Positions 1 through 64,000 of a stretch of DNA of 64,000 nucleotides are shown here, piece after piece. A program made the position numbers and the translations under genes. The notes beneath the pieces are model-generated. The model worked only from the letters and a program-made list of their open reading frames with translations, was not told where the DNA came from and ran no database searches. This stretch comes from Escherichia coli (GTDB lineage: Bacteria > Pseudomonadota > Gammaproteobacteria > Enterobacterales > Enterobacteriaceae). The stretch lies in the NCBI RefSeq assembly GCF_024223415.1, contig NZ_CP100502.1; one strand, written 5' to 3'. The first letter of the stretch is position 1, and every line of letters begins with the position of its first letter.

Positions 1-31
1 CCCGACGTTTCCCCGTGGAGTGAACACTGAT

Positions 32-811
32 ATGCAGCACCTGCCGGCACCGATCCACCATGCCCGGGATGCCGCTCAGCTTCCTGTTGCCATCGATTAT
101 CCGGCAGCGCTGGCACTCCGCCAGATGTCGATGGTTCATGATGAACTGCCCAAATACCTGCTGGCCCCTGAAGTGAGCGCCCTGCTCCATTACGTCCCGG
201 ATCTGCGCCGCAAGATGCTGCTGGCCACACTGTGGAACACCGGTGCGCGCATTAATGAAGCACTGGCGCTGACGCGGGGGGATTTTTCGCTCACGCCTCC
301 GTATCCGTTTGTGCAGCTTGCGACCCTGAAACAACGGACCGAAAAAGCCGCCAGGACGGCAGGAAGAACGCCCGCCGGGCAGCAGACTCACCGGCTGGTT
401 CCGCTCTCCGACTCCTGGTACGTCAGCCAGCTGCAGACGATGGTGGCCACACTGAAAATCCCCATGGAACGGCGTAATAAACGAACAGGCAGGACAGAGA
501 AAGCGCGGATCTGGGAAGTGACGGACAGAACGGTCAGGACCTGGATTGGGGAGGCGGTTGCCGCCGCTGCCGCTGATGGAGTGACGTTCTCTGTCCCGGT
601 CACGCCACATACGTTCCGCCATTCCTATGCGATGCATATGCTGTATGCCGGTATACCGCTGAAGGTCCTGCAGAGTCTGATGGGGCATAAGTCCATCAGC
701 TCAACGGAGGTCTACACGAAGGTGTTTGCACTGGATGTGGCTGCACGGCACCGGGTGCAGTTTTCGATGCCTGAGTCCGATGCGGTGTCTATGCTCAAAA
801 GAATTCCATAA
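32..811 (+). CDS. Tyrosine site-specific recombinase, plasmid multimer resolvase (ResD-like)
   Basis: seq: track ORF 20..811 (GTG at 20, ATG at 32; no in-frame stop upstream, so the 5' end may lie outside the window). C-terminal 'TPHTFRHSYAMHMLYAGIPLKVLQSLMGHKSISSTEVYTKV' carries the HxxR...H...Y catalytic signature of tyrosine recombinases. known: ResD-type resolvases sit beside plasmid partition loci. Confidence 0.75.
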   Translation: MQHLPAPIHHARDAAQLPVAIDYPAALALRQMSMVHDELPKYLLAPEVSALLHYVPDLRRKMLLATLWNTGARINEALALTRGDFSLTPPYPFVQLATLKQRTEKAARTAGRTPAGQQTHRLVPLSDSWYVSQLQTMVATLKIPMERRNKRTGRTEKARIWEVTDRTVRTWIGEAVAAAAADGVTFSVPVTPHTFRHSYAMHMLYAGIPLKVLQSLMGHKSISSTEVYTKVFALDVAARHRVQFSMPESDAVSMLKRIP

Positions 812-829
812 GCTCTGACTTTTTTAAAT

Positions 830-990
830 CCCTTTCGGATATCTCATGGATATATTATCGGTATTTCATATTCTGTTGACATGCAGGACCGGTATAGAGT
901 AAAAAAACATCTATTGAGTACCTCTTGGATATCCGAAAGGTGTCTTATGGGGTCTTTATGGGTATTACATGTGGATTCTGGAGATACACT
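830..990. promoter_or_regulatory. Short GGATAT/ATATCC-type repeat cluster upstream of parA (candidate centromere/operator); similar motifs recur at 1636..1721 and 2031..2110
   Basis: seq: repeated 'ggatat', 'gggtatc', 'ggtatcc' motifs flank the parA-parB pair. infer: partition-site or autoregulatory operator. Confidence 0.3.
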
Positions 991-1635
991 ATGCCTGTTA
1001 TTGCTAATACGCATCCCAAAGGTGGTGTGGGTAAGACAACTTCATCCGTAAACATTGTTGGTGAAATGAAGTCTGATACAGTTGATCTGGATACTCATAC
1101 CGGGCTTTCTATCATTCTGGGGCTGAGACCTGAAGGAAAAGAAATTTCCGTGAAAGTACCCAAAACAGTGGATGAGTTAATCGAAATTATGACTCCCTAC
1201 AAGAACAGCGATAAGACGTTACTTATTGACTGTGGGGGATTTGACTCAGATCTTACCCGTACTGCGATTGCCTTTGCAGACTGCGTTATTGTTCCTTCAA
1301 AAGACTCCCTGACTGAACGTATTGGTTTGATGCATTTTGATGGAGTACTGGACGAAATCAGCTCTATCATGGGGACCGATATAACTGCTCACCTGTATCT
1401 CTGTAAAGTTAATCCTAACAAGAAGAAATTCCCTAAGCTTGATGCAATCCTGCCATCGTTCAAACATCTGAAGCTGATGAAGAGCCGCATTTCTGCTCGT
1501 GCAGAATTTGAGGATGTCATTGAGACTGGGATGGGAATCACTGAGTCTGTTCATGGGCGCTATTCGGCAGGAGGTAAGGAAGTTATTGCCCTGATCGAAG
1601 AAATCAATCATCTGATTGAAAATAACAAACAGTAA
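991..1635 (+). CDS. parA: ParA-family partition ATPase
   Basis: seq: deviant Walker A 'KGGVGKTT' right after the start 'MPVIANTHPKGGVGKTTSS'; GGAG RBS 9 nt upstream of ATG 991 (track ORF starts at 925). Confidence 0.8.
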   Translation: MPVIANTHPKGGVGKTTSSVNIVGEMKSDTVDLDTHTGLSIILGLRPEGKEISVKVPKTVDELIEIMTPYKNSDKTLLIDCGGFDSDLTRTAIAFADCVIVPSKDSLTERIGLMHFDGVLDEISSIMGTDITAHLYLCKVNPNKKKFPKLDAILPSFKHLKLMKSRISARAEFEDVIETGMGITESVHGRYSAGGKEVIALIEEINHLIENNKQ

Positions 1636-1721
1636 GGTGTGTCTATTGGGTATCCATATAGTATCCTTTGGGCTTTTAATGGATATCTTTTAAGTATCTA
1701 ACAAACATCCTGGGTTATCTC

Positions 1722-2030
1722 ATGAGCAAAGCGAAATTTAGTGCACAGGCTGAAAAACTGAAAAACCTGGTGGATTCTGCCAGATTACAAACTTCTTCTT
1801 CTGCCGTAACAGCAACAGCCCCGTCTCAGCCAAATGAAGGTGCAGAGGAAGTTTCAGGTCGTCCCGTGGCTGCCAGGACGAAGGCTAAGAATCTTAAGGC
1901 CATACCGCTGTCGTATTTTGAAGCTCATGCGGAACTTAAAGCGACCAGTAAAACATCTCTGGATTTTAGCTCATATATTATTGAGGCTATAAGAGAGAAG
2001 CTTGAACGTGATGGTGCAATAGGTCAATAA
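1722..2030 (+). CDS. Small partition/DNA-binding partner of ParA (ParB/ParG-like)
   Basis: seq: 102-aa ORF immediately downstream of parA, flanked by the GGATA-type repeats. infer: by position only. Confidence 0.4.
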   Translation: MSKAKFSAQAEKLKNLVDSARLQTSSSAVTATAPSQPNEGAEEVSGRPVAARTKAKNLKAIPLSYFEAHAELKATSKTSLDFSSYIIEAIREKLERDGAIGQ

Positions 2031-2443
2031 ACTATCGGATACCTTAAGGGTATCTGATGTGTGTCTTTTAAATGCGTTATGGGGATTCTTCACGTACCTA
2101 AAGAGTCCCCATTAGACATCTTTCTGTTTATGGTGACATGATTCGTCACCGCTTTCCTTTCCTCTCAGTTTCACCATTTCATTCCTTTTCCCTTAACCTG
2201 AACCATGATGTCCACGATGTTTTTATATTGCATTTATGTATCACATATAACCTTCATAATGTTTTTGTATCTATGATTTCCTCTGGTCTTAAAGTTGTGT
2301 GTACAATGTACATGCAATTTATCGTGTTTTTATGTTACATTTGTCCTTTCAAAAAGACCGTTTTTTCATTATAATTGAATATACATTGCATGTATGAAGC
2401 ATGTTTGTTTTTTCTATTTGTTTATGAGCAACGGAGACTGGTT

Positions 2444-3424
2444 ATGAAAATCTTTATTGATGATGGTTCTACCAACATTAAACTTGCCTGGTTGGAGGAT
2501 GGTGACGTGAAAACGTTAATCAGCCCTAACAGCTTTAAACCGGAATGGTCTTTTAGTTTACTGGATGATGCTGCTCCGGCTAATTACGAGATCGACGGCG
2601 AGAAGTTTTCATTTGATCCATTAAGTGCTGATGCTGTCGTAACGACTGAAACACGCTATCAGTACAGTGATGTGAATGTTGTGGCCATTCAGCATGCGCT
2701 ACAGCAGACCGGCCTGAAAGCGCAGCCTGTTGATGTCATCGTCACATTGCCGATCTCTGAATACCTTGACGCCAACAATCAGAAAAATAAGCAAAACATT
2801 GAAAGAAAGAAAAAAAATGTGATGCGTGAAGTACGGGTGCAGGGGAGTGATGCATTTGTTATTCGCAGTGTTTCCGTTCTTCCTGAAAGTATTCCCGCTG
2901 GTTTCAGTGTTCTTGCGGGGCTTGAGGATGATGAATCCCTTTTGATCGTAGATCTCGGTGGTACAACTCTTGATGTGTCGCATGTTCGTAGCAAAATGAC
3001 AGGGATTACAAAAACCTGGTGTGATCCGAATATCGGCGTGTCCCTGATTACATCCGGGGTTAAGGAACAGATGGCTGTACATGCTAATACAAGAGTGAGC
3101 TCATTCCAGGCTGACAATATCATTGTGCACCGTAATGAACCTGACTACCTTTCCCGTCGCATTTATAATGCTGAACAGCGTGAGTCTATCATTAATGTTA
3201 TCAATGAACGGCAGAAGTTGCTTATTAAACGAGTTAATGATGTCATCAGCCGTTTCACCGACTATACACATGTAATGTGTGTTGGTGGTGGGGCTGAAAT
3301 TGTGGCCGAGGCTGTGAAGAACCTGACTAAGGTTCCTGATGAGCGCTTTTATCTGAGCTCATCCCCGCAGTTTGATTTAGTCATGGGAATGATAAAAATG
3401 AAAGGTGGTGTGACTAATGAGTGA
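2444..3424 (+). CDS. parM: ParM/StbA actin-like partition ATPase
   Basis: seq: N-terminus 'MKIFIDDGSTNIKLAW' matches the ParM/StbA phosphate-1 motif; GGAG RBS before ATG 2444 (track ORF from 2375); AT-rich region 2140..2440 upstream. Confidence 0.8.
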   Translation: MKIFIDDGSTNIKLAWLEDGDVKTLISPNSFKPEWSFSLLDDAAPANYEIDGEKFSFDPLSADAVVTTETRYQYSDVNVVAIQHALQQTGLKAQPVDVIVTLPISEYLDANNQKNKQNIERKKKNVMREVRVQGSDAFVIRSVSVLPESIPAGFSVLAGLEDDESLLIVDLGGTTLDVSHVRSKMTGITKTWCDPNIGVSLITSGVKEQMAVHANTRVSSFQADNIIVHRNEPDYLSRRIYNAEQRESIINVINERQKLLIKRVNDVISRFTDYTHVMCVGGGAEIVAEAVKNLTKVPDERFYLSSSPQFDLVMGMIKMKGGVTNE

Positions 3425-3833
3425 TGAAAATAAATCCAGACGCTGCTCATTTGAACTTTTCCCGGATGAACGGACAGGAGATAAGATAGCAGATGAGCTC
3501 ATTGCAAATGAAAAACTGAAGGAGCGGGGACGTTTCATGCGCGCGATGTTAGTTACTGGTGCGGCGTTTGCAGCTATAGATAAACGTCTTCCTTTGCTGA
3601 TATCGGAGTTACTGACAGAAAATACGACTCTGGATGATATTAATAAGGTGATTTCCAGCGTAATACCAGGTGCTTTTTCGGTTGAAAAGAAATTGCTTGA
3701 ATTACTGGAAAAACAATCTGGTCTCCATACGTCTGTGGATTGCAGTACTCCTCTTACAGAGCAGAGTCTGTCGAGAAATGACGGTGAAGACCAGACCAGA
3801 AGAAACGCTGAAAATATGTTCGGAGATGACTGA
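3417..3833 (+). CDS. ParR/StbB-like centromere-binding adaptor
   Basis: seq: 138-aa ORF whose start overlaps the parM stop (translational coupling). infer: by position. Confidence 0.45.
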   Translation: MSDENKSRRCSFELFPDERTGDKIADELIANEKLKERGRFMRAMLVTGAAFAAIDKRLPLLISELLTENTTLDDINKVISSVIPGAFSVEKKLLELLEKQSGLHTSVDCSTPLTEQSLSRNDGEDQTRRNAENMFGDD

Positions 3834-3834
3834 A

Positions 3835-5109
3835 CTAACCCAGCCTGGCCAGGGGAATATCTCGCCATTTAGTTGTATAACACTGACTCAACATTTCCCG
3901 TTTCATTTGCCATTCAGGGGCGGTTCCTCGCCCCGCAAACCACACTTTCCCTTTTCCCGACTGGTTCAGTTCATCGAGTGTTTTCATTAACTTTTCACTG
4001 TTTTTACGGGGCTGGATTTCATCAAATAATCCCGGCTGCGCTATACCCGATGGTGTGAAATCAGCCAGCATGACACCTGCCTTCATATAGCGGTACCCTT
4101 CACGCCAGACATGGTTTAAGGCTCTGCATGCGGCGGCAATAATGTCCCGGCTGTCCTGTGTGGGCAATGGAAGCTTTTCCACAGCGGCATTGCTGTAACA
4201 GGGTTCTTTTACTGCAAAGGGTGATGTCCGTACAAATGTCGTCACCTGCCGGCAATACTGACGCTCCCCACGTAGTTTCTCTGCGGCCCGCTCTGCATAC
4301 TGAACAACAGCCTGGTGCATGGCATCTTTGTCTGTGATTCGTTCACCAAAACTGCGACTACAGACAATCTGCTGTTTTGCCGGTGGTGCTTCTTCCAGGG
4401 ATATGCAGGACTCGCCGTTGAGTTCGCGTACCGTACGCTCAAGAATGACGCTGAAGTTTTTCCGGATGAATGCCGTGTTAGCCTGCGCCAGCTGCAGTGC
4501 TGTGTTAATACCCAGCGCATTCAGCTTTTCCGTCAGTCTGTGTCCTACTCCCCAGACCTCACCAACTGGCTGCAGCCCCAGTAGCTTCAAGATCCGATTA
4601 CGGTTTTCTGCCGTCAGCGCGACCACTCCGGAAAACTGTGGCCATTGCTTTGTTGCCCACTGTGCACTTTTAGCCAGCGTTTTTGTAGGCGCAATGCCCA
4701 CCCCCATGGTGAGTCCTGTCCAGCTCTTTACCTGTTTCCTGAGCTGATGACCAAAAAACTCCGGAGAGATGCAATGATTTATCCCCCGCAAATCAATGAA
4801 CATTTCATCAATTGAGTAGGGCTCAACTGCGGGAGAAAGCGACTCCAGAACAGCCATAACCCGTTGGCTCATGCTGTGGTACAGCGCATAATTGCTGGAA
4901 AATACATGTATTTTCTTCTCCAGGCGCATTTGTCTCACCTGAAACCAGGGCTGCCCCATTCTGATGCCAAGGGCTTTTGCCTCCGGGCTGCGCGCGATCA
5001 CACAGCCATCGTTATTGCTGAGTACGATGACCGGTTCGTTGCGAAGGTCCGGGCGGAAAACTTTTTCACATGAGGCGTAGAAACTGTTGATATCAGCCAG
5101 TGCAAACAT
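3835..5109 (-). CDS. impB: Error-prone translesion polymerase subunit (UmuC family)
   Basis: seq: 424 aa, N-terminus 'MFALADINSFYASCEKVFRPDLRNEPVIVLSNNDGCVIARSPEAKALGI' is the Y-family polymerase signature. known: impCAB is typical of IncI1 plasmids. Confidence 0.9.
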   Translation of the reverse strand: MFALADINSFYASCEKVFRPDLRNEPVIVLSNNDGCVIARSPEAKALGIRMGQPWFQVRQMRLEKKIHVFSSNYALYHSMSQRVMAVLESLSPAVEPYSIDEMFIDLRGINHCISPEFFGHQLRKQVKSWTGLTMGVGIAPTKTLAKSAQWATKQWPQFSGVVALTAENRNRILKLLGLQPVGEVWGVGHRLTEKLNALGINTALQLAQANTAFIRKNFSVILERTVRELNGESCISLEEAPPAKQQIVCSRSFGERITDKDAMHQAVVQYAERAAEKLRGERQYCRQVTTFVRTSPFAVKEPCYSNAAVEKLPLPTQDSRDIIAAACRALNHVWREGYRYMKAGVMLADFTPSGIAQPGLFDEIQPRKNSEKLMKTLDELNQSGKGKVWFAGRGTAPEWQMKREMLSQCYTTKWRDIPLARLG

Positions 5110-5546
5110 CAGCGTAACTCCCGCGTCCTGTGTATCACGTGAGTGACAACACCAAAAATACAGATGTTTTCCGGATACAGTGTGCGGAACTCCGGGCTGT
5201 CTGAAACCGGCTCCAGTGCCGGGCGTGGGCGCAACAGCAGTCGTTTGACGGTGAACTCACCGTCGATCTCAGCGATAACGATGTCCCCGTGTTGTGGTTT
5301 TTCGGCCCTGTCCACTACCAGCAGATCACCATTCTGCACGCCAGCCTGGTTCATCGATTCACCGCTGGCGCGCAGAAAGAAGGTGGCTGCAGGTCTGCTG
5401 ATGCAATAGCTGTTCAGATCCAGTTCCTGCTCAGCATAATCAGTGGCAGGCGAAGGAAAACCGGCCTGGCAACGATCGGCAAACAACGGTCGCACGTAAC
5501 TGTCATCGCCTGAAGGGTCAGCCGGACGGTGATAAACGGTACTCAT
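5109..5546 (-). CDS. impA: UmuD-like LexA-family self-cleaving protein
   Basis: seq: 145 aa with S24-peptidase-like region 'ASGESMNQAGVQNGDLLVVDRAE'; start overlaps the impB region. Confidence 0.85.
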   Translation of the reverse strand: MSTVYHRPADPSGDDSYVRPLFADRCQAGFPSPATDYAEQELDLNSYCISRPAATFFLRASGESMNQAGVQNGDLLVVDRAEKPQHGDIVIAEIDGEFTVKRLLLRPRPALEPVSDSPEFRTLYPENICIFGVVTHVIHRTRELR

Positions 5547-5791
5547 GCTGCAGGCAGCCAGCTGTCGTCCTGCCAGATTTCTTCCAGCAGAGACAGGATA
5601 CGTTCTTTATCCTTGTCGTTGCGGGCTCCTGTGACAGATACAGACGGGGCGCTGCCCTGGTCTATACGCAGCCAGATTTCCGGGTAGTGTGGTTTCAGAC
5701 GTTGTTCGATTTCATTCTGTAGCGCCTGAAGTGTGCCTGATTTGAGGTTTTTTGTGCTCTGGCGGTCGAAAAGAATTTCAATGCGGATCAT
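5543..5791 (-). CDS. impC: ImpC, small first gene of the impCAB operon
   Basis: seq: 82-aa ORF overlapping the impA start. known: size and order match impCAB. Confidence 0.7.
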   Translation of the reverse strand: MIRIEILFDRQSTKNLKSGTLQALQNEIEQRLKPHYPEIWLRIDQGSAPSVSVTGARNDKDKERILSLLEEIWQDDSWLPAA

Positions 5792-5812
5792 GTTCTCATC
5801 TCCCTTTTCTTT

Positions 5813-5832
5813 TGCTGTATGTATATACAGTA
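5813..5832. promoter_or_regulatory. LexA (SOS) box upstream of impC
   Basis: seq: 'tgCTGTatgtatatACAGta' fits CTGT-N8-ACAG about 25 to 40 nt upstream of the impC start. Confidence 0.6.
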
Positions 5833-5959
5833 TTCTAATAACTGAATCCGCACACAGTCAAATGTCATTGTTGTGACTAAAAAACGCTCAATTCTCTGAG
5901 TGTGTGGCTGTATGCCTGCTGTGGGCTGCTGTGTCCAGCTTATCCACAGCATTTTGTGC

Positions 5960-6160
5960 ACGGTTCTGTGGACAAAATACCTGGTTACCCAGGCCGTGCC
6001 GGCACGTTAACCGGGCTGCATCCGATGCAAGTGTGTCGCTGTCGCCGGCCTCCTCACCCGGTCACGTTTCGTCGTTCCTCCTCCACGCGCTGCGGCTTCG
6101 GGGCCGCACCTGCATTCGTATGCGGTCGCCCGGTAACAGGTGCGGCACGGCCTGATGGAG
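5960..6160. repeat. GC-rich structured region with loose similarity to the family-A ssi-like repeat
   Basis: seq: 'gcatccgatgcaagtgtgtcgctgtcgccggcctcctcacccggtcac' resembles the family-A core 'gggatgcaagggtacgcttcgccgctgcggtcacccggtc'; lies directly upstream of the + strand ORF at 6185. Confidence 0.3.
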
Positions 6161-6184
6161 GCCGCATGTGAGAGGAGAATTCCC

Positions 6185-7111
6185 ATGCCAAACTGGTGCT
6201 CGAATCGTATGTATTTTTCTGGTGAACCGGCACAGATCGCTGAGATTAAACGACTGGCCAGCGGTGCAGTTACACCGCTTTATCGCCGCGCCACAAATGA
6301 AGGTATTCAGCTGTTTCTGGCCGGAAGTGCCGGACTTCTGCAGATCACTGAAAATATCCGCTCTGAACAGTGCCCCGGAGTGACGGCTGCCGGACGTGGT
6401 GCTGTATCGACGGAAAATATCGCGTTCACCCGCTGGCTGACACACCTGCAGAACGGTGTACTGCTGGATGAGCAAAACTGCCTGATGCTGCATGAACTCT
6501 GGCTGCAGAGCGGTACTGGACAGCGTCGCTGGGAAGGATTACCGGATGATGTCAGGGAAACCATCACTGTGCATTTCACCGCAAAAAGAGGTGACTGGTG
6601 TGACATCTGGGGTAGCGAGGATGTATCGGTGTGGTGGAACCGTCTGTGTGACAACGTAGTGCCGGAAAAAACCATGCCGTTTGACCTGCTGACGGTTCTG
6701 CCGACCCGCCTGGATGTTGAAGTGAATGGCTTTAATGGTGGTGTTCTGAACGGTGTTCCTTCTGCATATCACTGGTATACAGAACGGTATGGCGTGAAGT
6801 GGCCTTGTGGGTATGACCTGAATATCAGTAGTCAGGGAGACAACTGCATTCAGGTGGATTTCGACACGCCGTGGTGTCAGCCGGAAAGCGACGTTGTTGC
6901 AGCATTAAGCCGCCGTTTCGGCTGCACGCTGGAGCACTGGTACGCCGAACAGGGCTGCAATTTCTGTGGCTGGCAGTTGTATGAGCGCGGAGAGCTCGTT
7001 GATGTGCTCTGGGGGGAACTGGAATGGTCTTCCCCGACAGATGACGATGAGCTGCCGGAAGTCACCGGACCTGCGTGGATAGTCGACAAGGTGGCGCATT
7101 ACGGGGGATGA
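6185..7111 (+). CDS. Hypothetical Cys/Trp-rich protein
   Basis: seq: GAGAGGAG RBS before ATG 6185 (track ORF from 6140); many Cys and Trp ('NWCSNRMYF', 'FGCTLEHWYAEQGCNFCGWQ'); no motif I can name. Confidence 0.5.
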   Translation: MPNWCSNRMYFSGEPAQIAEIKRLASGAVTPLYRRATNEGIQLFLAGSAGLLQITENIRSEQCPGVTAAGRGAVSTENIAFTRWLTHLQNGVLLDEQNCLMLHELWLQSGTGQRRWEGLPDDVRETITVHFTAKRGDWCDIWGSEDVSVWWNRLCDNVVPEKTMPFDLLTVLPTRLDVEVNGFNGGVLNGVPSAYHWYTERYGVKWPCGYDLNISSQGDNCIQVDFDTPWCQPESDVVAALSRRFGCTLEHWYAEQGCNFCGWQLYERGELVDVLWGELEWSSPTDDDELPEVTGPAWIVDKVAHYGG

Positions 7112-7123
7112 AGTATGACGGAG

Positions 7124-7150
7124 ACGGGCGGGCAACCGCCCGTTTCTTTT
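7124..7150 (+). terminator. Rho-independent terminator
   Basis: seq: stem 'acgggcgg'/'ccgcccgt' with loop 'gcaa', then 'ttctttt', 13 nt after the stop of the 6185..7111 ORF. Confidence 0.55.
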
Positions 7151-7490
7151 CCGACAAAGGATGTCGCCGTGCTCCTCTGTTTACTGCGCCGGCTGATGCG
7201 GCGCGGCATAAACGCTGCCTGTGGTCAGTGTCCCGCGTCCGGCGGGCACGGGACGGGCGCTTTTACCGCTCCCGGCTGGCGTCGGTGACAGTGTACGCCA
7301 GCCTGTCGCCCTTTTCTGATGAACGCCCTTCAAGCCGCTTTCGCGGCATATTCTCGCCGTCAAAAAGACGACGGCTGCGATATTCCACGGTCGGCCTGAC
7401 CCGTTACCGGACGCGGTGAACAGCCCACAGGCAGCGGGGAACGGGCACCACAGGGGTGCCCTCCCGGTGCCCTCTGAGAAAGAAGGAGTG
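7150..7490. repeat. GC-rich hairpin-rich non-coding region (possible diverged ssi-like element) upstream of the methyltransferase
   Basis: seq: 340 nt with several hairpins (e.g. 'gggcaccacaggggtgccc') and weak resemblance to family B ('cgctcccggctggcg'). Confidence 0.2.
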
Positions 7491-7495
7491 TTGTT

Positions 7496-8179
7496 ATGTC
7501 CCGTTTTGTCCTCGGTAACTGCATTGATGTTATGGCGCGTATTCCTGATAACGGCATTGATTTCATACTGACTGACCCGCCATACCTCGTCGGTTTTCGT
7601 GACCGACAGGGGCGTACCATCGCCGGCGATAAAACCGATGAATGGCTGCAACCAGCCTGTAATGAAATGTATCGCGTACTCAAAAAAGATGCGCTGATGG
7701 TCAGCTTCTACGGCTGGAACCGCGTCGATCGCTTTATGGCCGCCTGGAAAAATGCGGGATTCAGTGTGGTTGGGCACCTGGTCTTCACCAAAAACTACAC
7801 ATCGAAGGCCGCATATGTGGGTTATCGCCACGAATGCGCCTACGTTCTGGCAAAAGGCCGTCCGGCGCTGCCTCAGAAGCCATTACCCGACGTGCTGGGC
7901 TGGAAATATTCAGGCAATCGTCATCACCCGACGGAAAAGCCTGTTACCAGCCTGCAACCACTGATTGAGAGCTTCACACATCCGAACGCGATTGTGCTGG
8001 ACCCGTTTGCAGGCAGCGGCTCAACCTGCGTGGCTGCCCTTCAGTCCGGACGCCGGTATATCGGTATCGAGCTGCTTGAGCAGTATCACCGTGCCGGACA
8101 GCAACGTCTGGCTGCCGTACAGCGGGCCATGCAGCAGGGGGCCGCAAATGATGACTGGTTTATGCCGGAGGCTGCGTAA
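7496..8179 (+). CDS. Orphan DNA adenine (N6) methyltransferase
   Basis: seq: 227 aa with 'FILTDPPY' (motif IV, DPPY) and 'DPFAGSGST' (AdoMet-binding motif I); GAAGGAG RBS. known: orphan MTases are common in plasmid leading regions. Confidence 0.85.
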   Translation: MSRFVLGNCIDVMARIPDNGIDFILTDPPYLVGFRDRQGRTIAGDKTDEWLQPACNEMYRVLKKDALMVSFYGWNRVDRFMAAWKNAGFSVVGHLVFTKNYTSKAAYVGYRHECAYVLAKGRPALPQKPLPDVLGWKYSGNRHHPTEKPVTSLQPLIESFTHPNAIVLDPFAGSGSTCVAALQSGRRYIGIELLEQYHRAGQQRLAAVQRAMQQGAANDDWFMPEAA

Positions 8180-8401
8180 ATGAACTATGCCGGACATGAA
8201 AAACTTCGCGCCGAAGTGGCGGAGGTGGCCAATGCCATGTGCGACCTGCGTACAACCATGAATGAGATGGAGCGGCGGTACAGCTTTAATGCTGACACCC
8301 TGCCGGAACGTCTGGTGCGTCAGACGTTGTTTCGCGCAAACCGCCTCCTGATGGAGGCATATACCGAAATTCTGGAACTGGATTCCTGCTTCAAAGATTG
8401 A
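8180..8401 (+). CDS. Hypothetical small protein
   Basis: seq: 73-aa ORF whose ATG directly follows the methyltransferase stop codon. Confidence 0.4.
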   Translation: MNYAGHEKLRAEVAEVANAMCDLRTTMNEMERRYSFNADTLPERLVRQTLFRANRLLMEAYTEILELDSCFKD

Positions 8402-8412
8402 GGGGAGAGAGT

Positions 8413-8847
8413 ATGTACGGAACATGCGAAATACTCTGCCGGGAGCTGGCAGCAAAGTATCCGGCAGACACGCCACTGATGCTGGTTGTCTGGTCCCCTG
8501 AAGAGATTCAGGCCCTCGCTGACGGAATGGATATTTCCCTGTCCGATCATGAAATCAGGACCGTCCTGGCGCGCCTGGAGGACATCCCGGAAGACCAGCG
8601 GATTGAGTCCGGTATTTCTTCCGGCGTGGCGATGGAGATTATCAGCAACGTGAGAGAAAACCGCCAGGTGACCGTCCCTGCTGAACTGCTGGCGTCCCTG
8701 ATTCAGACCGCTGAACAGGCACTGTGGAAACGTGAATGGGCCGCCCGTGATAACGGCCTTGCCGTCCCGGAATGTGTTACCCGCCGTCAGGCAGTGATTA
8801 ATCAGGCCCGCACCCTGCTGAAAAACAACACACACGAAAACAACTGA
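8413..8847 (+). CDS. Hypothetical protein, paralog of the 10558..10980 ORF
   Basis: seq: GAGGGGAGAGAG RBS before ATG 8413; 'MYGTCEIL...[14 protein letters not shown]...[17 protein letters not shown]' aligns with 'MYCTVKEI...SDDELETVMQRLDD...RHVTVPAMMLEKVMALA'. Confidence 0.5.
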
Positions 8848-8897
8848 TGTTATCGCCGCCTGCCCTGCGGGCGGCGATACAGGGAGAACGCTTAATC

Positions 8898-9668
8898 ATG
8901 AACAAAACGCTGAATGCACTGGTTTGTCGTCACGCCCGTAACCTGCTGCTGGCGCAGGGCTGGCCGGAAGAGACGGATGTTGACCAGCGAAATCCGAACT
9001 ATCCGGGCTGGATCAGCATTTACGTGCGGCTGGATGCGCCCCGGCTGGCGACGTTACTTATCAACCGTCACGGCGGCGTACTGCCGCCGCTCCTGGCCTC
9101 CGCCATTCAGAGACTGACCGGAACCGGGGCGGAACTGGTACTGTCCGGCAGTCAGTGGCAGTCGCTGCCGGTACTTCCGGCAGACGGAACGCAGGTGTCT
9201 TTCCCGTATGCCGGAGAATGGCTGACCGAAGACGAAATCAGGGCTGTTCTTGATGCGGTGCACGATGCGGTACGAAGCATCTGTTACCAGGTGGCAGAAG
9301 ATGCGCGGCGTATCCGTGCGGCGCTGACCACCACCGGTCAGACGTTGCTGACCCGCCAGACGCGCCGCTTTCGCCTGGTCGTGAAGGAAAGCGATCACCC
9401 CTGCTGGCTCGATGAAGATGACGAAAACCTGCCCGTGGTGCTCGATGCCATCGTGAACCGGGGAGCACGTTTTTCGTCGGTGGAAATGTACCTGGTCAGC
9501 GATTGTATTGAGCATATCCTGTCCTGTGGGCTGGCCTGCGATGTGCTGCGTATACCCGATGAACCGCCCCGCCGCTGGTTTGACCGTGGTGTTCTGCGGG
9601 AGGTGGTCCGGGAAGCCCGGACCGAAATCCGCAGCATGGCGGATGCCCTGGCAAAAATCCGGAAATGA
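8898..9668 (+). CDS. Hypothetical protein
   Basis: seq: GGGAGA RBS before ATG 8898 (track ORF from 8847, overlapping the previous stop); last gene of a four-gene cluster. Confidence 0.45.
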
Positions 9669-9726
9669 TGACACTGGCGGGGTAAATCCCCGCCTTTTTC
9701 CTGCCGGTCCCCGGACAGAGCACAAA

Positions 9727-10057
9727 GGAAGTCGCCGCCGGCTCCGCTTTACCCGGCCATGCGGGGCATGGCCTTGTGGGTTTTCAGTTATGTGGCCACC
9801 GTGTCGTGTGCGGGCTGTGCCGTGCCTCCATCTTAGCCGGGCTGGCAGGGATGCAAGGGTACGCTTCGCCGCTGCGGTCACCCGGTCCCTCCTTCCCGTC
9901 TGCCGTGATTTTCCGGTCGTTCACCCGCTCAGATTTCGCGGTCTCACCCTCCAACTCCCGCCAGCCGTGTGCGTCAGGCTGCGGCTTCCCTTGCGCCCTG
10001 TGCATCCCCGCCTTATCGCCCGGCTTTTATGGAGGCACGGCACCGCCCGGTGTCGCG
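9727..10057 (+). repeat. Family-A ssi/Frpo-like repeat, copy A1
   Basis: seq: about 330 nt nearly identical to 16711..17041, GC-rich and hairpin-rich, ending about 30 nt before a gene start. known: IncI1 and F leading regions carry ssi/Frpo single-strand promoters. Confidence 0.6.
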
Positions 10058-10085
10058 GAATATGTGAACAACGGAGGAATACATC

Positions 10086-10511
10086 ATGCAATATGCGAAA
10101 CCTGTCACTCTGAATGTTGAAGAGTGCGACCGTCTGTTTTTTCTGCCTTACCTGTTTGGCCAGGATTTTCTGTATGTCGAAGCGTCTGTGTACGCGCTGG
10201 CGAAAAAAATGATGCCGGAATATGAAGGCGGATTCTGGCACTTCATCCGCCTGCCGGACGGTGGCGGCTACATGATGCCGGATGGCGACCGTTTCCACAT
10301 AGTGAACGGTGCAAACTGGTTTGACCGTACCGTGAGTGCTGATGCCTGCGGCATCATTCTGACTTCCCTTGTGATTAACCGCCAGTTGTGGCTGTACCAC
10401 GACAGCGGTGATGCAGGACTGACCCAGCTTTACCGGATGCGCGATGCGCAGTTGTGGCGTCACATCGAATTTCACCCTGAATGCAACGCGATTTACGCGG
10501 CTCTGGACTGA
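10086..10511 (+). CDS. klcA: KlcA/ArdB-family antirestriction protein
   Basis: seq: 141 aa, '[51 protein letters not shown]' resembles KlcA/ArdB from memory; GGAGG RBS. Confidence 0.65.
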
Positions 10512-10557
10512 TTAACGGACGGGGCGGCAATGCCGCCCCTGTAAAGGAGACGAGAAA

Positions 10558-10980
10558 ATGTACTGTACTGTTAAAGAAATTATCCGCGAAGTGCTGGATA
10601 CAGACGTGCCGGACAGTGAATGCGTTTTTGCCGTGGTGCTGACCCGTGGGGATGTGCGTCACATAGCCCAGGACTGGAACCTGTCAGACGATGAGCTGGA
10701 AACCGTCATGCAGCGGCTGGACGATGCCTTTGAGCATGGTGCGGATGTCAGCGTTGTTCACGACGTTGTTCGTGAACTGATGGAAGAAAAGCGCGCCAGC
10801 CGTCATGTGACAGTCCCGGCGATGATGCTGGAAAAAGTGATGGCGCTGGCAGGCAGTGAAATGAAGCGCCTGTATGCCGTCGGAAGTGAGAACGGGGGCG
10901 ACGGTGACGCATTCGTCAGGGAGGAACGCGAAGCAATGGACGTTGTGTTACAGGCGCTGGACGGGGAGACGATGTCATGA
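10558..10980 (+). CDS. Hypothetical protein, paralog of the 8413..8847 ORF
   Basis: seq: AAGGAG RBS; shared blocks with the 8413 ORF (see there). Confidence 0.5.
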   Translation: MYCTVKEIIREVLDTDVPDSECVFAVVLTRGDVRHIAQDWNLSDDELETVMQRLDDAFEHGADVSVVHDVVRELMEEKRASRHVTVPAMMLEKVMALAGSEMKRLYAVGSENGGDGDAFVREEREAMDVVLQALDGETMS

Positions 10981-11168
10981 ATATCAGCACAGAAACCCGC
11001 GAAATTCTGCGTAATTACAGGGCCGTGATTAATGCGCGGCGTCGTGAAATGGGGCAGAAACCGCTCACCACCGCGCAGATTGTTGATGAAATCTGCGATT
11101 TTGTGGCGAATCAGCAGGCGGTTTTCCTGGGCGGTCACTACATCTTACAGGGCAGCAGAAACAGGTGA
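10977..11168 (+). CDS. Hypothetical small protein
   Basis: seq: 63-aa ORF overlapping the preceding stop (ATGA). Confidence 0.3.
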   Translation: MNISTETREILRNYRAVINARRREMGQKPLTTAQIVDEICDFVANQQAVFLGGHYILQGSRNR

Positions 11169-11199
11169 TACAGGGGCAGGCGGTGGAGGCCGCCTGTCA

Positions 11200-11905
11200 G
11201 CCCGCGCGAAAACCCCTGGCAGGCTGACGCCTGCCGGAAGGGAAGCGGGCCACGCTGGCGCGTCGCCCGTTACCCTTCCCGTCTGTGATGTGTCTGACTC
11301 AGGAGTGTTTCTTTCTTATGTTATGGAACTGTTCCTGATGTTGTTGTTCCTTTATCTGCTGCTCTGATTCTGACTACTGCAGTGTTGTTCTGTCTGCCGG
11401 GCGCACCTTCGGCTCCCGGCTGCCTGGCGGCATCCGGTCGTCAGGCCCGACTCCGACAGGCAGCTGCTGGCGCACCCGCCAGTCTCCGCCGAACCCGCTG
11501 GCGCGGTTTCGGGCTGTCGCTACGGTCCGATGCGTGAAAACCCGGGCTTGCAGCGACCGTTCCGGTCGCGCCGCCTCTGTCGCGCCGTGACCTGCGCTCC
11601 CTGCACACCTGACGGTGTGTGAGGAAACTGCGCCTGATGGCGCAGCAGTCCTCCCTCCTGCCGCCACCTCTGCGGCCTGTTTCCCGCTGTGGACTTTCCG
11701 GGGGGCAGACGTAACCCCCTCCCGTTCCATCTGTCCAGGGTGAGATGCACCGGCCACAAAATTTTTAGCCATGAACCCGGCAAAAAATTTTGCGTCCGCC
11801 CCCGGACAGCTGTCCCGTGAGGCGGTAAACGGGCCCCCATCGGAAAGGTCCACTGCGGGGAGAAACCCCTGTGAAGTGGACGGCAGGAGGAGCTTTCGCT
11901 CCTCT
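11200..11905 (+). repeat. Family-B ssi/Frpo-like repeat, copy B1
   Basis: seq: long GC-rich repeat shared with 17600..18250 and partly with 20815..21140 (e.g. 'caccttcggctcccggctgcctggcggcatccggtcgtcaggcccgactccgacaggcag'); ends about 70 nt before ssb. Confidence 0.55.
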
Positions 11906-11973
11906 GAAGGGGCACATGAACGTCCCGTCTCCGGTATCCGGTTTATCTCACATCTTTCAGTCAGGAGGTTCTT

Positions 11974-12501
11974 ATGAGTGCACGTGGTATCAACAAGGTC
12001 ATCCTCGTCGGGCGTCTGGGCAATGATCCGGAGGTCCGTTACATCCCCAACGGTGGCGCAGTGGCAAACCTGCAGGTGGCCACGTCAGAAAGCTGGCGCG
12101 ACAAACAGACGGGGGAGATGCGGGAGCAGACGGAATGGCACCGTGTTGTGCTGTTCGGCAAGCTCGCGGAAGTGGCAGGTGAATATCTGCGCAAGGGCGC
12201 GCAGGTCTACATCGAGGGGCAACTCCGTACCCGTAGCTGGGACGACAACGGCATCACCCGCTACATCACTGAAATTCTTGTTAAGACCACGGGCACCATG
12301 CAGATGCTGGGGAGTGCACCACAGCAGAACGCTCAGGCGCAACCGAAGCCTCAGCAGAATGGGCAGCCACAGAGTGCTGACGCGACGAAAAAAGGTGGCG
12401 CGAAAACGAAAGGCCGTGGACGTAAGGCCGCGCAGCCCGAGCCTCAGCCGCAAACGCCGGAGGGGGAGGATTACGGGTTTTCAGACGACATCCCGTTCTG
12501 A
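11974..12501 (+). CDS. ssb: Plasmid single-stranded DNA-binding protein
   Basis: seq: '[48 protein letters not shown]...' is the canonical SSB OB-fold, with Gln/Pro-rich tail ending 'DIPF'; AGGAGG RBS. Confidence 0.95.
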
Positions 12502-12516
12502 TCGGGCTGACTGTGA

Positions 12517-12792
<276 letters not shown>

Positions 12793-12850
12793 GAGAGGTG
12801 CCGGACGCGCGAACGTCCGGCAGGACATAAGCAATTATAAGGGGATGATT

Positions 12851-14809
12851 ATGCCTGTAACGAAGTGTGAACCAGAAACCACCCGCAAAGCAAGCCGTAA
12901 ATCTGCAAAAACGCAGGAAACTGCCCTGTCTGCCCTGCTGGCGCAGACGGAGGAAGTGAGCGTGCCGCTGGCCTCACTGATTAAATCACCGCTGAATGTG
13001 CGCACGGTGCCGTATTCTGTGGAGTCCGTCAGCGAACTGGCTGGGTCCATTAAGGGCGTTGGCCTGTTGCAGAATCTGGTCGTGCATACCCTGCCTGGTG
13101 ACCGTTACGGTGTCGCCGCAGGTGGTCGCCGACTGGCTGCACTCAACATGCTGGCAGAGCGCAACATCCTTCCGGCTGACTGGCCTGTCCGTGTGAAGGT
13201 CATCCCGCAGGAACTGGCGACTGCCGCATCGATGACCGAGAACGGTCATCGTCGGGATATGCACCCTGCCGAACAGATTGCCGGATTCCGCGCATTGGCG
13301 CAGGAAGGCAAAACACCTGCACAGACTGGCGACCTGCTGGGCTATTCACCCCGCCACGTTCAGCGAATGCTGAAACTGGCAGACCTTGCGCCTGTCATCC
13401 TCGATGCGCTGGCAGAGGACCGCATCACCACCGAGCACTGTCAGGCGCTGGCGCTGGAGAGCGACACCGCGCGTCAGGTGCAGGTGTTTGAAGCGGCCTG
13501 CCAGTCAGGATGGGGCGGTAAACCGGATGTGCGGGTTATCCGCAACCTGATTACGGAAAGTGAAGTGGCAGTGAAGGACAACACTAAATTCCGCTTTGTG
13601 GGGGCTGATGCCTTCTCGCCAGACGAATTGCGCACCGATTTGTTCAGCGATGACGGGGACGGTTATGTCGACCGCGTGGCGCTCGATGCCGCCCTGCTGG
13701 AAAAACTCCAGGCTGTTGCAGAGTTCCTTCGGGAAGCCGAAGGCTGGGAATGGTGCGCCGGGCGCATGGAGCCTGTCGGTGAGTGCCGTGAGGATGCCGG
13801 AACATACCGCTGTCTGCCGGAGCCGGAAGCGGTGCTGACGGAGGCGGAAGACGAACGCCTGAACGAACTGATGACGCGTTACGACGCGCTGGAAAACCAG
13901 TGTGAGGAATCCGACCTGCTGGAAGCAGAAATGAAGCTGATGCGCTGCATGGCGAAGGTCAGAGCGTGGACGCCGGAGATACGTGCCGGAAGCGGTGTGG
14001 TGGTGTCCTGGCGTTATGGCAACGTATGTGTCCAGCGTGGTGTGCAGTTGCGCAGTGAAGATGACGCGACTGACGACGCTGACCGCACGGAACAGGTGCA
14101 GGAGAAAGCGTCAGTGGAGGAAATCAGCCTGCCGTTGCTGACGAAAATGTCCTCAGAGCGCACGCTGGCAGTCCAGGCGGCACTCATGCAGCAGCCGGAC
14201 AAATCTCTGGCACTGCTGGCATGGACGCTCTGCCTGAATGTGTTTGGCAGCGGGGCGTACAGTAAACCAGCACAAATCAGCCTGGAATGTGAACATTATT
14301 CGCTGACCAGCGATGCGCCATCGGGGAAGGAAGGTGCCGCATTCATGGCGCTGATGGCAGAAAAATCCCGTCTTGCAGCCCTGCTGCCGGAGGGATGGTC
14401 ACGGGACATGACGACATTCCTGTCCCTCAGTCAGGAGGTGCTGTTATCCCTGCTCAGTTTCTGCACCGCATGCAGCCTTAACGGTGTCCAGACCCGTGAG
14501 TGTGGTCACACGTCACGCAGTCCGCTTGACTCGCTGGAAAGCGCTATCGGATTCCACATGCGCGACTGGTGGCAGCCGACAAAAGCAAACTTCTTCGGAC
14601 ACCTGAAAAAGCCGCAGATTATCGCAGCCCTGAATGAGGCCGGACTGTCCGGTGCCGCACGGGACGCGGAGAAGATGAAGAAAGGTGATGCGGCTGAACA
14701 TGCAGAGCACCATATGAAAGACAACCGCTGGGTTCCAGGCTGGATGTGTGCACCACATCCACAGACAGATGCCACTGAACGCACCGATAACCTGGCTGAT
14801 GCCGCCTGA
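12851..14809 (+). CDS. Large ParB/Sulfiredoxin-domain (ParB-like nuclease) protein
   Basis: seq: N-terminal ParB-like region 'LIKSPLNVRTVPYSVESVSELAGSIKGVGLLQNLVVH...GGRRLAALNML'; AAGGGG RBS before ATG 12851 (track from 12761). known: a large ParB-like gene sits between ssb and psiB in F/IncI leading regions. Confidence 0.7.
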   Translation: MPVTKCEPETTRKASRKSAKTQETALSALLAQTEEVSVPLASLIKSPLNVRTVPYSVESVSELAGSIKGVGLLQNLVVHTLPGDRYGVAAGGRRLAALNMLAERNILPADWPVRVKVIPQELATAASMTENGHRRDMHPAEQIAGFRALAQEGKTPAQTGDLLGYSPRHVQRMLKLADLAPVILDALAEDRITTEHCQALALESDTARQVQVFEAACQSGWGGKPDVRVIRNLITESEVAVKDNTKFRFVGADAFSPDELRTDLFSDDGDGYVDRVALDAALLEKLQAVAEFLREAEGWEWCAGRMEPVGECREDAGTYRCLPEPEAVLTEAEDERLNELMTRYDALENQCEESDLLEAEMKLMRCMAKVRAWTPEIRAGSGVVVSWRYGNVCVQRGVQLRSEDDATDDADRTEQVQEKASVEEISLPLLTKMSSERTLAVQAALMQQPDKSLALLAWTLCLNVFGSGAYSKPAQISLECEHYSLTSDAPSGKEGAAFMALMAEKSRLAALLPEGWSRDMTTFLSLSQEVLLSLLSFCTACSLNGVQTRECGHTSRSPLDSLESAIGFHMRDWWQPTKANFFGHLKKPQIIAALNEAGLSGAARDAEKMKKGDAAEHAEHHMKDNRWVPGWMCAPHPQTDATERTDNLADAA

Positions 14810-14863
14810 TGAACAACCACACCGCCCCGCCGGAGACGGGGCGGCAGCAAGGGAGATACCGTG

Positions 14864-15298
14864 ATGAAAACTGAACTGACCCTGAATGCCCTGCAGTCCA
14901 TGAACGCACAGGAATATGAAGATATCCGTGCTGCGGGAAGCGATATGCGCCGTAATCTCACTCACGAGGTGATGCGTGAAGTGGACGCACCGGCTAACTG
15001 GATGATGAATGGCGAGTATGGCAGTGAGTTCGGGGGCTTTTTCCCCGTCCAGGTTCGTTTCACGCCAGCCCACGAACGTTTCCACCTGGCATTATGTTCG
15101 CCGGGAGACGTCTCTCAGCTCTGGATGCTGGTTCTGGTGAATTGTGGTGGACAGCCTTTCGCCGTCGTTCAGGTGCAACATATCTTCACGCCTGTCGCTA
15201 TCAGTCACACGCTGGCGCTTGCCGCGACACTTGATGCGCAGGGGTACAGTGTTAACGACATCATCCATATCCTGATGGCAGAAGGAGGTCAGGCATGA
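14864..15298 (+). CDS. psiB: Plasmid SOS-inhibition protein B
   Basis: seq: 144 aa '[32 protein letters not shown]...' recognised as PsiB; GGGAGA RBS; overlaps psiA by ATGA. Confidence 0.9.
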
Positions 15299-16014
15299 GC
15301 GCACGTTCACGGGCACTGATCCCCCTCAGCGCAGAGCAACAGGCCGCCATGCAGGCTGTGGCTGTCACCGAACAACGTCGTCGTCAGGGACGCACACTTT
15401 CAGCATGGCCTTATGCCAGCGCTTTCTTTCGCTGCCTGAATGGCAGTCGCCGGATTTCGCTGACCGATCTCCGCTTTTTTGCTCCTGCGCTGACGAAGGA
15501 GGAATTTCATGGCAACCGTCTCCTGTGGCTGGCTGCCGTGGATAAACTGATTGAAAGTTTTGGTGAAGTCTGTGTTCTTCCCCTGCCATCCGATGCGGGG
15601 CATCGTCTGTTCCCGTCCGTTCCTTTTCGTGAAGGTGAGCGGCGTCGTCAGAAAACCACGCTGACAGAGCAGAAATACAGCCGCCAGCGGGAACGTGAGG
15701 CAGAACGACGGGAACTGGAATACCAGACATGTTTTGCTCAGGCGCAGATTGACCTTGCGTTTCATACTCCCGCCACGGTCGGAAGCTGGTTGTCCCGCTG
15801 GTCTGGTGTTGTTGAGGAGCATGATCTGGAAACGATTTTCTGGGGGTGGTGCGGGCGTTTTCCATCACTGTCATCATTTGACCGGTTTTTCTGGCAGGAG
15901 GAACCACTCTGGCGGCTGATTTTTGAAGCCGGTGAGGCCGGTCGTGGTGCACCGGTACAGGTACGTGCACTTGAGCAGTGGATGATCCCGAACAAGCTGG
16001 AGAACGCAATATGA
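15295..16014 (+). CDS. psiA: Plasmid SOS-inhibition protein A
   Basis: seq: 239 aa directly coupled to psiB; size and position match PsiA. Confidence 0.85.
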
Positions 16015-16607
16015 TGAAATCAGACGAACAATATCAGGTTCCCGTGTGGATGCGACCTCTGTTGCCGTTGCTCTGCAATACCGGTGGTAATGATCCGGAG
16101 GAACTGCTGAATGATACAGAAACCACCGCCAGTGCGAATATTGTCCGTTATGTACTGATAGTTGCAGTGCGGTCGCAGATTGATCTGCTGCAGCTACTGT
16201 ACAGGAAAGGACTGTTGCGCACAGAGATACCAGGTGGCTTTTCACCGGAAGAAGCGCAGGAACTCCTGGATAATCTGGTGCGCAGCCATATCAGCAAGGC
16301 GTTGTCGGGTGAGCGAATGGCAGCCCGTGACAGAAATGCCGATCTGACCTGGATTCGCCAGCAACTGGTCGATGCCGCCTGGTTTGTCCGTGCCACACTG
16401 GAAGCGCATGGGATGGGCGTCGGAAATGAGAGTCCCTCTGCTCCGCCGGAGACAATGCCGGACATACAGACACGGGAACTGGTTATGTTGATCAAGCGAC
16501 TGGCATCATCGCTGAAAGCGGTGAAACCCGACAGTAGCGTGGTGCGTGAAGCGCAGGACTGGCTGTGCGACAGAAAACTTGTGGATATCACAGATATTCT
16601 CCGGTGA
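16011..16607 (+). CDS. Hypothetical protein
   Basis: seq: ATG 16011 overlaps the psiA stop (track ORF from 15978). Confidence 0.45.
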   Translation: MMKSDEQYQVPVWMRPLLPLLCNTGGNDPEELLNDTETTASANIVRYVLIVAVRSQIDLLQLLYRKGLLRTEIPGGFSPEEAQELLDNLVRSHISKALSGERMAARDRNADLTWIRQQLVDAAWFVRATLEAHGMGVGNESPSAPPETMPDIQTRELVMLIKRLASSLKAVKPDSSVVREAQDWLCDRKLVDITDILR

Positions 16608-16710
16608 ACCAGACATGTATATTTTACGCAGGGACACGCCGATCATGATCGTTTCATATCAGGGGTGGTCTGGAGGTCATGCGGCGTGTCCTCTGCACTC
16701 GCCGGAATAA

Positions 16711-17041
16711 GGAAGTCGCCGGCGGCTCCGCTTTTACCCGGCCATGCGGGGCATGGCCTTGTGGGTTTTCAGCTCTGTGGCCTCAGCGTCGTGTGCGGGC
16801 TGTGCCGTGCCTCCATCTTAGCCGGGCTGGCAGGGATGCAAGGGTACGCTTCGCCGCTGCGGTCACCCGGTCCCTCCTTCCCGTCTGCCGTGATTTTCCG
16901 GTCGTTCACCCGCTCAGATTTCGCGGTCTCACCCTCCAACTCCCGCCAGCCGTGTGCGTCAGGCTGCGGCTTCCCTTGCGCCCTGTGCATCCCCGCCTTA
17001 TCGCCCGGCTTTTATGGAGGCACGGCACCGCCCGGTGTCGC
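16711..17041 (+). repeat. Family-A ssi/Frpo-like repeat, copy A2
   Basis: seq: near-identical to 9727..10057; ends about 30 nt before ardA. Confidence 0.6.
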
Positions 17042-17069
17042 AGAACATGTGACTATGGAGGATTCGGGA

Positions 17070-17570
17070 ATGTCTGTTGTTGCACCTGCTGTATACGTTG
17101 GAACCTGGCACAAATACAACTGTGGAAGCATCGCTGGCCGCTGGTTTGACCTGGCCACGTTTGATGATGAACGCGACTTTTTCGCCGCCTGCCGCTCTCT
17201 TCACCAGGATGAAGCCGATCCTGAACTGATGTTTCAGGATTATGAGGGATTCCCGGGGAATATGGCCTCAGAATGCCATATCAACTGGGCCTATGTTGAA
17301 GGCTTCCGCCAGGCGCGGGATGAAGGCTGCGAAGAGGCTTATCGTCTCTGGGTGGATGATACCGGTGAGACGGATTTTGACACCTTCCGCGATGCCTGGT
17401 GGGGCGAGGCTGACAGTGAGGAGGCTTTTGCGGTTGAGTTCGCCAGTGATACCGGCCTGCTGGCTGACGTGCCGGAGACGGTGGCGCTCTATTTTGACTA
17501 TGAGGCGTATGCGCGGGATTTATTCCTGGACTCCTTCACCTTTATTGACGGTCATGTGTTCCGTCGGTGA
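17070..17570 (+). CDS. ardA: ArdA antirestriction protein (type I R-M inhibitor, DNA mimic)
   Basis: seq: 166 aa '[28 protein letters not shown]..' recognised as IncI1 ArdA, acidic C-terminal half; GGAGG RBS. Confidence 0.9.
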
Positions 17571-17599
17571 TTTACTCCCCCGCTCCGGCGGGGGTATGG

Positions 17600-18250
17600 C
17601 CTGCCAGGCCGCCGGAAAACCCTGGCAGGCTTACGCCTGCCTGAAATGCAGGAGGGCCGCGCCTGCGGCGCTGCCCTTCCTGCCCGTCATGGTGTGAGGC
17701 ATTTTTCTGTTATGTCGTTTCTGTTGTTCTGATTTCCGGAGGCGGGGACACCTTCGGCTCCCGGCTGCCTGGCGGCATCCGGTCGTCAGGCCCGACTCCG
17801 ACAGGCAGCTGCTGGCGCACCCGCCAGTCTCCGCCGAACCCGCTGGCGCGGTTTCGGGCTGCCGCTACGGTCCGATGTCTGAAAAACCAGGCTTGCAGCG
17901 ACCGTTCCGGTCGCGCCGCCCCTGTCGCGCCGGAAACGGCGCTCCCTGCACACCTTACGGTGTGTAAGGCAACTGCGCCTGATGGCGCAGTCAACCCTTC
18001 CGCCGCCACCCCTGCGGCCTGTTTCCCGCTGTGGACTTTCCGGGGGCTGGAGTAACCACATCCCGTTTCAGCAGTCCAGGGGAAGATATACCGTCCACAA
18101 AATTTTTAGCCATAAACCCGGCAAAAAATTTTGCGTCCGCCCCCGGACAGCTGCCCCGTGACGTGGTGACGGACGCCCCATCGGAAAGGTCCACTGCGGG
18201 GAGAAACCCCGAAGAAGTGGACGGCAGAAGGGGCTTTCGCCCCTCCGGGG
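17600..18250 (+). repeat. Family-B ssi/Frpo-like repeat, copy B2
   Basis: seq: aligns along its length with 11200..11905; starts right after the ardA stop. Confidence 0.55.
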
Positions 18251-18298
18251 AGCAACCGGTCGGCCCGGCGACCTGATTCAGCAGAAGGAGATGTTTTC

Positions 18299-18733
18299 AT
18301 GACAGTCAGCAGCACGATTTCCGTTTTTTGCCGCGACGGGGTGTTCCGTACCGTTTACTGCCACCTGCACGGGGAGCCGACCTGGAACGGTCGCATCCTG
18401 CATACTCACTATGCCACCGGTCAGCAGGCCGAAGCCCTGGTTGAACACGGTGATATCCGTTGCCTCGGTCCCCGTTGTGACAAACCCGCCGGGCATACGC
18501 TTCAGAACCCGGTGGACGGTGTGACGGCTTATTACGGACGTGACAGTGGTTTCCGGATGGACAGTGAGGCGCGTGAGTACCGTTCTTTCAGGGAGGCTAT
18601 TGCCACTGAAAGCACTGAAGAGGTGCGCTTCCATTATGTGTTCATCGACGGCTACTGGAAGGTGATGTACCGCACGCCGGAAGGCTGGAAGATGAAAGCG
18701 CTCGCGCTGGCACTGCGTCGCTGTCCGAAATGA
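18299..18733 (+). CDS. Hypothetical protein
   Basis: seq: 144 aa with strong AGAAGGAG RBS, first gene downstream of copy B2. Confidence 0.5.
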   Translation: MTVSSTISVFCRDGVFRTVYCHLHGEPTWNGRILHTHYATGQQAEALVEHGDIRCLGPRCDKPAGHTLQNPVDGVTAYYGRDSGFRMDSEAREYRSFREAIATESTEEVRFHYVFIDGYWKVMYRTPEGWKMKALALALRRCPK

Positions 18734-18824
18734 AAAAAAGGCAGGGCGATAAACCCTGCCTCTCTCCGCCGTTACTTCCCCGCCAGGAAGAGCGGCAGTC
18801 ATCAACAACATAAGGAGTAATATT

Positions 18825-19091
18825 GTGAGACCATCAATTATCTTCGCAACCGCCGAGTATGTAAAGCGTCTGCGTGAAGAGTGCCTGCGGGAGAATAAAC
18901 CCCTGCACCGCCATACCCGCTTCAGACGTCAGGAGCTGGCACAGGATGAGATTAACCCGGACGTCCTGGCGATGAGCGGCCATATCGCCAGACGCTGCAG
19001 TGAGCAGAAGCGGGTGCGTATCCCCGCTATGAAAGTCAGCGAATGGGGCCACCTGCTCCGCGCGCTTGAAATTGAGCGGGTCTGCCACTGA
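18825..19091 (+). CDS. Hypothetical small basic protein
   Basis: seq: 88 aa, GTG start with AAGGAG RBS. Confidence 0.4.
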   Translation: MRPSIIFATAEYVKRLREECLRENKPLHRHTRFRRQELAQDEINPDVLAMSGHIARRCSEQKRVRIPAMKVSEWGHLLRALEIERVCH

Positions 19092-19155
19092 TTAACCCTT
19101 GCCGTCTGCCTGTGCAGGCGGCAGGATACGTTCAGACATCTCACCAGGAGGAACC

Positions 19156-20097
19156 GTGAGTAAGAAGAAAAACACCACAACGCCCACGCCGCATGATGCC
19201 GCGTTCCGGTCGTTCCTGGCGAATCCCGACGTCGCCAGAGATTTTCTGGAACTGCATCTTCCTGCGGAGTACCGGCAGTTGTGCGACCTGTCCACGCTGA
19301 AGCTGGAACCCGCCACCTTTGTTGAGCCGGACCTGCATCAGTACGCCAGCGATATCCTCTGGAGCGTGAAAACCACCGGGGGTGAAGATGGTTATGTTTA
19401 TACGCTCATCGAGCACCAGAGCACCGAAAATCTGTACATGCCTTTTCGCATGTTACGCTACAGTGTGGCGGCGATGCAGAGACATCTGGAGCAGCACAAA
19501 ACGTTGCCACTGGTCATTCCGGTGCTGTTCTATCACGGTGAGCGCAGCCCGTACCCGTACAGCATGAACTGGCTGGACTGTTTTGAGAATCCGGCGCTTG
19601 CGGCTAAAATATACACAAAGCCGTTTCCGCTGGTTGATATCACTGTCGTTGATGACAATGAAATCATGAACCATCGCCGGATGGCCGCACTGACGCTGCT
19701 GATGAAGCATATCCGTCAGCGGGATATGCTGATGTGTCTGGACAACCTGGTCAGAGCACTGCAGGACATCCAGGATGAAGAGCAGATTACAGTTCTTTTC
19801 AACTATCTGCTTAATGGCAGCGAACATGTAACGGTTGAATTTTTGCAGACGCTGGCGCAGCGACTGCCGCAGCACGAGGACAGCATTATGACACTGGCAG
19901 AACGTCTTAAGCAGGAAGGTATCCAGCAAGGTATCCAGCAGGGTATCCAGCAGGGTATCCAGCAGGGAGTTCAGCAGGGGGCGCTTCAAAAAGCACGGGA
20001 AATCGCCCGGGAGCTCCGGAACGCGGGAATGCCGGCAGCACAAATCTGTCAGCTGACCGGACTTTCTGAAGCTGAACTGAAGAACATCACTCACTGA
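19156..20097 (+). CDS. rpn: Rpn-family (YhgA-like, PD-(D/E)XK) recombination-promoting nuclease
   Basis: seq: GTG 19156 with CAGGAGG RBS (track from 19099); N-terminal 'HDAAFRSFLANPDVARDFLELHLP...YASDILWSV...YTLIEHQSTE' matches the YhgA/Rpn family from memory. Confidence 0.75.
   Translation: MSKKKNTTTPTPHDAAFRSFLANPDVARDFLELHLPAEYRQLCDLSTLKLEPATFVEPDLHQYASDILWSVKTTGGEDGYVYTLIEHQSTENLYMPFRMLRYSVAAMQRHLEQHKTLPLVIPVLFYHGERSPYPYSMNWLDCFENPALAAKIYTKPFPLVDITVVDDNEIMNHRRMAALTLLMKHIRQRDMLMCLDNLVRALQDIQDEEQITVLFNYLLNGSEHVTVEFLQTLAQRLPQHEDSIMTLAERLKQEGIQQGIQQGIQQGIQQGVQQGALQKAREIARELRNAGMPAAQICQLTGLSEAELKNITH
19888..20097 (+). CDS. Candidate intragenic small protein (RpnS-like), in frame with the rpn C-terminus
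   Basis: seq: internal ATG 19888 preceded by GAGGA at 8 nt spacing; would encode 'MTLAERLKQEG(IQQG)n...ALQKAREIARELRNAG...'. infer: by analogy with Rpn/RpnS intragenic pairs. Confidence 0.3.
   Translation: MTLAERLKQEGIQQGIQQGIQQGIQQGVQQGALQKAREIARELRNAGMPAAQICQLTGLSEAELKNITH
19919..19978 (+). repeat. Five tandem 12-bp repeats (ggtatccagcag) encoding (GIQQ)n within rpn
   Basis: seq: ggtatccagcaa, ggtatccagcag x3, ggagttcagcag in tandem. Confidence 0.9.
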
Positions 20098-20109
20098 TGA
20101 GAGCCAAAA

Positions 20110-20134
20110 GGCCCGGCAAAATGCCGGGCCTTTT
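20110..20134 (+). terminator. Rho-independent terminator after rpn
   Basis: seq: perfect 9-bp stem 'ggcccggca'/'tgccgggcc', 3-nt loop, then TTTT. Confidence 0.7.
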
Positions 20135-20158
20135 GCCAGCAGGAGCAGAGAAAACAGT

Positions 20159-20329
20159 ATGACGATTGCAGAACGTCTTATACAGAAAGGTTTTGAAAAA
20201 GGTGCTCTTGAAGTGGCGCGGGAAATAGCCTGCCGGCTTCGGGATATGGGCTGGACGCCGGAACGGATTCAGGAGGCCACGGGACTTTCCGGTGAAGAAC
20301 TGAAAAAACTGTTTCCTGATGAGCAGTAG
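20159..20329 (+). CDS. Free-standing small protein resembling the Rpn C-terminal tail (RpnS-like)
   Basis: seq: 56 aa 'MTIAERLIQKGFEKGALEVAREIACRLRDMGWTPERIQEATGLSGEELKKLFPDEQ' aligns with the rpn tail 'MTLAERLKQEG...GALQKAREIARELRNAGMPAAQICQLTGLSEAELKNITH'; AGGAG upstream; below the track's 60-aa cutoff. Confidence 0.5.
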   Translation: MTIAERLIQKGFEKGALEVAREIACRLRDMGWTPERIQEATGLSGEELKKLFPDEQ

Positions 20330-20359
20330 CCTGGCATTCTGCCAGGCTGTGAACCACGC

Positions 20360-20611
20360 TCACACATCCTCTGCCGTTTCCCCCAGTTCATTTTCCAGAC
20401 GCCTGATGATATCTGCCTTGCGCATCCCCTGCATGTGAGGCAGCAGGTCACGGACTGAAAGTGCCTGGGTGGTCCTCCAGACGGTGACATCCACCTGTTC
20501 CGCATTTTCCCAGGCGTGCCATGTTCTCTGTGTCACGCCAAATTCTCTGGCCGCTTTTTCGCGTGACCAGAGCATGCTTTTTCGCCAGATTCGCAGTTCC
20601 CAGCCGGTCAT
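20360..20611 (-). CDS. Small helix-turn-helix regulator
   Basis: seq: 83 aa; 'REKAAREFGVTQRTWHAWEN' looks like an HTH; one of only two minus-strand genes in the leading region. Confidence 0.5.
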   Translation of the reverse strand: MTGWELRIWRKSMLWSREKAAREFGVTQRTWHAWENAEQVDVTVWRTTQALSVRDLLPHMQGMRKADIIRRLENELGETAEDV

Positions 20612-20625
20612 AAAACACCTTTGAA

Positions 20626-20712
20626 AAAGTGAAAAAACTTCACTTTATTTTATCACCATAACCACCAAATCAGCGCGAAAAATAAGTGTGAAAAAGTGAA
20701 GGAATTTCACTT
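20626..20712. promoter_or_regulatory. Two palindromic operator-like sites AAGTGAA-N5-TTCACTT upstream of the HTH gene
   Basis: seq: palindromes at 20627..20645 and 20694..20712. Confidence 0.4.
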
Positions 20713-20814
20713 TTTTTGATTGTAGGTGTCGTGCTGTTTTCTCTGTTTTCACCTGTGCGGGAGTGGTGTGCCAGTGACCACCACATGCCATTGTTGCGCC
20801 GTCGTTTTTCTTCA

Positions 20815-21140
20815 GTCGCGCCGGATGCGGCGCTCCCTGCACACCTTACGGTGTGTAAGGCCACTGCGCCTGATGGCGCAGCTGTCTCTGCCTGTCTGCC
20901 GCCGCACTGCGGCCTGTTCTCCGCAGATGGACTTTCCGGGGGTACATACACGACCACATCCCGTTTCAGTCGTCCAGGGGAGAGATGTACCAGCCACAAA
21001 ACTTTTTGCCGCAGGCGTCAAAAACTTTTGCGTCTGCCCCCGGACAACTGCCCCGTGACGTGGTGAGCGTCCCCCGTCGGAAAGGTCCACTGCGGGGAAA
21101 TCCCCGAAGACCCGGACGGCAGAAGGAGCTTCGCTCCTCC
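20815..21140 (+). repeat. Family-B ssi/Frpo-like repeat, copy B3 (5'-truncated)
   Basis: seq: matches the 3' two-thirds of B1/B2 from 'ggcgctccctgcacaccttacggtgtgtaagg' onward. Confidence 0.5.
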
Positions 21141-21187
21141 GGGAAATGACCTGGCTGACCCGGCAGTCGTGACGATGAGGAGACAAT

Positions 21188-22039
21188 GTGATGAATCAGA
21201 CTTTACCCACTGCTGACCTGAATACTGCCGGCACGACAGATGTTATTCCGTCTGTGGCCATCGACCGCATCATCGCGCAGCGTAACGAAGGTATTGCACT
21301 GTTCATGCAGGCGATGGAATGCCTGGCGACAGCGCGCAGGATTCTGCTTGATGCGTCAGGTGATATTTTTCTTTACGGTTTTGAAGACTGCGTGACCGAC
21401 TCCGTTCGGTGCATGGATAAACCGGAAGAAGCGAAAAGGAATATCACCCGTCTTGCCGACCGGAAAATCTGGGACCGCCTGATGACGGATACGGGGATGT
21501 ACACCTTCATGAGTTCATGTCAGCGTGATGAGTGGAACAGCCAGCTGATGAGCGACACCTGTCCTGAAATCACCCTGGACAATGTACTGGCAACTTTTCG
21601 CCATCTGAATGCCAGTAAGATGCAGACATTTGAACAGGGACTGATTGATGTCTACCGGAAATTGTCATGGGATTACAGAACCAATAATCCCTGCCGTCTG
21701 GGCAAGAGAATCATTATTGAAAACCTGCTGTACCGCTGGAGTAACGGGCGTGTTACGCTGGACTGCAGCGGACGGGAGGCACTGGATGACCTGGTACGTC
21801 CGTTTTATCTGCTGGAGGGGCGCAACGTTCCTGACTTCCGGAGCAGCATCGGGGCGCAGTACGGTGAATTTATCGGGAACGGCGACAATGTCGGTAAGCT
21901 GTTAGAAGGGGAATATTTTACGGTGCGTGGCTACCAGAAAGGGACCGTACACATTGTCTTTAAGCGTCCTGACCTTGTTGAAAAACTGAATGATATTATT
22001 GCACGGCATTATCCTGGTTCATTGCCGCCACGAGTCTGA
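21188..22039 (+). CDS. Hypothetical protein, oriT-proximal leading-region gene
   Basis: seq: 283 aa with GAGGAG RBS, directly after copy B3. Confidence 0.5.
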   Translation: MMNQTLPTADLNTAGTTDVIPSVAIDRIIAQRNEGIALFMQAMECLATARRILLDASGDIFLYGFEDCVTDSVRCMDKPEEAKRNITRLADRKIWDRLMTDTGMYTFMSSCQRDEWNSQLMSDTCPEITLDNVLATFRHLNASKMQTFEQGLIDVYRKLSWDYRTNNPCRLGKRIIIENLLYRWSNGRVTLDCSGREALDDLVRPFYLLEGRNVPDFRSSIGAQYGEFIGNGDNVGKLLEGEYFTVRGYQKGTVHIVFKRPDLVEKLNDIIARHYPGSLPPRV

Positions 22040-22050
22040 TTAAACAGAAA

Positions 22051-22080
22051 AGCCCTGGTATTTATGCCGGGGCTTTTTTT
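22051..22080 (+). terminator. Rho-independent terminator
   Basis: seq: 'agccc...gggct' stem followed by a T7 run just after the 21188..22039 stop. Confidence 0.5.
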
Positions 22081-22123
22081 CTGTAATCATCATAATATCA
22101 GAACATGATGTGACATTGTCACA

Positions 22124-22459
22124 TCAATTGTTGTTCATATCGATGCCATCTTTCCTGGCTGAATCTGTCTTTTTAGATGCTGTTTTAGAGGAAGAACGGC
22201 GGGATGGCTTTTTCGATTCTGCTTCCCGAATAATGTCACGAAGTGCCTTCTCTCCTACTTCATACCCTGCATTTTTGAGCGTATCACGAACATCTGCCAG
22301 TGTATAACCCTTTGTCCTTACCAGAACAATAATGTCATCACGAATGGCATCAAGAAAATCACGCAATGTTTTCCGTTGAGCGGTGAGATCTGGCAATTCC
22401 GATAAAGCAGCTTTTGCCAGCTGGATGTCATCATCTGAGTAAAATTTTTTAGAAGCCAT
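22124..22459 (-). CDS. Hypothetical protein with Lys/Ser/Arg-rich C-terminal tail
   Basis: seq: ATG 22459 with GGAGAG upstream (track GTG 22465); tail 'KKPSRRSSSKTASKKTDSARK' is histone-like; transcribed divergently from nikA. Confidence 0.4.
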   Translation of the reverse strand: MASKKFYSDDDIQLAKAALSELPDLTAQRKTLRDFLDAIRDDIIVLVRTKGYTLADVRDTLKNAGYEVGEKALRDIIREAESKKPSRRSSSKTASKKTDSARKDGIDMNNN

Positions 22460-22586
22460 TGGCACTTTCTCTCCGTTTCATGTTGAAGTCTGATTTTATC
22501 ATCAAAAACTGACTCCTGGCAGGGCTGCGCCCTGCCTCTGCCGTCTGCATAAGACTATGATGCACAAAAATAACAGGCTATAATGG

Positions 22587-22648
22587 CCTGAAAAACGGGA
22601 CAGGATGTGCAATTGTAATACCGTCACACGCGACGCTATTACAATTGC
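22587..22648 (-). other. oriT: Origin of transfer (oriT) core with 17-bp inverted repeat and nic region
   Basis: seq: minus-strand 'ggtattacaattgcacatcctgtcccgtttttcagg' with arms 22609..22625 and 22632..22648. known: from memory the R64 nic lies in 'CATCCTG|TCCCG'; position upstream of nikA fits. Confidence 0.6.
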
Positions 22649-22692
22649 CATCTGGTCAGGGCTTCGCCCCGACACCCCGTAAGGAGCCTGAA

Positions 22693-23025
22693 GTGAGTGA
22701 TAGTGCGGTAAGAAAGAAAAGTGAGGTACGGCAAAAGACAGTTGTCAGGACACTCAGATTCTCTCCTGTTGAGGATGAAACCATCAGGAAAAAAGCTGAA
22801 GATTCCGGACTTACTGTATCTGCTTACATCCGAAATGCAGCACTGAATAAGCGAATTAACTCCCGTACAGATGATGCTTTTCTGAAGGAGTTAATGAGAC
22901 TGGGAAGGATGCAGAAGCATCTGTTTGTTCAGGGAAAAAGAACCGGTGACAAGGAATACGCAGAAGTGCTTGTTGCCATAACCGAACTTACAAATACATT
23001 GCGTAAACAGTTAATGGAAGGTTGA
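22693..23025 (+). CDS. nikA: Relaxosome accessory protein NikA
   Basis: seq: GTG 22693 with AAGGAG RBS gives 110 aa 'MSDSAVRKKSEVRQKTVVRTLRFSPVEDETIRKKAEDSGLTVSAYIRNAAL', matching R64 NikA in size and sequence from memory. Confidence 0.85.
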   Translation: MSDSAVRKKSEVRQKTVVRTLRFSPVEDETIRKKAEDSGLTVSAYIRNAALNKRINSRTDDAFLKELMRLGRMQKHLFVQGKRTGDKEYAEVLVAITELTNTLRKQLMEG

Positions 23026-23035
23026 GGATTCTCCG

Positions 23036-25735
23036 GTGAATGCAGTCATTCCGAAAAAGAGAAGGGACGGCAAGTCTTCGTTCGAAGACCTGGTATCCTA
23101 CGTCTCTGTCCGGGATGACATGACCGATGAGGAACTGGATTTATCTTCTTCTTCGCAGGCTGAACAACCGCACCGAAGCCGTTTCAGTCGCCTTGTTGAT
23201 TATGCGACACGTCTTCGAAATGAGTCATTCGTGGCGCTGGTTGATGTCATGAAGGACGGCTGCGAATGGGTCAACTTTTATGGTGTCACCTGCTTTCATA
23301 ACTGTACTTCTCTTGAAACTGCCGCTGCAGATATGGAGTACATTGCCCGGCAGGCACACTATGCAAAAGATGACACTGATCCTGTTTTTCACTACATCCT
23401 TTCCTGGCAGTCACATGAAAGCCCGCGTCCGGAACAGATTTATGACAGTGTACGTCATACGCTGAAATCACTCGGCCTTGCCGACCATCAGTATGTCTCT
23501 GCCGTGCATACTGATACAGATAATCTGCACGTCCATGTGGCTGTTAACCGGGTACACCCTGAAACGGGTTATCTGAACCGGTTATCCTGGAGTCAGGAAA
23601 AACTCAGTCGTGCCTGCCGTGAGCTTGAACTGAAGCATGGTTTTGCTCCGGATAACGGTTGCTGGGTCCATGCACCGGGAAATCGTATCGTTCGCAAAAC
23701 CGCCGTTGAACGTGATCGCCAGAACGCGTGGACACGCGGGAAAAAACAAACTTTTCGCGAGTATGTCGCGCAGACAGCGGTCGCTGGTTTACGCAGTGAA
23801 CCTGTAAATGACTGGTTATCCCTGCATCGTCGTCTTGCGGAAGATGGTCTGTACCTGTCTCAGATGGACGGAAAATTTCTGGTGATGGATGGCTGGGATC
23901 GCAACAGGGAAGGTGTACAGCTTGACTCGTTTGGTCCCTCCTGGTGTGCAGAAAAACTCATGAAAAAAATGGGTGACTACACGCCAGTACCAAAAGACAT
24001 TTTCAGCCAGGTGGAAGCACCAGGACGCTATAATCCGGACTTCATTGCCGCTGATGTTCGCCCGGAAAAAATCGCTGAAACAGAAAGTCTGCAGCAGTAT
24101 GCCTGTCGTCATCTTGGAGAACGTCTGCCGGAAATGGCACGGGAAGGACGGCTGGAAAACTGCCAGGCTATTCACCGCACACTGGCTGAAGCGGGATTAT
24201 GGATGCGTGTTCAGCATGGTCACCTGGTTATCTGTGACGGTTATGATCATAACCAGACTCCCGTTCGTGCTGACAGCGTATGGTCGCTGCTGACGCTCGA
24301 CAATGTGAATCAACTCGATGGTGGCTGGCAGCCTGTACCAACAGATATTTTCCGCCAGGTTACGCCAACAGAACGCTTCCGTGGTCGTCGTATGGAGAGC
24401 TGTCCTGCGACCGATAAAGAATGGCACCGTATGCGTACAGGCACGGGGCCGCAGGGGGCTATCAAACGCGAACTGTTTTCTGACAAAGAAAGTCTGTGGG
24501 GATACAGCATCAGCCATTGTAGCCCTCAGATTGAAGAAATGATCACACAGGGTGAGTTTACCTGGCAGCGTTGTCATGAGCTGTTTGCACAACAGGGACT
24601 GATGCTACAGAAACAACATCACGGGCTTGTTGTCGTTGATGCCTTTAATCATGAGCAAACGCCGGTGAAGGCCAGCAGCATTCATCCTGATCTGACACTG
24701 GGGCGTGCAGAGCCACAGGCCGGACCTTTTGTGAGTGCCCCAGCAGATTTGTTTGACAGGGTGCAACCTGAAAGTCGCTATAACCCGGAGCTGGCTGTCA
24801 GTGACAGGTACGGGGTCAGCAGTAAACGTGACCCAATGCTGCGCCGGCAGCGACGTGAAGCCAGAGCTGAGGCCCGTGCTGACCTGCGTGCCCGCTATCT
24901 GGCATGGCGTGAACAATGGCGTAAACCAGATCTGCGTTATGGGGAACGTTGTCGGGAAATTCATCAGGCATGCCGTCTGCGGAAGTCACACATTCGTGCG
25001 CAGTACGATGATCCGGCATTACGTAAGCTGCATTATCACATTGCAGAAGTTCAGCGAATGCAGGCATTGATCAGGCTGAAAGAAGACATCAGGGATGAGC
25101 GACAGAAACTTATTGCTGATGGGAAATGGTATCCACCCTCTTACCGTCAGTGGGTCGAAATTCAGGCTGCTCAGGGAGACAGGGCTGCTGTATCGCAGCT
25201 GAGAGGCTGGGATTATCGCGATCGCCGTAAAGACAGGTCACGCACAACGACGACAGACCGCTGTGTCGTGCTTTGTGAACCGGGCGGAACGCCGGTATAC
25301 GGTAATACCGGTGATCTCGAGGCCCGTCTGCAGAAGAACGGGAGTGTTCGTTTCCGTGACCGTCGGACGGGAGAGTTTGTCTGTACGGATTATGGTGACA
25401 GGGTTGTTTTCCGTAATCACCATGACCGCAATGCGCTGGCAGATAAACTGGATTTGATTGCACCGGTATTATTCGGGCGTGATCCACGCATGGGTTTTGA
25501 ACCAGAAGGAAACGACAAACAATTTAACCAGGTCTTTGCTGAAATGGTTGCCTGGCATAATGTGACAGGCCGTACCGGTCACGAAGACTACAGGATTACG
25601 CGACCGGACGTGGATCATCACCGTGAAGGAAGTGAACGCTACTACCGCGATTATATCGCGGCGAACAGCAACAATGACGCATCACTGCCTCCGCCGGAGC
25701 AGGATAAACGCTGGGAACCGCCTTCTCCAGGTTAA
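23036..25735 (+). CDS. nikB: Relaxase NikB
   Basis: seq: 899 aa right after nikA; His-rich motif 'HTDTDNLHVHVAVNRVHP'; size matches R64 NikB. Confidence 0.9.
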   Translation: MNAVIPKKRRDGKSSFEDLVSYVSVRDDMTDEELDLSSSSQAEQPHRSRFSRLVDYATRLRNESFVALVDVMKDGCEWVNFYGVTCFHNCTSLETAAADMEYIARQAHYAKDDTDPVFHYILSWQSHESPRPEQIYDSVRHTLKSLGLADHQYVSAVHTDTDNLHVHVAVNRVHPETGYLNRLSWSQEKLSRACRELELKHGFAPDNGCWVHAPGNRIVRKTAVERDRQNAWTRGKKQTFREYVAQTAVAGLRSEPVNDWLSLHRRLAEDGLYLSQMDGKFLVMDGWDRNREGVQLDSFGPSWCAEKLMKKMGDYTPVPKDIFSQVEAPGRYNPDFIAADVRPEKIAETESLQQYACRHLGERLPEMAREGRLENCQAIHRTLAEAGLWMRVQHGHLVICDGYDHNQTPVRADSVWSLLTLDNVNQLDGGWQPVPTDIFRQVTPTERFRGRRMESCPATDKEWHRMRTGTGPQGAIKRELFSDKESLWGYSISHCSPQIEEMITQGEFTWQRCHELFAQQGLMLQKQHHGLVVVDAFNHEQTPVKASSIHPDLTLGRAEPQAGPFVSAPADLFDRVQPESRYNPELAVSDRYGVSSKRDPMLRRQRREARAEARADLRARYLAWREQWRKPDLRYGERCREIHQACRLRKSHIRAQYDDPALRKLHYHIAEVQRMQALIRLKEDIRDERQKLIADGKWYPPSYRQWVEIQAAQGDRAAVSQLRGWDYRDRRKDRSRTTTTDRCVVLCEPGGTPVYGNTGDLEARLQKNGSVRFRDRRTGEFVCTDYGDRVVFRNHHDRNALADKLDLIAPVLFGRDPRMGFEPEGNDKQFNQVFAEMVAWHNVTGRTGHEDYRITRPDVDHHREGSERYYRDYIAANSNNDASLPPPEQDKRWEPPSPG

Positions 25736-25741
25736 AAAAAA

Positions 25742-25766
25742 GGCCGCGCCAGAATCCGGCGCGGCC
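25742..25766 (-). terminator. Terminator hairpin between convergent nikB and trbC
   Basis: seq: stem 'ggccgcgcc'/'ggcgcggcc' with an A8 run on the + side (U-run for minus-strand transcripts). Confidence 0.55.
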
Positions 25767-25771
25767 ACTGT

Positions 25772-28063
25772 TCAGTACATTCCGTCCCAGTCCGGACGGT
25801 TGGTTTTTTTATGATGAAACCCGTTTACAGGACGCCCTGTCGGGTGGTTATTGTCCTGTGGAAGCGTTAACAGGTTTATACCTGCTCTTTCTGCTCTCAC
25901 TGATATCTGATTTTCCTCTTTTGTTTCAGGTAGTTCTGGTCTGTTCAGCGTGATATAGCGAATTCGTCGCTCTTCCCGTGTGGTCGTTTTAAGCGTATTC
26001 ACCGCTGTTTCCCACAAGGCACTTTCACGTGCGTTGATATCTGTGTCGTACTCTTCCAGCATTGCCATAGCCGCCTGACGTCCTGCAATGCGTTGCTGGA
26101 ATGTATCCACGATCGTGTGCGGCTCTGTGCGAATTTTTCGTCTTTTTCTGGAGGGTTTTGCAGTCAGGACGCCAATGATGGCACTGACATTTTCCGGTGA
26201 CGGTATTCGACGTTGAGTAGTACGGGGAACAAGACGGCGGAGACGGTCCAGGCGTGGCGCATCCACGCTGATATACCTGTTTATAACAACGGGATCGCTG
26301 CTGCAGCTTTTCTCATCGTCAGGGATGAAGAATGATGCTGATGGTACGGTTTCTCCCCGGAAAATAGAAAAGAACTCGCCAGGATGAAGTTCAATCAACT
26401 CCTGAACATTTATCTTGCTTTCCATCAGGATGCTGATTTGTGGGCTGTCAATCCATGATTCACCAAATATGCCGTCCTGACGCTGCAGGTTGTTCATTCT
26501 CGCCCTGGCTTCTTCACCGGCGGCGCTTTTCAGCGTTCTGGCCGTACTACCCTCGCTGACAATCCTGCCGGCAAATTTTGTCCCCGTGTTCTGCATCAGT
26601 GTTGCAGTATTCGTGGCTGTTGTCTGTCCTTCTATACGTTCCTGGTCCTGTGCCATCAAAATCAGAGCAAAATCCAGTGAACGCACCTGAGTGGCTTCCA
26701 CAGCAATACGGTCCGTATAGTATGCCCCCACTTCATCAAGGAAACACAGATAAGGGAAACGCCCCTTATATTTTTTGACTTCCAGTGCATCGGAATCAGT
26801 TCCTTCGAGGCGGTAGCCCAAATCACGGGCGAGAATCATACTTTTCTGGGTGATAAACATTCGTCCAAGAGCAGACGTTGTATGCGCTGATGTATCCAGA
26901 GCGGGGATCATTACCATCAGAATCCTGTCGCTGTGAATGCTGTCACGGATATCGATATCACCGGAATCTTCAGCAAAAATATCCCCGAATGCTTCCGTGA
27001 ATGTGCTGAAAGTTTCAGAAAACTGCCCGGAGAGATAAGCATGTTGTTTTCTGGGTTCTTCCGTCCAGGCTGATGGTGTCCTGACCAGCGACAGGTCGAA
27101 ACCGGGAACGTCCTGAAGGTAGTTACGTAACGGTGCGATAGCTTCTTCCGGCCACTGATCATCGAGGCCACGACAGTAAAGTTTGGCCATCCCTTCGAGA
27201 GTCATATGTTCACGGAGCATCTGCAGCGACATTGTTTTGCCTTCGCGCACACACCAGAATTTAGTACCAAATACTAGTGCCTTATTCATGGCAATGGCCC
27301 GGGACTGCCACTCGCCCCCCTGGACGTTCTGGGGCAGCATTGACTGCATTGTCTCCGCTGTGAATGCCTCAGTGCTGTAACAGAAGGGATTCCAGGTATT
27401 TGACTGAGGACGCGTTTTTTCACCACTCAGAATGATTTCACTGCGGGATTTTCCTCCGTTCATGAAGTTAATGACTTCCACATCGTCTTCACGTCCAAAG
27501 CGTCTGGCCAGATACCAGATCGTTCTTGCCGTATCATTCTGTGCCTTGCCATCGACAAGGGTGAATCCTCTTGCCCAGCAAAGTGGGTTAATCGCCCAGG
27601 CAAAGATGGTTTCCGTTTTACCGCCACCGGTGGTGGCGAAAAACATTATATGGCGGGTCAGATCGTCCATACTCAGCCATAACTCCCTGCCAATATCCCT
27701 GACGCGTTGATAACCAACATAGAATATGCCGCTGGCCGGTGATTCCAGAATGACCTCATACTGGAACAGGGTTGGCCAGAAGCTGAAAAGACTTCTTTTA
27801 ATCATTCTGTCCTGTGACGGGTCAGCACATTCCAGCGTCATGGGCATACGAAGAGGGCAGCGCCATCGCTGCAGACTAAATACCAGCATTGTTATCAGTG
27901 TGAACAACAGACATGCCGGTAATGCAAGTGGCCAGATAAAACTGGCCACAAGACTTGCCACCAGGCAAAAGCCATAGATATTGAGACTCTGGAGTGCATT
28001 CCAGACAGGATTTCCCCAGGCTGTACGGTGTAAAAGCTCGGGGTTAACGCGATGTTCACTCAT
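25772..28063 (-). CDS. trbC: TrbC, transfer protein with nucleotide-binding motif
   Basis: seq: 763 aa, N-terminal membrane spans, Walker A 'ATTGGGKT'. known: trbABC lies next to nikAB in R64. Confidence 0.75.
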   Translation of the reverse strand: MSEHRVNPELLHRTAWGNPVWNALQSLNIYGFCLVASLVASFIWPLALPACLLFTLITMLVFSLQRWRCPLRMPMTLECADPSQDRMIKRSLFSFWPTLFQYEVILESPASGIFYVGYQRVRDIGRELWLSMDDLTRHIMFFATTGGGKTETIFAWAINPLCWARGFTLVDGKAQNDTARTIWYLARRFGREDDVEVINFMNGGKSRSEIILSGEKTRPQSNTWNPFCYSTEAFTAETMQSMLPQNVQGGEWQSRAIAMNKALVFGTKFWCVREGKTMSLQMLREHMTLEGMAKLYCRGLDDQWPEEAIAPLRNYLQDVPGFDLSLVRTPSAWTEEPRKQHAYLSGQFSETFSTFTEAFGDIFAEDSGDIDIRDSIHSDRILMVMIPALDTSAHTTSALGRMFITQKSMILARDLGYRLEGTDSDALEVKKYKGRFPYLCFLDEVGAYYTDRIAVEATQVRSLDFALILMAQDQERIEGQTTATNTATLMQNTGTKFAGRIVSEGSTARTLKSAAGEEARARMNNLQRQDGIFGESWIDSPQISILMESKINVQELIELHPGEFFSIFRGETVPSASFFIPDDEKSCSSDPVVINRYISVDAPRLDRLRRLVPRTTQRRIPSPENVSAIIGVLTAKPSRKRRKIRTEPHTIVDTFQQRIAGRQAAMAMLEEYDTDINARESALWETAVNTLKTTTREERRIRYITLNRPELPETKEENQISVRAERAGINLLTLPQDNNHPTGRPVNGFHHKKTNRPDWDGMY

Positions 28064-29126
28064 GGCCAGACTCGCTGTCGGTGGTTTTCAGGAATAAATT
28101 AAGCGTGCCAGTTTCCTGCAGAATTCCTGTAGGCAGATGCCAGCCGGTGTCGGACAGCACCCATGGGGTACCGGCAAATCCGAACTTACGGAAGGCGACA
28201 TTGTTAACATCAATCGCAGCTCTGGCTGCTTTCAGGCATGTTTCATCTGCAGGCGTTGTTTCTTCTGATGGCGTCATCATTCCGTTATCTGCGGAATACA
28301 GTCGGTGCCAGCCGGCAGCACGTTTCTGAGCATCTTTTTCACACAGCAGTGGTGCCACACGGTCGGTGGATTCCTCTCCACCAATAACTGAAACCGGGTA
28401 GATAACGACATTGAAGTCGCTGGCCAGGCGTTTTAAGGCCGGCTCCAGAAGTCTGCAGTTAGGACAGGCAGGATCGAGAAATGCGAACAGGGTTCGTTCA
28501 TGACCGGATGACAGGTTGATGGTAAACATGCCCCGATCGGCGTTCCGCTTCAGAACAGTAGCCAGATTATGTCGCGCAGCTGCGGCTTCCGGATTTTTGC
28601 TTGTGATTGTTTTCTCCGGGACCTGGACGTCTTTTTTCGGGGGAACCGGGAGTTGAATGCCTTCATTTAATGGCACAGTGTGATTCAGGTGAGGGGGTAG
28701 CAGTCGTGGCTCACCTGCTGTCTGTACTGCTTCGGGCGTTGTATCATCCCAGAATACACGATCAACATAGCGGAACAGAGAGAAGCCAATCGTTGCCATT
28801 ACGAACAGCACAACGCTGGCGATTATGCCACGGAACAAAGGTGTTCTGCTGAAGCGGCGTTCCATCAGATATTCAAGGCGCAGGCAGGAATCAATAGCTG
28901 TAAGTATCTGGTCAGCGTTATGCTCCTGTTTATCAATCAGGACGGTTTCTCTGTTACGGGTGCCCATGGCGTCAAAGGCTATATGAATCAGTTGATTATT
29001 TCGTGTTACCAGCCCTGACAGGGCATCCCGTGGAAGGACGGCAATAATTTCTGTCCTGCCATCCGGCCAGATTGCCTGCACGGAAATATGTTTTGCAATG
29101 CGTGTTGCAAAGTACTCGATTGTCAT
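28056..29126 (-). CDS. trbB: TrbB, thioredoxin-fold disulfide isomerase-like transfer protein
   Basis: seq: 356 aa with CxxC 'DPACPNC'. Confidence 0.75.
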   Translation of the reverse strand: MTIEYFATRIAKHISVQAIWPDGRTEIIAVLPRDALSGLVTRNNQLIHIAFDAMGTRNRETVLIDKQEHNADQILTAIDSCLRLEYLMERRFSRTPLFRGIIASVVLFVMATIGFSLFRYVDRVFWDDTTPEAVQTAGEPRLLPPHLNHTVPLNEGIQLPVPPKKDVQVPEKTITSKNPEAAAARHNLATVLKRNADRGMFTINLSSGHERTLFAFLDPACPNCRLLEPALKRLASDFNVVIYPVSVIGGEESTDRVAPLLCEKDAQKRAAGWHRLYSADNGMMTPSEETTPADETCLKAARAAIDVNNVAFRKFGFAGTPWVLSDTGWHLPTGILQETGTLNLFLKTTDSESGHE

Positions 29127-29144
29127 TTTCAGTTCTCCGGATAA

Positions 29145-30353
29145 TCAGAATTCGTTGTCTGTAGCAGGTGTGCGGGGCAGGATGTCGTCGGTGAGGGACC
29201 AGTTGGTCAGGATGCGGCGTTTCCGGTCGCGATCTGGTTGTGGTTCATCCCAGATAAGACCGAGACTGAGCATATCCCGCCGTAAGCCTTCCACCGCTTC
29301 ATCAACACAGGGTTCAGGGCAGGGAAGACCAAAACGCATGGCTTCGGCCTCTGCACGTGCAACGGCCACCACGCCAGCGCCTTCAATAAATCCTTTCGTG
29401 GTATTGGCGCGGTGTAATGCATAAAACAGCGTCCTGTCCACGCCTTTCAGCCAAATCCAGTTGGGTGGCGTAAGCCGCAGGTCATGTGCATACAGCCAGA
29501 CCAGCCCACTGCGGACGTAGCGATGTTGTTTCAGCCATTGCTGTGCTCCGTTGCTTTTAATCACTCTCTGGAAAGCTGATTTGGCCAGTGAATAAACAGG
29601 GGTACAGAATTTCCCACTGTCCCGTTTGCTTTTAATTCTGCATGAGAGGTTCAGTGTATCCATGAGCTTTAATGCTGCCTTACGATCATCCAGGAAATAC
29701 TGAAGACCAAATATGGCAAAGAGCGCTTTTTCATGTGGTGCCATGTCTTTCCAGGACGTTAAAGGTTTACCCAACTGGGCCATGAAACATCGTCTTGCAG
29801 CTGCAACATCGAGCTGCATATTGGTGATGAGAGTATGCTGCTCGACAAATGCTTCCGGGGTGAGAGCAACCCGCCGTTCAGGTCGTTTGCCACCATGAAA
29901 GAGTTTTTCCGGATCACCATCTGCCAGTACAGGGGCGATAGCAGGGGACAACGAAGCAAAGATGTGTGGCAGTCGGGTAATATCTACTGGTCTGCGGGTG
30001 AAACGACTTTGTCCCGGATGTTGATACCACTCCCACAAACACCAGAGTGTCACAGGTAAGAGGTACATCCACAGAATACCTATGGTCTGCTCCATGACAT
30101 TAACCCACTGGCTATAGCTTATGTTGGCGGCGTTGTTACCGGTCATGGCAAGCAGGTTGTATCGTGGTGCTGCATAGTTATGAAATGGTCCCCAGTCAAC
30201 CAGTCCCCATAAGGTATGAAGAATCAGGCAGCTGGCGTAAACCACTTCCGGCAAGAATAACCATATAACGAATAGCAGCAGGATAAGAAGGACACCAACA
30301 GCGCCCCATATCTGCATAGGATCTTCTGCGACAGGCTGTCGATTGTAAGACAT
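29145..30353 (-). CDS. trbA: TrbA, membrane transfer protein
   Basis: seq: 402 aa with hydrophobic N-terminus; position in trbCBA. Confidence 0.7.
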   Translation of the reverse strand: MSYNRQPVAEDPMQIWGAVGVLLILLLFVIWLFLPEVVYASCLILHTLWGLVDWGPFHNYAAPRYNLLAMTGNNAANISYSQWVNVMEQTIGILWMYLLPVTLWCLWEWYQHPGQSRFTRRPVDITRLPHIFASLSPAIAPVLADGDPEKLFHGGKRPERRVALTPEAFVEQHTLITNMQLDVAAARRCFMAQLGKPLTSWKDMAPHEKALFAIFGLQYFLDDRKAALKLMDTLNLSCRIKSKRDSGKFCTPVYSLAKSAFQRVIKSNGAQQWLKQHRYVRSGLVWLYAHDLRLTPPNWIWLKGVDRTLFYALHRANTTKGFIEGAGVVAVARAEAEAMRFGLPCPEPCVDEAVEGLRRDMLSLGLIWDEPQPDRDRKRRILTNWSLTDDILPRTPATDNEF

Positions 30354-30505
30354 GACAAAGTCTCCATTTCTGGAATTTAAATCAAACGGAAAGGTTAAAA
30401 ATTTATTTGCAGGCGATAAGAGCTAACCAGAGGAATTAGCCGTGCGATAAAAGGATTGTTGCAGATACGAAAGTCGTTAGAATAGCTGCGGGCGCTTGAG
30501 GCTGT

Positions 30506-30790
30506 ATGCCGAAAGCGTTTTGTGGACGGTATACAGCAGAAAGCCCCTGGAGATTTTTTTATCAATCAACCAAGGGCTCTACTGTAATGCCTAGACAACA
30601 TTATAGTAGCCCGATAACCGCCGTAAGGCAATGGAGGGGCTATGATGCCACAGCGAACGTTTTTAATGATGTTAATCGTCATCTGTGTGACGATTCTGTG
30701 TTTTGTCTGGATGGTGAGGGATTCGCTTTGCGGACTCCGGCTCCAGCAGGGAAACACAGTGCTTGTGGCAACGTTAGCCTACGAAGTTAA
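30506..30790 (+). CDS. pndC: pndC (mok-like) overlapping reading frame
   Basis: seq: ORF overlapping pndA in another frame and ending 7 nt before its stop, as in hok/mok loci. Confidence 0.45.
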   Translation: MPKAFCGRYTAESPWRFFYQSTKGSTVMPRQHYSSPITAVRQWRGYDATANVFNDVNRHLCDDSVFCLDGEGFALRTPAPAGKHSACGNVSLRS

Positions 30791-30797
30791 ACGTTAA
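30645..30797 (+). CDS. pndA: PndA, Hok-family type I toxin
   Basis: seq: 50 aa 'MPQRTFLMMLIVICVTILCFVWMVRDSLCGLRLQQGNTVLVATLAYEVKR' recognised as Hok/PndA; GGAGG RBS 7 nt upstream; below the track cutoff. Confidence 0.85.
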   Translation: MPQRTFLMMLIVICVTILCFVWMVRDSLCGLRLQQGNTVLVATLAYEVKR

Positions 30798-30868
30798 CGG
30801 GCAACACGGCGGCAGGTTTTCTGCCGCCGCTTTGTTGCGAAGGCTGACCTCATTGCGCCCTTTCTTCT

Positions 30869-31120
30869 TCAATGAAGCGTATCCGGTATTGTTTCATTTT
30901 CCCTGAAGCCGATTAGCTCCAGCCGAATGCCTTTGCCATCGGGGGCCACGTTCTGCATTTCGCAGATACCACGTCGGGTCATGAGTGTGAAGGCTGTCAT
31001 TGCCAGCATGGCTAACGCGTTTTCCTCGCTTCCGCTGCGTTTCTCGAGAGCATCGGCAATTTCTTCTATGCTCCCCACCTGAAAGCAAGAGTCGAATTCT
31101 TTACTCCACTTTTCTGACAT
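30869..31120 (-). CDS. Hypothetical protein
   Basis: seq: 83-aa ORF convergent with pndA; weak RBS. Confidence 0.3.
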   Translation of the reverse strand: MSEKWSKEFDSCFQVGSIEEIADALEKRSGSEENALAMLAMTAFTLMTRRGICEMQNVAPDGKGIRLELIGFRENETIPDTLH

Positions 31121-31263
31121 CGGATTTTCTCTCTGTATTTATGGGTAGTTATCGAACTGAATGTGCCAGTTTTTTCAGGAGACGGCAAAGTTGAGATGAT
31201 TGGTTCTGATTCAGAGCATGAGTTTCCTCGGTGTGACGGGCATGTCGGGCGGATTTTGAGAAA

Positions 31264-31294
31264 CAACAGATGTAAAAAAACCGACTGGTGAGGT
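31264..31294. terminator. Bidirectional Rho-independent terminator
   Basis: seq: 'aaaaaaaccgacTGGTGAGgtcggttttttt', 6-bp stem flanked by an A-run and a T-run. Confidence 0.6.
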
Positions 31295-31336
31295 CGGTTT
31301 TTTTACTGTTCCGTTACAGAGTGGGTGGCCCTGACC

Positions 31337-31360
31337 GGAGGAAATCTCTTTTCAACTAAC
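31337..31360 (+). repeat. 24-bp direct repeat copy 1 (ggaggaaatctcttttcaactaac)
   Basis: seq: repeated at 31524..31547 with one mismatch; followed by TATAAT-like hexamers at 31366 and 31403; its first 10 nt are the reverse complement of 31593..31602. Confidence 0.8.
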
Positions 31361-31523
31361 GTTCTTATAATAGCGAGCTGTTCATTTGATAGCAACCATC
31401 CTTATAATCCGCAGGTTAGCTCTGTCTGGCGACACTTCTGCCGTGATATCCATCGGGACTATGGATGCAAGATTTTAAGTCCTGGCTGAACAAACAGGTG
31501 GTGCTGTGTTCAGTGCTCTGGCA

Positions 31524-31547
31524 GGAGGAAGTCTCTTTTCAACTAAC
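31524..31547 (+). repeat. 24-bp direct repeat copy 2 (ggaggaagtctcttttcaactaac)
   Basis: seq: see copy 1; lies about 70 nt upstream of the small hydrophobic ORF. Confidence 0.8.
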
Positions 31548-31618
31548 ACTGAAAGTGCCGTTGTGACAGGCAATGTAAGAGTAAGCAACGGTGATTTCCT
31601 CCAGTGATGGAGAAGCGG

Positions 31619-31714
31619 ATGATTAATCTGTTAATCATCGTTCTCAGGGCAGTAGTTGCCGTTGCAAACGCGCTGATTGCTGTTCTGGAACTGATCCGGG
31701 AACTTGTCGACTGA
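31619..31714 (+). CDS. Candidate type I toxin-like small hydrophobic peptide (DinQ/TisB-like)
   Basis: seq: 31 aa 'MINLLIIVLRAVVAVANALIAVLELIRELVD', GGAG 6 nt upstream, terminator downstream. infer: resembles DinQ/TisB-type helical toxins from memory. Confidence 0.4.
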   Translation: MINLLIIVLRAVVAVANALIAVLELIRELVD

Positions 31715-31735
31715 TAAGCCTGGAAACGTAACTAA

Positions 31736-31763
31736 GGGCAGGGAGTTACCGCTTCCTGCCCTT
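31736..31763 (+). terminator. Rho-independent terminator after the small peptide ORF
   Basis: seq: 'gggcagg...cctgccc' stem followed by TTT. Confidence 0.5.
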
Positions 31764-31778
31764 TAACAAAAAGAGATC

Positions 31779-31952
31779 TCACGTTAAAAATTTGTACCCT
31801 TCTTTAACTTCCAGTGCCTGCTCCTTTGACTCAAACATCAGTCTTGTTTTCCCGGGAACGCCCCATGAAATGTATTCAACATCTATCCACCATTTTCCAT
31901 ATTCTTTATATGGCCCGGATATTACTTTTTTGACAAAGGCGTCTACCAGATT
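31779..31952 (-). CDS. Hypothetical small protein
   Basis: seq: ATG 31952 with AGGA upstream gives 58 aa 'MNLVDAFVKKVISGPYKEYGKWWIDVEY...' (track ORF from 32063). Confidence 0.3.
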   Translation of the reverse strand, partial: NLVDAFVKKVISGPYKEYGKWWIDVEYISWGVPGKTRLMFESKEQALEVKEGYKFLT

Positions 31953-32340
31953 CATTATTTTTTCCTTTTTGTGTTGAAAATAATTAATGCCAGAGCACAG
32001 CGAAAATAATGAATGCGCTGGCTGTGATAATTGCGATTTTCTCCCATATGATATTTTTCTCATGGGGGTTTCTACGGAGATTATTTCTTCGCATTGAGAT
32101 ACCGGTATTCATGTTTTATCTTGGACTTTTGTTTTGTTGTCTGTCTGGCAGGCTGTTCTGCGCCCGTTTGTGACAAGGTTAGCTTATGGGGTTAAATGGT
32201 CACGGACATCATGCGGACGGTTCCCTGTCACATGCCATCTGTTTTTTTCATTCAAATTGAGAGATATTGCTAAGTTGAGTCGCTTGCGATAGTGGACTCC
32301 TGTTTGTAAGTGAGTGCCATTGTTTATTTCATGAAGAGGA

Positions 32341-32556
32341 TTGATTATGAGCATGCCTCCTGCGATAGCTAATACTTTCTTGTTTGAAATGATGAAGAGT
32401 AAATCAAAAGACGTTACACTTGCTGCGATCTATGCATTAGGTGAAGGCCGGTGTCAGGCGGAGAACATTACTCGTGAATTACATAGATTGAGTCAAAGTG
32501 ATGATATGGAAATAAAAATTGCTGCGATTAAAGCACTTGGTCGAATTTATCGGTAA
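32341..32556 (+). CDS. Hypothetical small protein
   Basis: seq: 71-aa ORF; no recognisable motif. Confidence 0.25.
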   Translation: MIMSMPPAIANTFLFEMMKSKSKDVTLAAIYALGEGRCQAENITRELHRLSQSDDMEIKIAAIKALGRIYR

Positions 32557-32627
32557 CGGCATAAGTTATCTGTTGTAATGAACAAAAGCCGGCTCATTTG
32601 AACCGGCTGTTATGGAGGGAGCTTATC

Positions 32628-33278
32628 TTAAAATACTTCGGCTACAGGCATGCCTGCAATCTGCTCCCACTCCTTACGCTTCTCCTGAATTAGGCGAGGA
32701 AAGTCGACAGGGTAATCATATCCTCTTTCTGCCATTGCATGCATTGTATCCGCCATCATTTTGGGATGGATGCATCCTGACGGAATTGAGACCATTGGTA
32801 TATTTATGTATTTTGTATAAATCTCTAGTGTCTTGGCGTCGGTCACAGTGCGTGTGAAGTTGTCAATGTCAAAGCCGATAATATCCATTATATTTCCAGG
32901 GTAAGCACGAGCATACAGCATAGTGCCTTTTTTGGTATCCACGCCAAAATAGACGCCCTGAGTAAAAGACAGTCCCTCATATTCTTTGTCAGGTGAATAA
33001 AAACCGGTGTTTTTTATCTCCGCGACAATTTTTTTTATTTTGTCTTTTCTTGAGCTTGCTCGGGAATACATCAATATTGCAGGGGCAATTAGTAAAAACA
33101 GACAGACGCAAGTATAAATATAATCTTCTTGCGTCACATATCTTGAAGATGTAATGGAGAGCAATCCGAAAAGAATAAAAATGGATAACACTGGTATGCT
33201 TATGAAATATATAAATCTAAGGGCGTAATATAATGTCCACCAAGCAGGATATCTATTGATTGTTTTTACCATTTGCAT
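32628..33278 (-). CDS. excA: Inner-membrane protein, candidate entry-exclusion protein (ExcA-like)
   Basis: seq: ATG 33278 has GGAGGG 7 nt upstream (track from 33302); two hydrophobic spans. known: excA lies between traY and pnd/trbA in R64. Confidence 0.5.
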
Positions 33279-33351
33279 AATAAACCCTCCATAAACACTC
33301 ATCGATATTTTAATGCGATTGAGTGTTTATGGCAAGGTTGTTTTATTAAAT

Positions 33352-35589
33352 TTATCCTTTTATTCCATCTTTATTATCATCCTTTGTGACATTTTTTAGT
33401 CTGTCCTCTCTAACTCCAGGGCTGTGTCTAATATTTCTATTAGAACCTGCAAAAATATCTTTTACTGATGAGGTGAGGTTGCCAAGAGTATTTACACCAT
33501 CTCTACCACCCAAGAAATTGATAACATGGTCAGGAAGATATGCTTGTAAAGCAAATATTGCAGCTACAGACGTTGTACACATACGGGCGTAAATTAGCAG
33601 GAACCCGGCAAGGCTGAATATCCCTGTTAATGATTTTACCTGTACGTTAACTAGTGCTGCGCCAAACAGTGAGTTTAATATTGTGCCGACGGCAATGATG
33701 GCGACAGAGGCAAAAAAGAAACCGAATACCATGAGAGGTGGTCTTATCATGCTGTCAATTAAGTATATATATCCGTAAGCTGCTCGACTTCCTCTGTCCT
33801 CTGATGTTCCTAGATGTGTTGCTGCCCACAGAGGCCCGGCAGTGCATCCTATTAATACGCTTACTATCCAGTTCCCAATGCCTGTCATCCAGAAAATGAA
33901 TGGTATAAATGGTAGGTAAATTGATAAGGAAAAACCCGCACAAAACAACAGGAACAACAAGAAATATATTGGGGGAGCTGCAGCATCCAGCAGAGCAACA
34001 AATCCTTTAGGTAATCCAGAGAACAAATTAACAGCCTTTCCGAAAATAGAGTTATCACCCATTGTCGCGAGAACTCTGACAGTTGTATATCCTGTCCAGA
34101 GAATTTCTGTTGTACCCAATGTATAATCGCCGATGTTTTTCATCTTAATTAATGGGTTAACTTGGTTGCTGGTTGTTCCTGTTCCTGACCATTCAGTAGC
34201 AGCTTGGTTTGTCCATTTTAATATGGTTGGCGCTATACTTTTCATGACCACACTTTGTGGGTCTGTGCTATTAGCTGCATTACTTTCATCTTGAGTTGTT
34301 ATCGTTCCTATCGTTGGAGTATATGTGGAGTTCTGTAATTGAGTCTTGTATGCCCCCATAACAGCACTAAATAAATCAGTATCGCCAACTTCCCCAAGTG
34401 ATGACATTGAAGTTACAGCTGGAGCTCTGTCAGCCAGCTCTGCCAGACGCTGGTTAGCAGTGGCAAAGGTCTGATACCACGCGCCAAGCGTCACCCATCC
34501 ATAGGTTGTGAGATAAGACTTGAGAGCTTCTTTCCTGGATTGTTCTCCGTTATCAATAGGTAGCGATTTTTGTACAGCGCGTTCATACTCGTCGGCTGCT
34601 CTCTGAATCCGTGTCTCGATATCCGGCAATATTCCGTTGCCAGAATTTCTTTTTTCCAGAAATGTTGTCACAAACTCACTGGCAGCGTTGTCCATGTCGC
34701 TAATCATATTATCCATGGCTGCACGTTGTGCTGAGATAACACCGCTGTATTCGTTTTTACTGAAGGGATTAAAGAATTTTCCAATCGTCGATTGATCTGT
34801 TGTTCCGTTTCCTTCTACTGACAGGCTGGCTGAACCACAGATACCGCTGCCATTGGATACCGTGACAGTGTAATTACCACTGGCGGTTTTAGCTGATTCT
34901 GTCATCAGTGAAGTCGAGGATTTGACCGTCTGATTAAAATCATTTAGTCCTGCGTTAACCGCATACTTACACAGTTCCATTTCAAAAATGCCACGCGCTG
35001 CTGTTCGTGTGGATGCCTGAACTGGCTGTACAGTCATTGAATAACCATTTGCGATATTATCAGCGGCAAGTTGCACCATCACATTGGCGGACCCAACCCC
35101 CATTATCGATGCGCCCCATAACATAATGAGCTGAGCGATACTCCAGCCATTTCCGGTTGGAACGATCATCAGAAAACCTGCAACGACACTCAGTGTGCCG
35201 ACGATATCGCGTCCGGTGCTGAATACCTGTCCCTGATGCCCCGAACGCACAACATGACGGATACCAATGAACATAAACCAGACAACGGCAAGTACGGCGA
35301 TGATACTGTTGAACGCCCCGAACATGCTTCCGATCAGAGTGGGGGCGCTGGTTGACAGTGGATTGGTGACTACATCACCGAATATCGTGACCAGCGCCTG
35401 GCGAGACAGATCGTCAGGATTGGTTGCGGCAGACACAATATCCTGATAGGTCACTGAAGCCATTGCCGGCAGTGAGGATATAGCAAGGCCTGCACAGAGT
35501 GCGCGAAGTAAAATTTTCACAGTAACTCCGGAATAGAATTGCGTATGGGCAAAGGCCACACAGGATTTAATTAAGGGGGATGGCGACAT
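33352..35589 (-). CDS. traY: TraY, polytopic membrane protein of the I-type T4SS
   Basis: seq: 745 aa with multiple hydrophobic segments; last gene of the block. Confidence 0.75.
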   Translation of the reverse strand: MSPSPLIKSCVAFAHTQFYSGVTVKILLRALCAGLAISSLPAMASVTYQDIVSAATNPDDLSRQALVTIFGDVVTNPLSTSAPTLIGSMFGAFNSIIAVLAVVWFMFIGIRHVVRSGHQGQVFSTGRDIVGTLSVVAGFLMIVPTGNGWSIAQLIMLWGASIMGVGSANVMVQLAADNIANGYSMTVQPVQASTRTAARGIFEMELCKYAVNAGLNDFNQTVKSSTSLMTESAKTASGNYTVTVSNGSGICGSASLSVEGNGTTDQSTIGKFFNPFSKNEYSGVISAQRAAMDNMISDMDNAASEFVTTFLEKRNSGNGILPDIETRIQRAADEYERAVQKSLPIDNGEQSRKEALKSYLTTYGWVTLGAWYQTFATANQRLAELADRAPAVTSMSSLGEVGDTDLFSAVMGAYKTQLQNSTYTPTIGTITTQDESNAANSTDPQSVVMKSIAPTILKWTNQAATEWSGTGTTSNQVNPLIKMKNIGDYTLGTTEILWTGYTTVRVLATMGDNSIFGKAVNLFSGLPKGFVALLDAAAPPIYFLLFLLFCAGFSLSIYLPFIPFIFWMTGIGNWIVSVLIGCTAGPLWAATHLGTSEDRGSRAAYGYIYLIDSMIRPPLMVFGFFFASVAIIAVGTILNSLFGAALVNVQVKSLTGIFSLAGFLLIYARMCTTSVAAIFALQAYLPDHVINFLGGRDGVNTLGNLTSSVKDIFAGSNRNIRHSPGVREDRLKNVTKDDNKDGIKG

Positions 35590-35616
35590 GCCAGTGGTAC
35601 TGGCATCTGGACGTGA

Positions 35617-36201
35617 TCAGTATTGTTTACTGGTTACGGCAATTAATGTGGCATTGCGCCAGCCATTGCGGTCGTTCAGAAAATCACGGAAAGTCCCCTG
35701 CTCGGGTTCGCTGACTTTTCGTTCATGCAACTGCCAGAGGCGGTATGTAACAATCAGTGCTCTGGAAGCACAAAGAGCGACGCCTGACAGTATCAACACA
35801 AGAGTGCTGATGGCGCGTACCAGAGTCGTAAGAGGTAATGAAGAGGCGGCAAAGAGCATACCACTGAGAAACAAAGCGATGGCCAGCAGACTCCAGCAAC
35901 AGAATCGCCATACTGTTCTGCGCCGGCGGAAACGACGATCCAGATCGTCTACTGACATATGGCTGGCCTGCAGAGCTTCTTCCCACGTGAGGTGGAGTTG
36001 CGCCTTTTTATTATTTACCTGACGAAATCTGTCCAGCCTGCGTTTTTGTTGTTCCAGCATATGCTGTACAGAATTCGTTATCAGGCGAGTCTCCATCAGA
36101 GGAACAAAAATGTTAATAATCCCCCGGGTGGCTATGCGGGTTATGGATGGTGATTTTTTGACGTTTTTCGTCTGGTCTGAATTTTCCGGTAACTTATTCA
36201 T
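35617..36201 (-). CDS. traX: TraX, membrane protein
   Basis: seq: 194 aa; by order in the traL to traY array. Confidence 0.65.
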   Translation of the reverse strand: MNKLPENSDQTKNVKKSPSITRIATRGIINIFVPLMETRLITNSVQHMLEQQKRRLDRFRQVNNKKAQLHLTWEEALQASHMSVDDLDRRFRRRRTVWRFCCWSLLAIALFLSGMLFAASSLPLTTLVRAISTLVLILSGVALCASRALIVTYRLWQLHERKVSEPEQGTFRDFLNDRNGWRNATLIAVTSKQY

Positions 36202-36229
36202 TTTTTCAGTCCTGTTCTGACGTCAGCTT

Positions 36230-37432
36230 TCAACGTGCGTTTGCCTGATTGATTGTTTTCTCAAGGCTACCGAGTTGTTTTTCATAATACTGGCGGGCGG
36301 TCAGAGCCAGTTGCTGTCCAGAGATGACATTACCCTGGCGGATCTGTTCTTTCAGGTCGTTCAGTTGCCAGTTCATTTGCGCAGTGATTCTTACCAGTTC
36401 ACGGAGCAGGTTATCTCCCTGCATTTCCTGTAAATCCACCAGGTATGCTGTGTTGGCGTAGCGCCGGCCAGCCTCAAAAGCTTCAAACTCACGGGTACTC
36501 ATATATCCCCGTGCTTTTGCTTCTGGTGAAGCCACCTGGTCGAAGTAAGCGGCCGCTGAGTCTGACTGCAGTGTTTCAGCCAGTGCTTTACGTGTGCTTT
36601 CATTAGGCGTGCTGTCAGCAATCAGCGTCAGTTGGGGATTCGACGCAGAATCAATGATGCCGTTGTATTCGTTCTGGAGTCCGACGTAGGTTCGCCCACT
36701 CTGGGTATTCACTTCTCCTTTACCCAGAGCACGACCGGCAGAGGGGCGGGAAGTGTTTTTCATGTAAGCCGTCGCTGCATCTATTTGCTTCTGATCCCAT
36801 GTCAGTGCTGCAGGTGTGTCCGCTGTACCTGCGCCGTGGTAAATCGAGCGTACCTGACTGTCTCCACCTGGTATTTCGCCCACAGAAGGACAAACGGCGG
36901 TTCCTCCAAAACGTGCATATTCTGCTTCTGTACAGTAACTGGCGTGTATGGCCGCGCCATCATAAGCTTCCCGCACGGGAGAGTTTGCTGCGCTGGCCAG
37001 ACGGTCGCGGATGCTACGGTTGCTCACACCGCCACCTTTACTGAGTTTTGAGGCTGCGGATGCTGAGGCACTTTTGCTTTCTGTTGCAATCCCTGATGCG
37101 GATTCACTGCAGATGGAGTCTGGCACGGTGAAGCTTTTCCGTGCCTCCTCGAGGCGCTGAGTTTCATTACTGAAAATCATCTGCTGACGTGTCGCCTGTC
37201 CGTTCTGGGCAATGACACTTGCCAGCTTTTCAGAGTTCTGATTGATAGCGGTACCCGTGGCTGTCTGGGTACTCAGTATGTTGCCAAGGACATCTTTGAT
37301 GGCTTCCATTCTGGGGATGACCTGCTCTTCAACAGGCCGGCTGGCGACGACGGTGACTGAATAAGCATGAGCCTGGCATGCCGTTCCACTCAGGGTGGCT
37401 ATAAGGGCTGCGAGTAATGTTTTTCTTTGCAT
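36230..37432 (-). CDS. traW: TraW, secreted/lipoprotein component
   Basis: seq: 400 aa with signal peptide 'MQRKTLLAALIATLSGTACQA'. Confidence 0.7.
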   Translation of the reverse strand: MQRKTLLAALIATLSGTACQAHAYSVTVVASRPVEEQVIPRMEAIKDVLGNILSTQTATGTAINQNSEKLASVIAQNGQATRQQMIFSNETQRLEEARKSFTVPDSICSESASGIATESKSASASAASKLSKGGGVSNRSIRDRLASAANSPVREAYDGAAIHASYCTEAEYARFGGTAVCPSVGEIPGGDSQVRSIYHGAGTADTPAALTWDQKQIDAATAYMKNTSRPSAGRALGKGEVNTQSGRTYVGLQNEYNGIIDSASNPQLTLIADSTPNESTRKALAETLQSDSAAAYFDQVASPEAKARGYMSTREFEAFEAGRRYANTAYLVDLQEMQGDNLLRELVRITAQMNWQLNDLKEQIRQGNVISGQQLALTARQYYEKQLGSLEKTINQANAR

Positions 37433-38013
37433 TTTATTGTCTCCTGCTCGGGATGGAGCACAAGGTCAGGAAGGCTGTCGTATTTTCTGTTTTCAGGTAG
37501 TGGGGCCAGTGGGAAACACTGAAATCGCCTGGTGATATAACCTTTCCTGTTCCGGTTATCGATGATGCTGAAAGAACGACGTCTGACGCGCCGTAAGGTG
37601 GAAGGGTCAGTATCCATAACAGGCCAGTCACCGGCACTCAGTGCCGGCGTTCCGGGAACGGATGGCCATAACCAGGTATCATCGGACATCAGCGAAGCCA
37701 GCGGTGAAGGGAGTATCCACTGGATGACATGCTGAACGTCGAATGGTGCTTCATCCGGGACAGAAACCTGCCATATTGCCGTTGTTATCAGCTCATCTGT
37801 GCTGGACGGCAACAACAACCGCATGCCTGTAACCTTTCCCTGTGTTCTGGCATCCGAGGCGTATATCACTCTGGGATTGGGAGCCGGATGTAACCTGAAG
37901 ACACGTGACGGCAGAGTGAATGAGAAACTGTCACCTTTTACCTCAAGTTTTTTAAGAAATACCTGCCCTCTGGCAGGTCTCCGGCAGCGTGGGGTGATAT
38001 GAATTGTACACAT
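37399..38013 (-). CDS. traV: TraV
   Basis: seq: 204 aa; by order. Confidence 0.65.
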   Translation of the reverse strand: MCTIHITPRCRRPARGQVFLKKLEVKGDSFSFTLPSRVFRLHPAPNPRVIYASDARTQGKVTGMRLLLPSSTDELITTAIWQVSVPDEAPFDVQHVIQWILPSPLASLMSDDTWLWPSVPGTPALSAGDWPVMDTDPSTLRRVRRRSFSIIDNRNRKGYITRRFQCFPLAPLPENRKYDSLPDLVLHPEQETIKCKEKHYSQPL

Positions 38014-41000
38014 CAGAGATTGTATCCCTGTTTTCGGATGAGCTCCGAGGCCAGTTCTTCAATAACATTGTCACTGTTATGTTGGCCCGCCCGGTGCTCA
38101 ATTAATGACGTTGCAGAACCTCTGGGGAAGTTTTCGGCCAGAATCTTACGTGCTCGAACTGAACCTAACTTATTTGTCAGTGTTTTACGCAGGGCACTGT
38201 CTTTTGGCGATGAGTTCAGCGCCCATAGCTCCAGTGGACCGACGGTAAATTTGAGTATTCTCGCAAGCGTGCCACTTTTTACCCTGAATACTCCCAGAAC
38301 AGGAACACCACTACCATCTGGTGCCGGGCCTTCCGGCATTTTCAGGAAGCGTTTCAGCATAAATTCAGGAACGTTGAAGTTATCCCTCAGTACGGGGATA
38401 TCTTCGGGTTTGTAGCGCAGTAACCAGAGAGTATTTGCTGACTTAAGAACGCTTTCCGGGTAGTCCCTCAGATACTGCGTACTCAGAACCGTGCGGATAG
38501 CAAACTTGCGTTGCTCACGCTCCTGGGTATCCAGATTTTCCCAGATGAAGTCAATGCCCCGGGCGTTATGCAGTTCATCATAAACTTTTGTCTTAACCTC
38601 CTGATCAAGTTGGTTAATACGTTTAAGAGCGATTTCATGGTATTCCCGTGGAAGCTGCTTTAACACTTCATCCCTGTATTGTGGCAGGGTGAAGTCACCA
38701 CCGGCGATCTGACCTGCAAGCAGGTACATGATGCCGGTTTTAAGCCTGCCTGCAGGCGTTTTGTCACCGGCAACATTATTCAGATCGACAGCGATGACCC
38801 GGGTTTCCGGGTTGATCATAAACCGGGTATACCCGGATATCATGGGGTAGTCGTTATGTCCCTGCTCCAGGGCGCGGCGGATGTAGTCCAGCAGAAGCTC
38901 GTTTGAACCATCACGCTGAACAGTACCGAAAACATCCCTGAGACTGGTATGGCCCAGCATCGAGGACACTTCGGGAAGCTGGGGCATTGCCTGATAATGT
39001 GCCCGCTGAGCCGCCATGATATACCCGGCATTGTGGAGCATATCCCGGACTTCAAACCAAGTTGATCTGGCCCACCAGGCTGCATCATGTTTTTCATACA
39101 GTCCCGAGTCCTGCAGTGCTGAATCCACCAGTTCTTCCGTTGAGGCGCGATAAAGTCGCGGATTATTTTCACCGTACTCTTTAAAAGCCAGCTCGATAAG
39201 CTGGTTGATAATTTGTCGGGTGTCTCCGGGGTTACAGGGTTGACCGGTACCGGTATCGACACAGAGAGCACACAGCACCGATGACATGAAATTCTTTTCC
39301 GGCGTAATAGGCTTTTTAGCGCCGTACATCACGTCAAAAAGGTTACGGGTGTATTCCGGATCATTGCTCAGAATAATACCGACAGCTTCGTCTTTTCTTT
39401 CCGGAGGAAGACTGTCGCGAATAAGCTGAACCAGTCCCTGAGCACTGTATCCCTTATCGATATAGGCAATGAAGGGCAGGTTTTTCTGAGCAGATGATAT
39501 CTGTATTTCCGACAATGTATTAATCAGAACTGATTTACCCAGTCCCGGATCGCCTGGTGCGAGTTCTGTATGTTTATTTTGTTGGGATGACGCCAGACCA
39601 ACCTCAATTGCGGAACCGTCTTCTGTATGTAACATCAGATTCCCTTTGCCTCGCCAGACAGAGCCTGCCCTGTTAAGCGGGAAAAGCGAGATGGCATGTG
39701 ACAACGGGGGATACAGGGGAACCGGGCCGGAGCCTCCGGATGCCGCGAGAATGGTATTCACCCAGGCGCGTCGGGGATCGCCAAATGTTGTCGTGGTGCC
39801 ACATACGCCCCAGCCTTCAATGGCTGATTTCAGAATGGCCTGGTTTCGTGTGCATATTTCACGTGTTTTTCCCCACGTGGAGGCCATGATGGTCATTATG
39901 CAGACAGGTTCTTTTTCATCCGTTGCCGCCAGGGCCATAACGGATTCATACATTGGACGAACGGCAGAAATGAAACTGCTGTAAGTCAGAAGCGTTTTCT
40001 TCAGATTAAGAGCCTTCATCCCGCCGGGCATCAGATCCATTCTGATGCGCCAGGGGACTGCGCGGGGGACGGCACGGACCAGTTCGTTAAACGTCTGCAG
40101 ATTTTGCGGAGGTAAAGTAATCGATACCATTCCGTGCCAGAGTCCGCCCGCCTGAACCAGGTTGCCCTGTGTGGTCACCTGAGTGTTGAATAACTGCAAA
40201 TGCAATGAAGGAGCATGTAGTACGGATTCATCGTCAGTCCAGCGATATCCCGCTGGCTGGGCATCTTCAGGCAGGTGGGGTTGCCAGTTACGCGGTGTGC
40301 TGTGCCGTTCTGTCTGACGACGTATTTCACGCCCGACCTCGTGTATATCCAGTAGCCGGAGAATCAGGCCATCAGATGAATGTCTCAGTGCCTGTTCCAC
40401 ATTATCAAGAAAAGCTTCGTGGCGGATTTTCAGTGCAGATAAGGTCCACTGCCAGGGGGACTGGGCAAAGCGTGCTTTCGGTACCCGTTCAGCCAGTCTT
40501 CTGACAAGCTCATCATGGGCGGTGCGATCGCTGTTGCTGATAAGGTCGGGTCCACTCCAGATCGCCAGCCAGCAACGCTCCCGGACCAGCCATGGGGACA
40601 GTGTTGTGACTTTCTCATCGACCACATCCTGTAACTGGATACCTGTATTAGCCAGTGAGCGCTTTTGTGGGGCGACCATGTCTTCGATTTCTTCTTTCCC
40701 CATGTCAGGATCACGCTCAAAAACGAAGCTGATTTTATGACCGCTGTTTTTATATGCCGTATTCAGGCTGTCACTCATGCTGGTGATCAGCGATTCCAGT
40801 GAACCTGGGCCAGTCTGGTCGGATGCTTCATCCATTTCCCTGAAAGCACCGCTGACTTCAAAGACAGAGAGATATTCTCCACGCTTTGTGGCTGCAATAT
40901 AGGGCGAATTCAGCCATGGGCGACGTTCACGATCCTGTCTGTCCAGACCTATTACAGTACGTAAATCGCAATACTCAACAAAACTGCTTGCGACAGAGAA

Positions 41001-41057
41001 ACGGGATAGCGTGTTCAGACAGTCTTCGATAGTGAAGATTAAACGGTTTATGTTCAT
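38013..41057 (-). CDS. traU: TraU, VirB4/DotO-like T4SS ATPase
   Basis: seq: Walker A 'GDPGLGKS'; internal Met 41057 gives 1014 aa (track ORF 1045 aa from 41150), matching my recollection of R64 TraU. Confidence 0.8.
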   Translation of the reverse strand: MNINRLIFTIEDCLNTLSRFSVASSFVEYCDLRTVIGLDRQDRERRPWLNSPYIAATKRGEYLSVFEVSGAFREMDEASDQTGPGSLESLITSMSDSLNTAYKNSGHKISFVFERDPDMGKEEIEDMVAPQKRSLANTGIQLQDVVDEKVTTLSPWLVRERCWLAIWSGPDLISNSDRTAHDELVRRLAERVPKARFAQSPWQWTLSALKIRHEAFLDNVEQALRHSSDGLILRLLDIHEVGREIRRQTERHSTPRNWQPHLPEDAQPAGYRWTDDESVLHAPSLHLQLFNTQVTTQGNLVQAGGLWHGMVSITLPPQNLQTFNELVRAVPRAVPWRIRMDLMPGGMKALNLKKTLLTYSSFISAVRPMYESVMALAATDEKEPVCIMTIMASTWGKTREICTRNQAILKSAIEGWGVCGTTTTFGDPRRAWVNTILAASGGSGPVPLYPPLSHAISLFPLNRAGSVWRGKGNLMLHTEDGSAIEVGLASSQQNKHTELAPGDPGLGKSVLINTLSEIQISSAQKNLPFIAYIDKGYSAQGLVQLIRDSLPPERKDEAVGIILSNDPEYTRNLFDVMYGAKKPITPEKNFMSSVLCALCVDTGTGQPCNPGDTRQIINQLIELAFKEYGENNPRLYRASTEELVDSALQDSGLYEKHDAAWWARSTWFEVRDMLHNAGYIMAAQRAHYQAMPQLPEVSSMLGHTSLRDVFGTVQRDGSNELLLDYIRRALEQGHNDYPMISGYTRFMINPETRVIAVDLNNVAGDKTPAGRLKTGIMYLLAGQIAGGDFTLPQYRDEVLKQLPREYHEIALKRINQLDQEVKTKVYDELHNARGIDFIWENLDTQEREQRKFAIRTVLSTQYLRDYPESVLKSANTLWLLRYKPEDIPVLRDNFNVPEFMLKRFLKMPEGPAPDGSGVPVLGVFRVKSGTLARILKFTVGPLELWALNSSPKDSALRKTLTNKLGSVRARKILAENFPRGSATSLIEHRAGQHNSDNVIEELASELIRKQGYNL

Positions 41058-41146
41058 AGGTGAGGGAACTCCGGACTTACAGGAGGGAGGTTTGTGCAGT
41101 TTGATTTTTTTAATGCCACCCCGCGCTGGAGTGGCATGAAGAAAAA

Positions 41147-41947
41147 TCAATCAACGTATTCTTTTTTGATGAATGAATCTGGTGTCAGAATCAGGGCAAT
41201 CCCGTTCATTTTTTCACGCAGGGGCGAACGACCGGAAGGTGGATAGCGACGAAAAACGTCAGCGAAATCGGCCGGGCGGAAACTGCGGAATTTATCCTCA
41301 ACCGCCAGTCTGTTTTGCATCAGTGCAGAGAGCGCTTCCCGTCCCCGCCGGACCCGGAACTTATCATTACTGAAAACTTCCTGTAATGAACGACGGTTAA
41401 GGGCCACGACCGTGGATGGATGAAGGTCGGGTAGCCACACCATAACGCCCTGTGCTGCGGCATAACCATTCAGTGAATGCCAGGCGTGGCAGAAAGCACA
41501 TAAGCTGTAAGGCGGGCCGTCTTCATGAAACAGTTCCTGCTCTTTCTCTGACAACGACTCTGTACTGGTGATTTCAGCTTTCTGTACATGGCGGAGTGAA
41601 AGACGTCTGGCAGACAGACGGGCCTGCTCAAGCGCCCGTTCAGCGGCTTTTACTGCCGTGTTGTACTTTTCCTTTTCGCCGGTTGCGACTGGTTCACCAC
41701 GCTTTTTTAACTTATCCAGATGTTCTGTGGCCTTATTAAGACGAACTCGTGTGTCACTGATTGTGTCGGTAAGCTGTCTGAGTGGCCATGAGTCATCCAG
41801 TCTGAAACGGTGCCTGACGTTTTGCCGGCAGCAGATACATCGACCGGGCGTTGTTAATTCCGGTTCCGGTAACAGTGGCTCCTGTGTATGAACCACATCA
41901 ATTTCTGGAAAGGGATACAACCACAAGTCTTTAATGCTGTGTTGCAT
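41147..41947 (-). CDS. traT: TraT
   Basis: seq: 266 aa; by order. Confidence 0.65.
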   Translation of the reverse strand: MQHSIKDLWLYPFPEIDVVHTQEPLLPEPELTTPGRCICCRQNVRHRFRLDDSWPLRQLTDTISDTRVRLNKATEHLDKLKKRGEPVATGEKEKYNTAVKAAERALEQARLSARRLSLRHVQKAEITSTESLSEKEQELFHEDGPPYSLCAFCHAWHSLNGYAAAQGVMVWLPDLHPSTVVALNRRSLQEVFSNDKFRVRRGREALSALMQNRLAVEDKFRSFRPADFADVFRRYPPSGRSPLREKMNGIALILTPDSFIKKEYVD

Positions 41948-42119
41948 GAGCAGGCTCCGTACTGGTGTAACGTTTCACGGCTTCCAGAATGATGTTTGCG
42001 ATTTCATCGGAACAGCATTCTGCAAAAATGAATTCCTGATCGTCCCGACTGTCGTGGGCAATCACATTGCCGTTTTCTGTTCGTCGTAACGTTATGTGCT
42101 CCGGGCTCCAGGCAGACAT
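41931..42119 (-). CDS. traS: TraS, small protein
   Basis: seq: 62 aa; by order. Confidence 0.45.
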   Translation of the reverse strand: MSAWSPEHITLRRTENGNVIAHDSRDDQEFIFAECCSDEIANIILEAVKRYTSTEPAHATQH

Positions 42120-42182
42120 ATGTGCCTCCTTGTATTGCCGAACAGGAAGGGCACCGGATAAATGCCAGTGCCCTGGACAAGA

Positions 42183-42587
42183 TTAGCCAATGGAAATTGT
42201 GGAAATCCCCAGCTGTTTCTGGCTGCGACTCATCATTTCAGGTCCGGCGGCAAGTAGCGCCCCAATGACGATAGATAGAATGCAACCAGCCAGTCCCATC
42301 CCCCCTTGTTTCCCAACTTTTTTCAGCCCAATCAGGCCCCCGAGAAACGCAATTACGCCGATGAACTGCGCAATAGTCAGTGATGATGACTGTGCTGTTT
42401 TGGCACCTTGTTCGACATTGCGAACCATATCGGCAAGATCTCCATCGGCAAGAACGGCTTTGGGCAGCAACATCATGGGAATGAGCAGCAGGAACTTAGT
42501 CAGTTTGCTCCGGCATGACATTACAAACAGTTGTGCGTGGATAAATGCGGCGTACAGACGGGCCGCTACGACACGAATACGTGACAT
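42183..42587 (-). CDS. traR: TraR, small membrane protein
   Basis: seq: 134 aa with hydrophobic segments. Confidence 0.6.
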   Translation of the reverse strand: MSRIRVVAARLYAAFIHAQLFVMSCRSKLTKFLLLIPMMLLPKAVLADGDLADMVRNVEQGAKTAQSSSLTIAQFIGVIAFLGGLIGLKKVGKQGGMGLAGCILSIVIGALLAAGPEMMSRSQKQLGISTISIG

Positions 42588-42637
42588 AGTTTCTCCTTAA
42601 ATGGATATATCAGTGGTTTATATGAAGGTGAAAAAAA

Positions 42638-43165
42638 TCAGAAGACGATTCCAATGCTTGCCAGCAGGGCATTGAGGACACGATCGATAAAGACCAGCAG
42701 GACGCCGGCAATAAATTTGACGTTTCCCTTACTGACGGATTCACTGGCACTCAGTGCGGTATGTCCATCGAGTCCGGCCTTGCGCCAGATGGATATCCCG
42801 TTCATGACAAATCCCACACCGGCCAGCTTGGCCAGCGACAGAACTGCATTTGCTGCGCCAGCAGCAGCGCCAAACGTCTGAGGTTGCACATATGCAATCG
42901 GGCCAAATGAGTCAGCCCTGAATCCCATTTGTACGCCTCCGGCGTTAATCATTGCCGGGAGTGATACGAGCATGCAGCTGGTTAACATCCCCGCAATAAA
43001 TTTTCCGGGAGACATTTTTACCGGACCGGCTGAACGGGCGCGGGCAAACAGGGTAATCATGCTGATCACCCCGATGAATTCTCCCCAGGTAAACAGGAAA
43101 TCCATTCCGGCACTGAAAATACTGCTGGCAAAGTTCTCAATGGCGGTCAGGGCATCCATGTTCAT
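42638..43165 (-). CDS. traQ: TraQ, membrane protein
   Basis: seq: 175 aa, hydrophobic. Confidence 0.65.
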   Translation of the reverse strand: MNMDALTAIENFASSIFSAGMDFLFTWGEFIGVISMITLFARARSAGPVKMSPGKFIAGMLTSCMLVSLPAMINAGGVQMGFRADSFGPIAYVQPQTFGAAAGAANAVLSLAKLAGVGFVMNGISIWRKAGLDGHTALSASESVSKGNVKFIAGVLLVFIDRVLNALLASIGIVF

Positions 43166-43869
43166 CAGCGTAACGTCCCTGCACTGGTGATGATGGTCCG
43201 GGTAGTCGGATCAATCCGCTGGATCACCACATTGCCCAGCGTCTGACCTTCTCTGACAGCCCAGGTACTACCCTGCCAGCGAATCCAGGCCATACCAGTT
43301 TCCATCGACATGATTTTCATTCCGTTAAGTACAGACGACGTTTTTTTCTTTGCTGGATGCGGTGTGGAAGAGGATTCAGTGACGCTTTTCTGTGTCATTA
43401 TTCCGTTCAGGCGGCTCCGGATATCATCCAGCTGACGGCGTGTTTCCTGTGCGTATTCTTCATCCTTTTTTATAGCTTCGCCCAGCTTGTTAATGCTGTC
43501 GTGAAGCATATTCAGTGTTGCCTGAATTTTTTCATCGCGGTTATCCAGCTCTGTTTTTACATCCCGGGCAAGCTGGCTCATATCTTCTCCTGTCCGGACA
43601 GTCATAGTCTCAGTGGACTGAACGGAAGGTGATGATTCTTGTGTGGTTTGCCAGGTCTGTACGCCAGCATCCGCATCATTAAACGGAGGCATGCCTGTTT
43701 CCGATGGCGCTCTCAGGAACAGATACCATATGGCTGCGAGCAACACGACTGCACATAGCCCCCATGTTGCTACAGATATCCCCCAGACGGAACGTTTCCA
43801 GAAGGGGGCGGGTTTCTCTTCGGGTTCACCGAAGCTGCCGGTTTCATCTATTTCTGTTTCAGGTTTCAT
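43165..43869 (-). CDS. traP: TraP
   Basis: seq: 234 aa with one N-terminal span; coupled to traQ. Confidence 0.65.
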   Translation of the reverse strand: MKPETEIDETGSFGEPEEKPAPFWKRSVWGISVATWGLCAVVLLAAIWYLFLRAPSETGMPPFNDADAGVQTWQTTQESSPSVQSTETMTVRTGEDMSQLARDVKTELDNRDEKIQATLNMLHDSINKLGEAIKKDEEYAQETRRQLDDIRSRLNGIMTQKSVTESSSTPHPAKKKTSSVLNGMKIMSMETGMAWIRWQGSTWAVREGQTLGNVVIQRIDPTTRTIITSAGTLR

Positions 43870-45158
43870 TATGGTGTCTCCGGTTGTTCATCATACCGAC
43901 GTTGCATCACAGCTTTTCTTTGCTCCATGGCTGTCTGCATTCGTGCCTGCGAGCGTTGTTCCGCCTGTGATGTACGATTAACTGAAGGGGAAATGCCACT
44001 GGAAAGGGAAGATGACCTGGCGTCGTTTGTCATTACCGGGTCAACAAACAGAATTGATACGACTTCATGCTGATACACTTCTACCTGTTTATAGGGCTCA
44101 CTTTCTGCCTGGCGGGTTAATATCTGACTTCCTCTTTCCGCCATACCACCGGCAATAACGCCCGCAACAGCTTCACCACTGGGCATTCCCACGCGTCCGG
44201 TAACCGTGCCATAGTTACCCTGAATAACCTGCGTGTTGGCATCTTTATAAAGTGTGCCAATACTGCCCACACCTCCTAACACTGACGGCAGAATGATATG
44301 TTTAAACCAGCGTGTATTCACATTGCTGGCCACGGATGACATCAGGTTGTCTTCCCGTTGAGCATATGCATTGACCTTAAGGTCCATGCCGTTCCAGCTC
44401 ATCCGGTCGAAATGGATCTCCACGCCGTTACCCACCAGTTTGACTCCCGGACTGAACAGCGTTGCCCCTGCCCAGGGGCCAGCGGGAATGGTTGCGATAA
44501 CCTTGGATGACGGGTTATCAGAATCCACTGCAGTATCAATATATGCCGGTATACGGGTCAGGGCAGGTATCAGTTGTATCCCTTTTTCTGCTACAGGCGT
44601 GGACAGGCTGGCATTCTGTAATGCGAATTGCTGCGTACCATTCTGCCCTGTTGTTTCTGCCGGAGATTTATTCCACATAGTCGTTGCTATGGTTGGTGTA
44701 CTACCGGCAGGATGCTGATCTTTTATTCTTACAATCAGCTTTTGCAGCCGTTCCATACGCTTTTCACTGGCTGCTCGATCCTCCTGTGGTGTGCCGGAAG
44801 CCTGGCGATAAGCATAGTTTTCCGGTTTTGCTGCAGGCTGTTGTTGCTTTTCCGGAGTGTCCGGAATATCAAGCCCCTGCGGAAGACTGGCAATGAACGT
44901 CTGATTATTGCGGGCTGCCGCCGCAGCCCCTCGTTCATTATCCGCTCTTAACAGTTCACGATAGTGAGGCGTTTCGGTAACGCTGCGCGTACCGCCACTT
45001 GCAGCACTGTTTATGTTCACGGCTGACTGCATATCGCTGTTACTCCCTGATAGTTTGGAAAACGCGATATAGCTGCCGCCAAATAAGATGATGCTGCTCA
45101 GCCCAAGCAGGGCAGCCAGTTTCTTTCCGGATTTACCGGCATCCTGTTCAGCACTCAT
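43869..45158 (-). CDS. traO: TraO
   Basis: seq: 429 aa with N-terminal span; coupled to traP. Confidence 0.7.
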   Translation of the reverse strand: MSAEQDAGKSGKKLAALLGLSSIILFGGSYIAFSKLSGSNSDMQSAVNINSAASGGTRSVTETPHYRELLRADNERGAAAAARNNQTFIASLPQGLDIPDTPEKQQQPAAKPENYAYRQASGTPQEDRAASEKRMERLQKLIVRIKDQHPAGSTPTIATTMWNKSPAETTGQNGTQQFALQNASLSTPVAEKGIQLIPALTRIPAYIDTAVDSDNPSSKVIATIPAGPWAGATLFSPGVKLVGNGVEIHFDRMSWNGMDLKVNAYAQREDNLMSSVASNVNTRWFKHIILPSVLGGVGSIGTLYKDANTQVIQGNYGTVTGRVGMPSGEAVAGVIAGGMAERGSQILTRQAESEPYKQVEVYQHEVVSILFVDPVMTNDARSSSLSSGISPSVNRTSQAEQRSQARMQTAMEQRKAVMQRRYDEQPETP

Positions 45159-45160
45159 GA

Positions 45161-46144
45161 TTACTCCAGTTCTGGTGTCACGTGAACGGACTGGCCATTC
45201 ACAGAGAAAGTCAGTAGTGGGGTGACGGGAAGCTTCCAGAGATGAGTTCCGTCGGCAGAGGACAAGGTCTGTTCAAATTCATCGCGCAATATCGCCCGGG
45301 AACGAACCAGAAGGTCATCGCCGTGTTGCCAGATCGTTGTATCCGGGACATTACCTGTGAATTTCAGCCTCTTAACTGAAGGGTCCCGGGGAGGAATACC
45401 ATCCAGAAATGCCTGTAATGTTGCGTCATGCAGGGCGATTTTATCCGTCGGGATGGAGACAACCGGGCTGGTTGGTCCCTGCCGTGGTATTCGCAGATCC
45501 AGACGACTGTCCATTTCCTGACTGGATGACGGCGTATCTGTTTCGCCACTGGTTACGTTCAGGATGACCGGTACCGACAGACCTTTCAGGTAGACAGAAA
45601 TGTTTCCGGATGCCCATGGCCGCAATGGTGTGATTGTCACCATGTTCTCGTTGTACTGCACATCAAAGAGTTTTGGTGCCGCGTTATAAGGAGGATCGGA
45701 TTGTGGCCATGGTGAACCGTTGATATCGGTAAATGTCACTACGCTCAGGTTGTTCATGGCTGTGCGAACAAGAGGAAGGCTGGCACCGGGGGACAGATTA
45801 ACTGTCAGAGAGCTGATACGGGGTACAACACTGGTGATGGGCGCATTGATGGCCCGCTCGTTATCCGCCATGAGACTGCGTAGTGAGCGAATCTCATCGG
45901 CGGAGAGCTCAGAATCAAGTCTTGCCGCATCCTGTACCAGCGGGCTGGCCTGCCCGGGGGCAGGCAGCTCACCTTTTACCAGTGTTGCCGGAACACCTCC
46001 GGTGTTTTGGGAGGCGTTCTGAACGTGATCGCTGGCAGAATTTGTCGTTTGTGGTGTGCGTGCGTTCTGCCATCCTGCGTTATCTGCAGACGTGGCGGCG
46101 CTGCACACCAGGAGCAGTGTGCTCAGTAAATAACGTGATTGCAT
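45161..46144 (-). CDS. traN: TraN, secreted component
   Basis: seq: 327 aa with signal peptide 'MQSRYLLSTLLLVCSAATSA'. Confidence 0.7.
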   Translation of the reverse strand: MQSRYLLSTLLLVCSAATSADNAGWQNARTPQTTNSASDHVQNASQNTGGVPATLVKGELPAPGQASPLVQDAARLDSELSADEIRSLRSLMADNERAINAPITSVVPRISSLTVNLSPGASLPLVRTAMNNLSVVTFTDINGSPWPQSDPPYNAAPKLFDVQYNENMVTITPLRPWASGNISVYLKGLSVPVILNVTSGETDTPSSSQEMDSRLDLRIPRQGPTSPVVSIPTDKIALHDATLQAFLDGIPPRDPSVKRLKFTGNVPDTTIWQHGDDLLVRSRAILRDEFEQTLSSADGTHLWKLPVTPLLTFSVNGQSVHVTPELE

Positions 46145-46154
46145 ATTACTTATC

Positions 46155-46847
46155 TCAGGAGTTCGGTCCGGCGTTACGGGAGATCATCTGCCGGATTTCC
46201 ATACCGGATGGTTTCAGTCTGGGGTCAACACGCTGGATGGTGATTTCGAAAACAAAAGACTGTTCTGGCTTGCTGGTTGTCTGGCCGACCAGACGCATAC
46301 GGACAGGATACTGAAATGTCCAGAACCATACGCCGTCGGACATTTGTCCCTGTCGTACCAGAACGCCAGCGCCTGTCGTGGCGGTCAGATTCATCTTCTC
46401 TTTCTTGATCGTCTCCAGAATGTTAGATGCCTGTAATGCATTCACATATCCGGCAAAACCTTCGTCAGAAAAACGCGGAGACAGAGAGGAAATCTGTGAA
46501 CGATAGTGCACAAAATCCAGGTTGAATGCGGTCGCCAGTGCCTGGCTGCCAAAGGCCATTGCGTCATTCTGACTCCATGCTGGCTGATTTGTTGGTGCCA
46601 GCCTGACCAGACGACCATTGTCTGTAGCGAAATATTCGCGCTCCACATTCGTTGAGTGCCAGTACTGAATGGCGTTACCAGTAATACTGATAAGAAGACA
46701 TGTGCCCGTACATAAAAGCGCTTTTATCAGCGCAGGGACATTATTTGCCCGCTGTTCTGACTGCTTCATAGCCCTGATTGTGCTCTTCAGTATTTCCGGG
46801 TCAGGTGCCGGATGTGATGGCGAGGATGGCTCGGTATTTTCGGTCAT
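46155..46847 (-). CDS. traM: TraM
   Basis: seq: 230 aa with N-terminal span. Confidence 0.65.
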   Translation of the reverse strand: MTENTEPSSPSHPAPDPEILKSTIRAMKQSEQRANNVPALIKALLCTGTCLLISITGNAIQYWHSTNVEREYFATDNGRLVRLAPTNQPAWSQNDAMAFGSQALATAFNLDFVHYRSQISSLSPRFSDEGFAGYVNALQASNILETIKKEKMNLTATTGAGVLVRQGQMSDGVWFWTFQYPVRMRLVGQTTSKPEQSFVFEITIQRVDPRLKPSGMEIRQMISRNAGPNS

Positions 46848-47191
46848 AGGTTGTAGTCCTTCCAGGGATCAATATTCCCCGGCAGCTTTTCATTCACCTT
46901 GTCCACGACCGCGTCGCAGACCTGGTTTTCCAGCTGCGACAGAATGTCGTCAAGGCTGGGGAACTGGGGGAGGTTTATGCTGATTTTTTTGATTCGTGAC
47001 AGACAGGACTGCAGGGATGAGGAAACATCGTTTTCACGTTGTGACCATGCATCCGCAGCTGCACGTGCTCGCTCATATCCTGTATTACTACCGGCCTGTG
47101 CCGCGCTACCCGCACGACAGGTTGCAGCACTTGCCGTGGATGAAATCAGGATAAGGCCGAGCACGGCAACCAGAGACTTATGCATGTTCAT
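46844..47191 (-). CDS. traL: TraL, secreted small protein
   Basis: seq: 115 aa with signal peptide 'MNMHKSLVAVLGLILISSTASA'. Confidence 0.6.
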   Translation of the reverse strand: MNMHKSLVAVLGLILISSTASAATCRAGSAAQAGSNTGYERARAAADAWSQRENDVSSSLQSCLSRIKKISINLPQFPSLDDILSQLENQVCDAVVDKVNEKLPGNIDPWKDYNL

Positions 47192-47208
47192 ATGGCTTCC
47201 TTACCGGC

Positions 47209-50200
47209 TCATCGGCCGGGGCTGTGGGAGAGATCCTGATGCAGAGTTTTTTCCTGCCTGTCCTCCGGCTTTTGGCTGTTGGACCACTGCTGCCATGACT
47301 GCTCGAAGCCCAGGTTTCGGTACAACGCATCAGGTTGTTTTTCCGGCGTGTAGACAGCAGCAAAAAGCGGTTCTTCCCGGGTTTTCAGATGAAACTGCAT
47401 AAGCTCCGGTGCGGGGCGATTCGTGCTGTCAGCATCGTGGTTTACCGCTTCACCATAACCTGCAAAGCGTAAACCTTTGTCGGTCAGCGCATTGATAACC
47501 AACTGACTGTTGTCGGCCGATGGGGTGGCCAGTGCCGGATACAATGTGCCGTTCAGCCGGACCACACCCTGCAGATGTTCATCGGCACTCTGGACAAGTA
47601 ACAGGTTGAGTTCACGCGTATCCTTATCCACTGATCCCAGAACAGGTGTCAGCTTGTCAGGGGCTGCGCTGGTTATTTCTGTTACCTGATTCGCGTTCTG
47701 TGGCGCGGAGACCGGATGTCGGTCTTCACCGATAAACAGATGTGAGCCGACGTTTTCTGGCATACGTAACGCTTTCATCTCTTCGGGCCACCCCTGGCTG
47801 ATTTGCGCAGCCACTTTCATAAAGGTTTCGACCGGAATCGCCTGAATACGCTGACCTTTATCCGGATTATCATGTGATACCGAGATCCCGTTGGTAACTG
47901 ACTCCATGGACCACTTATTCCGGAAACGTGCTTTTTGCTCTCCCGGGAGGATGAATTGTTCGCGGTTCTGAAGTGTCAGTGTCACCACGTCACCTTTCTG
48001 ATGGTTTTTGACCAGACTTTCCAGTTGTTCCCCCCAGTAGAGTTTGCTGCCACTGCGGTTTTTAAGCTCAACAAAGAAACTCTCTCCTTTGCCGGGTGCA
48101 TATTCAGCACGACCAAAATTGTGCAGTACGGCAGTCACGCTCTCTCCCGGGCGAAGTTTTCCTGGTGGTTCTTCGTCTGGTGCCACATCTGCCGTTTTGC
48201 CTGGTTCAGCCGGTGATGGTGCAGAGGCGGTGCTGACGGTTGATGCTTCAGGGGCAACAGGGGACGCCGGGGATTGTGTGGCTTCTTTTTCCTGAACGGG
48301 GTCAGGGACAGCCGGTTGTTCTGGGGTATTCCGGTTAAGTTCCGGTGTTGGCTGATGGGTGACAACTGCATCCTTACTGACAGCCATTTCCTTGCGTAAT
48401 TTTTCTAGTTCAGCCCGTTGATCTGGCAATTTCATCCGGACATCGATGTTGTGCTCGATAATCAACTGCATTGCTTTTTGCTTAAAGGCATCACTGCCCG
48501 TCAGCTCTATGACGCCCCCATAAAATTTGGTGGCCACAGCAAGTGCGGCCAGAACGCTGCGATCGTCATTGCTGGCACCGTTGACCATTTCCAGCCGGTT
48601 TACCCGGTCAATGAAGGCAGGTTTGCCATCCAGTTTGTACAGGACGGTTCTGTCTGCTCGTTTTTCCCAGTCAAGCTCTTTAAGAATTTCGTCCATGTTG
48701 AGCGATATCGGTGCATCAGAACGTTCCGGGGCGTAGACAATACTGTCAGGTATCGGTGGAGTCGTCGTGGTTTCCGCTGAGGGCGTGGGATCACTGTTCT
48801 CATGTGCCTGTGAATCCGTTTTTTTACGCGTAAAAAAGCCACGCGCTTTGTCGAGAAACGATGAAGTATTATCAGAAGGTGATGTGCTCTGAACAGGTTG
48901 CTGTGGAGTGGGTTCATCCCGGACAGCCGGTTCTGCAGTATCTGTTGTGGCCTGAAGTTCTGACTCATCTGCCTGAACGTGGTCTGTGTCCGGTTGCGAC
49001 GGCATATCACTGTTTTCCTGCAGATGCTCAGGATTTTCATTGTTCATCAGCTCCTGATATGCGCTGTAGTTTTCGTATTCTTCGGGGCCATCTGACTCAG
49101 GAAGGAACGGCTCTGGCTGAAGGGGAATGTCTTCAGTTACATGGTTGACCGCCTCTTCCCGGGGAGTATCCGGGGATATTCCGGTGCTTTGTTTGTCATC
49201 AGGCTCCGTCATCACGGTCATTTCCTCTTTGACTGCATCAGGGGAAGGTGATGGCTCGGCTGATTCATTCATGGTTTCAGATGAGGGACTGTCTTCAGGG
49301 GATGCGGGGGCGGCAGCAGGGGCCGGTATTTCAGGTGAAGTGCCGGATTCCTGTTGTGACTCGTTTTTTTCCGGTTGTGACAGTTCGGCTTCAAATTCAC
49401 GCCAGTCTTTATCTGTGGCCACCGAGACAACTTTTTCCGGAGGTTCCGCCGGATGAGCGGGTTCATCAGGGGCAGATGCCGTTGTACTTTCCGGGGACGC
49501 CGGTGATTCTGCAGGGGAGTCCTGAACTACAGAGCTTTCCGTTTGCGCCTGAACGTTATCAGCGTGCCGCTCATCTTTGCCGTTATTTTCAGTGGCGTGA
49601 CTGGTAAATGACTGTGTTTCATCAGCAATGTTACTGCTGGAAGCAGCTGGTTGTTCCTGCTGCGTGGCGGACGGCAGAGAAGGTCCCTGGTCATGGCTGT
49701 GCCCTGTATCGGGTGATGTTTCAGGATATTCTGTCGGAGTCATGGTTTTTTCCTCAGTGTGGACCGGTGTAAAAACGAGGTTGCCGATCACCAGTGCCTC
49801 GCGGATTTCCGGGGTGTTACTGTTGGGGGTGGAAACCCCGATGTGTTCTAACTGGGCGTTGATGACATGCTGAAAAGCGGCCCGTCCCCGGCTTGCGTCC
49901 AGGTCATTGAAATCGGTCAGCCCCTGCGCTTTTTCGGCATCGGTGAACGCAGGAAAGATGACCGTTCCTCCTGTCAGTTCTGCGGCTTTTGTTGCACTGA
50001 CGATACCTTTGTTAACCCGGATTGCATGATCGTTGTCGGCACAGAAGATAAAGGGGCTTTGCGTCCACTTTTGCCGGGCATTTTCGGCAACGGCAATCAT
50101 GTTGCCTCCATCCACCGTCATCAGTACCGGAAGGCCCGTGGCTTCGTGCAGGGAGGCCGCAGTGGCATAGCCCTCGGCAAACAGTACCGGCTGACCGTTG

Positions 50201-50976
50201 CGCGGTGTGCCCAGCGCAAACCAGTTACCGGTTTTCTCTGAATCTTTCAGGATGCGGGCATCCTTCCCCCCGGTGACCGGAATACGCTGGTAAGAGCGTA
50301 TCGCGCCGTTACGGTTACTGAAGGGAATAACCAGTTCATTTTTGTTGTTTACCCGCACCCCCGGTGCAGCCTGAATGCCTTTCCGGGTCAGGTATTCATG
50401 TGCTGTGGCCTGCGGCCATTTGTTGACATAGCGGCGGGCATACGCGGCCTGTCGGTTGTACTGTGCTTTCAGTTCCCGCTCCGCGTCCTCCCTGCGTTGC
50501 ATTGAATGCGCTTTCAGGTGGAGTCTTGCGCGGGGATCTGTCTGTTCTCCGCCGGAGAAGGTCCAGGTGATCGGCGAATCATCCGCGCTGCGATAATCCC
50601 TGTACCAGCCGGCAGGTCTGCCGTCCAGGAATCCGCGATATGCGCCACTTTTTTGTCCTTTTTTGTCATCGGCGGTCGGGACACGGTGGATTTTCCCGTC
50701 CATGACCGGCAGTTCTTTCAGAACCAGTCCGGCATTCTCCAGAACCTGGGCAAACTCGGTGACCGGATCACTGCCGTTCATGGAGACGTCCTGTGGCCGG
50801 GGCAGCCAGCGGTCCAGCCTGGACAGGTCCGCCCCCGGGCGGGCGAACCAGAGTTTGTGCTCCTTGTCCCAGATGACGGGCGTGTGCCCGTTCATCGGGG
50901 GATGTGCTTTTTTGAGATCTTCTATTTCATCTGCAGGCACGGCAAGCCAGGTGCGGTAGCGGGATACAGACGGCAT
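47209..50976 (-). CDS. sog: Sog conjugative DNA primase
   Basis: seq: ATG 50976 with GGAG RBS gives 1255 aa 'MPSVSRYRTW...' (track ORF 1301 aa from 51114); acidic/Pro-rich middle region. known: size and position match IncI1 Sog. Confidence 0.85.
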   Translation of the reverse strand: MPSVSRYRTWLAVPADEIEDLKKAHPPMNGHTPVIWDKEHKLWFARPGADLSRLDRWLPRPQDVSMNGSDPVTEFAQVLENAGLVLKELPVMDGKIHRVPTADDKKGQKSGAYRGFLDGRPAGWYRDYRSADDSPITWTFSGGEQTDPRARLHLKAHSMQRREDAERELKAQYNRQAAYARRYVNKWPQATAHEYLTRKGIQAAPGVRVNNKNELVIPFSNRNGAIRSYQRIPVTGGKDARILKDSEKTGNWFALGTPRNGQPVLFAEGYATAASLHEATGLPVLMTVDGGNMIAVAENARQKWTQSPFIFCADNDHAIRVNKGIVSATKAAELTGGTVIFPAFTDAEKAQGLTDFNDLDASRGRAAFQHVINAQLEHIGVSTPNSNTPEIREALVIGNLVFTPVHTEEKTMTPTEYPETSPDTGHSHDQGPSLPSATQQEQPAASSSNIADETQSFTSHATENNGKDERHADNVQAQTESSVVQDSPAESPASPESTTASAPDEPAHPAEPPEKVVSVATDKDWREFEAELSQPEKNESQQESGTSPEIPAPAAAPASPEDSPSSETMNESAEPSPSPDAVKEEMTVMTEPDDKQSTGISPDTPREEAVNHVTEDIPLQPEPFLPESDGPEEYENYSAYQELMNNENPEHLQENSDMPSQPDTDHVQADESELQATTDTAEPAVRDEPTPQQPVQSTSPSDNTSSFLDKARGFFTRKKTDSQAHENSDPTPSAETTTTPPIPDSIVYAPERSDAPISLNMDEILKELDWEKRADRTVLYKLDGKPAFIDRVNRLEMVNGASNDDRSVLAALAVATKFYGGVIELTGSDAFKQKAMQLIIEHNIDVRMKLPDQRAELEKLRKEMAVSKDAVVTHQPTPELNRNTPEQPAVPDPVQEKEATQSPASPVAPEASTVSTASAPSPAEPGKTADVAPDEEPPGKLRPGESVTAVLHNFGRAEYAPGKGESFFVELKNRSGSKLYWGEQLESLVKNHQKGDVVTLTLQNREQFILPGEQKARFRNKWSMESVTNGISVSHDNPDKGQRIQAIPVETFMKVAAQISQGWPEEMKALRMPENVGSHLFIGEDRHPVSAPQNANQVTEITSAAPDKLTPVLGSVDKDTRELNLLLVQSADEHLQGVVRLNGTLYPALATPSADNSQLVINALTDKGLRFAGYGEAVNHDADSTNRPAPELMQFHLKTREEPLFAAVYTPEKQPDALYRNLGFEQSWQQWSNSQKPEDRQEKTLHQDLSHSPGR

Positions 50977-51064
50977 GAGTGCTTCTCCTGAAAAAAGACG
51001 GAAAAAAACCACCGCCGGAAGCCGGGGGGGCTGGGGGGATAGAAAATCGGGGGAGAAATGTTTG

Positions 51065-51616
51065 TCAGGGTTTCCAGTCTGTACCCTTATTCCAGCGATC
51101 CTGCCAGTGTTCAAGATATTGTGCGGCTACATCCGGCATATTCTTGAGCACAACGACATTCTCTGAATTCTTGCGTGCAGCAGCACGAGAGAAGTTATAG
51201 GAGCCAGTTTCAACCGTGTTTCCGTCAACAATGATGACTTTGTCGTGATGGATGGGGAAGGCATCTACAGTCCGGAGAGGAATGTCCAGCAGGTTGATAT
51301 ATTTCATCGCTTCCTGACTTGCCCGGTTCGTATTCCCCTTGTCATCAACAACAATACGGACGTCCACTCCGCGTTTTTTCGCTTTTGCCAGCGCATGCAT
51401 TACATCCGGGTCGGTGAAGGAATATGCCATCATCCTGATGGAGCTTTCCGCACTGTTGATTGTGTCAAGCACCAGAGCGGATGCGCTTCCTTCAGGAGAA
51501 AAGCCGACCTTCACGGATGGCGTGTCGATCATTGCAAACGATGGTGTCGTGAACAGTAACGGGCATGCCAGTAGCGATACCCGGAGCAGAGTAACGATAG
51601 TTTTTTTACCTGACAT
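51065..51616 (-). CDS. nuc: Secreted phospholipase-D-family endonuclease Nuc
   Basis: seq: ATG 51616 with GGAG RBS gives 183 aa 'MSGKKTIVTLLRVSLLACPLLF...'; HKD motif 'IHHDKVIIVDGNTVETGSYNFSRAA' (track ORF 303 aa). Confidence 0.8.
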   Translation of the reverse strand: MSGKKTIVTLLRVSLLACPLLFTTPSFAMIDTPSVKVGFSPEGSASALVLDTINSAESSIRMMAYSFTDPDVMHALAKAKKRGVDVRIVVDDKGNTNRASQEAMKYINLLDIPLRTVDAFPIHHDKVIIVDGNTVETGSYNFSRAAARKNSENVVVLKNMPDVAAQYLEHWQDRWNKGTDWKP

Positions 51617-51630
51617 AAAGACTCCAGAAT

Positions 51631-51921
51631 TTAATCGAGGCCAGTCCAGTCTCGTGGTGATTCCGTATGGTGGCGATACCACCATGGACGACCGGAGGCG
51701 ATGGCCCCTCTCAGAATGCTGAAAATGCGTGTACAGATAGTCCTGACAGTCCAGCCTGAACGGTCGAGAATAACGAAAAATAAAATGATGCCGGTGCAAA
51801 TCCAGAAGGTTGTTTTGGAGGGAAAGGGGCATATAAACAGATAAATCATGGTGAACGGCAGAGGTACGCCCTGGATGTTGACTGGCGGTGTTGCATATCG
51901 CCAGAAACCTTCTCTTTTCAT
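51631..51921 (-). CDS. traK: TraK, small membrane protein
   Basis: seq: 96 aa, hydrophobic core; coupled to traJ. Confidence 0.55.
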   Translation of the reverse strand: MKREGFWRYATPPVNIQGVPLPFTMIYLFICPFPSKTTFWICTGIILFFVILDRSGWTVRTICTRIFSILRGAIASGRPWWYRHHTESPRDWTGLD

Positions 51922-53066
51922 GACCGTAACTCCCCTGGCGGGATAAAAAGAATCGCTTCTCTTCGGTCAACTTCATTCCGGATATACATTTCCAGAATCT
52001 GGTCCCGGATACGGCGCTTCTCCTGCCGGATTATGGCATCAATGTGATGCCCCCACTCTGCATGCGGCATTCCGGAAAGATTGTCGCGAAGCTCATCGTT
52101 AATGACGATATATTCCCGGACGGCTTTACGACCACCGTCATTTGTTCTGACCAGAACCTGAACCAGAATGAACTGCAACAGTGACAGGACAGCCCAGGCC
52201 ATCGAATCCCTGATGACAGGGGGAAACAGCCCAAGAAGACGTGCCAGCGTTTCACCAGGAGATTTCGTATGCATGGTGCTCAGGCAGTAATGCCCGGTGT
52301 TGCCTGCCTGTACCGCTGCGTCGGCGGTTTCGTTATCCCTGATCTCACCAACACCGATAATTTCGGGATTACGTCGTACAGCAGAACGCAGTCCGGCAGC
52401 AAAACTGACCACATCACGCCCGATTTCTGCCTGATGCGGTGGGAGCAGATCGTTTTCATTTCCCAGGATATATTCCACCGGGTCTTCATATGTCACGATT
52501 TTGGCGTCGGGGAAATTGTCCATAATGTAACGGTACAGTGCTGAACACAGCGTTGATTTTCCTGACCCGGTTTCACCACATACAAATCCCAGACCGCTTT
52601 TGCAGACCATTGCTTCAAGCAGGTCTGGTTCAATGTTCATGGAGAGAATGTCCGGTATTTCTGTCGGGATGACACGCATGGTTATTGAGATTGCTTTCTC
52701 CTCCGCACCAGATGTGCCCTGAATGAGGTGAGAGCGTAACCGGATGCGTTCTCCGCGTTTAAGACCATAGCGCCCGGATGCATCCCCGTTAATCTGTATC
52801 GTCCTGTCAACCGGATTGCCTGCCAGAACGCGGGGAATGACTTCCCGACCGAACAGTTCATCAATCAGGGAGGACATGAGTGTGGTTGGTAACGTTGCAC
52901 TGGAACAACGCACCCGTCGGCCAAAGCGACTGACAGATACAGGTGACCCGCCGGTCAGATCCACATCACTGACTTTATGTGCGGCACACCAGACAAAGAA
53001 ATGCCGTAGTTCATCTGCAGTGAAACGCTGAAACGGAAAAAGACCAAACTCATCAGGAATATTCAT
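51918..53066 (-). CDS. traJ: TraJ, PilT/DotB-like T4SS ATPase
   Basis: seq: 382 aa with Walker A 'GETGSGKST'. Confidence 0.85.
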   Translation of the reverse strand: MNIPDEFGLFPFQRFTADELRHFFVWCAAHKVSDVDLTGGSPVSVSRFGRRVRCSSATLPTTLMSSLIDELFGREVIPRVLAGNPVDRTIQINGDASGRYGLKRGERIRLRSHLIQGTSGAEEKAISITMRVIPTEIPDILSMNIEPDLLEAMVCKSGLGFVCGETGSGKSTLCSALYRYIMDNFPDAKIVTYEDPVEYILGNENDLLPPHQAEIGRDVVSFAAGLRSAVRRNPEIIGVGEIRDNETADAAVQAGNTGHYCLSTMHTKSPGETLARLLGLFPPVIRDSMAWAVLSLLQFILVQVLVRTNDGGRKAVREYIVINDELRDNLSGMPHAEWGHHIDAIIRQEKRRIRDQILEMYIRNEVDRREAILFIPPGELRS

Positions 53067-53881
53067 CGGGAGCCTCCTTCAGTGCCTATAAGCGGACGCC
53101 AGTGAGATTTCTGAAGATTGAATTCCGCATGATTTTTAAGGCGACGAACACGATCTCCAGTGACCAGTTTTTTCCCGTCACCTGTAACGGTTTGCATTTG
53201 ATCAGAAACATCCGGACGGGTGATCATGCCCTGACGCCAGAGAAGTGAGTACAGCATCATGCCCCGGTAATCACGGGTGAGGGTTTTCTGGTTGGCTTCA
53301 AGCGTCAGGTCGGCGTTTTGTCTTCCTTCCTGCCATCCCTGCCGTAATGCGGTTTCCCACACTTTTCGTTGCACGCTGTCTTCTGGAACGACGCTGCCTT
53401 CTGTACCCGGAGTGGCTGTTGTTGAAAGCCCCCGGAGAAGCCAGTCACGCCAGCCCGGTGGATTGCTGACAAAGCGTTCAGGGCGAATGATGGTCCAGAC
53501 CCGGGAAGAGGTCCGGATTTGATCTGGCGTGATATGAGCTACGTCCTGTGCTTCATCAATAACCGGTGGTAGCCAGCCTTCCGGGCTAATCAGTGGCCGG
53601 AAATCGTATAAGGCATTAAGTGTGCTTTCCCGGGCGTTGAGCGCCTGAATCAGCTCCCATGAACGCTGAGCCTTGCCACCACGAAATCCAAGCGTTTTAC
53701 CTGCGTCTGTCAGCATTTTCCAGCGTGTTTCTGACAGACTATCCGGCTTTTCACTTCGTGGTTTAAGCCATGCATTAATGTCAGGTGGTGGCGTATTGAC
53801 ACCACCTGGCGAGATGGTAGGGGAAGAAGAACAACCAGTAAGCAGTATTACTGGCAAAAGGAGAGAGGTGAGTGCTTTCAT
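53063..53881 (-). CDS. traI: TraI lipoprotein
   Basis: seq: 272 aa with lipobox 'LLLPVILLTGCSS'. Confidence 0.7.
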   Translation of the reverse strand: MKALTSLLLPVILLTGCSSSPTISPGGVNTPPPDINAWLKPRSEKPDSLSETRWKMLTDAGKTLGFRGGKAQRSWELIQALNARESTLNALYDFRPLISPEGWLPPVIDEAQDVAHITPDQIRTSSRVWTIIRPERFVSNPPGWRDWLLRGLSTTATPGTEGSVVPEDSVQRKVWETALRQGWQEGRQNADLTLEANQKTLTRDYRGMMLYSLLWRQGMITRPDVSDQMQTVTGDGKKLVTGDRVRRLKNHAEFNLQKSHWRPLIGTEGGSR

Positions 53882-54336
53882 TTTTTCCGGTTCTCCGGCT
53901 GCATGAAGCTGACCTGTAACAAGCCCGGATATTGATGGATTGTTGCTCTCCAGGCTGTCTGGGCTTCAATAAGTCTCAACGTATTGGAAAACGTCATATC
54001 CCGGACGTGAAGGTTGACTGGTAACGGCAGGCGGACACCATTGTAGTTAAACTGCATCCCCCTGACTCTGGCCAGTTCGTTCAGTAATTCAATTGCATCA
54101 CCTTCCCAGTCAAAGGAAAGGCGATCGCTGTTAGCTGTCAGAAGATGAGACCCCGTTGAAACCGGAAGTTGGCCGGAAAATACACCTTTGTCCCATAATG
54201 TGTACTGAGTGTGCCGGGTAACCGCCACATCAGAGGCAGCACCGTAGTTACGCGGAACAGGAGTATGCTGAGAAGGGGAGTTGCAGCCAGCCAGAAAAAG
54301 GGCGGCAAGACACCCCGCAGGTATAATACGGTTCAT
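53878..54336 (-). CDS. traH: TraH lipoprotein
   Basis: seq: 152 aa with lipobox 'LAALFLAGCNS'. Confidence 0.7.
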   Translation of the reverse strand: MNRIIPAGCLAALFLAGCNSPSQHTPVPRNYGAASDVAVTRHTQYTLWDKGVFSGQLPVSTGSHLLTANSDRLSFDWEGDAIELLNELARVRGMQFNYNGVRLPLPVNLHVRDMTFSNTLRLIEAQTAWRATIHQYPGLLQVSFMQPENRKK

Positions 54337-54730
54337 AATAATTCCTGAGCAGTTAAATCAGAATGGGATATACCGGTGCTCCGGTACAGACAGGATGATG
54401 TTTGTTTCCGGCTATACTTGCGTTACCGGAAATAAATGCCAGTGTGGCCAGGTAAATAGCCTCATAGTTTACTGAAGGTGATTATTCCTGATACTGGCTG
54501 GTTGATGTGTCGTCAGACATAAAACGAATATGAGCGTAATCTTTAACGCTCCGCGCCGAATCGATCCATGATGGATGACTCGACGATTTATGAATCGAAC
54601 GTACCGGCGCTTGTCCCTGAAACAGTTCCCGGCCCTCGTCCGGATAACCTGCAATTCAGACAGGCACATGTGCCCGTACACTCTTGTATCTTACTGAGTA
54701 TATCAGAATTTATGTAAATTCAAATATCCT

Positions 54731-55315
54731 CTATGCCTCTTTGTTGTATTTTCCGTCAAGTATGAGCCGGGTACCATCGTAATGCATGATCAGGGCATCA
54801 AGGTACGCCGGTTTGAATTTCTTGCCGAGCCTATCTCTGGCCAGAAATGATAAACAATGATTATGTGTCATTATTACTATGTTCCTTTTATGAGATTCTC
54901 TTGCGATTGATTCAAGCGTCTTATAAAGATCATTATTGCAGTCTGATAAACTGTCCATAACGACGGGTTCTTTACCGGAGAAGAATTTTGCAGTTTGTAT
55001 GGTTCTTACCGCATTGCTGGAGTAAATATCATATTCACTGAAGATTGTTGCGAACTTAATACCTTCCTGCTGTGCTTTCTCTGTACCGGTAATAGTGATT
55101 CCGCTTTTATCCGAATAGCATGGCATATCTGAACGGTCGCAACGTTCTCCATGGCGGAAAAGGAAAATAACGGTGTTATCAGCATTAATTTCTTTTGCCT
55201 GTTCCAGGGTGATATCGGGAAGCGAGCTTTTTGCTTTTGTCACTGCCGCTACCAGGAAAACAGAAAATAAAAGAATGAATGCTGTTTTTGAATAAGAAGA
55301 ACGTGGTTTCATCAT
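54731..55315 (-). CDS. Secreted histidine-phosphatase-superfamily protein (possibly traG)
   Basis: seq: 194 aa with signal peptide and RHG motif 'FLFRHGER'. infer: traG naming by position only. Confidence 0.55.
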   Translation of the reverse strand: MMKPRSSYSKTAFILLFSVFLVAAVTKAKSSLPDITLEQAKEINADNTVIFLFRHGERCDRSDMPCYSDKSGITITGTEKAQQEGIKFATIFSEYDIYSSNAVRTIQTAKFFSGKEPVVMDSLSDCNNDLYKTLESIARESHKRNIVIMTHNHCLSFLARDRLGKKFKPAYLDALIMHYDGTRLILDGKYNKEA

Positions 55316-55374
55316 GTTATTTAAACTGAATATAAAAATACCCCCGGGTTTAGTGCCGGGGGCGGGGACAGTAA

Positions 55375-56577
55375 TCAGAAAGTGAACTGAAGTTGTGCCA
55401 TTGCACCGTAATCGTGGTCAGTTCCTACCAGGCCGGAAACATCGATATGTACGACGTCAAATGGAGAGATACCAACGCCAGCGGTGAAGGCGCTTCCGGA
55501 GTTTGATGCCATGTTCTGACGATAACCGGCACGCAATTGCGCCCATTTCCATGCGTTAAATTCAGCACCAACACTTGCAAACTGACGTTTGCTGTCAGAA
55601 GTGAAGCCACTGGCAGGAGTCAGATCAATGTCAAGAGCAGTGGTAAACAGGTCATTATGCCAGGATACACCGGCGGTTGCCTGCGGACGAACTTTGAAGG
55701 TTTCTTTAAAGCCATTGACGACTTTAGTATCAATACTGCGTGGAATGATGTTCTGGGCAACAAGACCGACAGTCCAGTTGTCATTCAGGTCTGTATAAGC
55801 ACCAATATCGGCGTTGAATCCGTTTTTCGTGTTGTGGTACTTGTCACCGTCAAAATCGTCTTTGTCGTAATCACGAACCGTTACGTTGTAGTTAAACAGG
55901 TCCACACGCTGATATTTTGGTGTGACGCCAAGAGACCATTTTTGTCCGGCCGTTTCCAGTTCTTTGGCAAATGAAATTCCGACGTCGGTAATTACAGCTG
56001 CACGCCCGAATGCGCGTGAGGTCAGGGCATTCTTATCGACGTCGGTAATTGTTCCATTGGCAACTTTGTCCAGATAATCCAGGTCTGCATCGTTTACTTT
56101 TCCGTTTACGCTGACAGTTCCGTAAGACTTGACCATAAGGGCAAACGGCAGAGTGTCATTTGCCATGGCTGCTACAGCTGATACACCTACCTGAGCATCT
56201 GCATTGATATTGCGGAATTCCTGCAGACGATGTTTAAGATTTGCCGCTGCCTGTTGTACGCCATGCTGGTTATCTACAGCACTGTCAAACAAATCCCAGT
56301 CATCTTTAACATCATCAGCTTTATTTGATACATCATCAGGATCAGCAACTTGTGCCCCAACAGACGGCAGAAGAAGGCTGAAATCATCATTGCTGTTGTG
56401 CTTTGTCAGTAAAGCCGGGTTTGCCAGAGGTGCCACACCATAATGGGAAGATGCTACCCCGGTACCACCCATTGCATCGTTACGCGCTTCAAAATATGAC
56501 GTCGCTGCTGCAGCGTTAAAGGAAAATAATACAGCAGATGCAATGATGGTGCGGGTAATATGATTTTTCTTCATCAT
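55375..56577 (-). CDS. Outer-membrane beta-barrel-like protein (possibly traF)
   Basis: seq: 400 aa with signal peptide 'MMKKNHITRTIIASAVLFSFNAAAA' and C-terminal 'QLQFTF'. infer: traF naming by position only. Confidence 0.55.
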   Translation of the reverse strand: MMKKNHITRTIIASAVLFSFNAAAATSYFEARNDAMGGTGVASSHYGVAPLANPALLTKHNSNDDFSLLLPSVGAQVADPDDVSNKADDVKDDWDLFDSAVDNQHGVQQAAANLKHRLQEFRNINADAQVGVSAVAAMANDTLPFALMVKSYGTVSVNGKVNDADLDYLDKVANGTITDVDKNALTSRAFGRAAVITDVGISFAKELETAGQKWSLGVTPKYQRVDLFNYNVTVRDYDKDDFDGDKYHNTKNGFNADIGAYTDLNDNWTVGLVAQNIIPRSIDTKVVNGFKETFKVRPQATAGVSWHNDLFTTALDIDLTPASGFTSDSKRQFASVGAEFNAWKWAQLRAGYRQNMASNSGSAFTAGVGISPFDVVHIDVSGLVGTDHDYGAMAQLQFTF

Positions 56578-56661
56578 TTAATTTCCTGTTTATCAGAATT
56601 TAGACAAAACAACGCTATGACACGGATGTGCCGTAATTTTTACTTTGGTACTATCTGGTAT

Positions 56662-56928
56662 TTACCAGGGTAATAAAGACGTATTAAATAAGCTAACAGG
56701 TAGTATTTGCCCTGTAATAAGGTTCCCGGCAAGGCCAGGTCTCAACGTGACGCGTCGCAAAGACATTGTTGTATTCTGCCTGGTTGTATATTCAGTTAAC
56801 CATTTTCTTTTTTCATCGTTCAGAAGTGTTGGTGATAATGATAGTGCCGGATATATTACAGAGCCATTTATTTCTTTTTTCTGTCTCAATATTACCCCGC
56901 AATATTCTCTTTTCGTGTTTCCTGCGAA
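56662..56928 (-). pseudogene. 3' part of a traE-like gene separated from its 5' part by IS2
   Basis: seq: minus-strand frame continues from 58265 across the duplicated GGGGA into 56928..56662 ('...HSFP|FAGNTKREYCGVILRQ...'), reconstructing a 273-aa ORF. Confidence 0.7.
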
Positions 56929-56944
56929 GGGGATGGATTTGCCC

Positions 56945-57850
56945 CTATATTTCCAGACACCTGTTATCACTTAACCCATTACTGGCCTGCTGCCGCAGAT
57001 ATTCCCGTGGCGAGCGATAACCCAGTGCACTATGCGGATGCCATTCGTTATAATGCTCGAACGCCTCTGCAAGGTTCTTTGCTGCCGTTAACCCGTCTGG
57101 TTTAGGCATGATACTGATGTAGTCACGCTTTATCGTTTTCACGAAGCTCTCTGCTATGCCGTTACTCTCCGGACTCCGCACCGCCGTGTTCTTCGGTTCA
57201 AGCCCCAACATCCGGGCAAACTGCCGTGTTTCATTAGCCCGGTAGCATGAACCATTATCCGTCAGCCACTCTACTGGAGACGCCGGAAGCTCGTTGCCGA
57301 AGCGGCGTTCCACCGCTCCCAGCATTACGTCCTGTACTGTTTCACTGTCGAAGCCGCCCGTAGTGACTGCCCAGTGCAGTGCCTCACGGTCACAGCAGTC
57401 CAGCGCGAACGTGACTCGCAGTTTTTCTCCGTTATCACAGCGGAACTCGAACCCGTCAGAGCACCATCGTTGATTGCTTTCTTTCACGGCCACTTTGCCA
57501 GTATGTGCCCGTTTCGATGGCGGTACAGCGGTTTTTCGCTCAAGCAACAGCGCATTCTGGCGCATGATCCGGTAAACACGTTTGGCATTGATCGCAGGCA
57601 TACCATCAAGTTCGGCCTGTCTGCGAAGCAGCGCCCATACCCGACGATAACCATACGTGGGCAGCTCTCCGATAACATGGTGTATACGGAGAAGCACATC
57701 CGTATCATCTGAGTGACGGCTGCGGCGACCATCTTTCCAGTCATCGGTTCGTCTGAGAATGACGTGCAACTGCGCACGCGACACCCGGAGACAACGGCTG
57801 ACTAAGCTTACTCCCCATCCCCGGGCAATAAGGGCGCGTGCGCTATCCAC
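56945..57850 (-). CDS. insD: IS2 transposase orfB (DDE integrase core)
   Basis: seq: 301 aa '...[31 protein letters not shown]...[16 protein letters not shown]'. Confidence 0.9.
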
Positions 57851-58218
57851 TTTTTTGCACGCCCGTATTCAACGGCTTCTTTAAGGAGTTCATTTTCCAT
57901 CGTTTTTTTGCCGAGCAGGCGCTGGAGTTCTTTAATCTGCTTCATGGCAGCAGCAAGTTCAGAGGCAGGAACGACCTGCTCTCCTGCGGCCACAGCAGTA
58001 AGACTTCCCTCCTGGTATTGCTTGCGCCAGAGAAATAACTGGCTGGCTGCCACACCGTGTTGCCGGGCAACAAGGGAGACCGTCATTCCCGGTTCAAAAC
58101 TCTGCTGAACAATAGCGATCTTTTCCTGTGTAGTACGCCGTCTGCGTTTCTCCGGTCCTAAGACATCAATCATCTGCTCTCCAATGACTAGTCTAAAAAC
58201 TAGTATTAAGACTATCAC
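57808..58218 (-). CDS. insC: IS2 transposase orfA (HTH)
   Basis: seq: contains '[56 protein letters not shown]'; true start probably internal to the track ORF. Confidence 0.8.
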
Positions 58219-58264
58219 TTATTTAAGTGATATTGGTTGTCTGGAGATTCAGGGGGCCAGTCTA

Positions 58265-58822
58265 GGGGAAACTATGCCAGAAAATAACTTCAGTGTTGCT
58301 GCTATCACTAATAAGCATTCTGAAATTATCAGCAGTATCTGGCCATTCACCGGACAACGCTATCGGATAGTTTTCATGGCCATTCAGCCAGTCCGGATTG
58401 AGATTAAAACATTCAGCAAGATGTTCGAGAGCGTCAGCTGAAAGATAGTCTGCAAGTCTGGCCGGGTCCTGTATAACCGTGGAGCGGATATTCCATGGCG
58501 ACAGCAATGTTGCCAGTAATGGCGCATTTATATCATGCGACAGCATGATGTATTCAATTCTGCTTATTATGTTTCCTGTGGTGTTATCCGCAGGCATAAA
58601 CATATTATGAAGAGCATCCTCAAGCAGGATTCGGGTTAAATCAGCGGTGGATATGGCTAATTGTTCGCTCATTATCCCCAGAACTTCTCTTACCCCTTGG
58701 GGGTAACGGACCTGCAGAGGTGTCGGGTTTATCTGACGACCGTTGATGAGTTTTTCGCCGATTGCTTTTTTGTCCAGCGAGAGCATCATTCGGGCCGCAA
58801 TACCGGTCGTATTCAGTCTCAT
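58265..58822 (-). pseudogene. 5' part of the traE-like gene (185 codons) truncated by IS2
   Basis: seq: the ORF's stop codon (58262..58264) is supplied by the IS2 terminal 'cta'; see 56662..56928. Confidence 0.7.
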
Positions 58823-58972
58823 TGTTCCTCCGACTGAAAAAGTCTTTTCAGCTCATGTGGTTATTGTATCTTCGGTGTTTTTTCTGGTGAAACGAATAAT
58901 TTCGATCATGCAGATCGAATGTGTTTGGCGAGTTGTTGCAACTCGCCTTTCTGTATGTGTTTTGAATGATGT

Positions 58973-60017
58973 TTACAGCGGGGTGCTGCCCGGGTTCAGA
59001 GGGCAAATCATAATGTAGTCAGGGTCGTTAACAGGTAACGCTCCGGGAGATGGGACACGTTCGCCTTTCTGTGCTGCAATGGCCAGTGTACGCAACAAAA
59101 CCTCACTGGCGCGGTGAACTGCTTCCTCTTTCGTTGTGGCAGTGACGTGAAGGTTATCAAAATCACCGATCTCAATACGATGCGCTTTCTGCCCATTTTC
59201 TTCATCGATGGTCGTGATATGGGCAGGATACGGCACAAACCATGCTGCCACTTTTTGTGTCTGCCGCCGGCGGGCATCAAGCTTACTGACCAGTTGCCAT
59301 GCACGAAGATGAGTATACCGTTTCAGCATATTCATGGAACGATGTCCTGATATTGCAGCAATCTCCATTACATTCAGGCTACCCAGTTCGAAGAAGCGGC
59401 TTATTGCTTCATGCCGTAGATCGTGAAAATGCAGGTCCTCGATGCGAAGTCGTTGTGTGGCTATTCTCCAGGCATTTTTAAAGCCGGATGCGGTGTAATC
59501 AAAAACATTGCCGTGGAGATTAACGGGCATCATCTGAAGAAAGTTACGGGCACGTCTGGACAGAGGAACATCCCGTGAGTGACCGTTTTTGGTTTCAGGT
59601 AAATGAGCCACACCGTGGCGCAAATCAATGTGCTCCCAACGTAAGGCCAGTATTTCGCCCTGCCGCATGGCTGTCTCAAGGGCAAGATGGAAAATGACAT
59701 ACAACATCAGATTTTTTTCGCGGAAATAGCGAGAAAGGCGACGTTCTTCTGAAGACGTTAGCCGGCGATCTCGTCCCGAGGATACTTTCGGCTTGCGAAC
59801 CAGTTCAACCGGGTTAGTACGACAGGTTCCCCATTCAACACGAGCAATATTGAACAGAGATGACAGAAGGGCGAGTTCAAGACGTACAGTATTACCTGTA
59901 ATGGGTTTACCCGTTCGGGGGTTGATTTCTGCTAAACGAACGTCTCTGTATGTAGCAATATCAACGGTTGTTATTTCGTCCATATTCCGAAGGGCAATGG
60001 GATATCGCTTGATAACA
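58973..60017 (-). pseudogene. rci: rci (shufflon-specific tyrosine recombinase), 3' portion downstream of the IS66-family insertion
   Basis: seq: 336-aa ORF with '[40 protein letters not shown]'; joining with 62468..62577 across one TSD copy gives exactly 384 aa '[19 protein letters not shown]...[18 protein letters not shown]...', the size I recall for R64 Rci. Confidence 0.85.
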
Positions 60018-60088
60018 GTAAGCGTACAGCCTGAACCGTCTGGTCAGAATCTGACGAATTAGACAAAGTGGTGTCCACCAAATAAGTA

Positions 60089-60490
60089 GTGGGAACCAAA
60101 GTGTCAGATATGCAGAAAAATGTGACTCCCGGCAGGCGAAAAGGCTGCCCTAATTATCCTCCCGAATTTAAACAGCAGCTCGTTGCTGCCTCCTGTGAAC
60201 CCGGGATATCCATCTCAAAACTTGCTCTTGAAAATGGCATTAACGCCAATCTGTTGTTCAAATGGCGACAACAATGGCGCGAGGGAAAGCTGCTATTACC
60301 TTCTTCAGAGAGCCCCCAGCTACTTCCTGTGACTCTCGATGCAGCTGCCGAACAGCCAGAATCGCTCGCAGAGGACCCGGAAACCCTCAGTATCAGCTGT
60401 GAGGTAACGTTCCGGCACGGGACGCTCCGCTTCAATGGCAATGTCAGCGAAAAGCTCCTGACTCTGCTGATACAGGAACTGAAGCGATGA
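60089..60490 (+). CDS. IS66-family accessory protein TnpA (orfA)
   Basis: seq: 133 aa, first ORF of the element. Confidence 0.75.
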   Translation: MGTKVSDMQKNVTPGRRKGCPNYPPEFKQQLVAASCEPGISISKLALENGINANLLFKWRQQWREGKLLLPSSESPQLLPVTLDAAAEQPESLAEDPETLSISCEVTFRHGTLRFNGNVSEKLLTLLIQELKR

Positions 60491-60834
60491 TCCCTTTACC
60501 TTCCGGGACCAAAATTTGGCTGGTTGCCGGTATCACCGATATGAGAAATGGCTTCAACGGCCTGGCTGCGAAAGTACAGACGGCGCTGAAAGACGATCCC
60601 ATGTCCGGCCATGTTTTCATTTTCCGGGGCCGCAGCGGCAGTCAGGTTAAACTGCTGTGGTCCACCGGTGACGGACTGTGCCTCCTGACCAAACGGCTGG
60701 AGCGTGGGCGCTTCGCCTGGCCGTCAGCCCGTGATGGCAAAGTGTTCCTTACACAGGCGCAGCTGGCGATGCTGCTGGAAGGTATCGACTGGCGACAGCC
60801 TAAGCGGCTGCTGACCTCCCTGACCATGCTGTAA
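60487..60834 (+). CDS. IS66-family TnpB (orfB)
   Basis: seq: 115 aa '[31 protein letters not shown]...' overlapping the orfA stop. Confidence 0.8.
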
Positions 60835-60883
60835 ATCTCTTTATCCTGGTTGTCACAGAATAAGCCCGGTAAAATACGGGCTT

Positions 60884-62422
60884 ATGAACGACATCTCTTC
60901 TGACGACATCTTCCTGCTGAAACAGCGCCTGGCCGAACAGGAAGCGCTGATCCACGCCCTGCAGGAAAAGCTGAGCAACCGGGAGCGCGAAATAGACCAT
61001 CTGCAGGCGCAGCTGGATAAACTCCGCCGGATGAACTTCGGCAGTCGTTCCGAAAAAGTCTCCCGCCGTATCGCACAAATGGAAGCCGATCTGAACCAGC
61101 TTCAGAAAGAGAGCGATACGCTGACTGGTAGGGTGTATGACCCGGCAGTACAGCGTCCGTTGCGTCAGACCCGCATCCGTAAGCCGTTCCCTGAATCACT
61201 ACCCCGTGACGAAAAGCGACTGTTGCCTGCGGCGCCGTGCTGCCCGAACTGCGGCGGTTCACTGAGCTATCTGGGCGAGGATACCGCCGAACAGCTGGAG
61301 TTGATGCGTAGCGCCTTCCGGGTTATCCGGACGGTACGGGAAAAACATGCCTGTACTCAGTGCGATGCCATCGTGCAGGCACCTGCACCTTCGCGGCCCA
61401 TCGAGCGGGGTATCGCCGGACCGGGGCTGCTGGCCCGCGTGCTGACCTCGAAGTATGCAGAGCACACCCCGCTGTATCGCCAGTCAGAAATATACGGCCG
61501 GCAAGGTGTGGAGCTGAGCCGTTCACTGCTGTCGGGCTGGGTGGATGCATGCTGCCGGCTGCTGTCTCCGCTGGAAGAGGCGCTTCATGGCTATGTCATG
61601 ACTGACGGCAAACTCCATGCCGATGATACCCCGGTCCAGGTACTGATGCCGGGTAATAAGAAGACGAAGACCGGGCGGTTGTGGGCGTATGTTCGTGATG
61701 ACCGCAATGCCGGGTCAGCGTTGGCACCTGCAGTGTGGTTCGCTTACAGCCCGGACAGAAAAGGCATCCATCCGCAGACTCATCTTGCTTGCTTCAGCGG
61801 TGTGCTGCAAGCGGATGCGTACGCCGGGTTCAACGAGCTGTATCGCAATGGTGGGATAACGGAAGCTGCCTGCTGGGCTCATGCCCGCCGAAAGATCCAC
61901 GATGTGCACGTCCGCATCCCGTCAGCACTGACGGAAGAAGCCCTGGAGCAGATCGGTCAGTTGTACGCCATAGAGGCGGATATAAGGGGAATGCCGGCAG
62001 AGCAGCGGCTTGCTGAACGTCAGCGAAAAACGAAACCGCTGTTGAAATCCCTGGAAAGCTGGTTGCGTGAAAAGATGAAGACCCTGTCGCGACACTCAGA
62101 GTTGGCGAAGGCGTTCGCGTACGCACTTAACCAGTGGCCGGCACTGACGTACTATGCGAACGATGGCTGGGTGGAAATCGACAACAACATCGCTGAAAAT
62201 GCCCTGCGGGCGGTAAGTCTGGGTCGTAAAAACTTCCTGTTCTTCGGCTCTGGCCATGGTGGTGAGCGGGGAGCGCTACTGTACAGCCTGATAGGGACGT
62301 GCAAACTGAATGACGTGGATCCAGAAAGCTACCTTCGCCATGTGCTTGGCGTCATAGCAGACTGGCCGGTCAACCGGGTCAGCGAACTGCTTCCGTGGCG
62401 CATAGCACTGCCAGCTGAATAA
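60884..62422 (+). CDS. IS66-family transposase TnpC (orfC)
   Basis: seq: 512 aa with N-terminal coiled-coil/leucine-zipper, CxxC pairs and a DDE-like catalytic region. Confidence 0.8.
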
Positions 62423-62467
62423 CACATCCCCGTCAATACGGCCCTCGCTGTACGCTTACTGATAACA

Positions 62468-62577
62468 TTGCTCCGGTAAAACTCCTGTTGATGCCCTTTC
62501 TTGTGAACAGAAACTGTTTTCAGGTACTTATCCAGTGCGCGTGACAGGGACATTTTACGGATGCGTGGAGACGGCAT
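62468..62577 (-). pseudogene. rci: rci 5' fragment (first 39 codons) upstream of the IS66-family insertion
   Basis: seq: ATG at 62577 '[39 protein letters not shown]' runs into the IS inverted repeat. Confidence 0.8.
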
Positions 62578-62628
62578 GCTAACCTCAAAAGAGGCAAAAA
62601 ATAATGCCAACAATCATTCTCTGCAAGC

Positions 62629-62647
62629 GTGCCAATCCGGTACCTGG
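62629..62647 (+). repeat. Shufflon 19-bp recombination site (sfx), direct orientation
   Basis: seq: 'gtgccaatccggtacctgg', encodes CQSGTW in the cassette frame. Confidence 0.8.
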
Positions 62648-62893
62648 GGCGCTCCTAAAATTCAATTCACAACGCAGACCTACAACATAGCTAAAAACAC
62701 TCGTAATTTAAGGCTCGGGGTCCATGCATATTGCTCATGGACTTACCTGAATGGCTCACCCTTTGGTGGTTTTCAACAGGTATATTCCGACCAAAACAAC
62801 GTTTGGTATGTGAGTAATTATGCTTGGGGAAATTATGAGTCTGGTGGGACCATATCAGTCACATGCCTCAATCTTCCTGGTGCTGGAGCTTAA
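62630..62893 (+). CDS. pilV: PilV C-terminal cassette in shufflon segment 1 (no own start; expressed only when fused to pilV)
   Basis: seq: frame begins in the sfx repeat ([13 protein letters not shown]...) and stops at 62893; track ORF 62561..62893 is the same frame with a spurious upstream start. Confidence 0.6.
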
Positions 62894-63120
62894 TTAAAGG
62901 GGCAACAGTAGGCATCGACATGTTCCTCATCAACACCATCACCAATACCGTACATGCGTGTTCCAGTCATAATGTATCCAGTCGGACATTGAATCGGCTT
63001 GTAATAGATCGAACCACCACTCTTACCGCCGATAAAGTGATTCATTGCTACGGATGATTTGTACCAATTACATGCTGAGTAATTAATTTTATTACCCCCT
63101 GACCACCGACCGGATTGGCA
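62890..63120 (-). CDS. pilV: PilV C-terminal cassette in shufflon segment 1, opposite orientation
   Basis: seq: frame begins in the inverted repeat ([19 protein letters not shown]...); stop overlaps the convergent cassette's stop in 'ttaa'. Confidence 0.6.
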
Positions 63121-63121
63121 C
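63103..63121 (-). repeat. Shufflon 19-bp recombination site, inverted orientation
   Basis: seq: 'ccaccgaccggattggcac', reverse complement of the sfx consensus. Confidence 0.8.
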
Positions 63122-63129
63122 TGGCCTAC

Positions 63130-63148
63130 GTGCCAATCCGGTACGTGG
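63130..63148 (+). repeat. Shufflon 19-bp recombination site, direct orientation
   Basis: seq: 'gtgccaatccggtacgtgg', 8 bp from the preceding inverted copy. Confidence 0.8.
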
Positions 63149-63484
63149 AAGACTTCTGGTTCGCTCAATGGTTCTTACACAAACTTAGGTTCACATAGAG
63201 GTTCATTCTCAGGGCGGAATTCAGGGGGCAGTACATTGTTTATTTATGCATCTGGAGGTAATGGAGGATCTGCCGGAGGTGCATGTGCAAATACATCCCG
63301 ACTGCAGGGATATGTTGGTGGGACGCTAATTAGCGTGAATGCCAGCAATAACCCTGCATATGGAAAAACAGCCTTTATCAGCTTTGCTGTACCTGCAGGT
63401 ACTTCCTATCAGATAACATCCTATCCAACAGAAAATACATCATGTGGTGCCGGGGTATTTTCAGTATTTGGATATCAAACTTAA
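63131..63484 (+). CDS. pilV: PilV C-terminal cassette in shufflon segment 2
   Basis: seq: CQSGTWKTSGSLNGS...FGYQT from the repeat at 63130; Gly-rich. Confidence 0.55.
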   Translation, partial: CQSGTWKTSGSLNGSYTNLGSHRGSFSGRNSGGSTLFIYASGGNGGSAGGACANTSRLQGYVGGTLISVNASNNPAYGKTAFISFAVPAGTSYQITSYPTENTSCGAGVFSVFGYQT

Positions 63485-63702
63485 TTGAGCGTTACACACG
63501 ACGCAATACAACCTGTCTTATGCTCGTATTTGTACCATTTGCGTGAACCTGCTGGGCTCTCAACTACCTGGCAGTAGTGGGCATCCTCTGCGTTGCCCAT
63601 TCTGGCAATGGCACAGAAGTCGAATTGCCCCAGATAACCTGTGGTGGAAAGCTGAGTAACTTTGAGTTTTCCACCTATTGTCCCCCACGTACCGGATTGG
63701 CA
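63481..63702 (-). CDS. pilV: PilV C-terminal cassette in shufflon segment 2, opposite orientation
   Basis: seq: my translation from the inverted repeat gives CQSGTWGTIGGKLKVTQL... to a stop overlapping the + cassette stop; not in the track (no Met start). Confidence 0.5.
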   Translation of the reverse strand, partial: CQSGTWGTIGGKLKVTQLSTTGYLGQFDFCAIARMGNAEDAHYCQVVESPAGSRKWYKYEHKTGCIASCVTLN

Positions 63703-63703
63703 C
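63685..63703 (-). repeat. Shufflon 19-bp recombination site, inverted orientation
   Basis: seq: 'ccacgtaccggattggcac'. Confidence 0.8.
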
Positions 63704-63711
63704 TGGCCTAC

Positions 63712-63730
63712 GTGCCAATCCGGTACCTGG
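63712..63730 (+). repeat. Shufflon 19-bp recombination site, direct orientation
   Basis: seq: 'gtgccaatccggtacctgg'. Confidence 0.8.
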
Positions 63731-63976
63731 AGAAAGGTAGGATCTGGTGAGCTTCAAATTGCTACAGCACAGGCCACAGGTTGGCGCTTTCCTGGAGCAA
63801 CAGCTACTTGTCCAACTGGAAAACGTGTTACAGGTGGCGGCGGAATATGCACCTCACGAACTGGTTACATATGGCTTACCAGGTCATTCCCATCAGCCAA
63901 TAACTCATGGTCGGCTGCGTGCGATACAACCGAAGATCAGAATGGTTCAATAACTGTATATGCCATTTGCCAATAA
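63713..63976 (+). CDS. pilV: PilV C-terminal cassette in shufflon segment 3
   Basis: seq: CQSGTWRKVGSGELQIATAQATGW...YAICQ from the repeat at 63712; segment continues past the window end. Confidence 0.55.
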   Translation, partial: CQSGTWRKVGSGELQIATAQATGWRFPGATATCPTGKRVTGGGGICTSRTGYIWLTRSFPSANNSWSAACDTTEDQNGSITVYAICQ

Positions 63977-64000
63977 GCTATTTCAAGCAAGTAATCTTCA

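Follow-up and report, generated by a model that had tools for sequence, protein, structure and literature searches.

A stand-alone Rpn tail gene behind an RpnP2-type nuclease–antitoxin gene in the leading region of an IncI1 plasmid

Why should an Rpn-family nuclease gene that carries an antitoxin within its own reading frame be followed by a second, free-standing relative of that antitoxin, and what does the additional gene do? This question is raised by the rpn locus of a 64,000-nucleotide stretch of Escherichia coli DNA (contig NZ_CP100502.1; hereafter the window). The locus is very likely the published RpnP2 long/short (L/S) system, a toxin–antitoxin and anti-phage system carried by IncI-complex plasmids, together with a small gene of the stand-alone rpnSs class. 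We consider this account as a whole, an RpnP2 system with a stand-alone rpnSs-type cassette, to be probable, with most of that confidence attached to the identity of the genes. The role of the free cassette, whether a silent spare, a type-specific immunity factor or a regulator, bears on how Rpn specificity diversifies and also on why a defense nuclease sits in the establishment program of IncI plasmids. The coordinates of the features are given in Table 1.

Table 1. Features of the rpn locus in the window, named according to its very likely identity with RpnP2.
Feature	Position	Strand	Basis
ssi/Frpo-like ssDNA promoter element in front of the rpn operon	17743..18245	+	Middle of three direct-repeat copies
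Operon gene 1, 144-aa hypothetical protein	18299..18733	+	ORF; annotated, conserved across all related loci
Operon gene 2, 88-aa hypothetical protein	18825..19091	+	ORF; conserved in related loci
rpnP2 long product RpnL, 313-aa Rpn/YhgA-like PD-(D/E)XK nuclease	19156..20097	+	Profile and published oligonucleotides
Exchangeable C-terminal module (linker and S domain) of RpnL	19714..20097	+	8-allele alignment, mosaic
RpnS internal translation start (GAGGA 19876-19880, 7-nt spacer, ATG 19888)	19876..19890	+	Sequence and knockout allele
rpnP2 short product RpnS, 69-aa intragenic antitoxin, Q-type tail	19888..20097	+	Profile, published function
12-nt tandem repeat, 5.2 copies, (GIQQ)4-GVQQ, hypervariable repeat of helix 1	19918..19979	+	Tandem Repeats Finder
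GC-rich hairpin and T-run in the gap between rpn and the small gene (terminator/attenuator)	20106..20134	+	Folding, cross-allele comparison
AGGAG Shine-Dalgarno-like motif, 13 nt ahead of ATG 20159	20141..20145	+	Sequence
Stand-alone Rpn tail gene (rpnSs class), 56 aa, F-type, one GFEK unit	20159..20329	+	BLASTP, profile, fold

Plasmid setting of the rpn operon

The window derives from the leading region of an IncI1 plasmid. Positions 19000-20700 are 100% identical to ColIb-P9 and R64, and the gene order ssb, psiB, psiA, ardA, rpn, nikA/nikB places rpn in the leading region. The genes ssb-psiB-psiA-ardA-rpn-nikA are encoded entirely on the + strand and point to oriT, so that rpn lies in T-strand orientation with a ssDNA-promoter-like repeat in front. 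The ssi-like element that an earlier note on this DNA had placed ahead of the rpn operon is present as one copy of three direct repeats (families D2-D6; copies at 11398-11904, 17743-18245, and 20812-21075). It has been reported that ssi1-3 of ColIb-P9 drive the zygotic induction of IncI1 leading-region operons, and operons behind such promoters in the IncI1 plasmid pESBL are induced up to ~500-fold at 15 min (PMC12672017). The same pair of rpn and small gene occurs on pESBL. From its position, we infer that the middle repeat copy drives rpn, and an operon with a toxic defense nuclease is probably induced within minutes after conjugative entry.

The 144-aa and 88-aa proteins encoded ahead of rpn gave no family match, and a search of the neighbors (144 aa, 88 aa, an 83-aa HTH gene, 65 aa, and DUF4942) with PADLOC and NCBIfam returned nothing useful. 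The 88-aa gene falls within the 300 bp “native promoter” fragment used in the RpnP2 constructs of Zhong et al. (2023).

The RpnP2 nuclease and its internal antitoxin

The rpn reading frame opens with GTG and closes with TGA, and its product belongs to the Rpn nuclease family, as the earlier note had proposed: residues 11-209 match Pfam PF04754 (Transposase_31/YhgA-like, E 4.3e-78), and the protein matches NCBIfam RpnA (E 7e-97) and TIGR01784 (178 bits against a cutoff of 52.1). Across an 8-allele alignment, residues 1-186 are near-invariant and the alleles diverge sharply from residue ~187 on, where the exchangeable C-terminal module begins. A promoter-like site lies inside the reading frame at 19583-19610.

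This gene is the same as the RpnP2 L/S gene of an ECOR13 plasmid (Zhong et al., 2023, PNAS 120:e2307382120; PMC10400941). The published gBlock AO591 is identical to window positions 18856-19254 at 399 of 399 bases, and the published RpnP2 oligonucleotides and primers map to the window. The first 133 residues encoded by gBlock AO730, an active-site mutant of RpnP2, are identical to those of the window apart from its four engineered active-site changes. The residues altered in AO730 also served as a catalytic check, and D14, D66, E86, and Q88 are all wild type in the RpnL of the window. The two alleles have in common the internal ribosome binding site and ATG, the Q-type GIQQ repeats and the downstream hairpin; they differ by 3 silent changes within 391 nt and at 2 of the 40 bases of the hairpin primer. 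The cassette downstream of the ECOR13 gene begins with GFDE and must therefore hold at least two repeats, whereas that of the window is a single GFEK unit. The placement of RpnP2 in a leading region comes from the window and is absent from Zhong et al. (PMC10400941).

The C-terminal 69 residues of RpnL can be read from an in-frame internal ATG. A start of their own for these last 69 codons had been noted from the GAGGA-ATG arrangement, and the same bases are mutated in the published RpnS-null allele: gBlock AO714 differs from the window at 19876-78, 19883, 19888, and 19890, in addition to three silent allele differences. The tail matches the sequence of the RpnA-S crystal structure 7TH0 (E 0.0055) and the C-terminus of TIGR01784 (E 8e-9). 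Its repeat begins at RpnS residue 11, within the 8-20 residues past the Met that are typical of the family, and the copy number varies among alleles (3 or 5 in the GIQQ type and 0-7 in other types). The restraint of an Rpn nuclease by an RpnS made from an internal start has been demonstrated experimentally for this gene itself, in that immunoblots and the toxicity of RpnP2L* compared to RpnP2LS established the antitoxin function of RpnP2S (PMC10400941). By analogy with the near-identical ECOR13 allele, for which this was reported, the RpnL of the window would be a toxic DNA endonuclease in the absence of RpnS (PMC10400941). The RpnP2 system lowers plaquing of T-even phages, and the RpnP2LS constructs are non-toxic (PMC10400941). 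These constructs stop 101 bp past the rpn stop codon, ~13 codons into the 56-aa gene.

The earlier suggestion that a stand-alone RpnS-like gene had gone undescribed was mistaken. Stand-alone downstream copies of the tail, found on chromosomes and plasmids, were named rpnSs by Zhong et al. (2023), with ypaA (rpnESs) and rpnCSs among them, and their four-residue repeats as well as their loss by fusion were described in the same work (PMC10400941). There is also a Pfam family, HTH_Rpn_C, and some RefSeq records label the small gene “RpnC/YadD family protein.” An rpn gene with an internal antitoxin is the published RpnP2 and in itself nothing new. What goes beyond PMC10400941 is the truncation of the 56-aa gene in the constructs, the existence of a distinct F-type cassette, and the occurrence of cassettes that are either fused or free.

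The 56-aa gene and its cassette relatives

The 56-aa ORF begins 61 nt past the rpn stop codon on the same strand, and this downstream same-strand arrangement was found in all sampled plasmids except for fusion and deletion variants. It had been proposed to encode a paralog of the Rpn tail, with a profile search as a check, and both kinds of evidence agree. A BLASTP comparison with Rpn aligned the protein to the last 36 residues (18/36 identities, E 1e-7), an N-terminal MT[IL]AERL is common to the 56-aa protein and the Rpn tail, and the profile search gave a significant match to the C-terminal end of TIGR01784 (225-273 of 273, E 2.9e-7) as well as a match to the RpnA model (E 0.005). Precomputed Pfam assignments of its homologs include PF27070 (HTH_Rpn_C); a Pfam-A scan of the protein itself, with a local set lacking PF27070, returned nothing significant. 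Compared by sequence with 7TH0, the protein gave E 0.04. Its AF2 model is all-helical (pLDDT 82), and Foldseek against the PDB placed RpnA-S 7TH0 as the top fold match (TM 0.66), which at E 0.65 is supportive only.

The best PDB sequence matches of the 56-aa protein were the IcmE/DotG repeat region (E 6e-13), CAP repeats, and designed PPR proteins. These matches are periodic or compositional and do not indicate homology, because single stretches gave E values of 22 or worse. N-terminally extended database forms of 77 and 69 aa were also set aside, as the window has no start codon upstream and the extension crosses the hairpin.

The hairpin in the gap is stable (-31.4 kcal/mol, z -5.3) and is followed by a T-run that is kept in all alleles, with 4 T in the window allele and 5-7 T in the others. 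Since just 4 T follow it in this allele, a scan for consensus terminators did not list it; what had been called a strong terminator is thus confirmed as a stable hairpin, with the short T-run as a reservation. Similarly, the small ORF does have an AGGAG motif of its own, retained in most alleles (AGGGG in some) together with the start codon, but the 13-nt spacing is longer than usual for the ribosome binding site that had been claimed. Given the terminator-like hairpin and the long spacing, the 56-aa ORF may be barely translated. An identical hairpin and Shine-Dalgarno unit precedes every free cassette of the related plasmids.

The small gene is widespread on plasmids. It was found in 2031 PLSDB plasmids, with a coverage of at least 80% in 2028 of them, and in 1340 of 5426 complete E. 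coli genomes, in which 1733 of its 1751 places, as located by DNA similarity, are plasmid-borne. A gene that is cut short in the published constructs is therefore carried on plasmids by a quarter of complete E. coli genomes. One to six GF[DEK][EKQ] units, with an underlying repeat of 12 nt, give proteins of 56, 60, 64, 68, 72, or 76 aa. Among 14 core alleles, pN/pS is 0.25 and pS is 0.11. Together with the conserved start codon and Shine-Dalgarno-like motif, this ratio is an indirect sign that the protein may be produced. A pN/pS below 1 could also stem from selection in phases of fusion to Rpn, past or future, and not from selection on the free protein.

Across 50 related loci, the 56-aa gene represents a distinct “F-type” cassette. 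Four tail cassette types (Q, Q′, R, and F) were recognized, either fused to a constant nuclease domain or free behind it, and 13 haplotypes were distinguished, each with one tail inside rpn and one free cassette or two behind it. In L012 and L022 the R cassette forms part of rpn, whereas in L014 and L029 it stands free. The IncI-gamma/K1 plasmid NZ_MZ152086.1 (identified by plasmid tblastn) carries F joined to the nuclease domain as a full-length ORF, and such an F-tailed full-length Rpn was present in 1 of the 60 plasmids sampled. None was found among 1.84 billion cluster representatives, where clusters at 50% identity can hide such alleles; that search returned short proteins, R-tailed fragments, and two distant full-length proteins (38-40% identity).

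The F core is identical to the R core at 23/36 positions (64%), to the cis Q tail at 18/36, and to Q′ at 14/35. F does not group with the tail encoded by the rpn gene ahead of it, and so did not arise by recent duplication of its neighbor. Such grouping has been described for RpnCSs and RpnESs and is a trait of these two examples, not a definition of the family. Similarity to the K-12 RpnA-E and YpaA tails reaches ~35-55% at most, over short stretches. The window has 5 repeats in the Rpn tail and 1 in the 56-aa protein. Over the 13 haplotypes, which were drawn via F-variant queries and are neither a census nor phylogenetically independent, the repeat number of the free F does not follow that of the adjacent Rpn tail (Spearman rho -0.03; equal in 2/13).

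Possible roles of the small gene and comparison with known systems

We tentatively favor the possibility that the small gene is a spare cassette or a type-specific binder and not a cis antitoxin. For the near-identical ECOR13 allele it has been shown that RpnS, the C-terminal three-helix domain made from the internal ATG, binds the RpnL tail and holds the nuclease inactive. In the account favored here, the free F protein may be produced at a low level via read-through of the hairpin. F would pair solely with Rpn tails that match it in type and repeat number, and it would therefore not be a working antitoxin of the adjacent RpnL. The F cassette may persist as an alternative specificity cassette, which could take the place of the resident tail through a deletion or a recombination event at the common 5′ end encoding MTIAERL. 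It may also be kept as type-specific immunity against F-tailed RpnL, although the rarity of F-tailed Rpn would leave such immunity few targets.

The first role that had been envisaged, an extra antitoxin for the plasmid's own Rpn, supposes that the 56-aa protein binds its own RpnL in addition to RpnS and, for example, buffers toxicity at entry into the recipient. F and RpnS do belong to the same domain family and lie in the same operon and orientation, the K-12 counterpart YpaA is produced (PMC10400941), and the operon stands behind an ssDNA promoter element of the kind whose operons rise up to ~500-fold at 15 min in pESBL (PMC12672017). However, the F and Q cores are just 50% identical, their repeat numbers differ in the window and are uncorrelated over the haplotypes, and a terminator-like hairpin separates the two genes. 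Pairing in this family also appears to be strict: a mismatch of one repeat abolishes neutralization, as shown for RpnC only, and RpnAS fails to block RpnBL (PMC10400941). Moreover, RpnP2LS is non-toxic without an intact small gene. With the small gene cut in the constructs, the repeats untracked, and cassettes occurring both fused and free, a role as a second cis antitoxin is unlikely, and this part of the earlier proposal is disfavored.

The other role that had been suggested, a decoy that disarms the Rpn defense of the recipient, whether chromosomal RpnA-H or the RpnL alleles of resident I-complex plasmids, would suit a leading-region gene in T-strand orientation with an ssi element in front. 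Leading regions hold more orphan antitoxins than expected, and an action of these against the toxins of hosts or rival elements has been proposed (PMC11541004), hypervariable repeats would fit an arms race, and an F-tailed RpnL does exist on the IncI-gamma/K1 plasmid. Nevertheless, the decoy appears improbable. None of the K-12 RpnA-E and YpaA tails resembles F closely enough to suggest a host defense toxin that F would neutralize, their low, short-stretch identity and the near-exclusive plasmid location of F leave it with no close chromosomal counterpart, F-tailed RpnL is rare among the sampled plasmids, and the upstream hairpin is expected to damp expression. The proposed action against chromosomal Rpn nucleases is thus unsupported. 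Alternatively, the gene could be a decaying, functionless leftover of an old duplication or module swap. The terminator-like hairpin and suboptimal Shine-Dalgarno spacing would be in keeping with decay, the K-12 RefSeq record NC_000913.3 lists ypaA as a pseudogene, cassettes can be lost by fusion or deletion (NZ_MZ152086.1; PMC10400941), and slippage of a 12-nt repeat preserves the frame without selection. We find such decay doubtful, as the ORF is intact in 2028 of the 2031 carrier plasmids, pN/pS and pS are as given above, the start codon and Shine-Dalgarno-like motif are conserved, and a full-length ORF is maintained where F is joined to the nuclease domain, a setting in which the F tail evidently works.

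A bolder reading, which we regard as speculative and unlikely, is that the free cassettes (F, and R where present) are not spare parts but weapons between plasmids: switched on by the ssDNA promoter on entry, they would disarm the type- and repeat-matched Rpn of resident I-complex plasmids, and the array could also re-arm its own nuclease by a single deletion. If true, a single array would serve a toxin-antitoxin defense nuclease both for switching specificity and for immunity.

The closest known parallels are the rpnE-ypaA (rpnESs) and rpnC-rpnCSs pairs, in which, as in the window, a same-strand copy of the tail with an MTIAERL start and a four-residue repeat lies directly downstream. YpaA of K-12 has one KLEG unit more than the intragenic copy, so that the repeats are mismatched there too. 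Unlike F, YpaA arose by recent duplication of the tail directly ahead of it, which it visibly resembles in sequence; the duplicated segment takes in the internal ribosome binding site AAAGGAGAGATTAATG, and rpnSs cluster with their own rpnS (PMC10400941). F further differs from YpaA in the hairpin/T-run and the different Shine-Dalgarno motif upstream, and in that it may coexist with a second free cassette. F also resembles the orphan antitoxins of leading regions (Samuel et al., 2024, Nature 635:186; PMC11541004), which are small antitoxin-type genes with no obviously matched toxin, lying in the orientation of the incoming strand near ardA, psiB, and ssb. Rpn is not mentioned in the full text of that study, and unlike the orphans described there, F has a related toxin directly upstream; its anti-defense role is putative. 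Finally, the TAEL repeat in HsdS of EcoR124I/II offers a parallel from type I restriction, since there, as in Rpn, the specificity of a defense nuclease complex depends on how many four-residue repeats a helical spacer contains (PMC10400941). The TAEL repeat changes the spacing of the DNA target, whereas the Rpn repeat tunes the pairing between toxin tail and antitoxin (PMC10400941).

The nuclease gene and its internal start

The rpn gene encodes a 313-aa protein (GTG start, TGA stop) that matches PF04754 (E 4e-78) as well as the NCBIfam RpnA and Rpn models, and the internal ATG proposed in the earlier note lies in frame and follows a GAGGA after a seven-nt spacer. According to Zhong et al. 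(2023; PMC10400941), Rpn genes have two products: RpnL, a long nuclease that is toxic, and RpnS (here 69 aa), a short C-terminal antitoxin made from an internal start. Which forms pair is determined by a four-residue repeat in helix 1 that differs between strains. In E. coli ECOR13, the plasmid-encoded RpnP2 confers protection from T-even phages. Oligonucleotides from that study (preprint supplement file 3) were mapped onto the window. The native-promoter RpnP2 gBlock is identical to 18856-19254 (399/399 nt), the deletion primers flank rpn, and the RpnS-null gBlock differs at 19876-78 (GAG to TCT), 19883, 19888 (A to T), and 19890 (G to A), which are bases of the GAGGA and ATG flagged in the earlier note; its only other changes are three silent allele differences. 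Therefore, the nuclease and its intragenic RpnS are already known for this very gene. Residues D14, D66, E86, and Q88, altered in the published active-site mutant, are all wild type in the window.

A sigma-70-like promoter match (TTGAGA, 16 nt, TAAAAT; 10/12) lies inside rpn, ~280 nt before the RpnS start, and could yield an RpnS-only transcript in the double-stranded state, a possibility relevant to the RpnL:RpnS ratios that Zhong et al. noted and that are unexplained. In the promoter scan, just 2 sites were found against 1.2 expected by chance.

Setting in the IncI1 leading region

The region 19000-20700 is 100% identical to the IncI1 plasmids ColIb-P9 (NC_002122.1) and R64 (NC_005014.1), and a similar stretch occurs in ~2000 PLSDB plasmids of Escherichia, Salmonella, Shigella, and Klebsiella, nearly all conjugative. 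As annotated in ColIb-P9, ssb, DUF905, ParB-like, psiB, psiA, TnpB, ardA, and two hypothetical genes precede Rpn, the 56-aa hypothetical gene, a convergent HTH gene, DUF4942, and nikA-nikB. The window has this gene order of the classical IncI1 leading region, and all genes from ssb through the 56-aa ORF are oriented toward oriT. Three copies of a ~500-nt ssi/Frpo-like repeat (an ssDNA promoter element; 84-94% identical), presumably ssi1-3 of ColIb-P9, each stand ahead of one leading-region operon (ssb and following genes, the rpn operon, and DUF4942), the middle copy directly preceding the rpn operon. In the IncI1 plasmid pESBL-EA11, mating raises expression of the operons downstream of ssi1-3 by as much as ~500-fold in the first 15 min (PMC12672017). 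This plasmid also has the rpn operon, complete with an Rpn gene and a 68-aa relative of the 56-aa ORF (an F cassette). From its position in this establishment operon, we infer that rpn, the gene for a toxic defense nuclease, is itself induced upon mating.

Coordinates of features in the window
Feature	Position	Strand
300-nt direct repeat, copy 1	9748-10047	
300-nt direct repeat, copy 2	16733-17032	
ssi/Frpo-like repeat, copy 1	11398-11904	
ssi/Frpo-like repeat, copy 2	17743-18245	
ssi/Frpo-like repeat, copy 3	20812-21075	
TnpB-family gene	~15447-16622	
rpn operon	18299-20329	
rpn (RpnP2)	19156-20097	
Promoter-like match	19583-19610	+
RpnS start ATG	19888	
Stand-alone 56-aa ORF	20159-20329	
Short hairpin	~20330-20347	
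83-aa HTH protein gene	20360-20611	-
65-aa ORF	20645-20842	-

A ‘class 2’ pair of ssDNA promoters (klcA/ardA) has been proposed for IncI1 pESBL (PMC12672017); the 300-nt direct repeat (98% identical), with its second copy directly ahead of ardA, may correspond to it. A gene for a TnpB-family RNA-guided endonuclease is located between psiA and ardA (5448-6623 in the ColIb-P9 locus, L001), and an unrelated gene for a 198-aa hypothetical protein occupies this position in pESBL-EA11. The genes for a conserved 83-aa HTH protein (sole family match a weak PADLOC mad1, E 0.003) and a 65-aa protein converge on the small gene, from which a short hairpin separates them. An extra 129-aa ORF, which the window lacks, lies between an 88-aa gene and rpn in many plasmids (L004-L006, L023, L040, L043, and pESBL L053 at 8518-8907) and shares 4 nt with the start of rpn.

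A tail gene within a cassette array

The 56-aa ORF is a paralog of the Rpn tail, as the earlier note had observed: it aligns with the last 36 Rpn residues (50% identity, E 1e-7), shares the MT[IL]AERL start, and hits the Rpn family model over the last 49 positions of that model (E 2.9e-7), and its database homologs carry PF27070 (HTH_Rpn_C). The AlphaFold model is all-helical (pLDDT 82), with the RpnA-S crystal structure 7TH0 as the best PDB fold match (E 0.65, TM 0.66; weak statistics for so short a protein). The domain also scores against the type IVB secretion IcmE/DotG repeat region (summed E 6e-13, each repeat weak) and, strongly in sum, against designed helical repeat proteins; these similarities probably reflect periodic helix-turn-helix-like composition instead of homology. 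An AGGAG lies 13 nt before the ATG. The strong terminator claimed between the genes holds as a very stable hairpin (-31.4 kcal/mol, z -5.3), although its T-run has only four T in this allele.

The homologs are confined to enterobacterial plasmids, and their lengths (56, 60, 64, 68, 72, and 76 aa) reflect 1-6 copies of GF[DEK][EKQ]. We scored tails across 50 loci, naming four types Q, Q', R, and F (x, repeat number), and recovered 13 combinations: with intragenic Q, Qx5+Fx1 (the window), Qx3+Fx4, and Qx5+Rx1+Fx3; with Q', Q'x7+Rx2+Fx5, Q'x6+Rx2+Fx5, and Q'x3+Fx3; and with R, Rx0+Fx6, Rx1+Fx1, Rx2+Fx3, Rx2+Fx4, Rx4+Fx1, Rx5+Fx1, and Rx6+Fx2. Depending on the plasmid, the R cassette lies within rpn or stands free, and some plasmids have free-standing R then F cassettes in tandem behind rpn (L014/L015, 2281-2442; L029-L038, e.g., L029 2269-2442). 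In NZ_MZ152086.1 (IncI-gamma/K1; L039 1772-2695), the nuclease domain carries a three-repeat F tail as an in-frame fusion, and rpn is not followed by a free-standing small gene. Rpn residues 1-186 are almost invariant and the sequence is mosaic from ~187 onward. An identical unit (stop codon, GC hairpin, T-run, then AGGAG) precedes every free cassette. The locus is a cassette array. On one contig (L002, 381-2500), DinI, Peptidase_S24, and DUF1281 genes replace the upstream part, leaving a truncated R-type tail ORF and an F cassette without an intact nuclease gene.

The small gene occurs in 2031 PLSDB plasmids and in 1340 of 5426 complete E. coli genomes (1733 plasmid places versus 18 chromosomal). 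Its core has a pN/pS of 0.25, and by these measures the gene is maintained.

Role of the stand-alone gene

The observations of the earlier note are confirmed and its interpretation is supported in part. It had suggested an extra antitoxin for the plasmid's own Rpn. In RpnC, one extra repeat abolishes neutralization, and RpnAS does not block RpnBL (PMC10400941); thus, the F protein, which has one repeat against five and 50% identity, probably does not act as an antitoxin for the adjoining Q-tailed RpnL. RpnS alone demonstrably suffices to restrain RpnL. The RpnP2 constructs take in only ‘101 bp downstream’, the reverse primer ending at ~20198, ~13 codons into the small gene, and RpnP2LS without this gene intact is non-toxic and protective (PMC10400941). 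Repeat numbers of the cis RpnL tail and free F are uncorrelated (rho -0.03) and equal in only 2 of 13 haplotypes, and the F core has more in common with R (64% identity) than with the cis Q tail (50%) or Q' (40%); judged by sequence, the F cassette is not a copy of the neighboring tail. The suggested decoy against chromosomal Rpn is without any sequence support, the F core being no closer than ~35-55%, over short stretches, to the K-12 RpnA-E and YpaA tails.

A stand-alone alternative tail cassette fits the data best. Its expression through the hairpin would be low or nil, its protein would pair solely with tails that have the same type and repeat number, and deletion between the shared 5' ends would turn it into the nuclease's own tail, as the natural fusion in NZ_MZ152086.1 shows can happen. 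The F protein might also shield a plasmid entering a cell from the F-tailed RpnL of rival I-complex plasmids; RpnL of this kind look rare (1 of 60 sampled).

The main paper on anti-defense in leading regions (PMC11541004) discusses orphan antitoxins there, and its full text does not mention Rpn; our literature search turned up no subsequent publication about small Rpn proteins. In some recent RefSeq records, the small gene already has the label ‘RpnC/YadD family protein’. Contrary to the earlier note, stand-alone RpnS-like genes have been described: Zhong et al. name them rpnSs, with ypaA (rpnESs) and rpnCSs as examples, and report that YpaA is made and that rpnSs proteins show repeat variation (PMC10400941). 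In its core the finding repeats published work; the stand-alone gene adds a new member to the described rpnSs kind.

Follow-up and report, generated by a model that had tools for sequence, protein, structure and literature searches.

Rpn genes are genes-within-genes whose full-length product is a toxic endonuclease, RpnL (Zhong et al. 2023, PNAS 120:e2307382120; PMC10400941), and the C-terminal domain produced from an internal start, RpnS, is the antitoxin of RpnL (PMC10400941). The same authors reported internal transcription starts in rpn genes (PMC10400941), and in RpnA the catalytic residues are D11, D63, E82, and Q84 (PMC5350276). Four-residue repeats start 8–20 residues after the RpnS methionine and vary among strains, and in the RpnA-S crystal structure the long first helix of RpnS is the dimer interface (PMC10400941). 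When the number of repeats was changed by plus or minus one in RpnC, neutralization was lost: only RpnS with the same number of repeats neutralizes RpnL, as tested on RpnC, and cross-neutralization disappears once RpnC-S or RpnC-LS carries one extra repeat (PMC10400941). For the plasmid-encoded RpnP2, studied as the allele of E. coli ECOR13, the toxicity of RpnP2-L is relieved by RpnP2-S, and RpnP2-LS protects E. coli from T-even phages (PMC10400941). The mechanism of repeat expansion was left open by the authors, who suggested RpnL itself as a possible contributor (PMC10400941). Our search of the literature from 2024 onward on RpnS/RpnL returned unrelated papers only.

A comparable case, cited as an analogy in PMC10400941, is that of the TAEL repeats of the HsdS subunits of EcoR124I and EcoR124II (two vs. 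three copies), where an in-frame four-residue helical repeat resets spacing and, with it, specificity. The HsdS repeat spaces two DNA-recognition domains, whereas that of RpnP2 would tune a protein-protein interface between toxin and antitoxin.

We analyzed a 64-kb stretch of E. coli plasmid DNA (NZ_CP100502.1, hereafter the window) that carries an rpn gene with a repeat of this kind. In our reading, to which we assign a probability of about 85%, the tract is the specificity repeat of the Rpn gene-within-a-gene toxin-antitoxin system RpnP2 of IncI-type plasmids, and its units are gained and lost by slippage or unequal recombination. The repeat would then be the specificity dial of a defense system found on resistance plasmids of the IncI, IncK, and IncB/O types, which are very common. 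Both the repeat variation and its part in deciding which toxin pairs with which antitoxin are already known from the 2023 paper, which includes this very gene, and the main value of this work is that a naive reading of the sequence recovers published biology. The additions are modest: the copy-number spectrum of the RpnP2 allele (two to six copies, mode five), the restriction of repeat changes to perfect core units, one recent change of copy number seen on an almost identical backbone together with mosaics that have their junction at the repeat, and a downstream paralog, RpnSs, much more variable than RpnP2.

The host gene lies on the plus strand at 19156..20097 and encodes a PD-(D/E)XK Rpn/YhgA-like nuclease toxin (RpnL) of 313 aa. 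The annotated start is the GTG at 19156, while the mechanical open reading frame begins upstream, at the TTG at 19099; the stop is at 20097. The product matched PF04754 (Transposase_31 / Rpn family) with an E value of 5e-78 over profile positions 1–199 of 203, and TIGR01784 with 177.6 bits, above its cut-off of 52.1. It scored 323–329 bits against the RpnA and RpnB equivalog models, below their cut-off of 583, and was not assigned to either. The same gene is WP_000038339.1 in the plasmid ColIb-P9 (NC_002122.1, 36191–37132).

The identity of the gene as RpnP2 was established from the synthetic fragments of Zhong et al. listed in Dataset S2 of the bioRxiv version. All 399 nt compared of gBlock AO591 (RpnP2) are identical to window 18856–19254, a stretch made of 300 nt upstream of the gene and its first 99 nt. 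The compared sequence of gBlock AO730, the active-site mutant, differs from window 19156–19553 by D14A, D66A, E86A, and Q88K and by eight silent substitutions; D14, D66, E86, and Q88, the residues altered in this mutant, are all present in the window gene. On the basis of the AO591 identity and the AO730 match, the window gene is an allele of the experimentally characterized RpnP2. The layout is also the same as on the ECOR13 plasmid, with RpnL and the intragenic RpnS followed by RpnSs. The two loci are allelic variants, distinguished by silent differences and by RpnSs, where the authors' reverse primer reads GFD and the window has GFE. Since the eight silent differences of AO730 coincide with those of a four-copy allele found on another plasmid (L003, see below), and since the primer reads GFD, the ECOR13 allele tested by Zhong et al. 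probably has a repeat number different from that of the window in both genes.

Within rpnP2, a Shine-Dalgarno-like GAGGA (19876..19880, plus strand) lies 7 nt before an in-frame ATG at 19888. Both the ATG and the GAGGA were kept in all the 11 alleles examined, including those of both allele families described below. This points to an internal start with its own ribosome-binding site, from which a small C-terminal protein of 69 aa, RpnP2-S (19888..20097, plus strand), would be produced as a predicted intragenic antitoxin domain. Its predicted sequence is MTLAERLKQE-(GIQQ)4-GVQQ-GALQKAREIARELRNAGMPAAQICQLTGLSEAELKNITH. The repeat begins at residue 11, to be compared with the published range of 8–20 residues after the RpnS methionine, and residues 29–65 match the RpnA-S chain of PDB 7th0 (phmmer, E value of 6e-5). 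A consensus promoter scan of rpn found a single sigma-70-like site, at 19583–19610 (TTGAGA-16-TAAAAT, 10/12 matches), about 280 nt 5′ of the internal start. As one such match is no more than chance expects, we claim no internal promoter in the gene.

The repeat tract occupies 19918..19977 on the plus strand and consists of five codon-aligned units. Unit 1 (19918–19929) is GGTATCCAGCAA and encodes GIQQ; units 2–4 (19930–19941, 19942–19953, and 19954–19965) are GGTATCCAGCAG each, also encoding GIQQ; and unit 5 (19966–19977) is GGAGTTCAGCAG, encoding GVQQ. Tandem Repeats Finder (TRF) reported the array at 19918..19979, with a period of 12, 5.2 copies, 92% matches, a score of 96, and GGTATCCAGCAG as consensus. 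Three copies are perfect, one has one mismatch, and one has three, with the degenerate units at the two ends. The preliminary description, made from the sequence alone, had placed five near-perfect tandem copies at 19919–19978: the five in-frame units were there, near-perfection held for four of them, and the coordinates were shifted by +1. Its placement of the repeat in frame within the rpn tail was correct, as the array is in frame with the open reading frame 19099..20097 (frame check 0) that hosts PF04754. The array is by far the top-scoring one in the window (the runner-up scores 51). A chance origin was rejected by running TRF on each of 40 dinucleotide-preserving shuffles of the window, which reached a maximum score of 68, with a mean of maxima of 42. 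Two antisense open reading frames over the tract (19453..20094, 213 aa, and 19907..20041, 44 aa) are mirror readings of the repeat and were set aside as unsupported. The tract is a hypervariable four-residue (dodecamer) repeat common to RpnP2-L and RpnP2-S.

Compared with RpnC and RpnA, whose units are KGIE/KGIQ, the repeat of RpnP2 has the same four-residue period soon after the RpnS start, the same place in helix 1, a strain-variable copy number, and one hydrophobic residue per unit. The GIQQ unit differs in being glutamine-rich, whereas the units of RpnC and RpnA are charged and the paper describes "charged residues or glycine."

The preliminary description had treated the tract as a linker of variable length. 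The AlphaFold2 (AF2) model of RpnP2-S, built on 15 variants, has helices at residues 3–45, 50–57, and 61–65, with a mean pLDDT of 73.5 and moderate confidence across the repeat (pLDDT 62–66). When the model was searched against the PDB with Foldseek, 7th0 ranked first, with a probability of 1.00, a TM-target of 0.73, and a weak E value of 0.043. On the basis of the sequence match to 7th0, the AF2 helices, and the Foldseek top match, the repeat is placed by the model within the first, long helix of the three that form the RpnS domain and is not a flexible linker. Likewise, the preliminary description had correctly noted that the free-standing paralog downstream reads FEK at the position of the repeat: in the alignment of that 56-aa product, GFEK falls in the repeat columns. 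This segment is not a short linker either, being one copy of the paralog's own repeat, which is present in zero to six copies in other plasmids.

The comparison of copy number across related plasmids, proposed in the preliminary description, was run on eleven related loci (L001–L011) and showed that the number is not invariant, the same allele being found with two, three, four, five, and six copies. With five copies in the Rpn tail of the window, there were six in L001 and L002, four in L003 and L004, three in L005, and two in L010. Every observed repeat-length variant was a multiple of 12 nt and in frame, as had been anticipated. Furthermore, length changed only in the perfect core units, which range from zero to four, while the first (…CAA) and the last (GGAGTTCAGCAG) units were kept; in the two-copy L010, the second unit encodes GIQQ, not GVQQ. 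The anticipated effect on both Rpn and its intragenic product also agrees with the ATG at 19888 and the GAGGA conserved in every allele, from which both proteins would be expected to carry each change.

To count alleles, we aligned a synthetic three-copy allele to the plasmid collection with BLAST and sorted the records by copy number on the basis of the lengths of the match spans. Records with the window allele were about 318 in total, not independent samples of one another: 6 had two copies, 19 had three, 13 had four, about 274 had five, 5 had six, and none had seven. Coherently, 276 records were at least 99% identical to the five-copy sequence of the window, and a synthetic seven-copy allele had no exact match in the plasmid collection. 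The five-copy class makes up about 86% of the records with the window allele and comes from many hosts.

The most informative pair is L001 and the window, which differ by 2 SNPs in 2,333 aligned nt and by one extra 12-nt unit in L001. Since only two SNPs separate the two backgrounds, the sequences indicate that the extra unit is a recent event. This was the one instance of a unit change on a near-identical background among the loci compared; the two-, three-, and four-copy alleles are on backgrounds with 58–71 SNPs per 2.3 kb (2.5–3% diverged). Because about 86% of the records are at five copies and the other numbers occur mostly on diverged backgrounds, we do not count the tract as highly unstable: what it shows is polymorphism on an evolutionary time scale, not demonstrable instability. 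The confinement of change to the perfect core fits slippage and unequal recombination alike. In the preliminary description, the tract was a plausible slipped-strand hotspot; the gain and loss of core units does fit slippage, but unequal recombination fits too, and most of the records keep five copies.

These data also bear on whether the tract could be a contingency (phase-variation) locus, in which high-frequency change within a culture switches Rpn on and off. A tandem repeat with a perfect core is what such a locus would have, and in one plasmid (L011, NZ_LT985280.1) unit 1 lacks 2 nt, at the equivalent of window 19926, with the rest of the 2.26-kb background the same as in the window. The deletion shifts the reading frame of RpnL and RpnS alike, and this record leaves the gene unannotated; it may be a real inactivation, but this lone deletion may also be a sequencing error. 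A 12-nt unit, moreover, keeps gains and losses in frame and cannot switch expression, the five-copy allele is unchanged in about 274 records across many hosts, and on a near-identical background only one unit change was seen. For these reasons, we consider phase variation very unlikely.

A second allele family was found in L006, L007, and L008 (IncK2/Z and IncF replicons), where GIQQ is encoded by other codons, with GGAATACAGCAG as unit, bordered by GIQK units, and the copy number varies as well (5, 6, and 3 copies). Since the two allele families encode GIQQ with different codons, their sequences suggest that the constraint acts on the peptide and not on the DNA. The locus of L008 (NZ_MW800640.1, 377–1294, the counterpart of window 19156–20097) is a mosaic: it is of the window type up to the repeat and continues with a repeat of the GGAATACAGCAG type and the diverged tail that goes with this second family. 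The recombination junction is at the repeat, and the L008 type seems to be shared by about 56 plasmid records. A further ~57 records matched the three-copy query at 80–90% identity; given the matching counts, of which the ~56 is extrapolated, these are most likely L008-type mosaics.

Mosaics with a junction at the repeat are one reason to ask if the 12-mers matter primarily as DNA, either as binding sites (iterons, operators) or as a site of recombination or cleavage, for instance by Rpn, with their coding role being secondary. The authors' speculation that RpnL may help to expand the repeats (PMC10400941) goes in the same direction. Nevertheless, the unit differs between the two families (GGTATCCAGCAG vs. 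GGAATACAGCAG) while the peptide is the same, the units of the paralog RpnSs are different again, the units lack inverted symmetry, and they are not known to be bound by any protein. We hold this explanation to be extremely improbable.

Under the specificity-repeat reading, RpnP2-L would be a toxic PD-(D/E)XK DNA endonuclease, and its 69 C-terminal residues would also be translated separately, from the ATG at 19888, as RpnP2-S, which would bind and block RpnL. The GIQQ repeat would sit in the long first helix, the dimerization and pairing surface. From helix geometry, each extra unit is expected to make the helix about 6 Å longer and to turn it by about 40 degrees, and only partners with equal repeats would fit. 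As the same DNA encodes both L and S, the gain or loss of a unit would alter both at once, and the cognate pair would stay matched. The matched pair would be insulated from other Rpn antitoxins, namely the neighboring RpnSs and the host chromosomal Rpn paralogs. Units would be gained or lost within the perfect GGTATCCAGCAG run by replication slippage or unequal recombination. The specificity by repeat number was experimentally shown for RpnC, not for RpnP2, to which we extend the rule by inference.

The alternative is that the polymorphism is neutral, namely that the tract is a tolerated, expandable, low-complexity segment that can change length without affecting Rpn function, its variation being mutational noise in a slippage-prone sequence. 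The dominance of one copy number, about 274/318 records, can be read in this way, and so can the absence of a relation between the copy numbers of RpnP2 and RpnSs (Spearman rho of 0.04, 10 loci). On the other hand, the same GIQQ peptide is encoded with different codons in the two allele families, a comparable repeat occupies the corresponding position of the helix in the paralog, and all length changes are in frame. Furthermore, a single repeat added to RpnC-S or RpnC-LS was enough to end cross-neutralization (PMC10400941). Neutrality is, in our judgment, unlikely.

The paralog, RpnSs, is a free-standing 56-aa protein encoded on the plus strand at 20159..20329. In its alignment with RpnP2-S, the identity is 51%, with 18 invariant columns, and on this basis it was assigned as an RpnS paralog. 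RpnSs matches the C-terminal end of TIGR01784 (E value of 2.9e-7, 30.6 bits, below the 52.1 cut-off), and against Pfam it had no match above cut-off and no match to DUF4351. Small RpnS-like genes with their own variable repeat are also found directly downstream of rpn in RpnE-YpaA (RpnE-Ss) and RpnC-Ss. According to the paper, RpnC-Ss and RpnE-Ss each group with the respective upstream partner, whereas the RpnSs of the window is only 51% identical to its own and has a different unit, GF[DEK][EKQ].

The GFEK of RpnSs (20189–20200) is a single copy of this unit; elsewhere the repeat reads, for example, GFDE GFDE GFKE GFKE GFKK, and L008 has none. A translated search found rpnSs in 2,029 plasmid records. 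Among 60 sampled rows, the gene spans 156, 168, 180, 192, 204, 216, or 228 nt, corresponding to zero to six copies, with no dominant class. The RpnSs repeat is much more variable than that of RpnP2, and its copy numbers are distributed far more evenly. Among 5,426 complete E. coli genomes, rpnSs was present in 1,340, and 1,733 of its 1,751 places are on plasmids; a supposed match between RpnSs and the tail of a chromosomal Rpn found no support at the DNA level and was dropped.

As regards the plasmid setting, the 1,242 nt around rpnP2 are 100% identical to ColIb-P9 (NC_002122.1, IncI1, Shigella sonnei) as well as to several others of the IncI1 group, and for the 13.3 kb of window 16659–29965 the identity to ColIb-P9 is 99.66%. 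The order in this stretch is ardA, rpn, the 56-aa open reading frame, a divergent HTH regulator, a DUF4942 gene, and nikA/nikB. Since the stretch runs from ardA to nikA/nikB, rpnP2 belongs to the leading region, adjoining oriT, and the plasmid, of the IncI1 type, is closely related to ColIb-P9. That the window equals ColIb-P9 throughout was ruled out by the divergence upstream of 16028–16659, where identity falls to 97.7%, and by an absent gene: ColIb-P9 has a TnpB gene (RNA-guided endonuclease family) between psiA and ardA (NC_002122.1, 32365–33694), which is missing at window 16028–16659.

GC-rich direct repeats of about 290 nt, at window 17924–18209 and 20815–21105, bracket the rpn-rpnSs-HTH module, and further copies lie near 11398–11904 and 17752–18245. 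Folded as single-stranded DNA, one copy reached −90.4 kcal/mol (z of −8.9 vs. shuffles). We presume that these repeats are probably single-strand promoter elements of the Frpo/ssi type, known from the leading regions of IncI1 and F plasmids.

This arrangement allows a further reading of RpnSs as an orphan antitoxin expressed early, with an anti-defense role against the Rpn nucleases of recipient cells or competing plasmids, its repeat number deciding which foreign RpnL would be matched. We admit it because the RpnSs repeat varies from zero to six copies independently of RpnP2, because RpnSs is only 51% identical to RpnP2-S, and because the gene lies in the leading region between single-strand-promoter-like elements. 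We regard it as improbable. The paper on leading-region anti-defense genes makes no mention of Rpn, YhgA, or PF04754. If the orphan-antitoxin reading were true, repeat-length variation at the locus would reflect two coupled arms races, not one.

Some minor features complete the picture of the locus. Between rpnP2 and rpnSs, the sequence contains a GC-rich, terminator-like hairpin, GGCCCGGCA-AAA-TGCCGGGCC followed by TTTT (20110..20134, plus strand), which is absent from the consensus scan list because its tail has only four T. In three of the related loci (L005, 1294–1563; L006, 1261–1518; L007, 1273–1497), the annotation of rpnSs includes an N-terminal extension (MRTTKPGKMPGFF...) that runs through this hairpin; the start is probably mis-called there, the conserved start being MTIAERL. 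L007 carries two rpnSs genes in tandem. Finally, two 42-nt AT-rich direct repeats (20612–20653 and 20679–20720), 79% identical and 67 nt apart, are found directly upstream of the minus-strand HTH regulator gene (20360–20611) and may be its operator/promoter region.

Follow-up and report, generated by a model that had tools for sequence, protein, structure and literature searches.

YgeA, a helix-turn-helix protein of the IncI1 leading region, and two predicted operators in its own promoter

The plasmid leading region analysed here contains a real and conserved gene, ygeA, whose small product is very probably a repressor of the XRE type that would bind two palindromic operators in its own promoter and so hold down its own expression once that promoter has become double-stranded. 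The operator sites are conserved, occur nowhere else on the plasmid and vary in step with the recognition helix of the protein, and the position and orientation of the gene are conserved as well; binding by YgeA, repression, dimerisation and the start of transcription are what we infer from these data. A preliminary description of this DNA had suggested a repressor, made only after duplex formation, that either shuts down early leading-region expression or is autoregulated alongside it. It is the second, more modest part that appears to hold, with the operators in the promoter of ygeA itself and their sequence following that of the helix.

Leading regions are the first-expressed part of conjugative plasmids and are rich in anti-defence functions, and attention has so far gone to the genes that are read from the incoming strand. 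ygeA is among the commonest leading-region families, and one of the few families that lie systematically on the other strand. In Samuel et al. (Nature 2024, Supplementary Table 1), leading-region family 22 has 2333 members, a median position of 2 from oriT, orientation -1 and the name 'HTH transcriptional regulator', and stands two rows from the DUF4942/YgfB family, which is at position 1 with orientation +1; families oriented like family 22 cannot be transcribed from the transferred strand (T-strand). By size, position and orientation, family 22 is probably ygeA. It is given there without operator, mechanism or function, and in the literature we found no paper on the operator, regulation or function of ygeA.

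Plasmid context and strand of transfer

The window (the whole stretch of 64,000 nucleotides that was analysed) belongs to an IncI1-type conjugative plasmid. Its segment from 19000 to 22700 is 100% identical to NZ_CP027535.1 and to several other records, and at least 80% of this segment is carried by 1895 PLSDB plasmids. The nikA and nikB genes lie at 22693-25735, and the leading-region genes ssb, psiB, psiA and ardA are on the plus strand at coordinates lower than those of nikAB. The minus strand carries the motif ATCCTG at 22605-22600, which we take to be a nick region of the RP4/R64 type. Since this motif is on the minus strand, the minus strand should be the T-strand, and it is also the sense strand of ygeA; entering towards lower coordinates, it would then serve as template for the leading genes of the plus strand. 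Minus-strand transfer agrees with the published maps of IncI1 pESBL (PMC12672017). The main features of the region are the following.

20360-20611, minus: ygeA, encoding an 83-aa XRE/Aca2-like helix-turn-helix protein (open reading frame, Pfam, AF2 model, hhalign, dN/dS)
20616-20622, minus: Shine-Dalgarno sequence AAAGGTG, 4 nt before the ygeA ATG (sequence; invariant between the window and a pESI-type relative, dS ~1)
20626-20646, no strand: O1, the predicted proximal operator, AAAGTGAA-N5-TTCACTTT, directly next to the -10 and overlapping the predicted transcription start (about 20640)
20647-20655, minus: predicted extended -10, TGATAAAAT (sequence; equivalent hexamer kept in homologues)
20656-20690, no strand: inter-operator spacer, free in sequence and kept in length (alignment of the window with the pESI-type relative)
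20691-20715, no strand: O2, the predicted distal operator, AAAAAGTGAA-N5-TTCACTTTTT, with its centre 67 bp from that of O1 and at about -62 from the predicted start
20812-21185, plus: B3, a class-1 (Frpo/ssi-type) ssDNA promoter element that drives the 283-aa gene and is divergent from ygeA (repeat homology, T-strand fold)
21188-22039, plus: first leading-region gene, encoding a 283-aa DUF4942 protein of the YgfB/YdiA family (Pfam DUF4942, E 4e-51; PHROG DNA-methyltransferase-like, E 1e-18)
22600-22605, minus: oriT nick-region motif ATCCTG, after a 17-bp inverted repeat (sequence)

The preliminary description had counted ygeA as one of only two minus-strand genes in the leading region. This is correct from oriT as far as a DUF1281-family gene about 16 kb away (at about 6209 of the window, a position converted from reference-record coordinates), where the annotated minus-strand genes are ygeA, a 113-aa ORF and a 65-aa ORF that we set aside as spurious; beyond about 6209, umuDC/dinI-like genes are also on the minus strand. 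The 65-aa ORF (20645-20842, minus), a 'hypothetical protein' in RefSeq (WP_001412266.1), runs through O2 and ends in O1, and is probably not a gene because the ORF annotated in the corresponding position of locus L004 does not resemble it. The 113-aa gene (22124-22465, minus) adjoins oriT, and all related MOBP plasmids have a homologue of it (31-59% identity) at the same position and in the same orientation. The gene is labelled 'MobC' in some records, gives no convincing match in Pfam or NCBIfam, and may encode a relaxosome accessory or regulatory protein; like ygeA, it requires duplex DNA.

The ygeA gene and its product

That the 83-aa minus-strand reading frame is a genuine helix-turn-helix regulator gene, as first described, is borne out by the ORF itself, by purifying selection, by a five-helix AF2 model and by matches of both profile and fold. 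All YgeA homologues begin with MTG[WYF]EL, which indicates that the ATG start codon is correctly placed, and relatives down to 31% identity have in common the N-terminus MTG[WYF]EL-W-R and 13 invariant positions. The Pfam similarities lie under the respective cut-offs, with E 7e-5 and 23.5 bits for HTH_31 (cut-off 27 bits) and E 0.007 and 16.8 bits for HTH_3 (cut-off 23). The AF2 model is a five-helix bundle with a pLDDT of 85, the recognition helix corresponds to approximately residues 28-35 (TQRTWHAW), and the protein probably acts as a dimer. Purifying selection on the gene is strong, with dN/dS between 0.06 and 0.29 in 14 pairwise comparisons within sub-lineages. At least 1000 contigs encode the exact protein, which is annotated as 'HTH transcriptional regulator' or 'putative ygeA'.

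ygeA is monocistronic, both in the window and at the homologous loci, and its next neighbours are convergent. Between it and a convergent 56-aa ORF lies a GC-rich hairpin that has no T-run (20331-20349), and a weak terminator-like plus-strand hairpin lies inside ygeA (20561-20577); plus-strand transcription running on from the upstream leading operon could be stopped at either of them. Within 19099-20329 (plus), the convergent Rpn-family (YhgA-like) nuclease gene contains four tandem 12-nt units, GGTATCCAGCAG, at about 19918-19965, which encode QQGI four times over. The separate 56-aa ORF 3' of the Rpn gene (20159-20329) is homologous to the last ~50 Rpn residues (TIGR01784 positions 225-273, E 3e-7) and recalls the small intragenic Rpn antitoxins; the extra copy is also present in the pESI-type relative.

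The promoter and its palindromes

Two perfect palindromes, AAGTGAA-N5-TTCACTT, had been reported 16 and 83 nt upstream of the ygeA start, and both their sequence and their positions (20627-20645 and 20694-20712) are exact. Their arms are longer than the 7 bp first given, with 8 bp in the proximal palindrome (20626-33 and 20639-46) and 10 bp in the distal one (20691-700 and 20706-715), and both lie inside a 42-nt direct repeat with a period of 67 bp. With up to two mismatches allowed, the palindrome has two matches in the 64 kb against 0.18 expected, and two or more matches appeared in one of 100 shuffles.

Transcription of ygeA is predicted to start at about 20640, some 7 nt downstream of the extended -10, where the promoter-proximal arm of O1 has its 3' end. 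This operator would then cover approximately -6 to +15, where a bound protein would block RNA polymerase, and the centre of O2 would lie near -62. No good -35 is present for this promoter. A scan for consensus sigma-70 promoters from 20000 to 21300 gave zero matches, including none towards the 283-aa gene, and the ygeA promoter was missed as well because its -35 is weak. We also considered an RNA hairpin in the ygeA 5' UTR of the kind known for Aca2, and the geometry is against it: with the predicted start inside O1, the 5' UTR would not contain a complete promoter-proximal arm, which makes such a hairpin unlikely.

Comparative analysis of the operators

Comparative footprinting and the covariation of helix and operator argue strongly that the palindromes are YgeA's own operators. 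The comparison was made over 38 homologous loci taken from PLSDB and from a set with one genome for each species, with YgeA homologues 30-99% identical (five more plasmid regions were added later). Of the 38, 28 carry the sequence AAGTG-N9-CACTT, with no more than one mismatch, no farther than 110 nt from the start, against a chance expectation that we estimate at about 0.003 per locus. In most of these 28 loci the proximal site begins 31-35 nt upstream of the ATG, immediately after a -10-like hexamer such as TAAAAT, TAGAAT, TATAAT or CATAAT. A distal site is present in 16 of the 38 at a spacing of either 55-57 or 64-67 bp, values about one helical turn apart, and is absent or displaced in the others. 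The ten homologues in which the motif is missing mostly have a different genomic setting, for example the IncL/M operon form. The pESI-type relative, with a protein 85-86% identical to that of the window and saturated synonymous sites (dS about 1.0), has kept both operators, TGATAAAAT, the Shine-Dalgarno sequence and the 67-bp spacing; the 36 nt between the operators are scrambled.

Positions 6 and 7 of the operator covary with residues 32-33 of the recognition helix. Helix WHAW is found with operator AAGTG[A/T]A (3 loci), helix [WY]K[AVSDT]Y with AAGTGCA (30 loci) and helix YKRY with AAGTGNC (4 loci), which would be consistent with direct readout in which Lys or Arg pairs with the complementary-strand G. 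It is the sequence AAGTG/CACTT, and not pairing alone, that is invariant, and the changes track the recognition helix.

In Buttiauxella plasmids (L020-L022 and L025), the 150 nt upstream of the HTH gene contain three operator-like sites in a 55-56-bp register, and the two distal ones share a conserved C, where A would be expected, within one arm (GCCCTT). A cassette of a RelE/HigB-like toxin and an HTH antitoxin, with 19-bp-arm palindromes of its own (L013 5157-5990; also L017 and L033), is inserted between the distal and the proximal YgeA operators in plasmids of Yersinia ruckeri, Rahnella and Enterobacter.

Conserved orientation and proposed mechanism

Relaxase and leading-region markers were detected in the homologous loci by tblastn. 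In all of the marker-bearing loci (about 18), ygeA is opposite in strand to nikAB, psiA, psiB, ssb, ardA, DUF4942 and an 88-aa gene, and on the same strand as the homologue of the oriT-adjacent 113-aa gene. NikB in these loci is about 30-45% identical in the distant lineages and up to 100% identical in others, and the distance of 2-4 kb between ygeA and oriT is kept even in the lineages with the lowest NikB identity. The gene is always divergent from the oriT-proximal leading operon, the first gene of which varies (DUF4942, DUF932, DUF1419 and others). The DNA between the two is often GC-rich and strongly structured on the T-strand, with an upstream fold of z < -3 in 16 of 39 loci against 4 of 39 controls, a comparison that is indicative only, being based on 12 shuffles and a fixed 350-nt frame.

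The earlier reasoning that ygeA cannot be read from the incoming strand stands up well, as the T-strand is the minus, sense strand and the antisense orientation is conserved in all of the homologous leading regions examined. The ygeA promoter becomes double-stranded only after complementary-strand synthesis, because the transferred strand is the sense strand, and the conserved place and antisense orientation suggest that expression from duplex DNA only is a conserved design feature rather than an accident of the window plasmid.

In the mechanism we propose, YgeA, with a DNA-binding domain homologous to that of Aca2, would bind two sites with the core AAGTGNA-N5-TNCACTT. YgeA bound at O1, 1 nt after the extended -10, would keep RNA polymerase off the promoter, so that the protein regulates its own gene negatively. 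O2, 67 bp upstream, would be an accessory site, most likely for cooperativity or looping, and could also serve as an upstream activator site for a promoter that has no -35. With the promoter existing only after complementary-strand synthesis, a short burst of ygeA expression would be followed by self-repression to a low steady level. This combination of autoregulation and duplex gating is plausible, and as an account of YgeA it is incomplete, because a protein that purely regulates itself has no evident benefit.

The neighbouring ssDNA promoter and alternative roles

The classes of ssDNA promoter have been described (PMC12672017). B3 is 80-82% identical to 17924-18249 and to 11576-11904, making three class-1 copies, and its T-strand fold has an energy of -135.7 kcal/mol (z -8.4) with the main hairpin at 20886-21185. 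The palindromes had been placed just before B3, which is right as to order and approximate as to distance: the homology between copies begins at 20812, 97 nt past O2, and the hairpin is about 170 nt from O2. The search for the same palindrome in the rest of the plasmid, proposed with the preliminary description, covered the window and the remaining 37 kb of NZ_CP027535.1 (a 101-kb plasmid) with up to four mismatches and spacers of 3-7. Both sites are unique there: the complete plasmid has no other operator with fewer than 3 mismatches in 14, the matches with 3 of 14 lie within genes, and no operator is found at the other two class-1 ssDNA promoters (11576-11904 and 17924-18249). A second, distantly related plasmid, complete at 124 kb, has sites only at its two ygeA-promoter positions.

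In plasmids of Pluralibacter (L018), Serratia fonticola (pSF002) and Edwardsiella (L047), a Frpo-like repeat unit of about 490 nt reaches the -10 and stops within a few nt of the operator end. Orphan copies, consisting of a Frpo-like element, a -10 and a YgeA-type operator, occur at L018 10850-11055, CP013915.1 38150-38642 and L047 5065-5557. They have no HTH gene downstream and lie upstream of an antirestriction or ParB-like/DGQHR gene, and two of the three plasmids have a perfect operator in this copy, with a single mismatch in the remaining one.

The shut-off switch of the preliminary description, with YgeA made from duplex DNA and repressing the B3-driven 283-aa gene or ssDNA-promoter operons generally, seems to us very unlikely. 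The constant divergence of ygeA from the oriT-proximal operon, with a GC-rich and strongly folding element between, would fit it, as would the presence of the operator beside a second Frpo-like copy in a few plasmids, and repressor-based transient expression of establishment genes is known elsewhere, for Reg576 and the proposed ArdK/ArdR (PMC6294495). However, neither of the two complete plasmids has an operator at its other ssDNA promoters or anywhere else, O2 is well separated from the repeat edge and the hairpin by the distances given above, many relatives have no O2 at all, and the 283-aa gene has no facing duplex promoter. Nor would a repressor be needed: ssDNA promoters fall silent by themselves on duplex conversion, and their induction lasts longer if conversion is delayed (PMC12672017, with RNA-seq showing the decay as the DNA becomes duplex). 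With operators at the promoter of ygeA only, the idea that YgeA shuts down early leading-region expression is unsupported. The conserved adjacency of the promoter-operator module and the structured element could also mean that the module works together with the adjacent ssDNA promoter element, which we hold to be quite unlikely; the module might then act as a duplex-stage insulator or as an antisense promoter firing against leading-region transcription, or its divergent transcription, at a level set by YgeA, could affect supercoiling and the extrusion of a hairpin from the Frpo-like repeat. The repeat unit that spans to the -10 and operator in L018, pSF002 and L047, with its second copy free of an HTH gene, speaks for such coupling, as do the Yersinia, Rahnella and Enterobacter plasmids, where the distal operator has stayed beside the structured element despite the toxin-antitoxin insertion. 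Against it, all the orphan copies represent one orthologous locus and so may be a neutral duplication, one of them is already mismatched, and the IncI1 window has no orphan copy. Unlikely, too, is a wider reading in which the module is an appendage of the oriT-proximal ssDNA promoter, or YgeA has targets on the host chromosome or on co-resident elements. As an appendage the module would be active once the stretch is duplex, and antisense or divergent transcription, or a roadblock or loop formed by YgeA, would control the state of the Frpo-like element, by insulation, silencing or hairpin extrusion, with the orphan copies serving the second such element.

Two further readings concern the protein and the palindromes separately. 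Weak HTH similarities to MqsA and HipB, and the tail-to-tail position of ygeA with the Rpn gene and the small Rpn C-terminal ORF in IncI1 and pESI-type plasmids, could point to an orphan or partner antitoxin-type regulator (HipB/HigA/MqsA-like) of a toxin module, for example with the neighbouring Rpn nuclease; but no gene is co-transcribed with ygeA in any locus, and the Rpn gene is convergent, is not in an operon with ygeA and is missing from most homologous loci, so that we give this reading almost no weight. It is just as extremely improbable that the palindromes are something other than YgeA sites and instead serve as T-strand structural hairpins or terminators, or bind a host factor such as CRP. 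Both do fold as small hairpins in the T-strand prediction, and GTGA...TCAC resembles CRP half-sites. A CRP site is TGTGA-N6-TCACA, though, and the spacing GTGA-N7-TCAC does not fit it; most relatives carry GTGCA, neither hairpin is followed by a T-run, and it is the sequence itself that is conserved, with changes that follow the recognition helix of YgeA.

Comparison with known regulators

The closest solved relative of YgeA is Aca2, the anti-CRISPR-associated autorepressor of phage ZF40 and its relatives (PDB 7ezy, 7vjo-q, 7b5j). The N-terminal HTH regions of the two are homologous (hhalign 96%, 41% identity over 44 columns; PDB profile E 1.3e-4), and Aca2 provides the top four Foldseek matches of YgeA, with an alignment of 72-76 columns of a protein of about 120 residues. 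Aca2 has been proven experimentally to be an autorepressor that binds two inverted repeats in its own promoter (PMC6765145); YgeA likewise has two promoter inverted repeats, one near or after the start site, in a region of a mobile element that is rich in anti-defence genes. Unlike Aca2, with its approximately 120 aa, YgeA has 83 aa and no C-terminal dimerisation domain, and sequence alignments between them cover the N-terminal 44-60 residues only. Pfam DUF1870, the Aca2 signature, gave no match in YgeA at E up to 0.1. ygeA also differs in being monocistronic and not downstream of an acr gene, and its operator is AAGTG-N9-CACTT (AAGTGNA-N5-TNCACTT), whereas that of Aca2 is TTCG-N6/8-CGAA (PMC6765145). 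By analogy, YgeA would work as an autorepressor of the Aca, Cro or C type, and we do not file it as a member of Aca2.

Like Reg576 of p576 and the proposed ArdK/ArdR of pKM101, YgeA is a plasmid-encoded repressor candidate that lies among establishment genes and is absent from the naive recipient. These regulators have operators, known or proposed, at several establishment promoters in duplex DNA (PMC6294495), whereas the YgeA sites are at its own promoter only, and the neighbours of ygeA use ssDNA promoters, unlike the targets of Reg576 and ArdK/ArdR. With Cro/CI-type proteins and the controller (C) proteins of restriction-modification systems YgeA has in common a small, apparently autoregulated XRE HTH, two palindromic sites and a weak -35, and the distal site could activate while the proximal one represses. 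The C-boxes, however, are adjacent, within about 35 bp, and the YgeA sites are 56-67 bp apart (67 bp in the window); ygeA has no linked restriction gene, its divergent gene differs between lineages, and the Foldseek matches to C proteins are weak. ygeA is a new and abundant member of a familiar kind, the autoregulated XRE repressors. Should YgeA regulate itself only, the gain would be one of routine annotation. Its operator, promoter and specificity code nevertheless offer a handle for EMSA, reporter and ChIP work and a motif for finding further targets, and the ygeA promoter would be a natural marker of when the DNA becomes duplex in recipients.

Other features of the window

A search of positions 1-30000 with Rfam at the gathering threshold gave no matches. 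From its start to 12013, the window has about 2.6 kb extra relative to NZ_CP027535.1, and the coordinate offsets between the two differ on either side of 12013. Exactly at window position 12012/12013, between an ssi3-like element and ssb, NZ_CP027535.1, which is nearly identical in other respects, carries a group II intron (ltrA) that the window does not have.

Follow-up and report, generated by a model that had tools for sequence, protein, structure and literature searches.

What does the first gene that can be read from the incoming strand of an IncI1-type plasmid contribute to the plasmid in its new host? The question is raised by an open reading frame in a 64,000-nucleotide stretch of the Escherichia coli contig NZ_CP100502.1 (the window), for which the original prediction had proposed an uncharacterised 283-residue product, first among the full genes to enter the recipient and a candidate for establishment or anti-defence functions. 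The open reading frame at 21188-22039 on the + strand is intact and was confirmed by the ORF list. An in-frame GTG at 21188 gives the alternative start for 283 residues; RefSeq prefers the ATG at 21191, and the product then has 282 residues, not 283. That no function can be assigned still holds; the gene itself is annotated, as the DUF4942 gene known as ygfB or ydiA, and as Hp22 in pESBL:

21191..22039, + strand: ygfB / ydiA / Hp22 coding sequence, DUF4942 (RefSeq WP_001077047.1, ATG start, 282 aa)

The domain search that had been proposed as a check was run, and it matched YgfB to Pfam DUF4942 (PF13708) with an E value of 5.7e-51 over residues 91-276 (model positions 5-189 of 190). Homology extends over the full length beyond the Pfam model, since most representatives of 260-290 aa align over approximately residues 15-280 of the query. 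The 2.5 kb around ygfB is 100% identical to that of many plasmids, for example pLH09-a-B (NZ_CP100546), and in 1,905 PLSDB records at least 80% of the block HTH–ssi–ygfB–yggA–oriT–nikAB is present. The leading region is that of a classical IncI1 plasmid, with genes for a DNA methylase and a KlcA-like antirestriction protein, ssb, psiB, psiA and ardA, all on the + strand, followed by oriT-nikAB. YgfB is 100% identical to the copy of ColIb-P9 and 98% identical to O3K_25947 (Hp22) of pESBL-EA11, and both of these copies lie beside oriT in the same position and orientation as ygfB does here. Full-length homologues are found in more than 5,000 plasmids, about 4,500 among the 5,000 best plasmid matches retain an intact open reading frame, and the homologues form 2,041 clusters at 50% identity. 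Relative to the pESBL orthologue, ygfB shows 20 synonymous and 6 non-synonymous differences (dN/dS 0.08). Thus, the Pfam match, the full-length homologues and the dN/dS value establish that ygfB is a real gene under purifying selection. Homologues of about 30% identity occur across Proteobacteria and phages, and DUF4942 is also found in genomic islands, which in Burkholderia place it next to genes for DUF932, a YqaJ exonuclease and a Gp3-like recombinase. For other distant homologues, the surroundings were mostly short contigs with small genes that bear no annotation. The homologue on pOXA-48 is located about 6 kb from oriT, among ssb and antirestriction genes.

The order in which genes enter the recipient is set by the nick site. 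Positions 22596-22612 of the minus strand read 5'-TTGCACATCCTG|TCCCG-3', a unique match in the window, and this fits the MOBP nick consensus, YATCCTG|Y. A NikA-type inverted repeat is found at about 22611-22646, after the nick motif. Mapping of the pESBL oriT gave the following arrangement:

22596..22678, minus strand: oriT core with the nick motif CATCCTG|T (unique match; pESBL oriT 70354-70436 transferred, with the nikA start as anchor)
22124..22465, minus strand: yggA, between oriT and ygfB (ORF list and RefSeq annotation)

By motif and mapping, the nick is placed on the minus strand between 22601 and 22600, inside the pESBL-equivalent oriT, and the earlier reading of both the nick and the direction of entry is supported. 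With the nick on this strand, the minus strand is the one transferred and lower coordinates enter first, so that genes on the + strand, ygfB like ssb, psiB and ardA, are templated by it. The leading region in fact begins with yggA, which has the opposite orientation and for which the incoming strand cannot serve as template; second to enter is ygfB, the first gene that is readable from the transferred strand. The proposal that ygfB is the first full gene to enter therefore needs correction, and the part of it that stands is that ygfB is the most oriT-proximal gene templated by the incoming strand. This order, yggA first and ygfB second, agrees with the survey in which the YgfB family (family 24) has a median position of 1, where 0 is the first ORF, in T-strand orientation (strand +1) (Samuel et al., 2024). 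The yggA product is basic (pI 9.4), a promoter-like site precedes the gene at 22522-22493 on the minus strand, and some RefSeq records mislabel it as 'molybdopterin-guanine dinucleotide biosynthesis protein MobC'. Its homologue on the IncM plasmid pCTX-M3, orf35, represses nikAB/tra, and deletion of orf35 raises mobilisation more than 200-fold.

The sequences flanking ygfB contain the signals for its expression:

21177..21182, + strand: Shine-Dalgarno GAGGAG, 8 nt before the ATG
20800..21165, minus strand: Frpo/ssi-type class-1 single-stranded DNA promoter, copy 3 of 3, truncated (repeat homology and ssDNA fold)
20917..21099, minus strand: main hairpin of copy 3, outer arms, 20917-20938 pairing with 21078-21099 (inverted repeat and MFE structure)
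22046..22082, + strand: intrinsic terminator, a GC-rich hairpin with a trailing U run (RNA fold -26.3 kcal/mol, z -6.6)

The strong ribosome-binding site claimed for the gene is present as GAGGAG 8 nt 5' of the ATG. The 'truncated family-B element' seen upstream is copy 3 of a GC-rich ssi repeat that occurs in exactly three copies in the window (11576-11904, 17924-18249 and 20800-21165; 80-82% identity), and its truncation was confirmed, in that copy 3 lacks approximately 190 nt which copies 1 and 2 have at the low-coordinate end. The central hairpin of the copies aligns with Frpo1 and Frpo2 of the F plasmid, and 20790-21190 of the minus strand, taken as ssDNA, folds with -110.7 kcal/mol (z -8.4). 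No sigma-70-like promoter was predicted on the + strand upstream of ygfB, a simple scan for -35 and -10 boxes on the transferred strand failed to find those of the ssi promoter, and a scan of 9000-26000 against Rfam returned no family. Copy 3, folded into a hairpin on the transferred minus strand, is predicted to drive + sense transcription into ygfB. With this copy upstream, no sigma-70-like promoter and a terminator after the stop codon, ygfB is a self-contained single-gene cassette of ssDNA promoter, ribosome-binding site, open reading frame and terminator. Long open reading frames on either strand within the ssi repeats (20670-21186, 17710-18315 and 11374-11915; for example the 124-aa frame at 20812-21186 on the minus strand of copy 3) were rejected as genes, being artefacts whose similarity stems from the repeated DNA.

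Early expression from such elements has been documented in related systems. In the F plasmid, early expression depends on Frpo, and ssi/Frpo elements also prime DNA synthesis. For pESBL, Wen et al. (2025) report RNA-seq of early transconjugants in which six leading-region operons were strongly induced, each with a hairpin promoter whose start was mapped by 5' RACE, three of these being ssi1-3. The region upstream of ygfB in pESBL is 99% identical to the copy-3 region, and the class-1 copies of pESBL likewise number exactly three, of which one precedes ygfB. Given this identity, and given that three of the six operons lie behind ssi1-3, we infer that ygfB is one of the six induced operons.

Upstream of the cassette lies a divergent regulator gene:

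20360..20611, minus strand: HTH regulator (Hp21), 83 aa, divergent (RefSeq annotation; phrog_6962)
20624..20715, no strand assigned: two palindromes AAAAAGTGAA-N-TTCACTTTTT (direct and inverted repeats between the HTH gene and the ssi copy)

The HTH protein belongs to family 22 of the leading-region survey (2,333 members, median position 2, strand -1) (Samuel et al., 2024), and the palindromes are probably operators of this protein. In comparison with acr-aca loci, an HTH gene lies divergently upstream of ygfB with two operator-like palindromes, and the 'Aca6-like' label of family 22 comes from only 3 of its 2,333 members matching the Aca6 model. Further upstream, 19099-20097 (+) encodes a recombination-promoting nuclease of the Rpn family, in which a (QQGI)n repeat lies close to the C-terminus, and a 56-aa open reading frame at 20159-20329 (+) duplicates the C-terminal end of this nuclease (19879-19932 and 20150-20203, 74% identical). 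The first gene behind ssi copy 2, at 18299-18733 (+), encodes 144 aa, corresponds to Hp16 of pESBL and matches the uncharacterised phage families phrog_1987 and phrog_23089; in the pESBL Tn-seq data Hp16 has a 0.24 probability of being needed for maintenance.

YgfB is a direct member of the DUF4942 family, and no feature sets the present copy apart. A confident structural model predicts a helical bundle followed by an alpha/beta domain. Structure searches with this fold found no relative among solved structures and no methyltransferase, and when the PDB was searched by sequence, neither YgfB itself nor a profile of 54 sequences gave a match below E 0.6. The family also includes long homologues of 440-600 aa, in which a DUF4942 module of about 270 aa, homologous to YgfB, is followed by a small Rossmann domain. 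This C-terminal domain carries DFFPTP, EPSAGxG and NPPF motifs and matches PF05175 and PF02384, features by which it is classed as a gamma-like N6-adenine DNA methyltransferase. The (N/D)PP(F/Y/W) motif is found in the extra domain of 63 of 63 long homologues, in none of 253 standalone homologues and not in YgfB; likewise, the SAM-binding motif I (xEPxxGxG) and motif IV are present in 63/63 fusions and absent from YgfB and from 253/253 standalone homologues. The predicted model of YgfB does not have a Rossmann-like fold, no methyltransferase Pfam domain was detected in YgfB, and no secondary domain turned up when each member of the alignment was scanned against Pfam. As regards the METHYLTRANSFERASE connection, database names such as 'Methyltransferase' are misleading for YgfB.

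In a model of a fusion protein both domains were predicted with confidence, the linker at 273-290 was disordered, and the pTM was only 0.57. The disordered linker and this low pTM place the module outside the catalytic fold, as an autonomous unit. Thus, on the predicted models, the DUF4942 module is autonomous and YgfB is its free-standing form, not a methyltransferase. The core residues R31, D90, W94, D200, R203, H254 and N267 are conserved in fused and free forms, R31 in the N-terminal helical region being kept in 96-97% of both subgroups. The sequence LSWDYKTNxP together with D215 and R217 marks the standalone subgroup and is replaced in most fusions. Two catalytic readings of conserved residues were rejected: for an HNH/His-Me finger nuclease based on H254...N267, the hairpin strand that bears the histidine is the wrong one, the residues are spaced too closely and fold searches found no nuclease; for a Ser-His-Asp triad, S21 and S159 are not conserved in fusions.

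The fusions are found in settings comparable to that of ygfB, namely early or leading regions rich in anti-restriction genes. Phage fusions correspond to phrog_6263, 'DNA methyltransferase', with the module at the N-terminus, and examples of phage and plasmid fusions come from the Salmonella phage-plasmid SSU5, Marinomonas phage P12026, Pseudomonas phage MR15 (gp23) and the Sphingobium plasmid pPBA, where the gene sits among ParB-like, ArdC-like (annotated as zincin-like metallopeptidase) and Fic-family genes. Homologues in 65 phage records mostly bear methylase annotations or lie within methylase clusters; a standalone DUF4942 copy lies inside a methylase gene cluster in Halomonas phage QHHSV-1. 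Some phage fusions bear the label 'restriction alleviation protein', an unverified annotation. A kinship between the fused methyltransferase domain and the M.EcoGIX-like methylase of the present plasmid (7496-8179) was rejected, the match being limited to 37 residues around motif I (E 0.065), and neither the window nor pLH09-a-B encodes a homologue of the fused domain. In pOXA-48, the leading region contains the DUF4942 module and no annotated methylase. YgfB is therefore probably independent of a methyltransferase partner encoded by the plasmid.

We compared YgfB with known anti-defence proteins. No NCBIfam family was matched; PADLOC gave only a sub-threshold match to 2TM-effector (E 0.004) with no passing stretch; and across Pfam, NCBIfam and PADLOC there was no similarity to ArdA, ArdB/KlcA, ArdC or Acr families. 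The composition is not that of a DNA mimic, and with a pI of 5.75, against 4.08 for ArdA, YgfB is without DNA-mimic character. In the published survey, family 24 has 2,171 members, is enriched in leading regions and is listed as 'Uncharacterized; DUF4942; Methyltransferase', and none of its 2,171 members gave a DIAMOND or Foldseek match to the anti-CRISPR or anti-restriction sets (Samuel et al., 2024). The literature on DUF4942, ydiA or ygfB that we searched for a function held annotation mentions only.

Genetic data come from Tn-seq of pESBL (2015), in which Hp22 was scored 'non-essential' with a probability of 1.00 for transfer into E. coli K-12, and insertions in ygfB were not enriched in the output. 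ArdA received the same score of 1.00 in this screen, which is therefore blind to conditional anti-defence genes. In pO111-CRL115, 9.7 kb of the leading region was lost between two Frpo repeats and laboratory conjugation was unchanged. The original prediction was to fall if deletion had no effect on establishment in any recipient; the data at hand supply one negative background, the pESBL orthologue entering K-12, and not all backgrounds. The candidacy of ygfB for establishment or anti-defence is thus partly sustained: the leading-region location, the T-strand template, the gene's own ssDNA promoter and the enriched family speak for it, and the absence of a match to known anti-defence families and the dispensability in K-12 Tn-seq speak against it. 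An anti-restriction or establishment role of YgfB is plausible.

A sequence of events that would account for these observations is as follows. Once about 1.8 kb of the minus strand has entered the recipient, the hairpin promoter would fold, and host RNA polymerase would transcribe ygfB transiently from the incoming ssDNA, seconds after entry, until complementary-strand synthesis destroys the hairpin and transcription ends. In the new host, YgfB would act as a non-catalytic factor in the contest between modification and restriction, binding either the incoming plasmid DNA or a methyltransferase/restriction complex, so that the unmodified plasmid escapes restriction. Such a function would be conditional and invisible in matings with the permissive K-12. 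We are highly confident of the gene's identity and orientation, the cassette, the methyltransferase-less module and purifying selection, taken on their own; the whole explanation, in which cassette and transient expression are joined to a restriction-evasion role, is offered tentatively, as a possibility that falls somewhat short of being probable. ArdA and KlcA/ArdB, anti-restriction proteins of leading regions, and the phage proteins lambda Ral and Lar, which alleviate restriction, have in common with YgfB their neighbourhood, the logic of early expression and conditional dispensability, but show no similarity to it in sequence or fold. A wider reading, that YgfB/DUF4942 is a new and widespread class of non-enzymatic restriction-evasion proteins with an unseen fold, acting alone or tethered to an orphan N6-adenine methyltransferase, is speculative and rather doubtful; the module, made from the incoming strand in the first seconds, would then shield unmodified conjugative or phage DNA or steer its methylation.

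YgfB might instead inhibit a defence other than restriction-modification (CRISPR-Cas, abortive infection or SOS-linked) directly by protein-protein binding, with the methyltransferase link reflecting shared anti-defence islands. The family is enriched among anti-CRISPR, anti-restriction and SOS-inhibitor genes of leading regions, the fold is new, as in many anti-CRISPRs, in a module that folds autonomously, and the family of the divergent HTH neighbour bears the Aca6-like label; that label, however, traces to the three members noted above, a protein of 282 aa with homologues of 30% identity throughout Proteobacteria and phages is much better conserved and more widely distributed than typical inhibitors of a specific defence, and the fusions are specifically to N6A DNA methyltransferases. 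We judge this reading unlikely.

A defence-independent establishment factor is equally unlikely in our estimate; in such a role YgfB would assist strand processing (complementary synthesis or recircularisation) or reprogramme the host, along the lines of a recent preprint that proposes host reprogramming by the leading-region protein YfjB. The very early, transient expression predicted from an oriT-proximal ssDNA promoter would suit such a factor, as would the Burkholderia neighbours DUF932, YqaJ exonuclease and Gp3-like recombinase. The positional analogue in F, ygeA/ygeB driven by Frpo1, is likewise the operon nearest oriT behind a homologous single-strand promoter, is expressed before conversion from single- to double-stranded DNA, and affects conjugation efficiency. 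Its proteins are nevertheless unrelated to YgfB, with DUF932 there, and transfer of F falls when ygeA is deleted, whereas that of pESBL is not lowered by insertions in ygfB. General DNA processing should show in standard matings, but Tn-seq finds ygfB dispensable, and the repeated fusions to DNA methyltransferases are left unexplained by this reading.

A donor-side role in transfer control or as part of the relaxosome is very improbable: ygfB is close to oriT and its neighbour yggA is homologous to the nikAB/tra repressor orf35, yet transfer without ygfB is intact, ygfB insertions are not enriched, the only promoter upstream is the ssDNA promoter with no double-strand promoter predicted, the pOXA-48 homologue is some 6 kb from oriT, and homologues occur in phages. 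That YgfB is an orphan DNA methyltransferase is effectively refuted: the UniProt-derived names ('Methyltransferase', 'Restriction methylase') in Supplementary Table 1 of Samuel et al. (2024) and the homology to the N-terminal part of true methyltransferase fusions would suggest it, but YgfB and the 253 standalone homologues have neither the SAM motif nor (N/D)PP(F/Y/W), YgfB has no methyltransferase Pfam domain and no predicted Rossmann fold, and YgfB lacks the distinct C-terminal domain which forms the catalytic part of the fusions and carries the DFFPTP, EPSAGxG and NPPF motifs. Selection on the ssi element alone, as primer or promoter for complementary-strand synthesis with the open reading frame as a passenger, would fit the priming activity of ssi/Frpo and the dispensability of the gene in the laboratory but is hardly credible, being contradicted by the dN/dS of 0.08, by the intact frame in most of the best plasmid matches, with its strong ribosome-binding site and own terminator, and by conservation of the family far beyond Frpo-carrying plasmids.

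Much about this locus was on record already: the gene is present in thousands of records under the names YgfB, YdiA or Hp22, it was covered by Tn-seq in 2015 and as leading-region family 24 in 2024, and its position and candidate status have been published. The present analysis adds that yggA enters first, that YgfB is a methyltransferase-less autonomous module (as modelled), that its predicted fold is without a solved relative, and a short list of invariant residues. Plasmids of the IncI1 and IncL/M (pOXA-48) groups and their relatives are major vehicles for ESBL and carbapenemase genes. Among the genes for which the transferred strand is the template, ygfB lies nearest to oriT; it shows strong purifying selection and belongs to a family found in plasmids, phages and islands. 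If a role in establishment or restriction evasion is true, YgfB would be a widespread addition to the anti-defence repertoire and a possible target against plasmid spread.

Further observations concern the window and the wider family. A 300-nt direct repeat, 98% identical between 9748-10047 and 16733-17032, precedes the KlcA-like gene (10086-10511) and ardA (about 17070-17570), and corresponds to the 'class 2' single-strand promoters that were described in 2025 in pESBL. Across 7496-18300, the coordinates of the window and of pLH09-a-B shift relative to each other, from an offset of 560 to one of 599, which indicates a 39-bp indel at some point from the methylase gene to ssi copy 2. Two DUF4942 loci are present on IncHI2 plasmids; in pEC71, 6983-9003 encodes a distant DUF4942 paralogue (22% identity) with a 4-nt overlap with a downstream gene for a 401-aa coiled-coil protein, and this pair may be a two-gene variant of the system.
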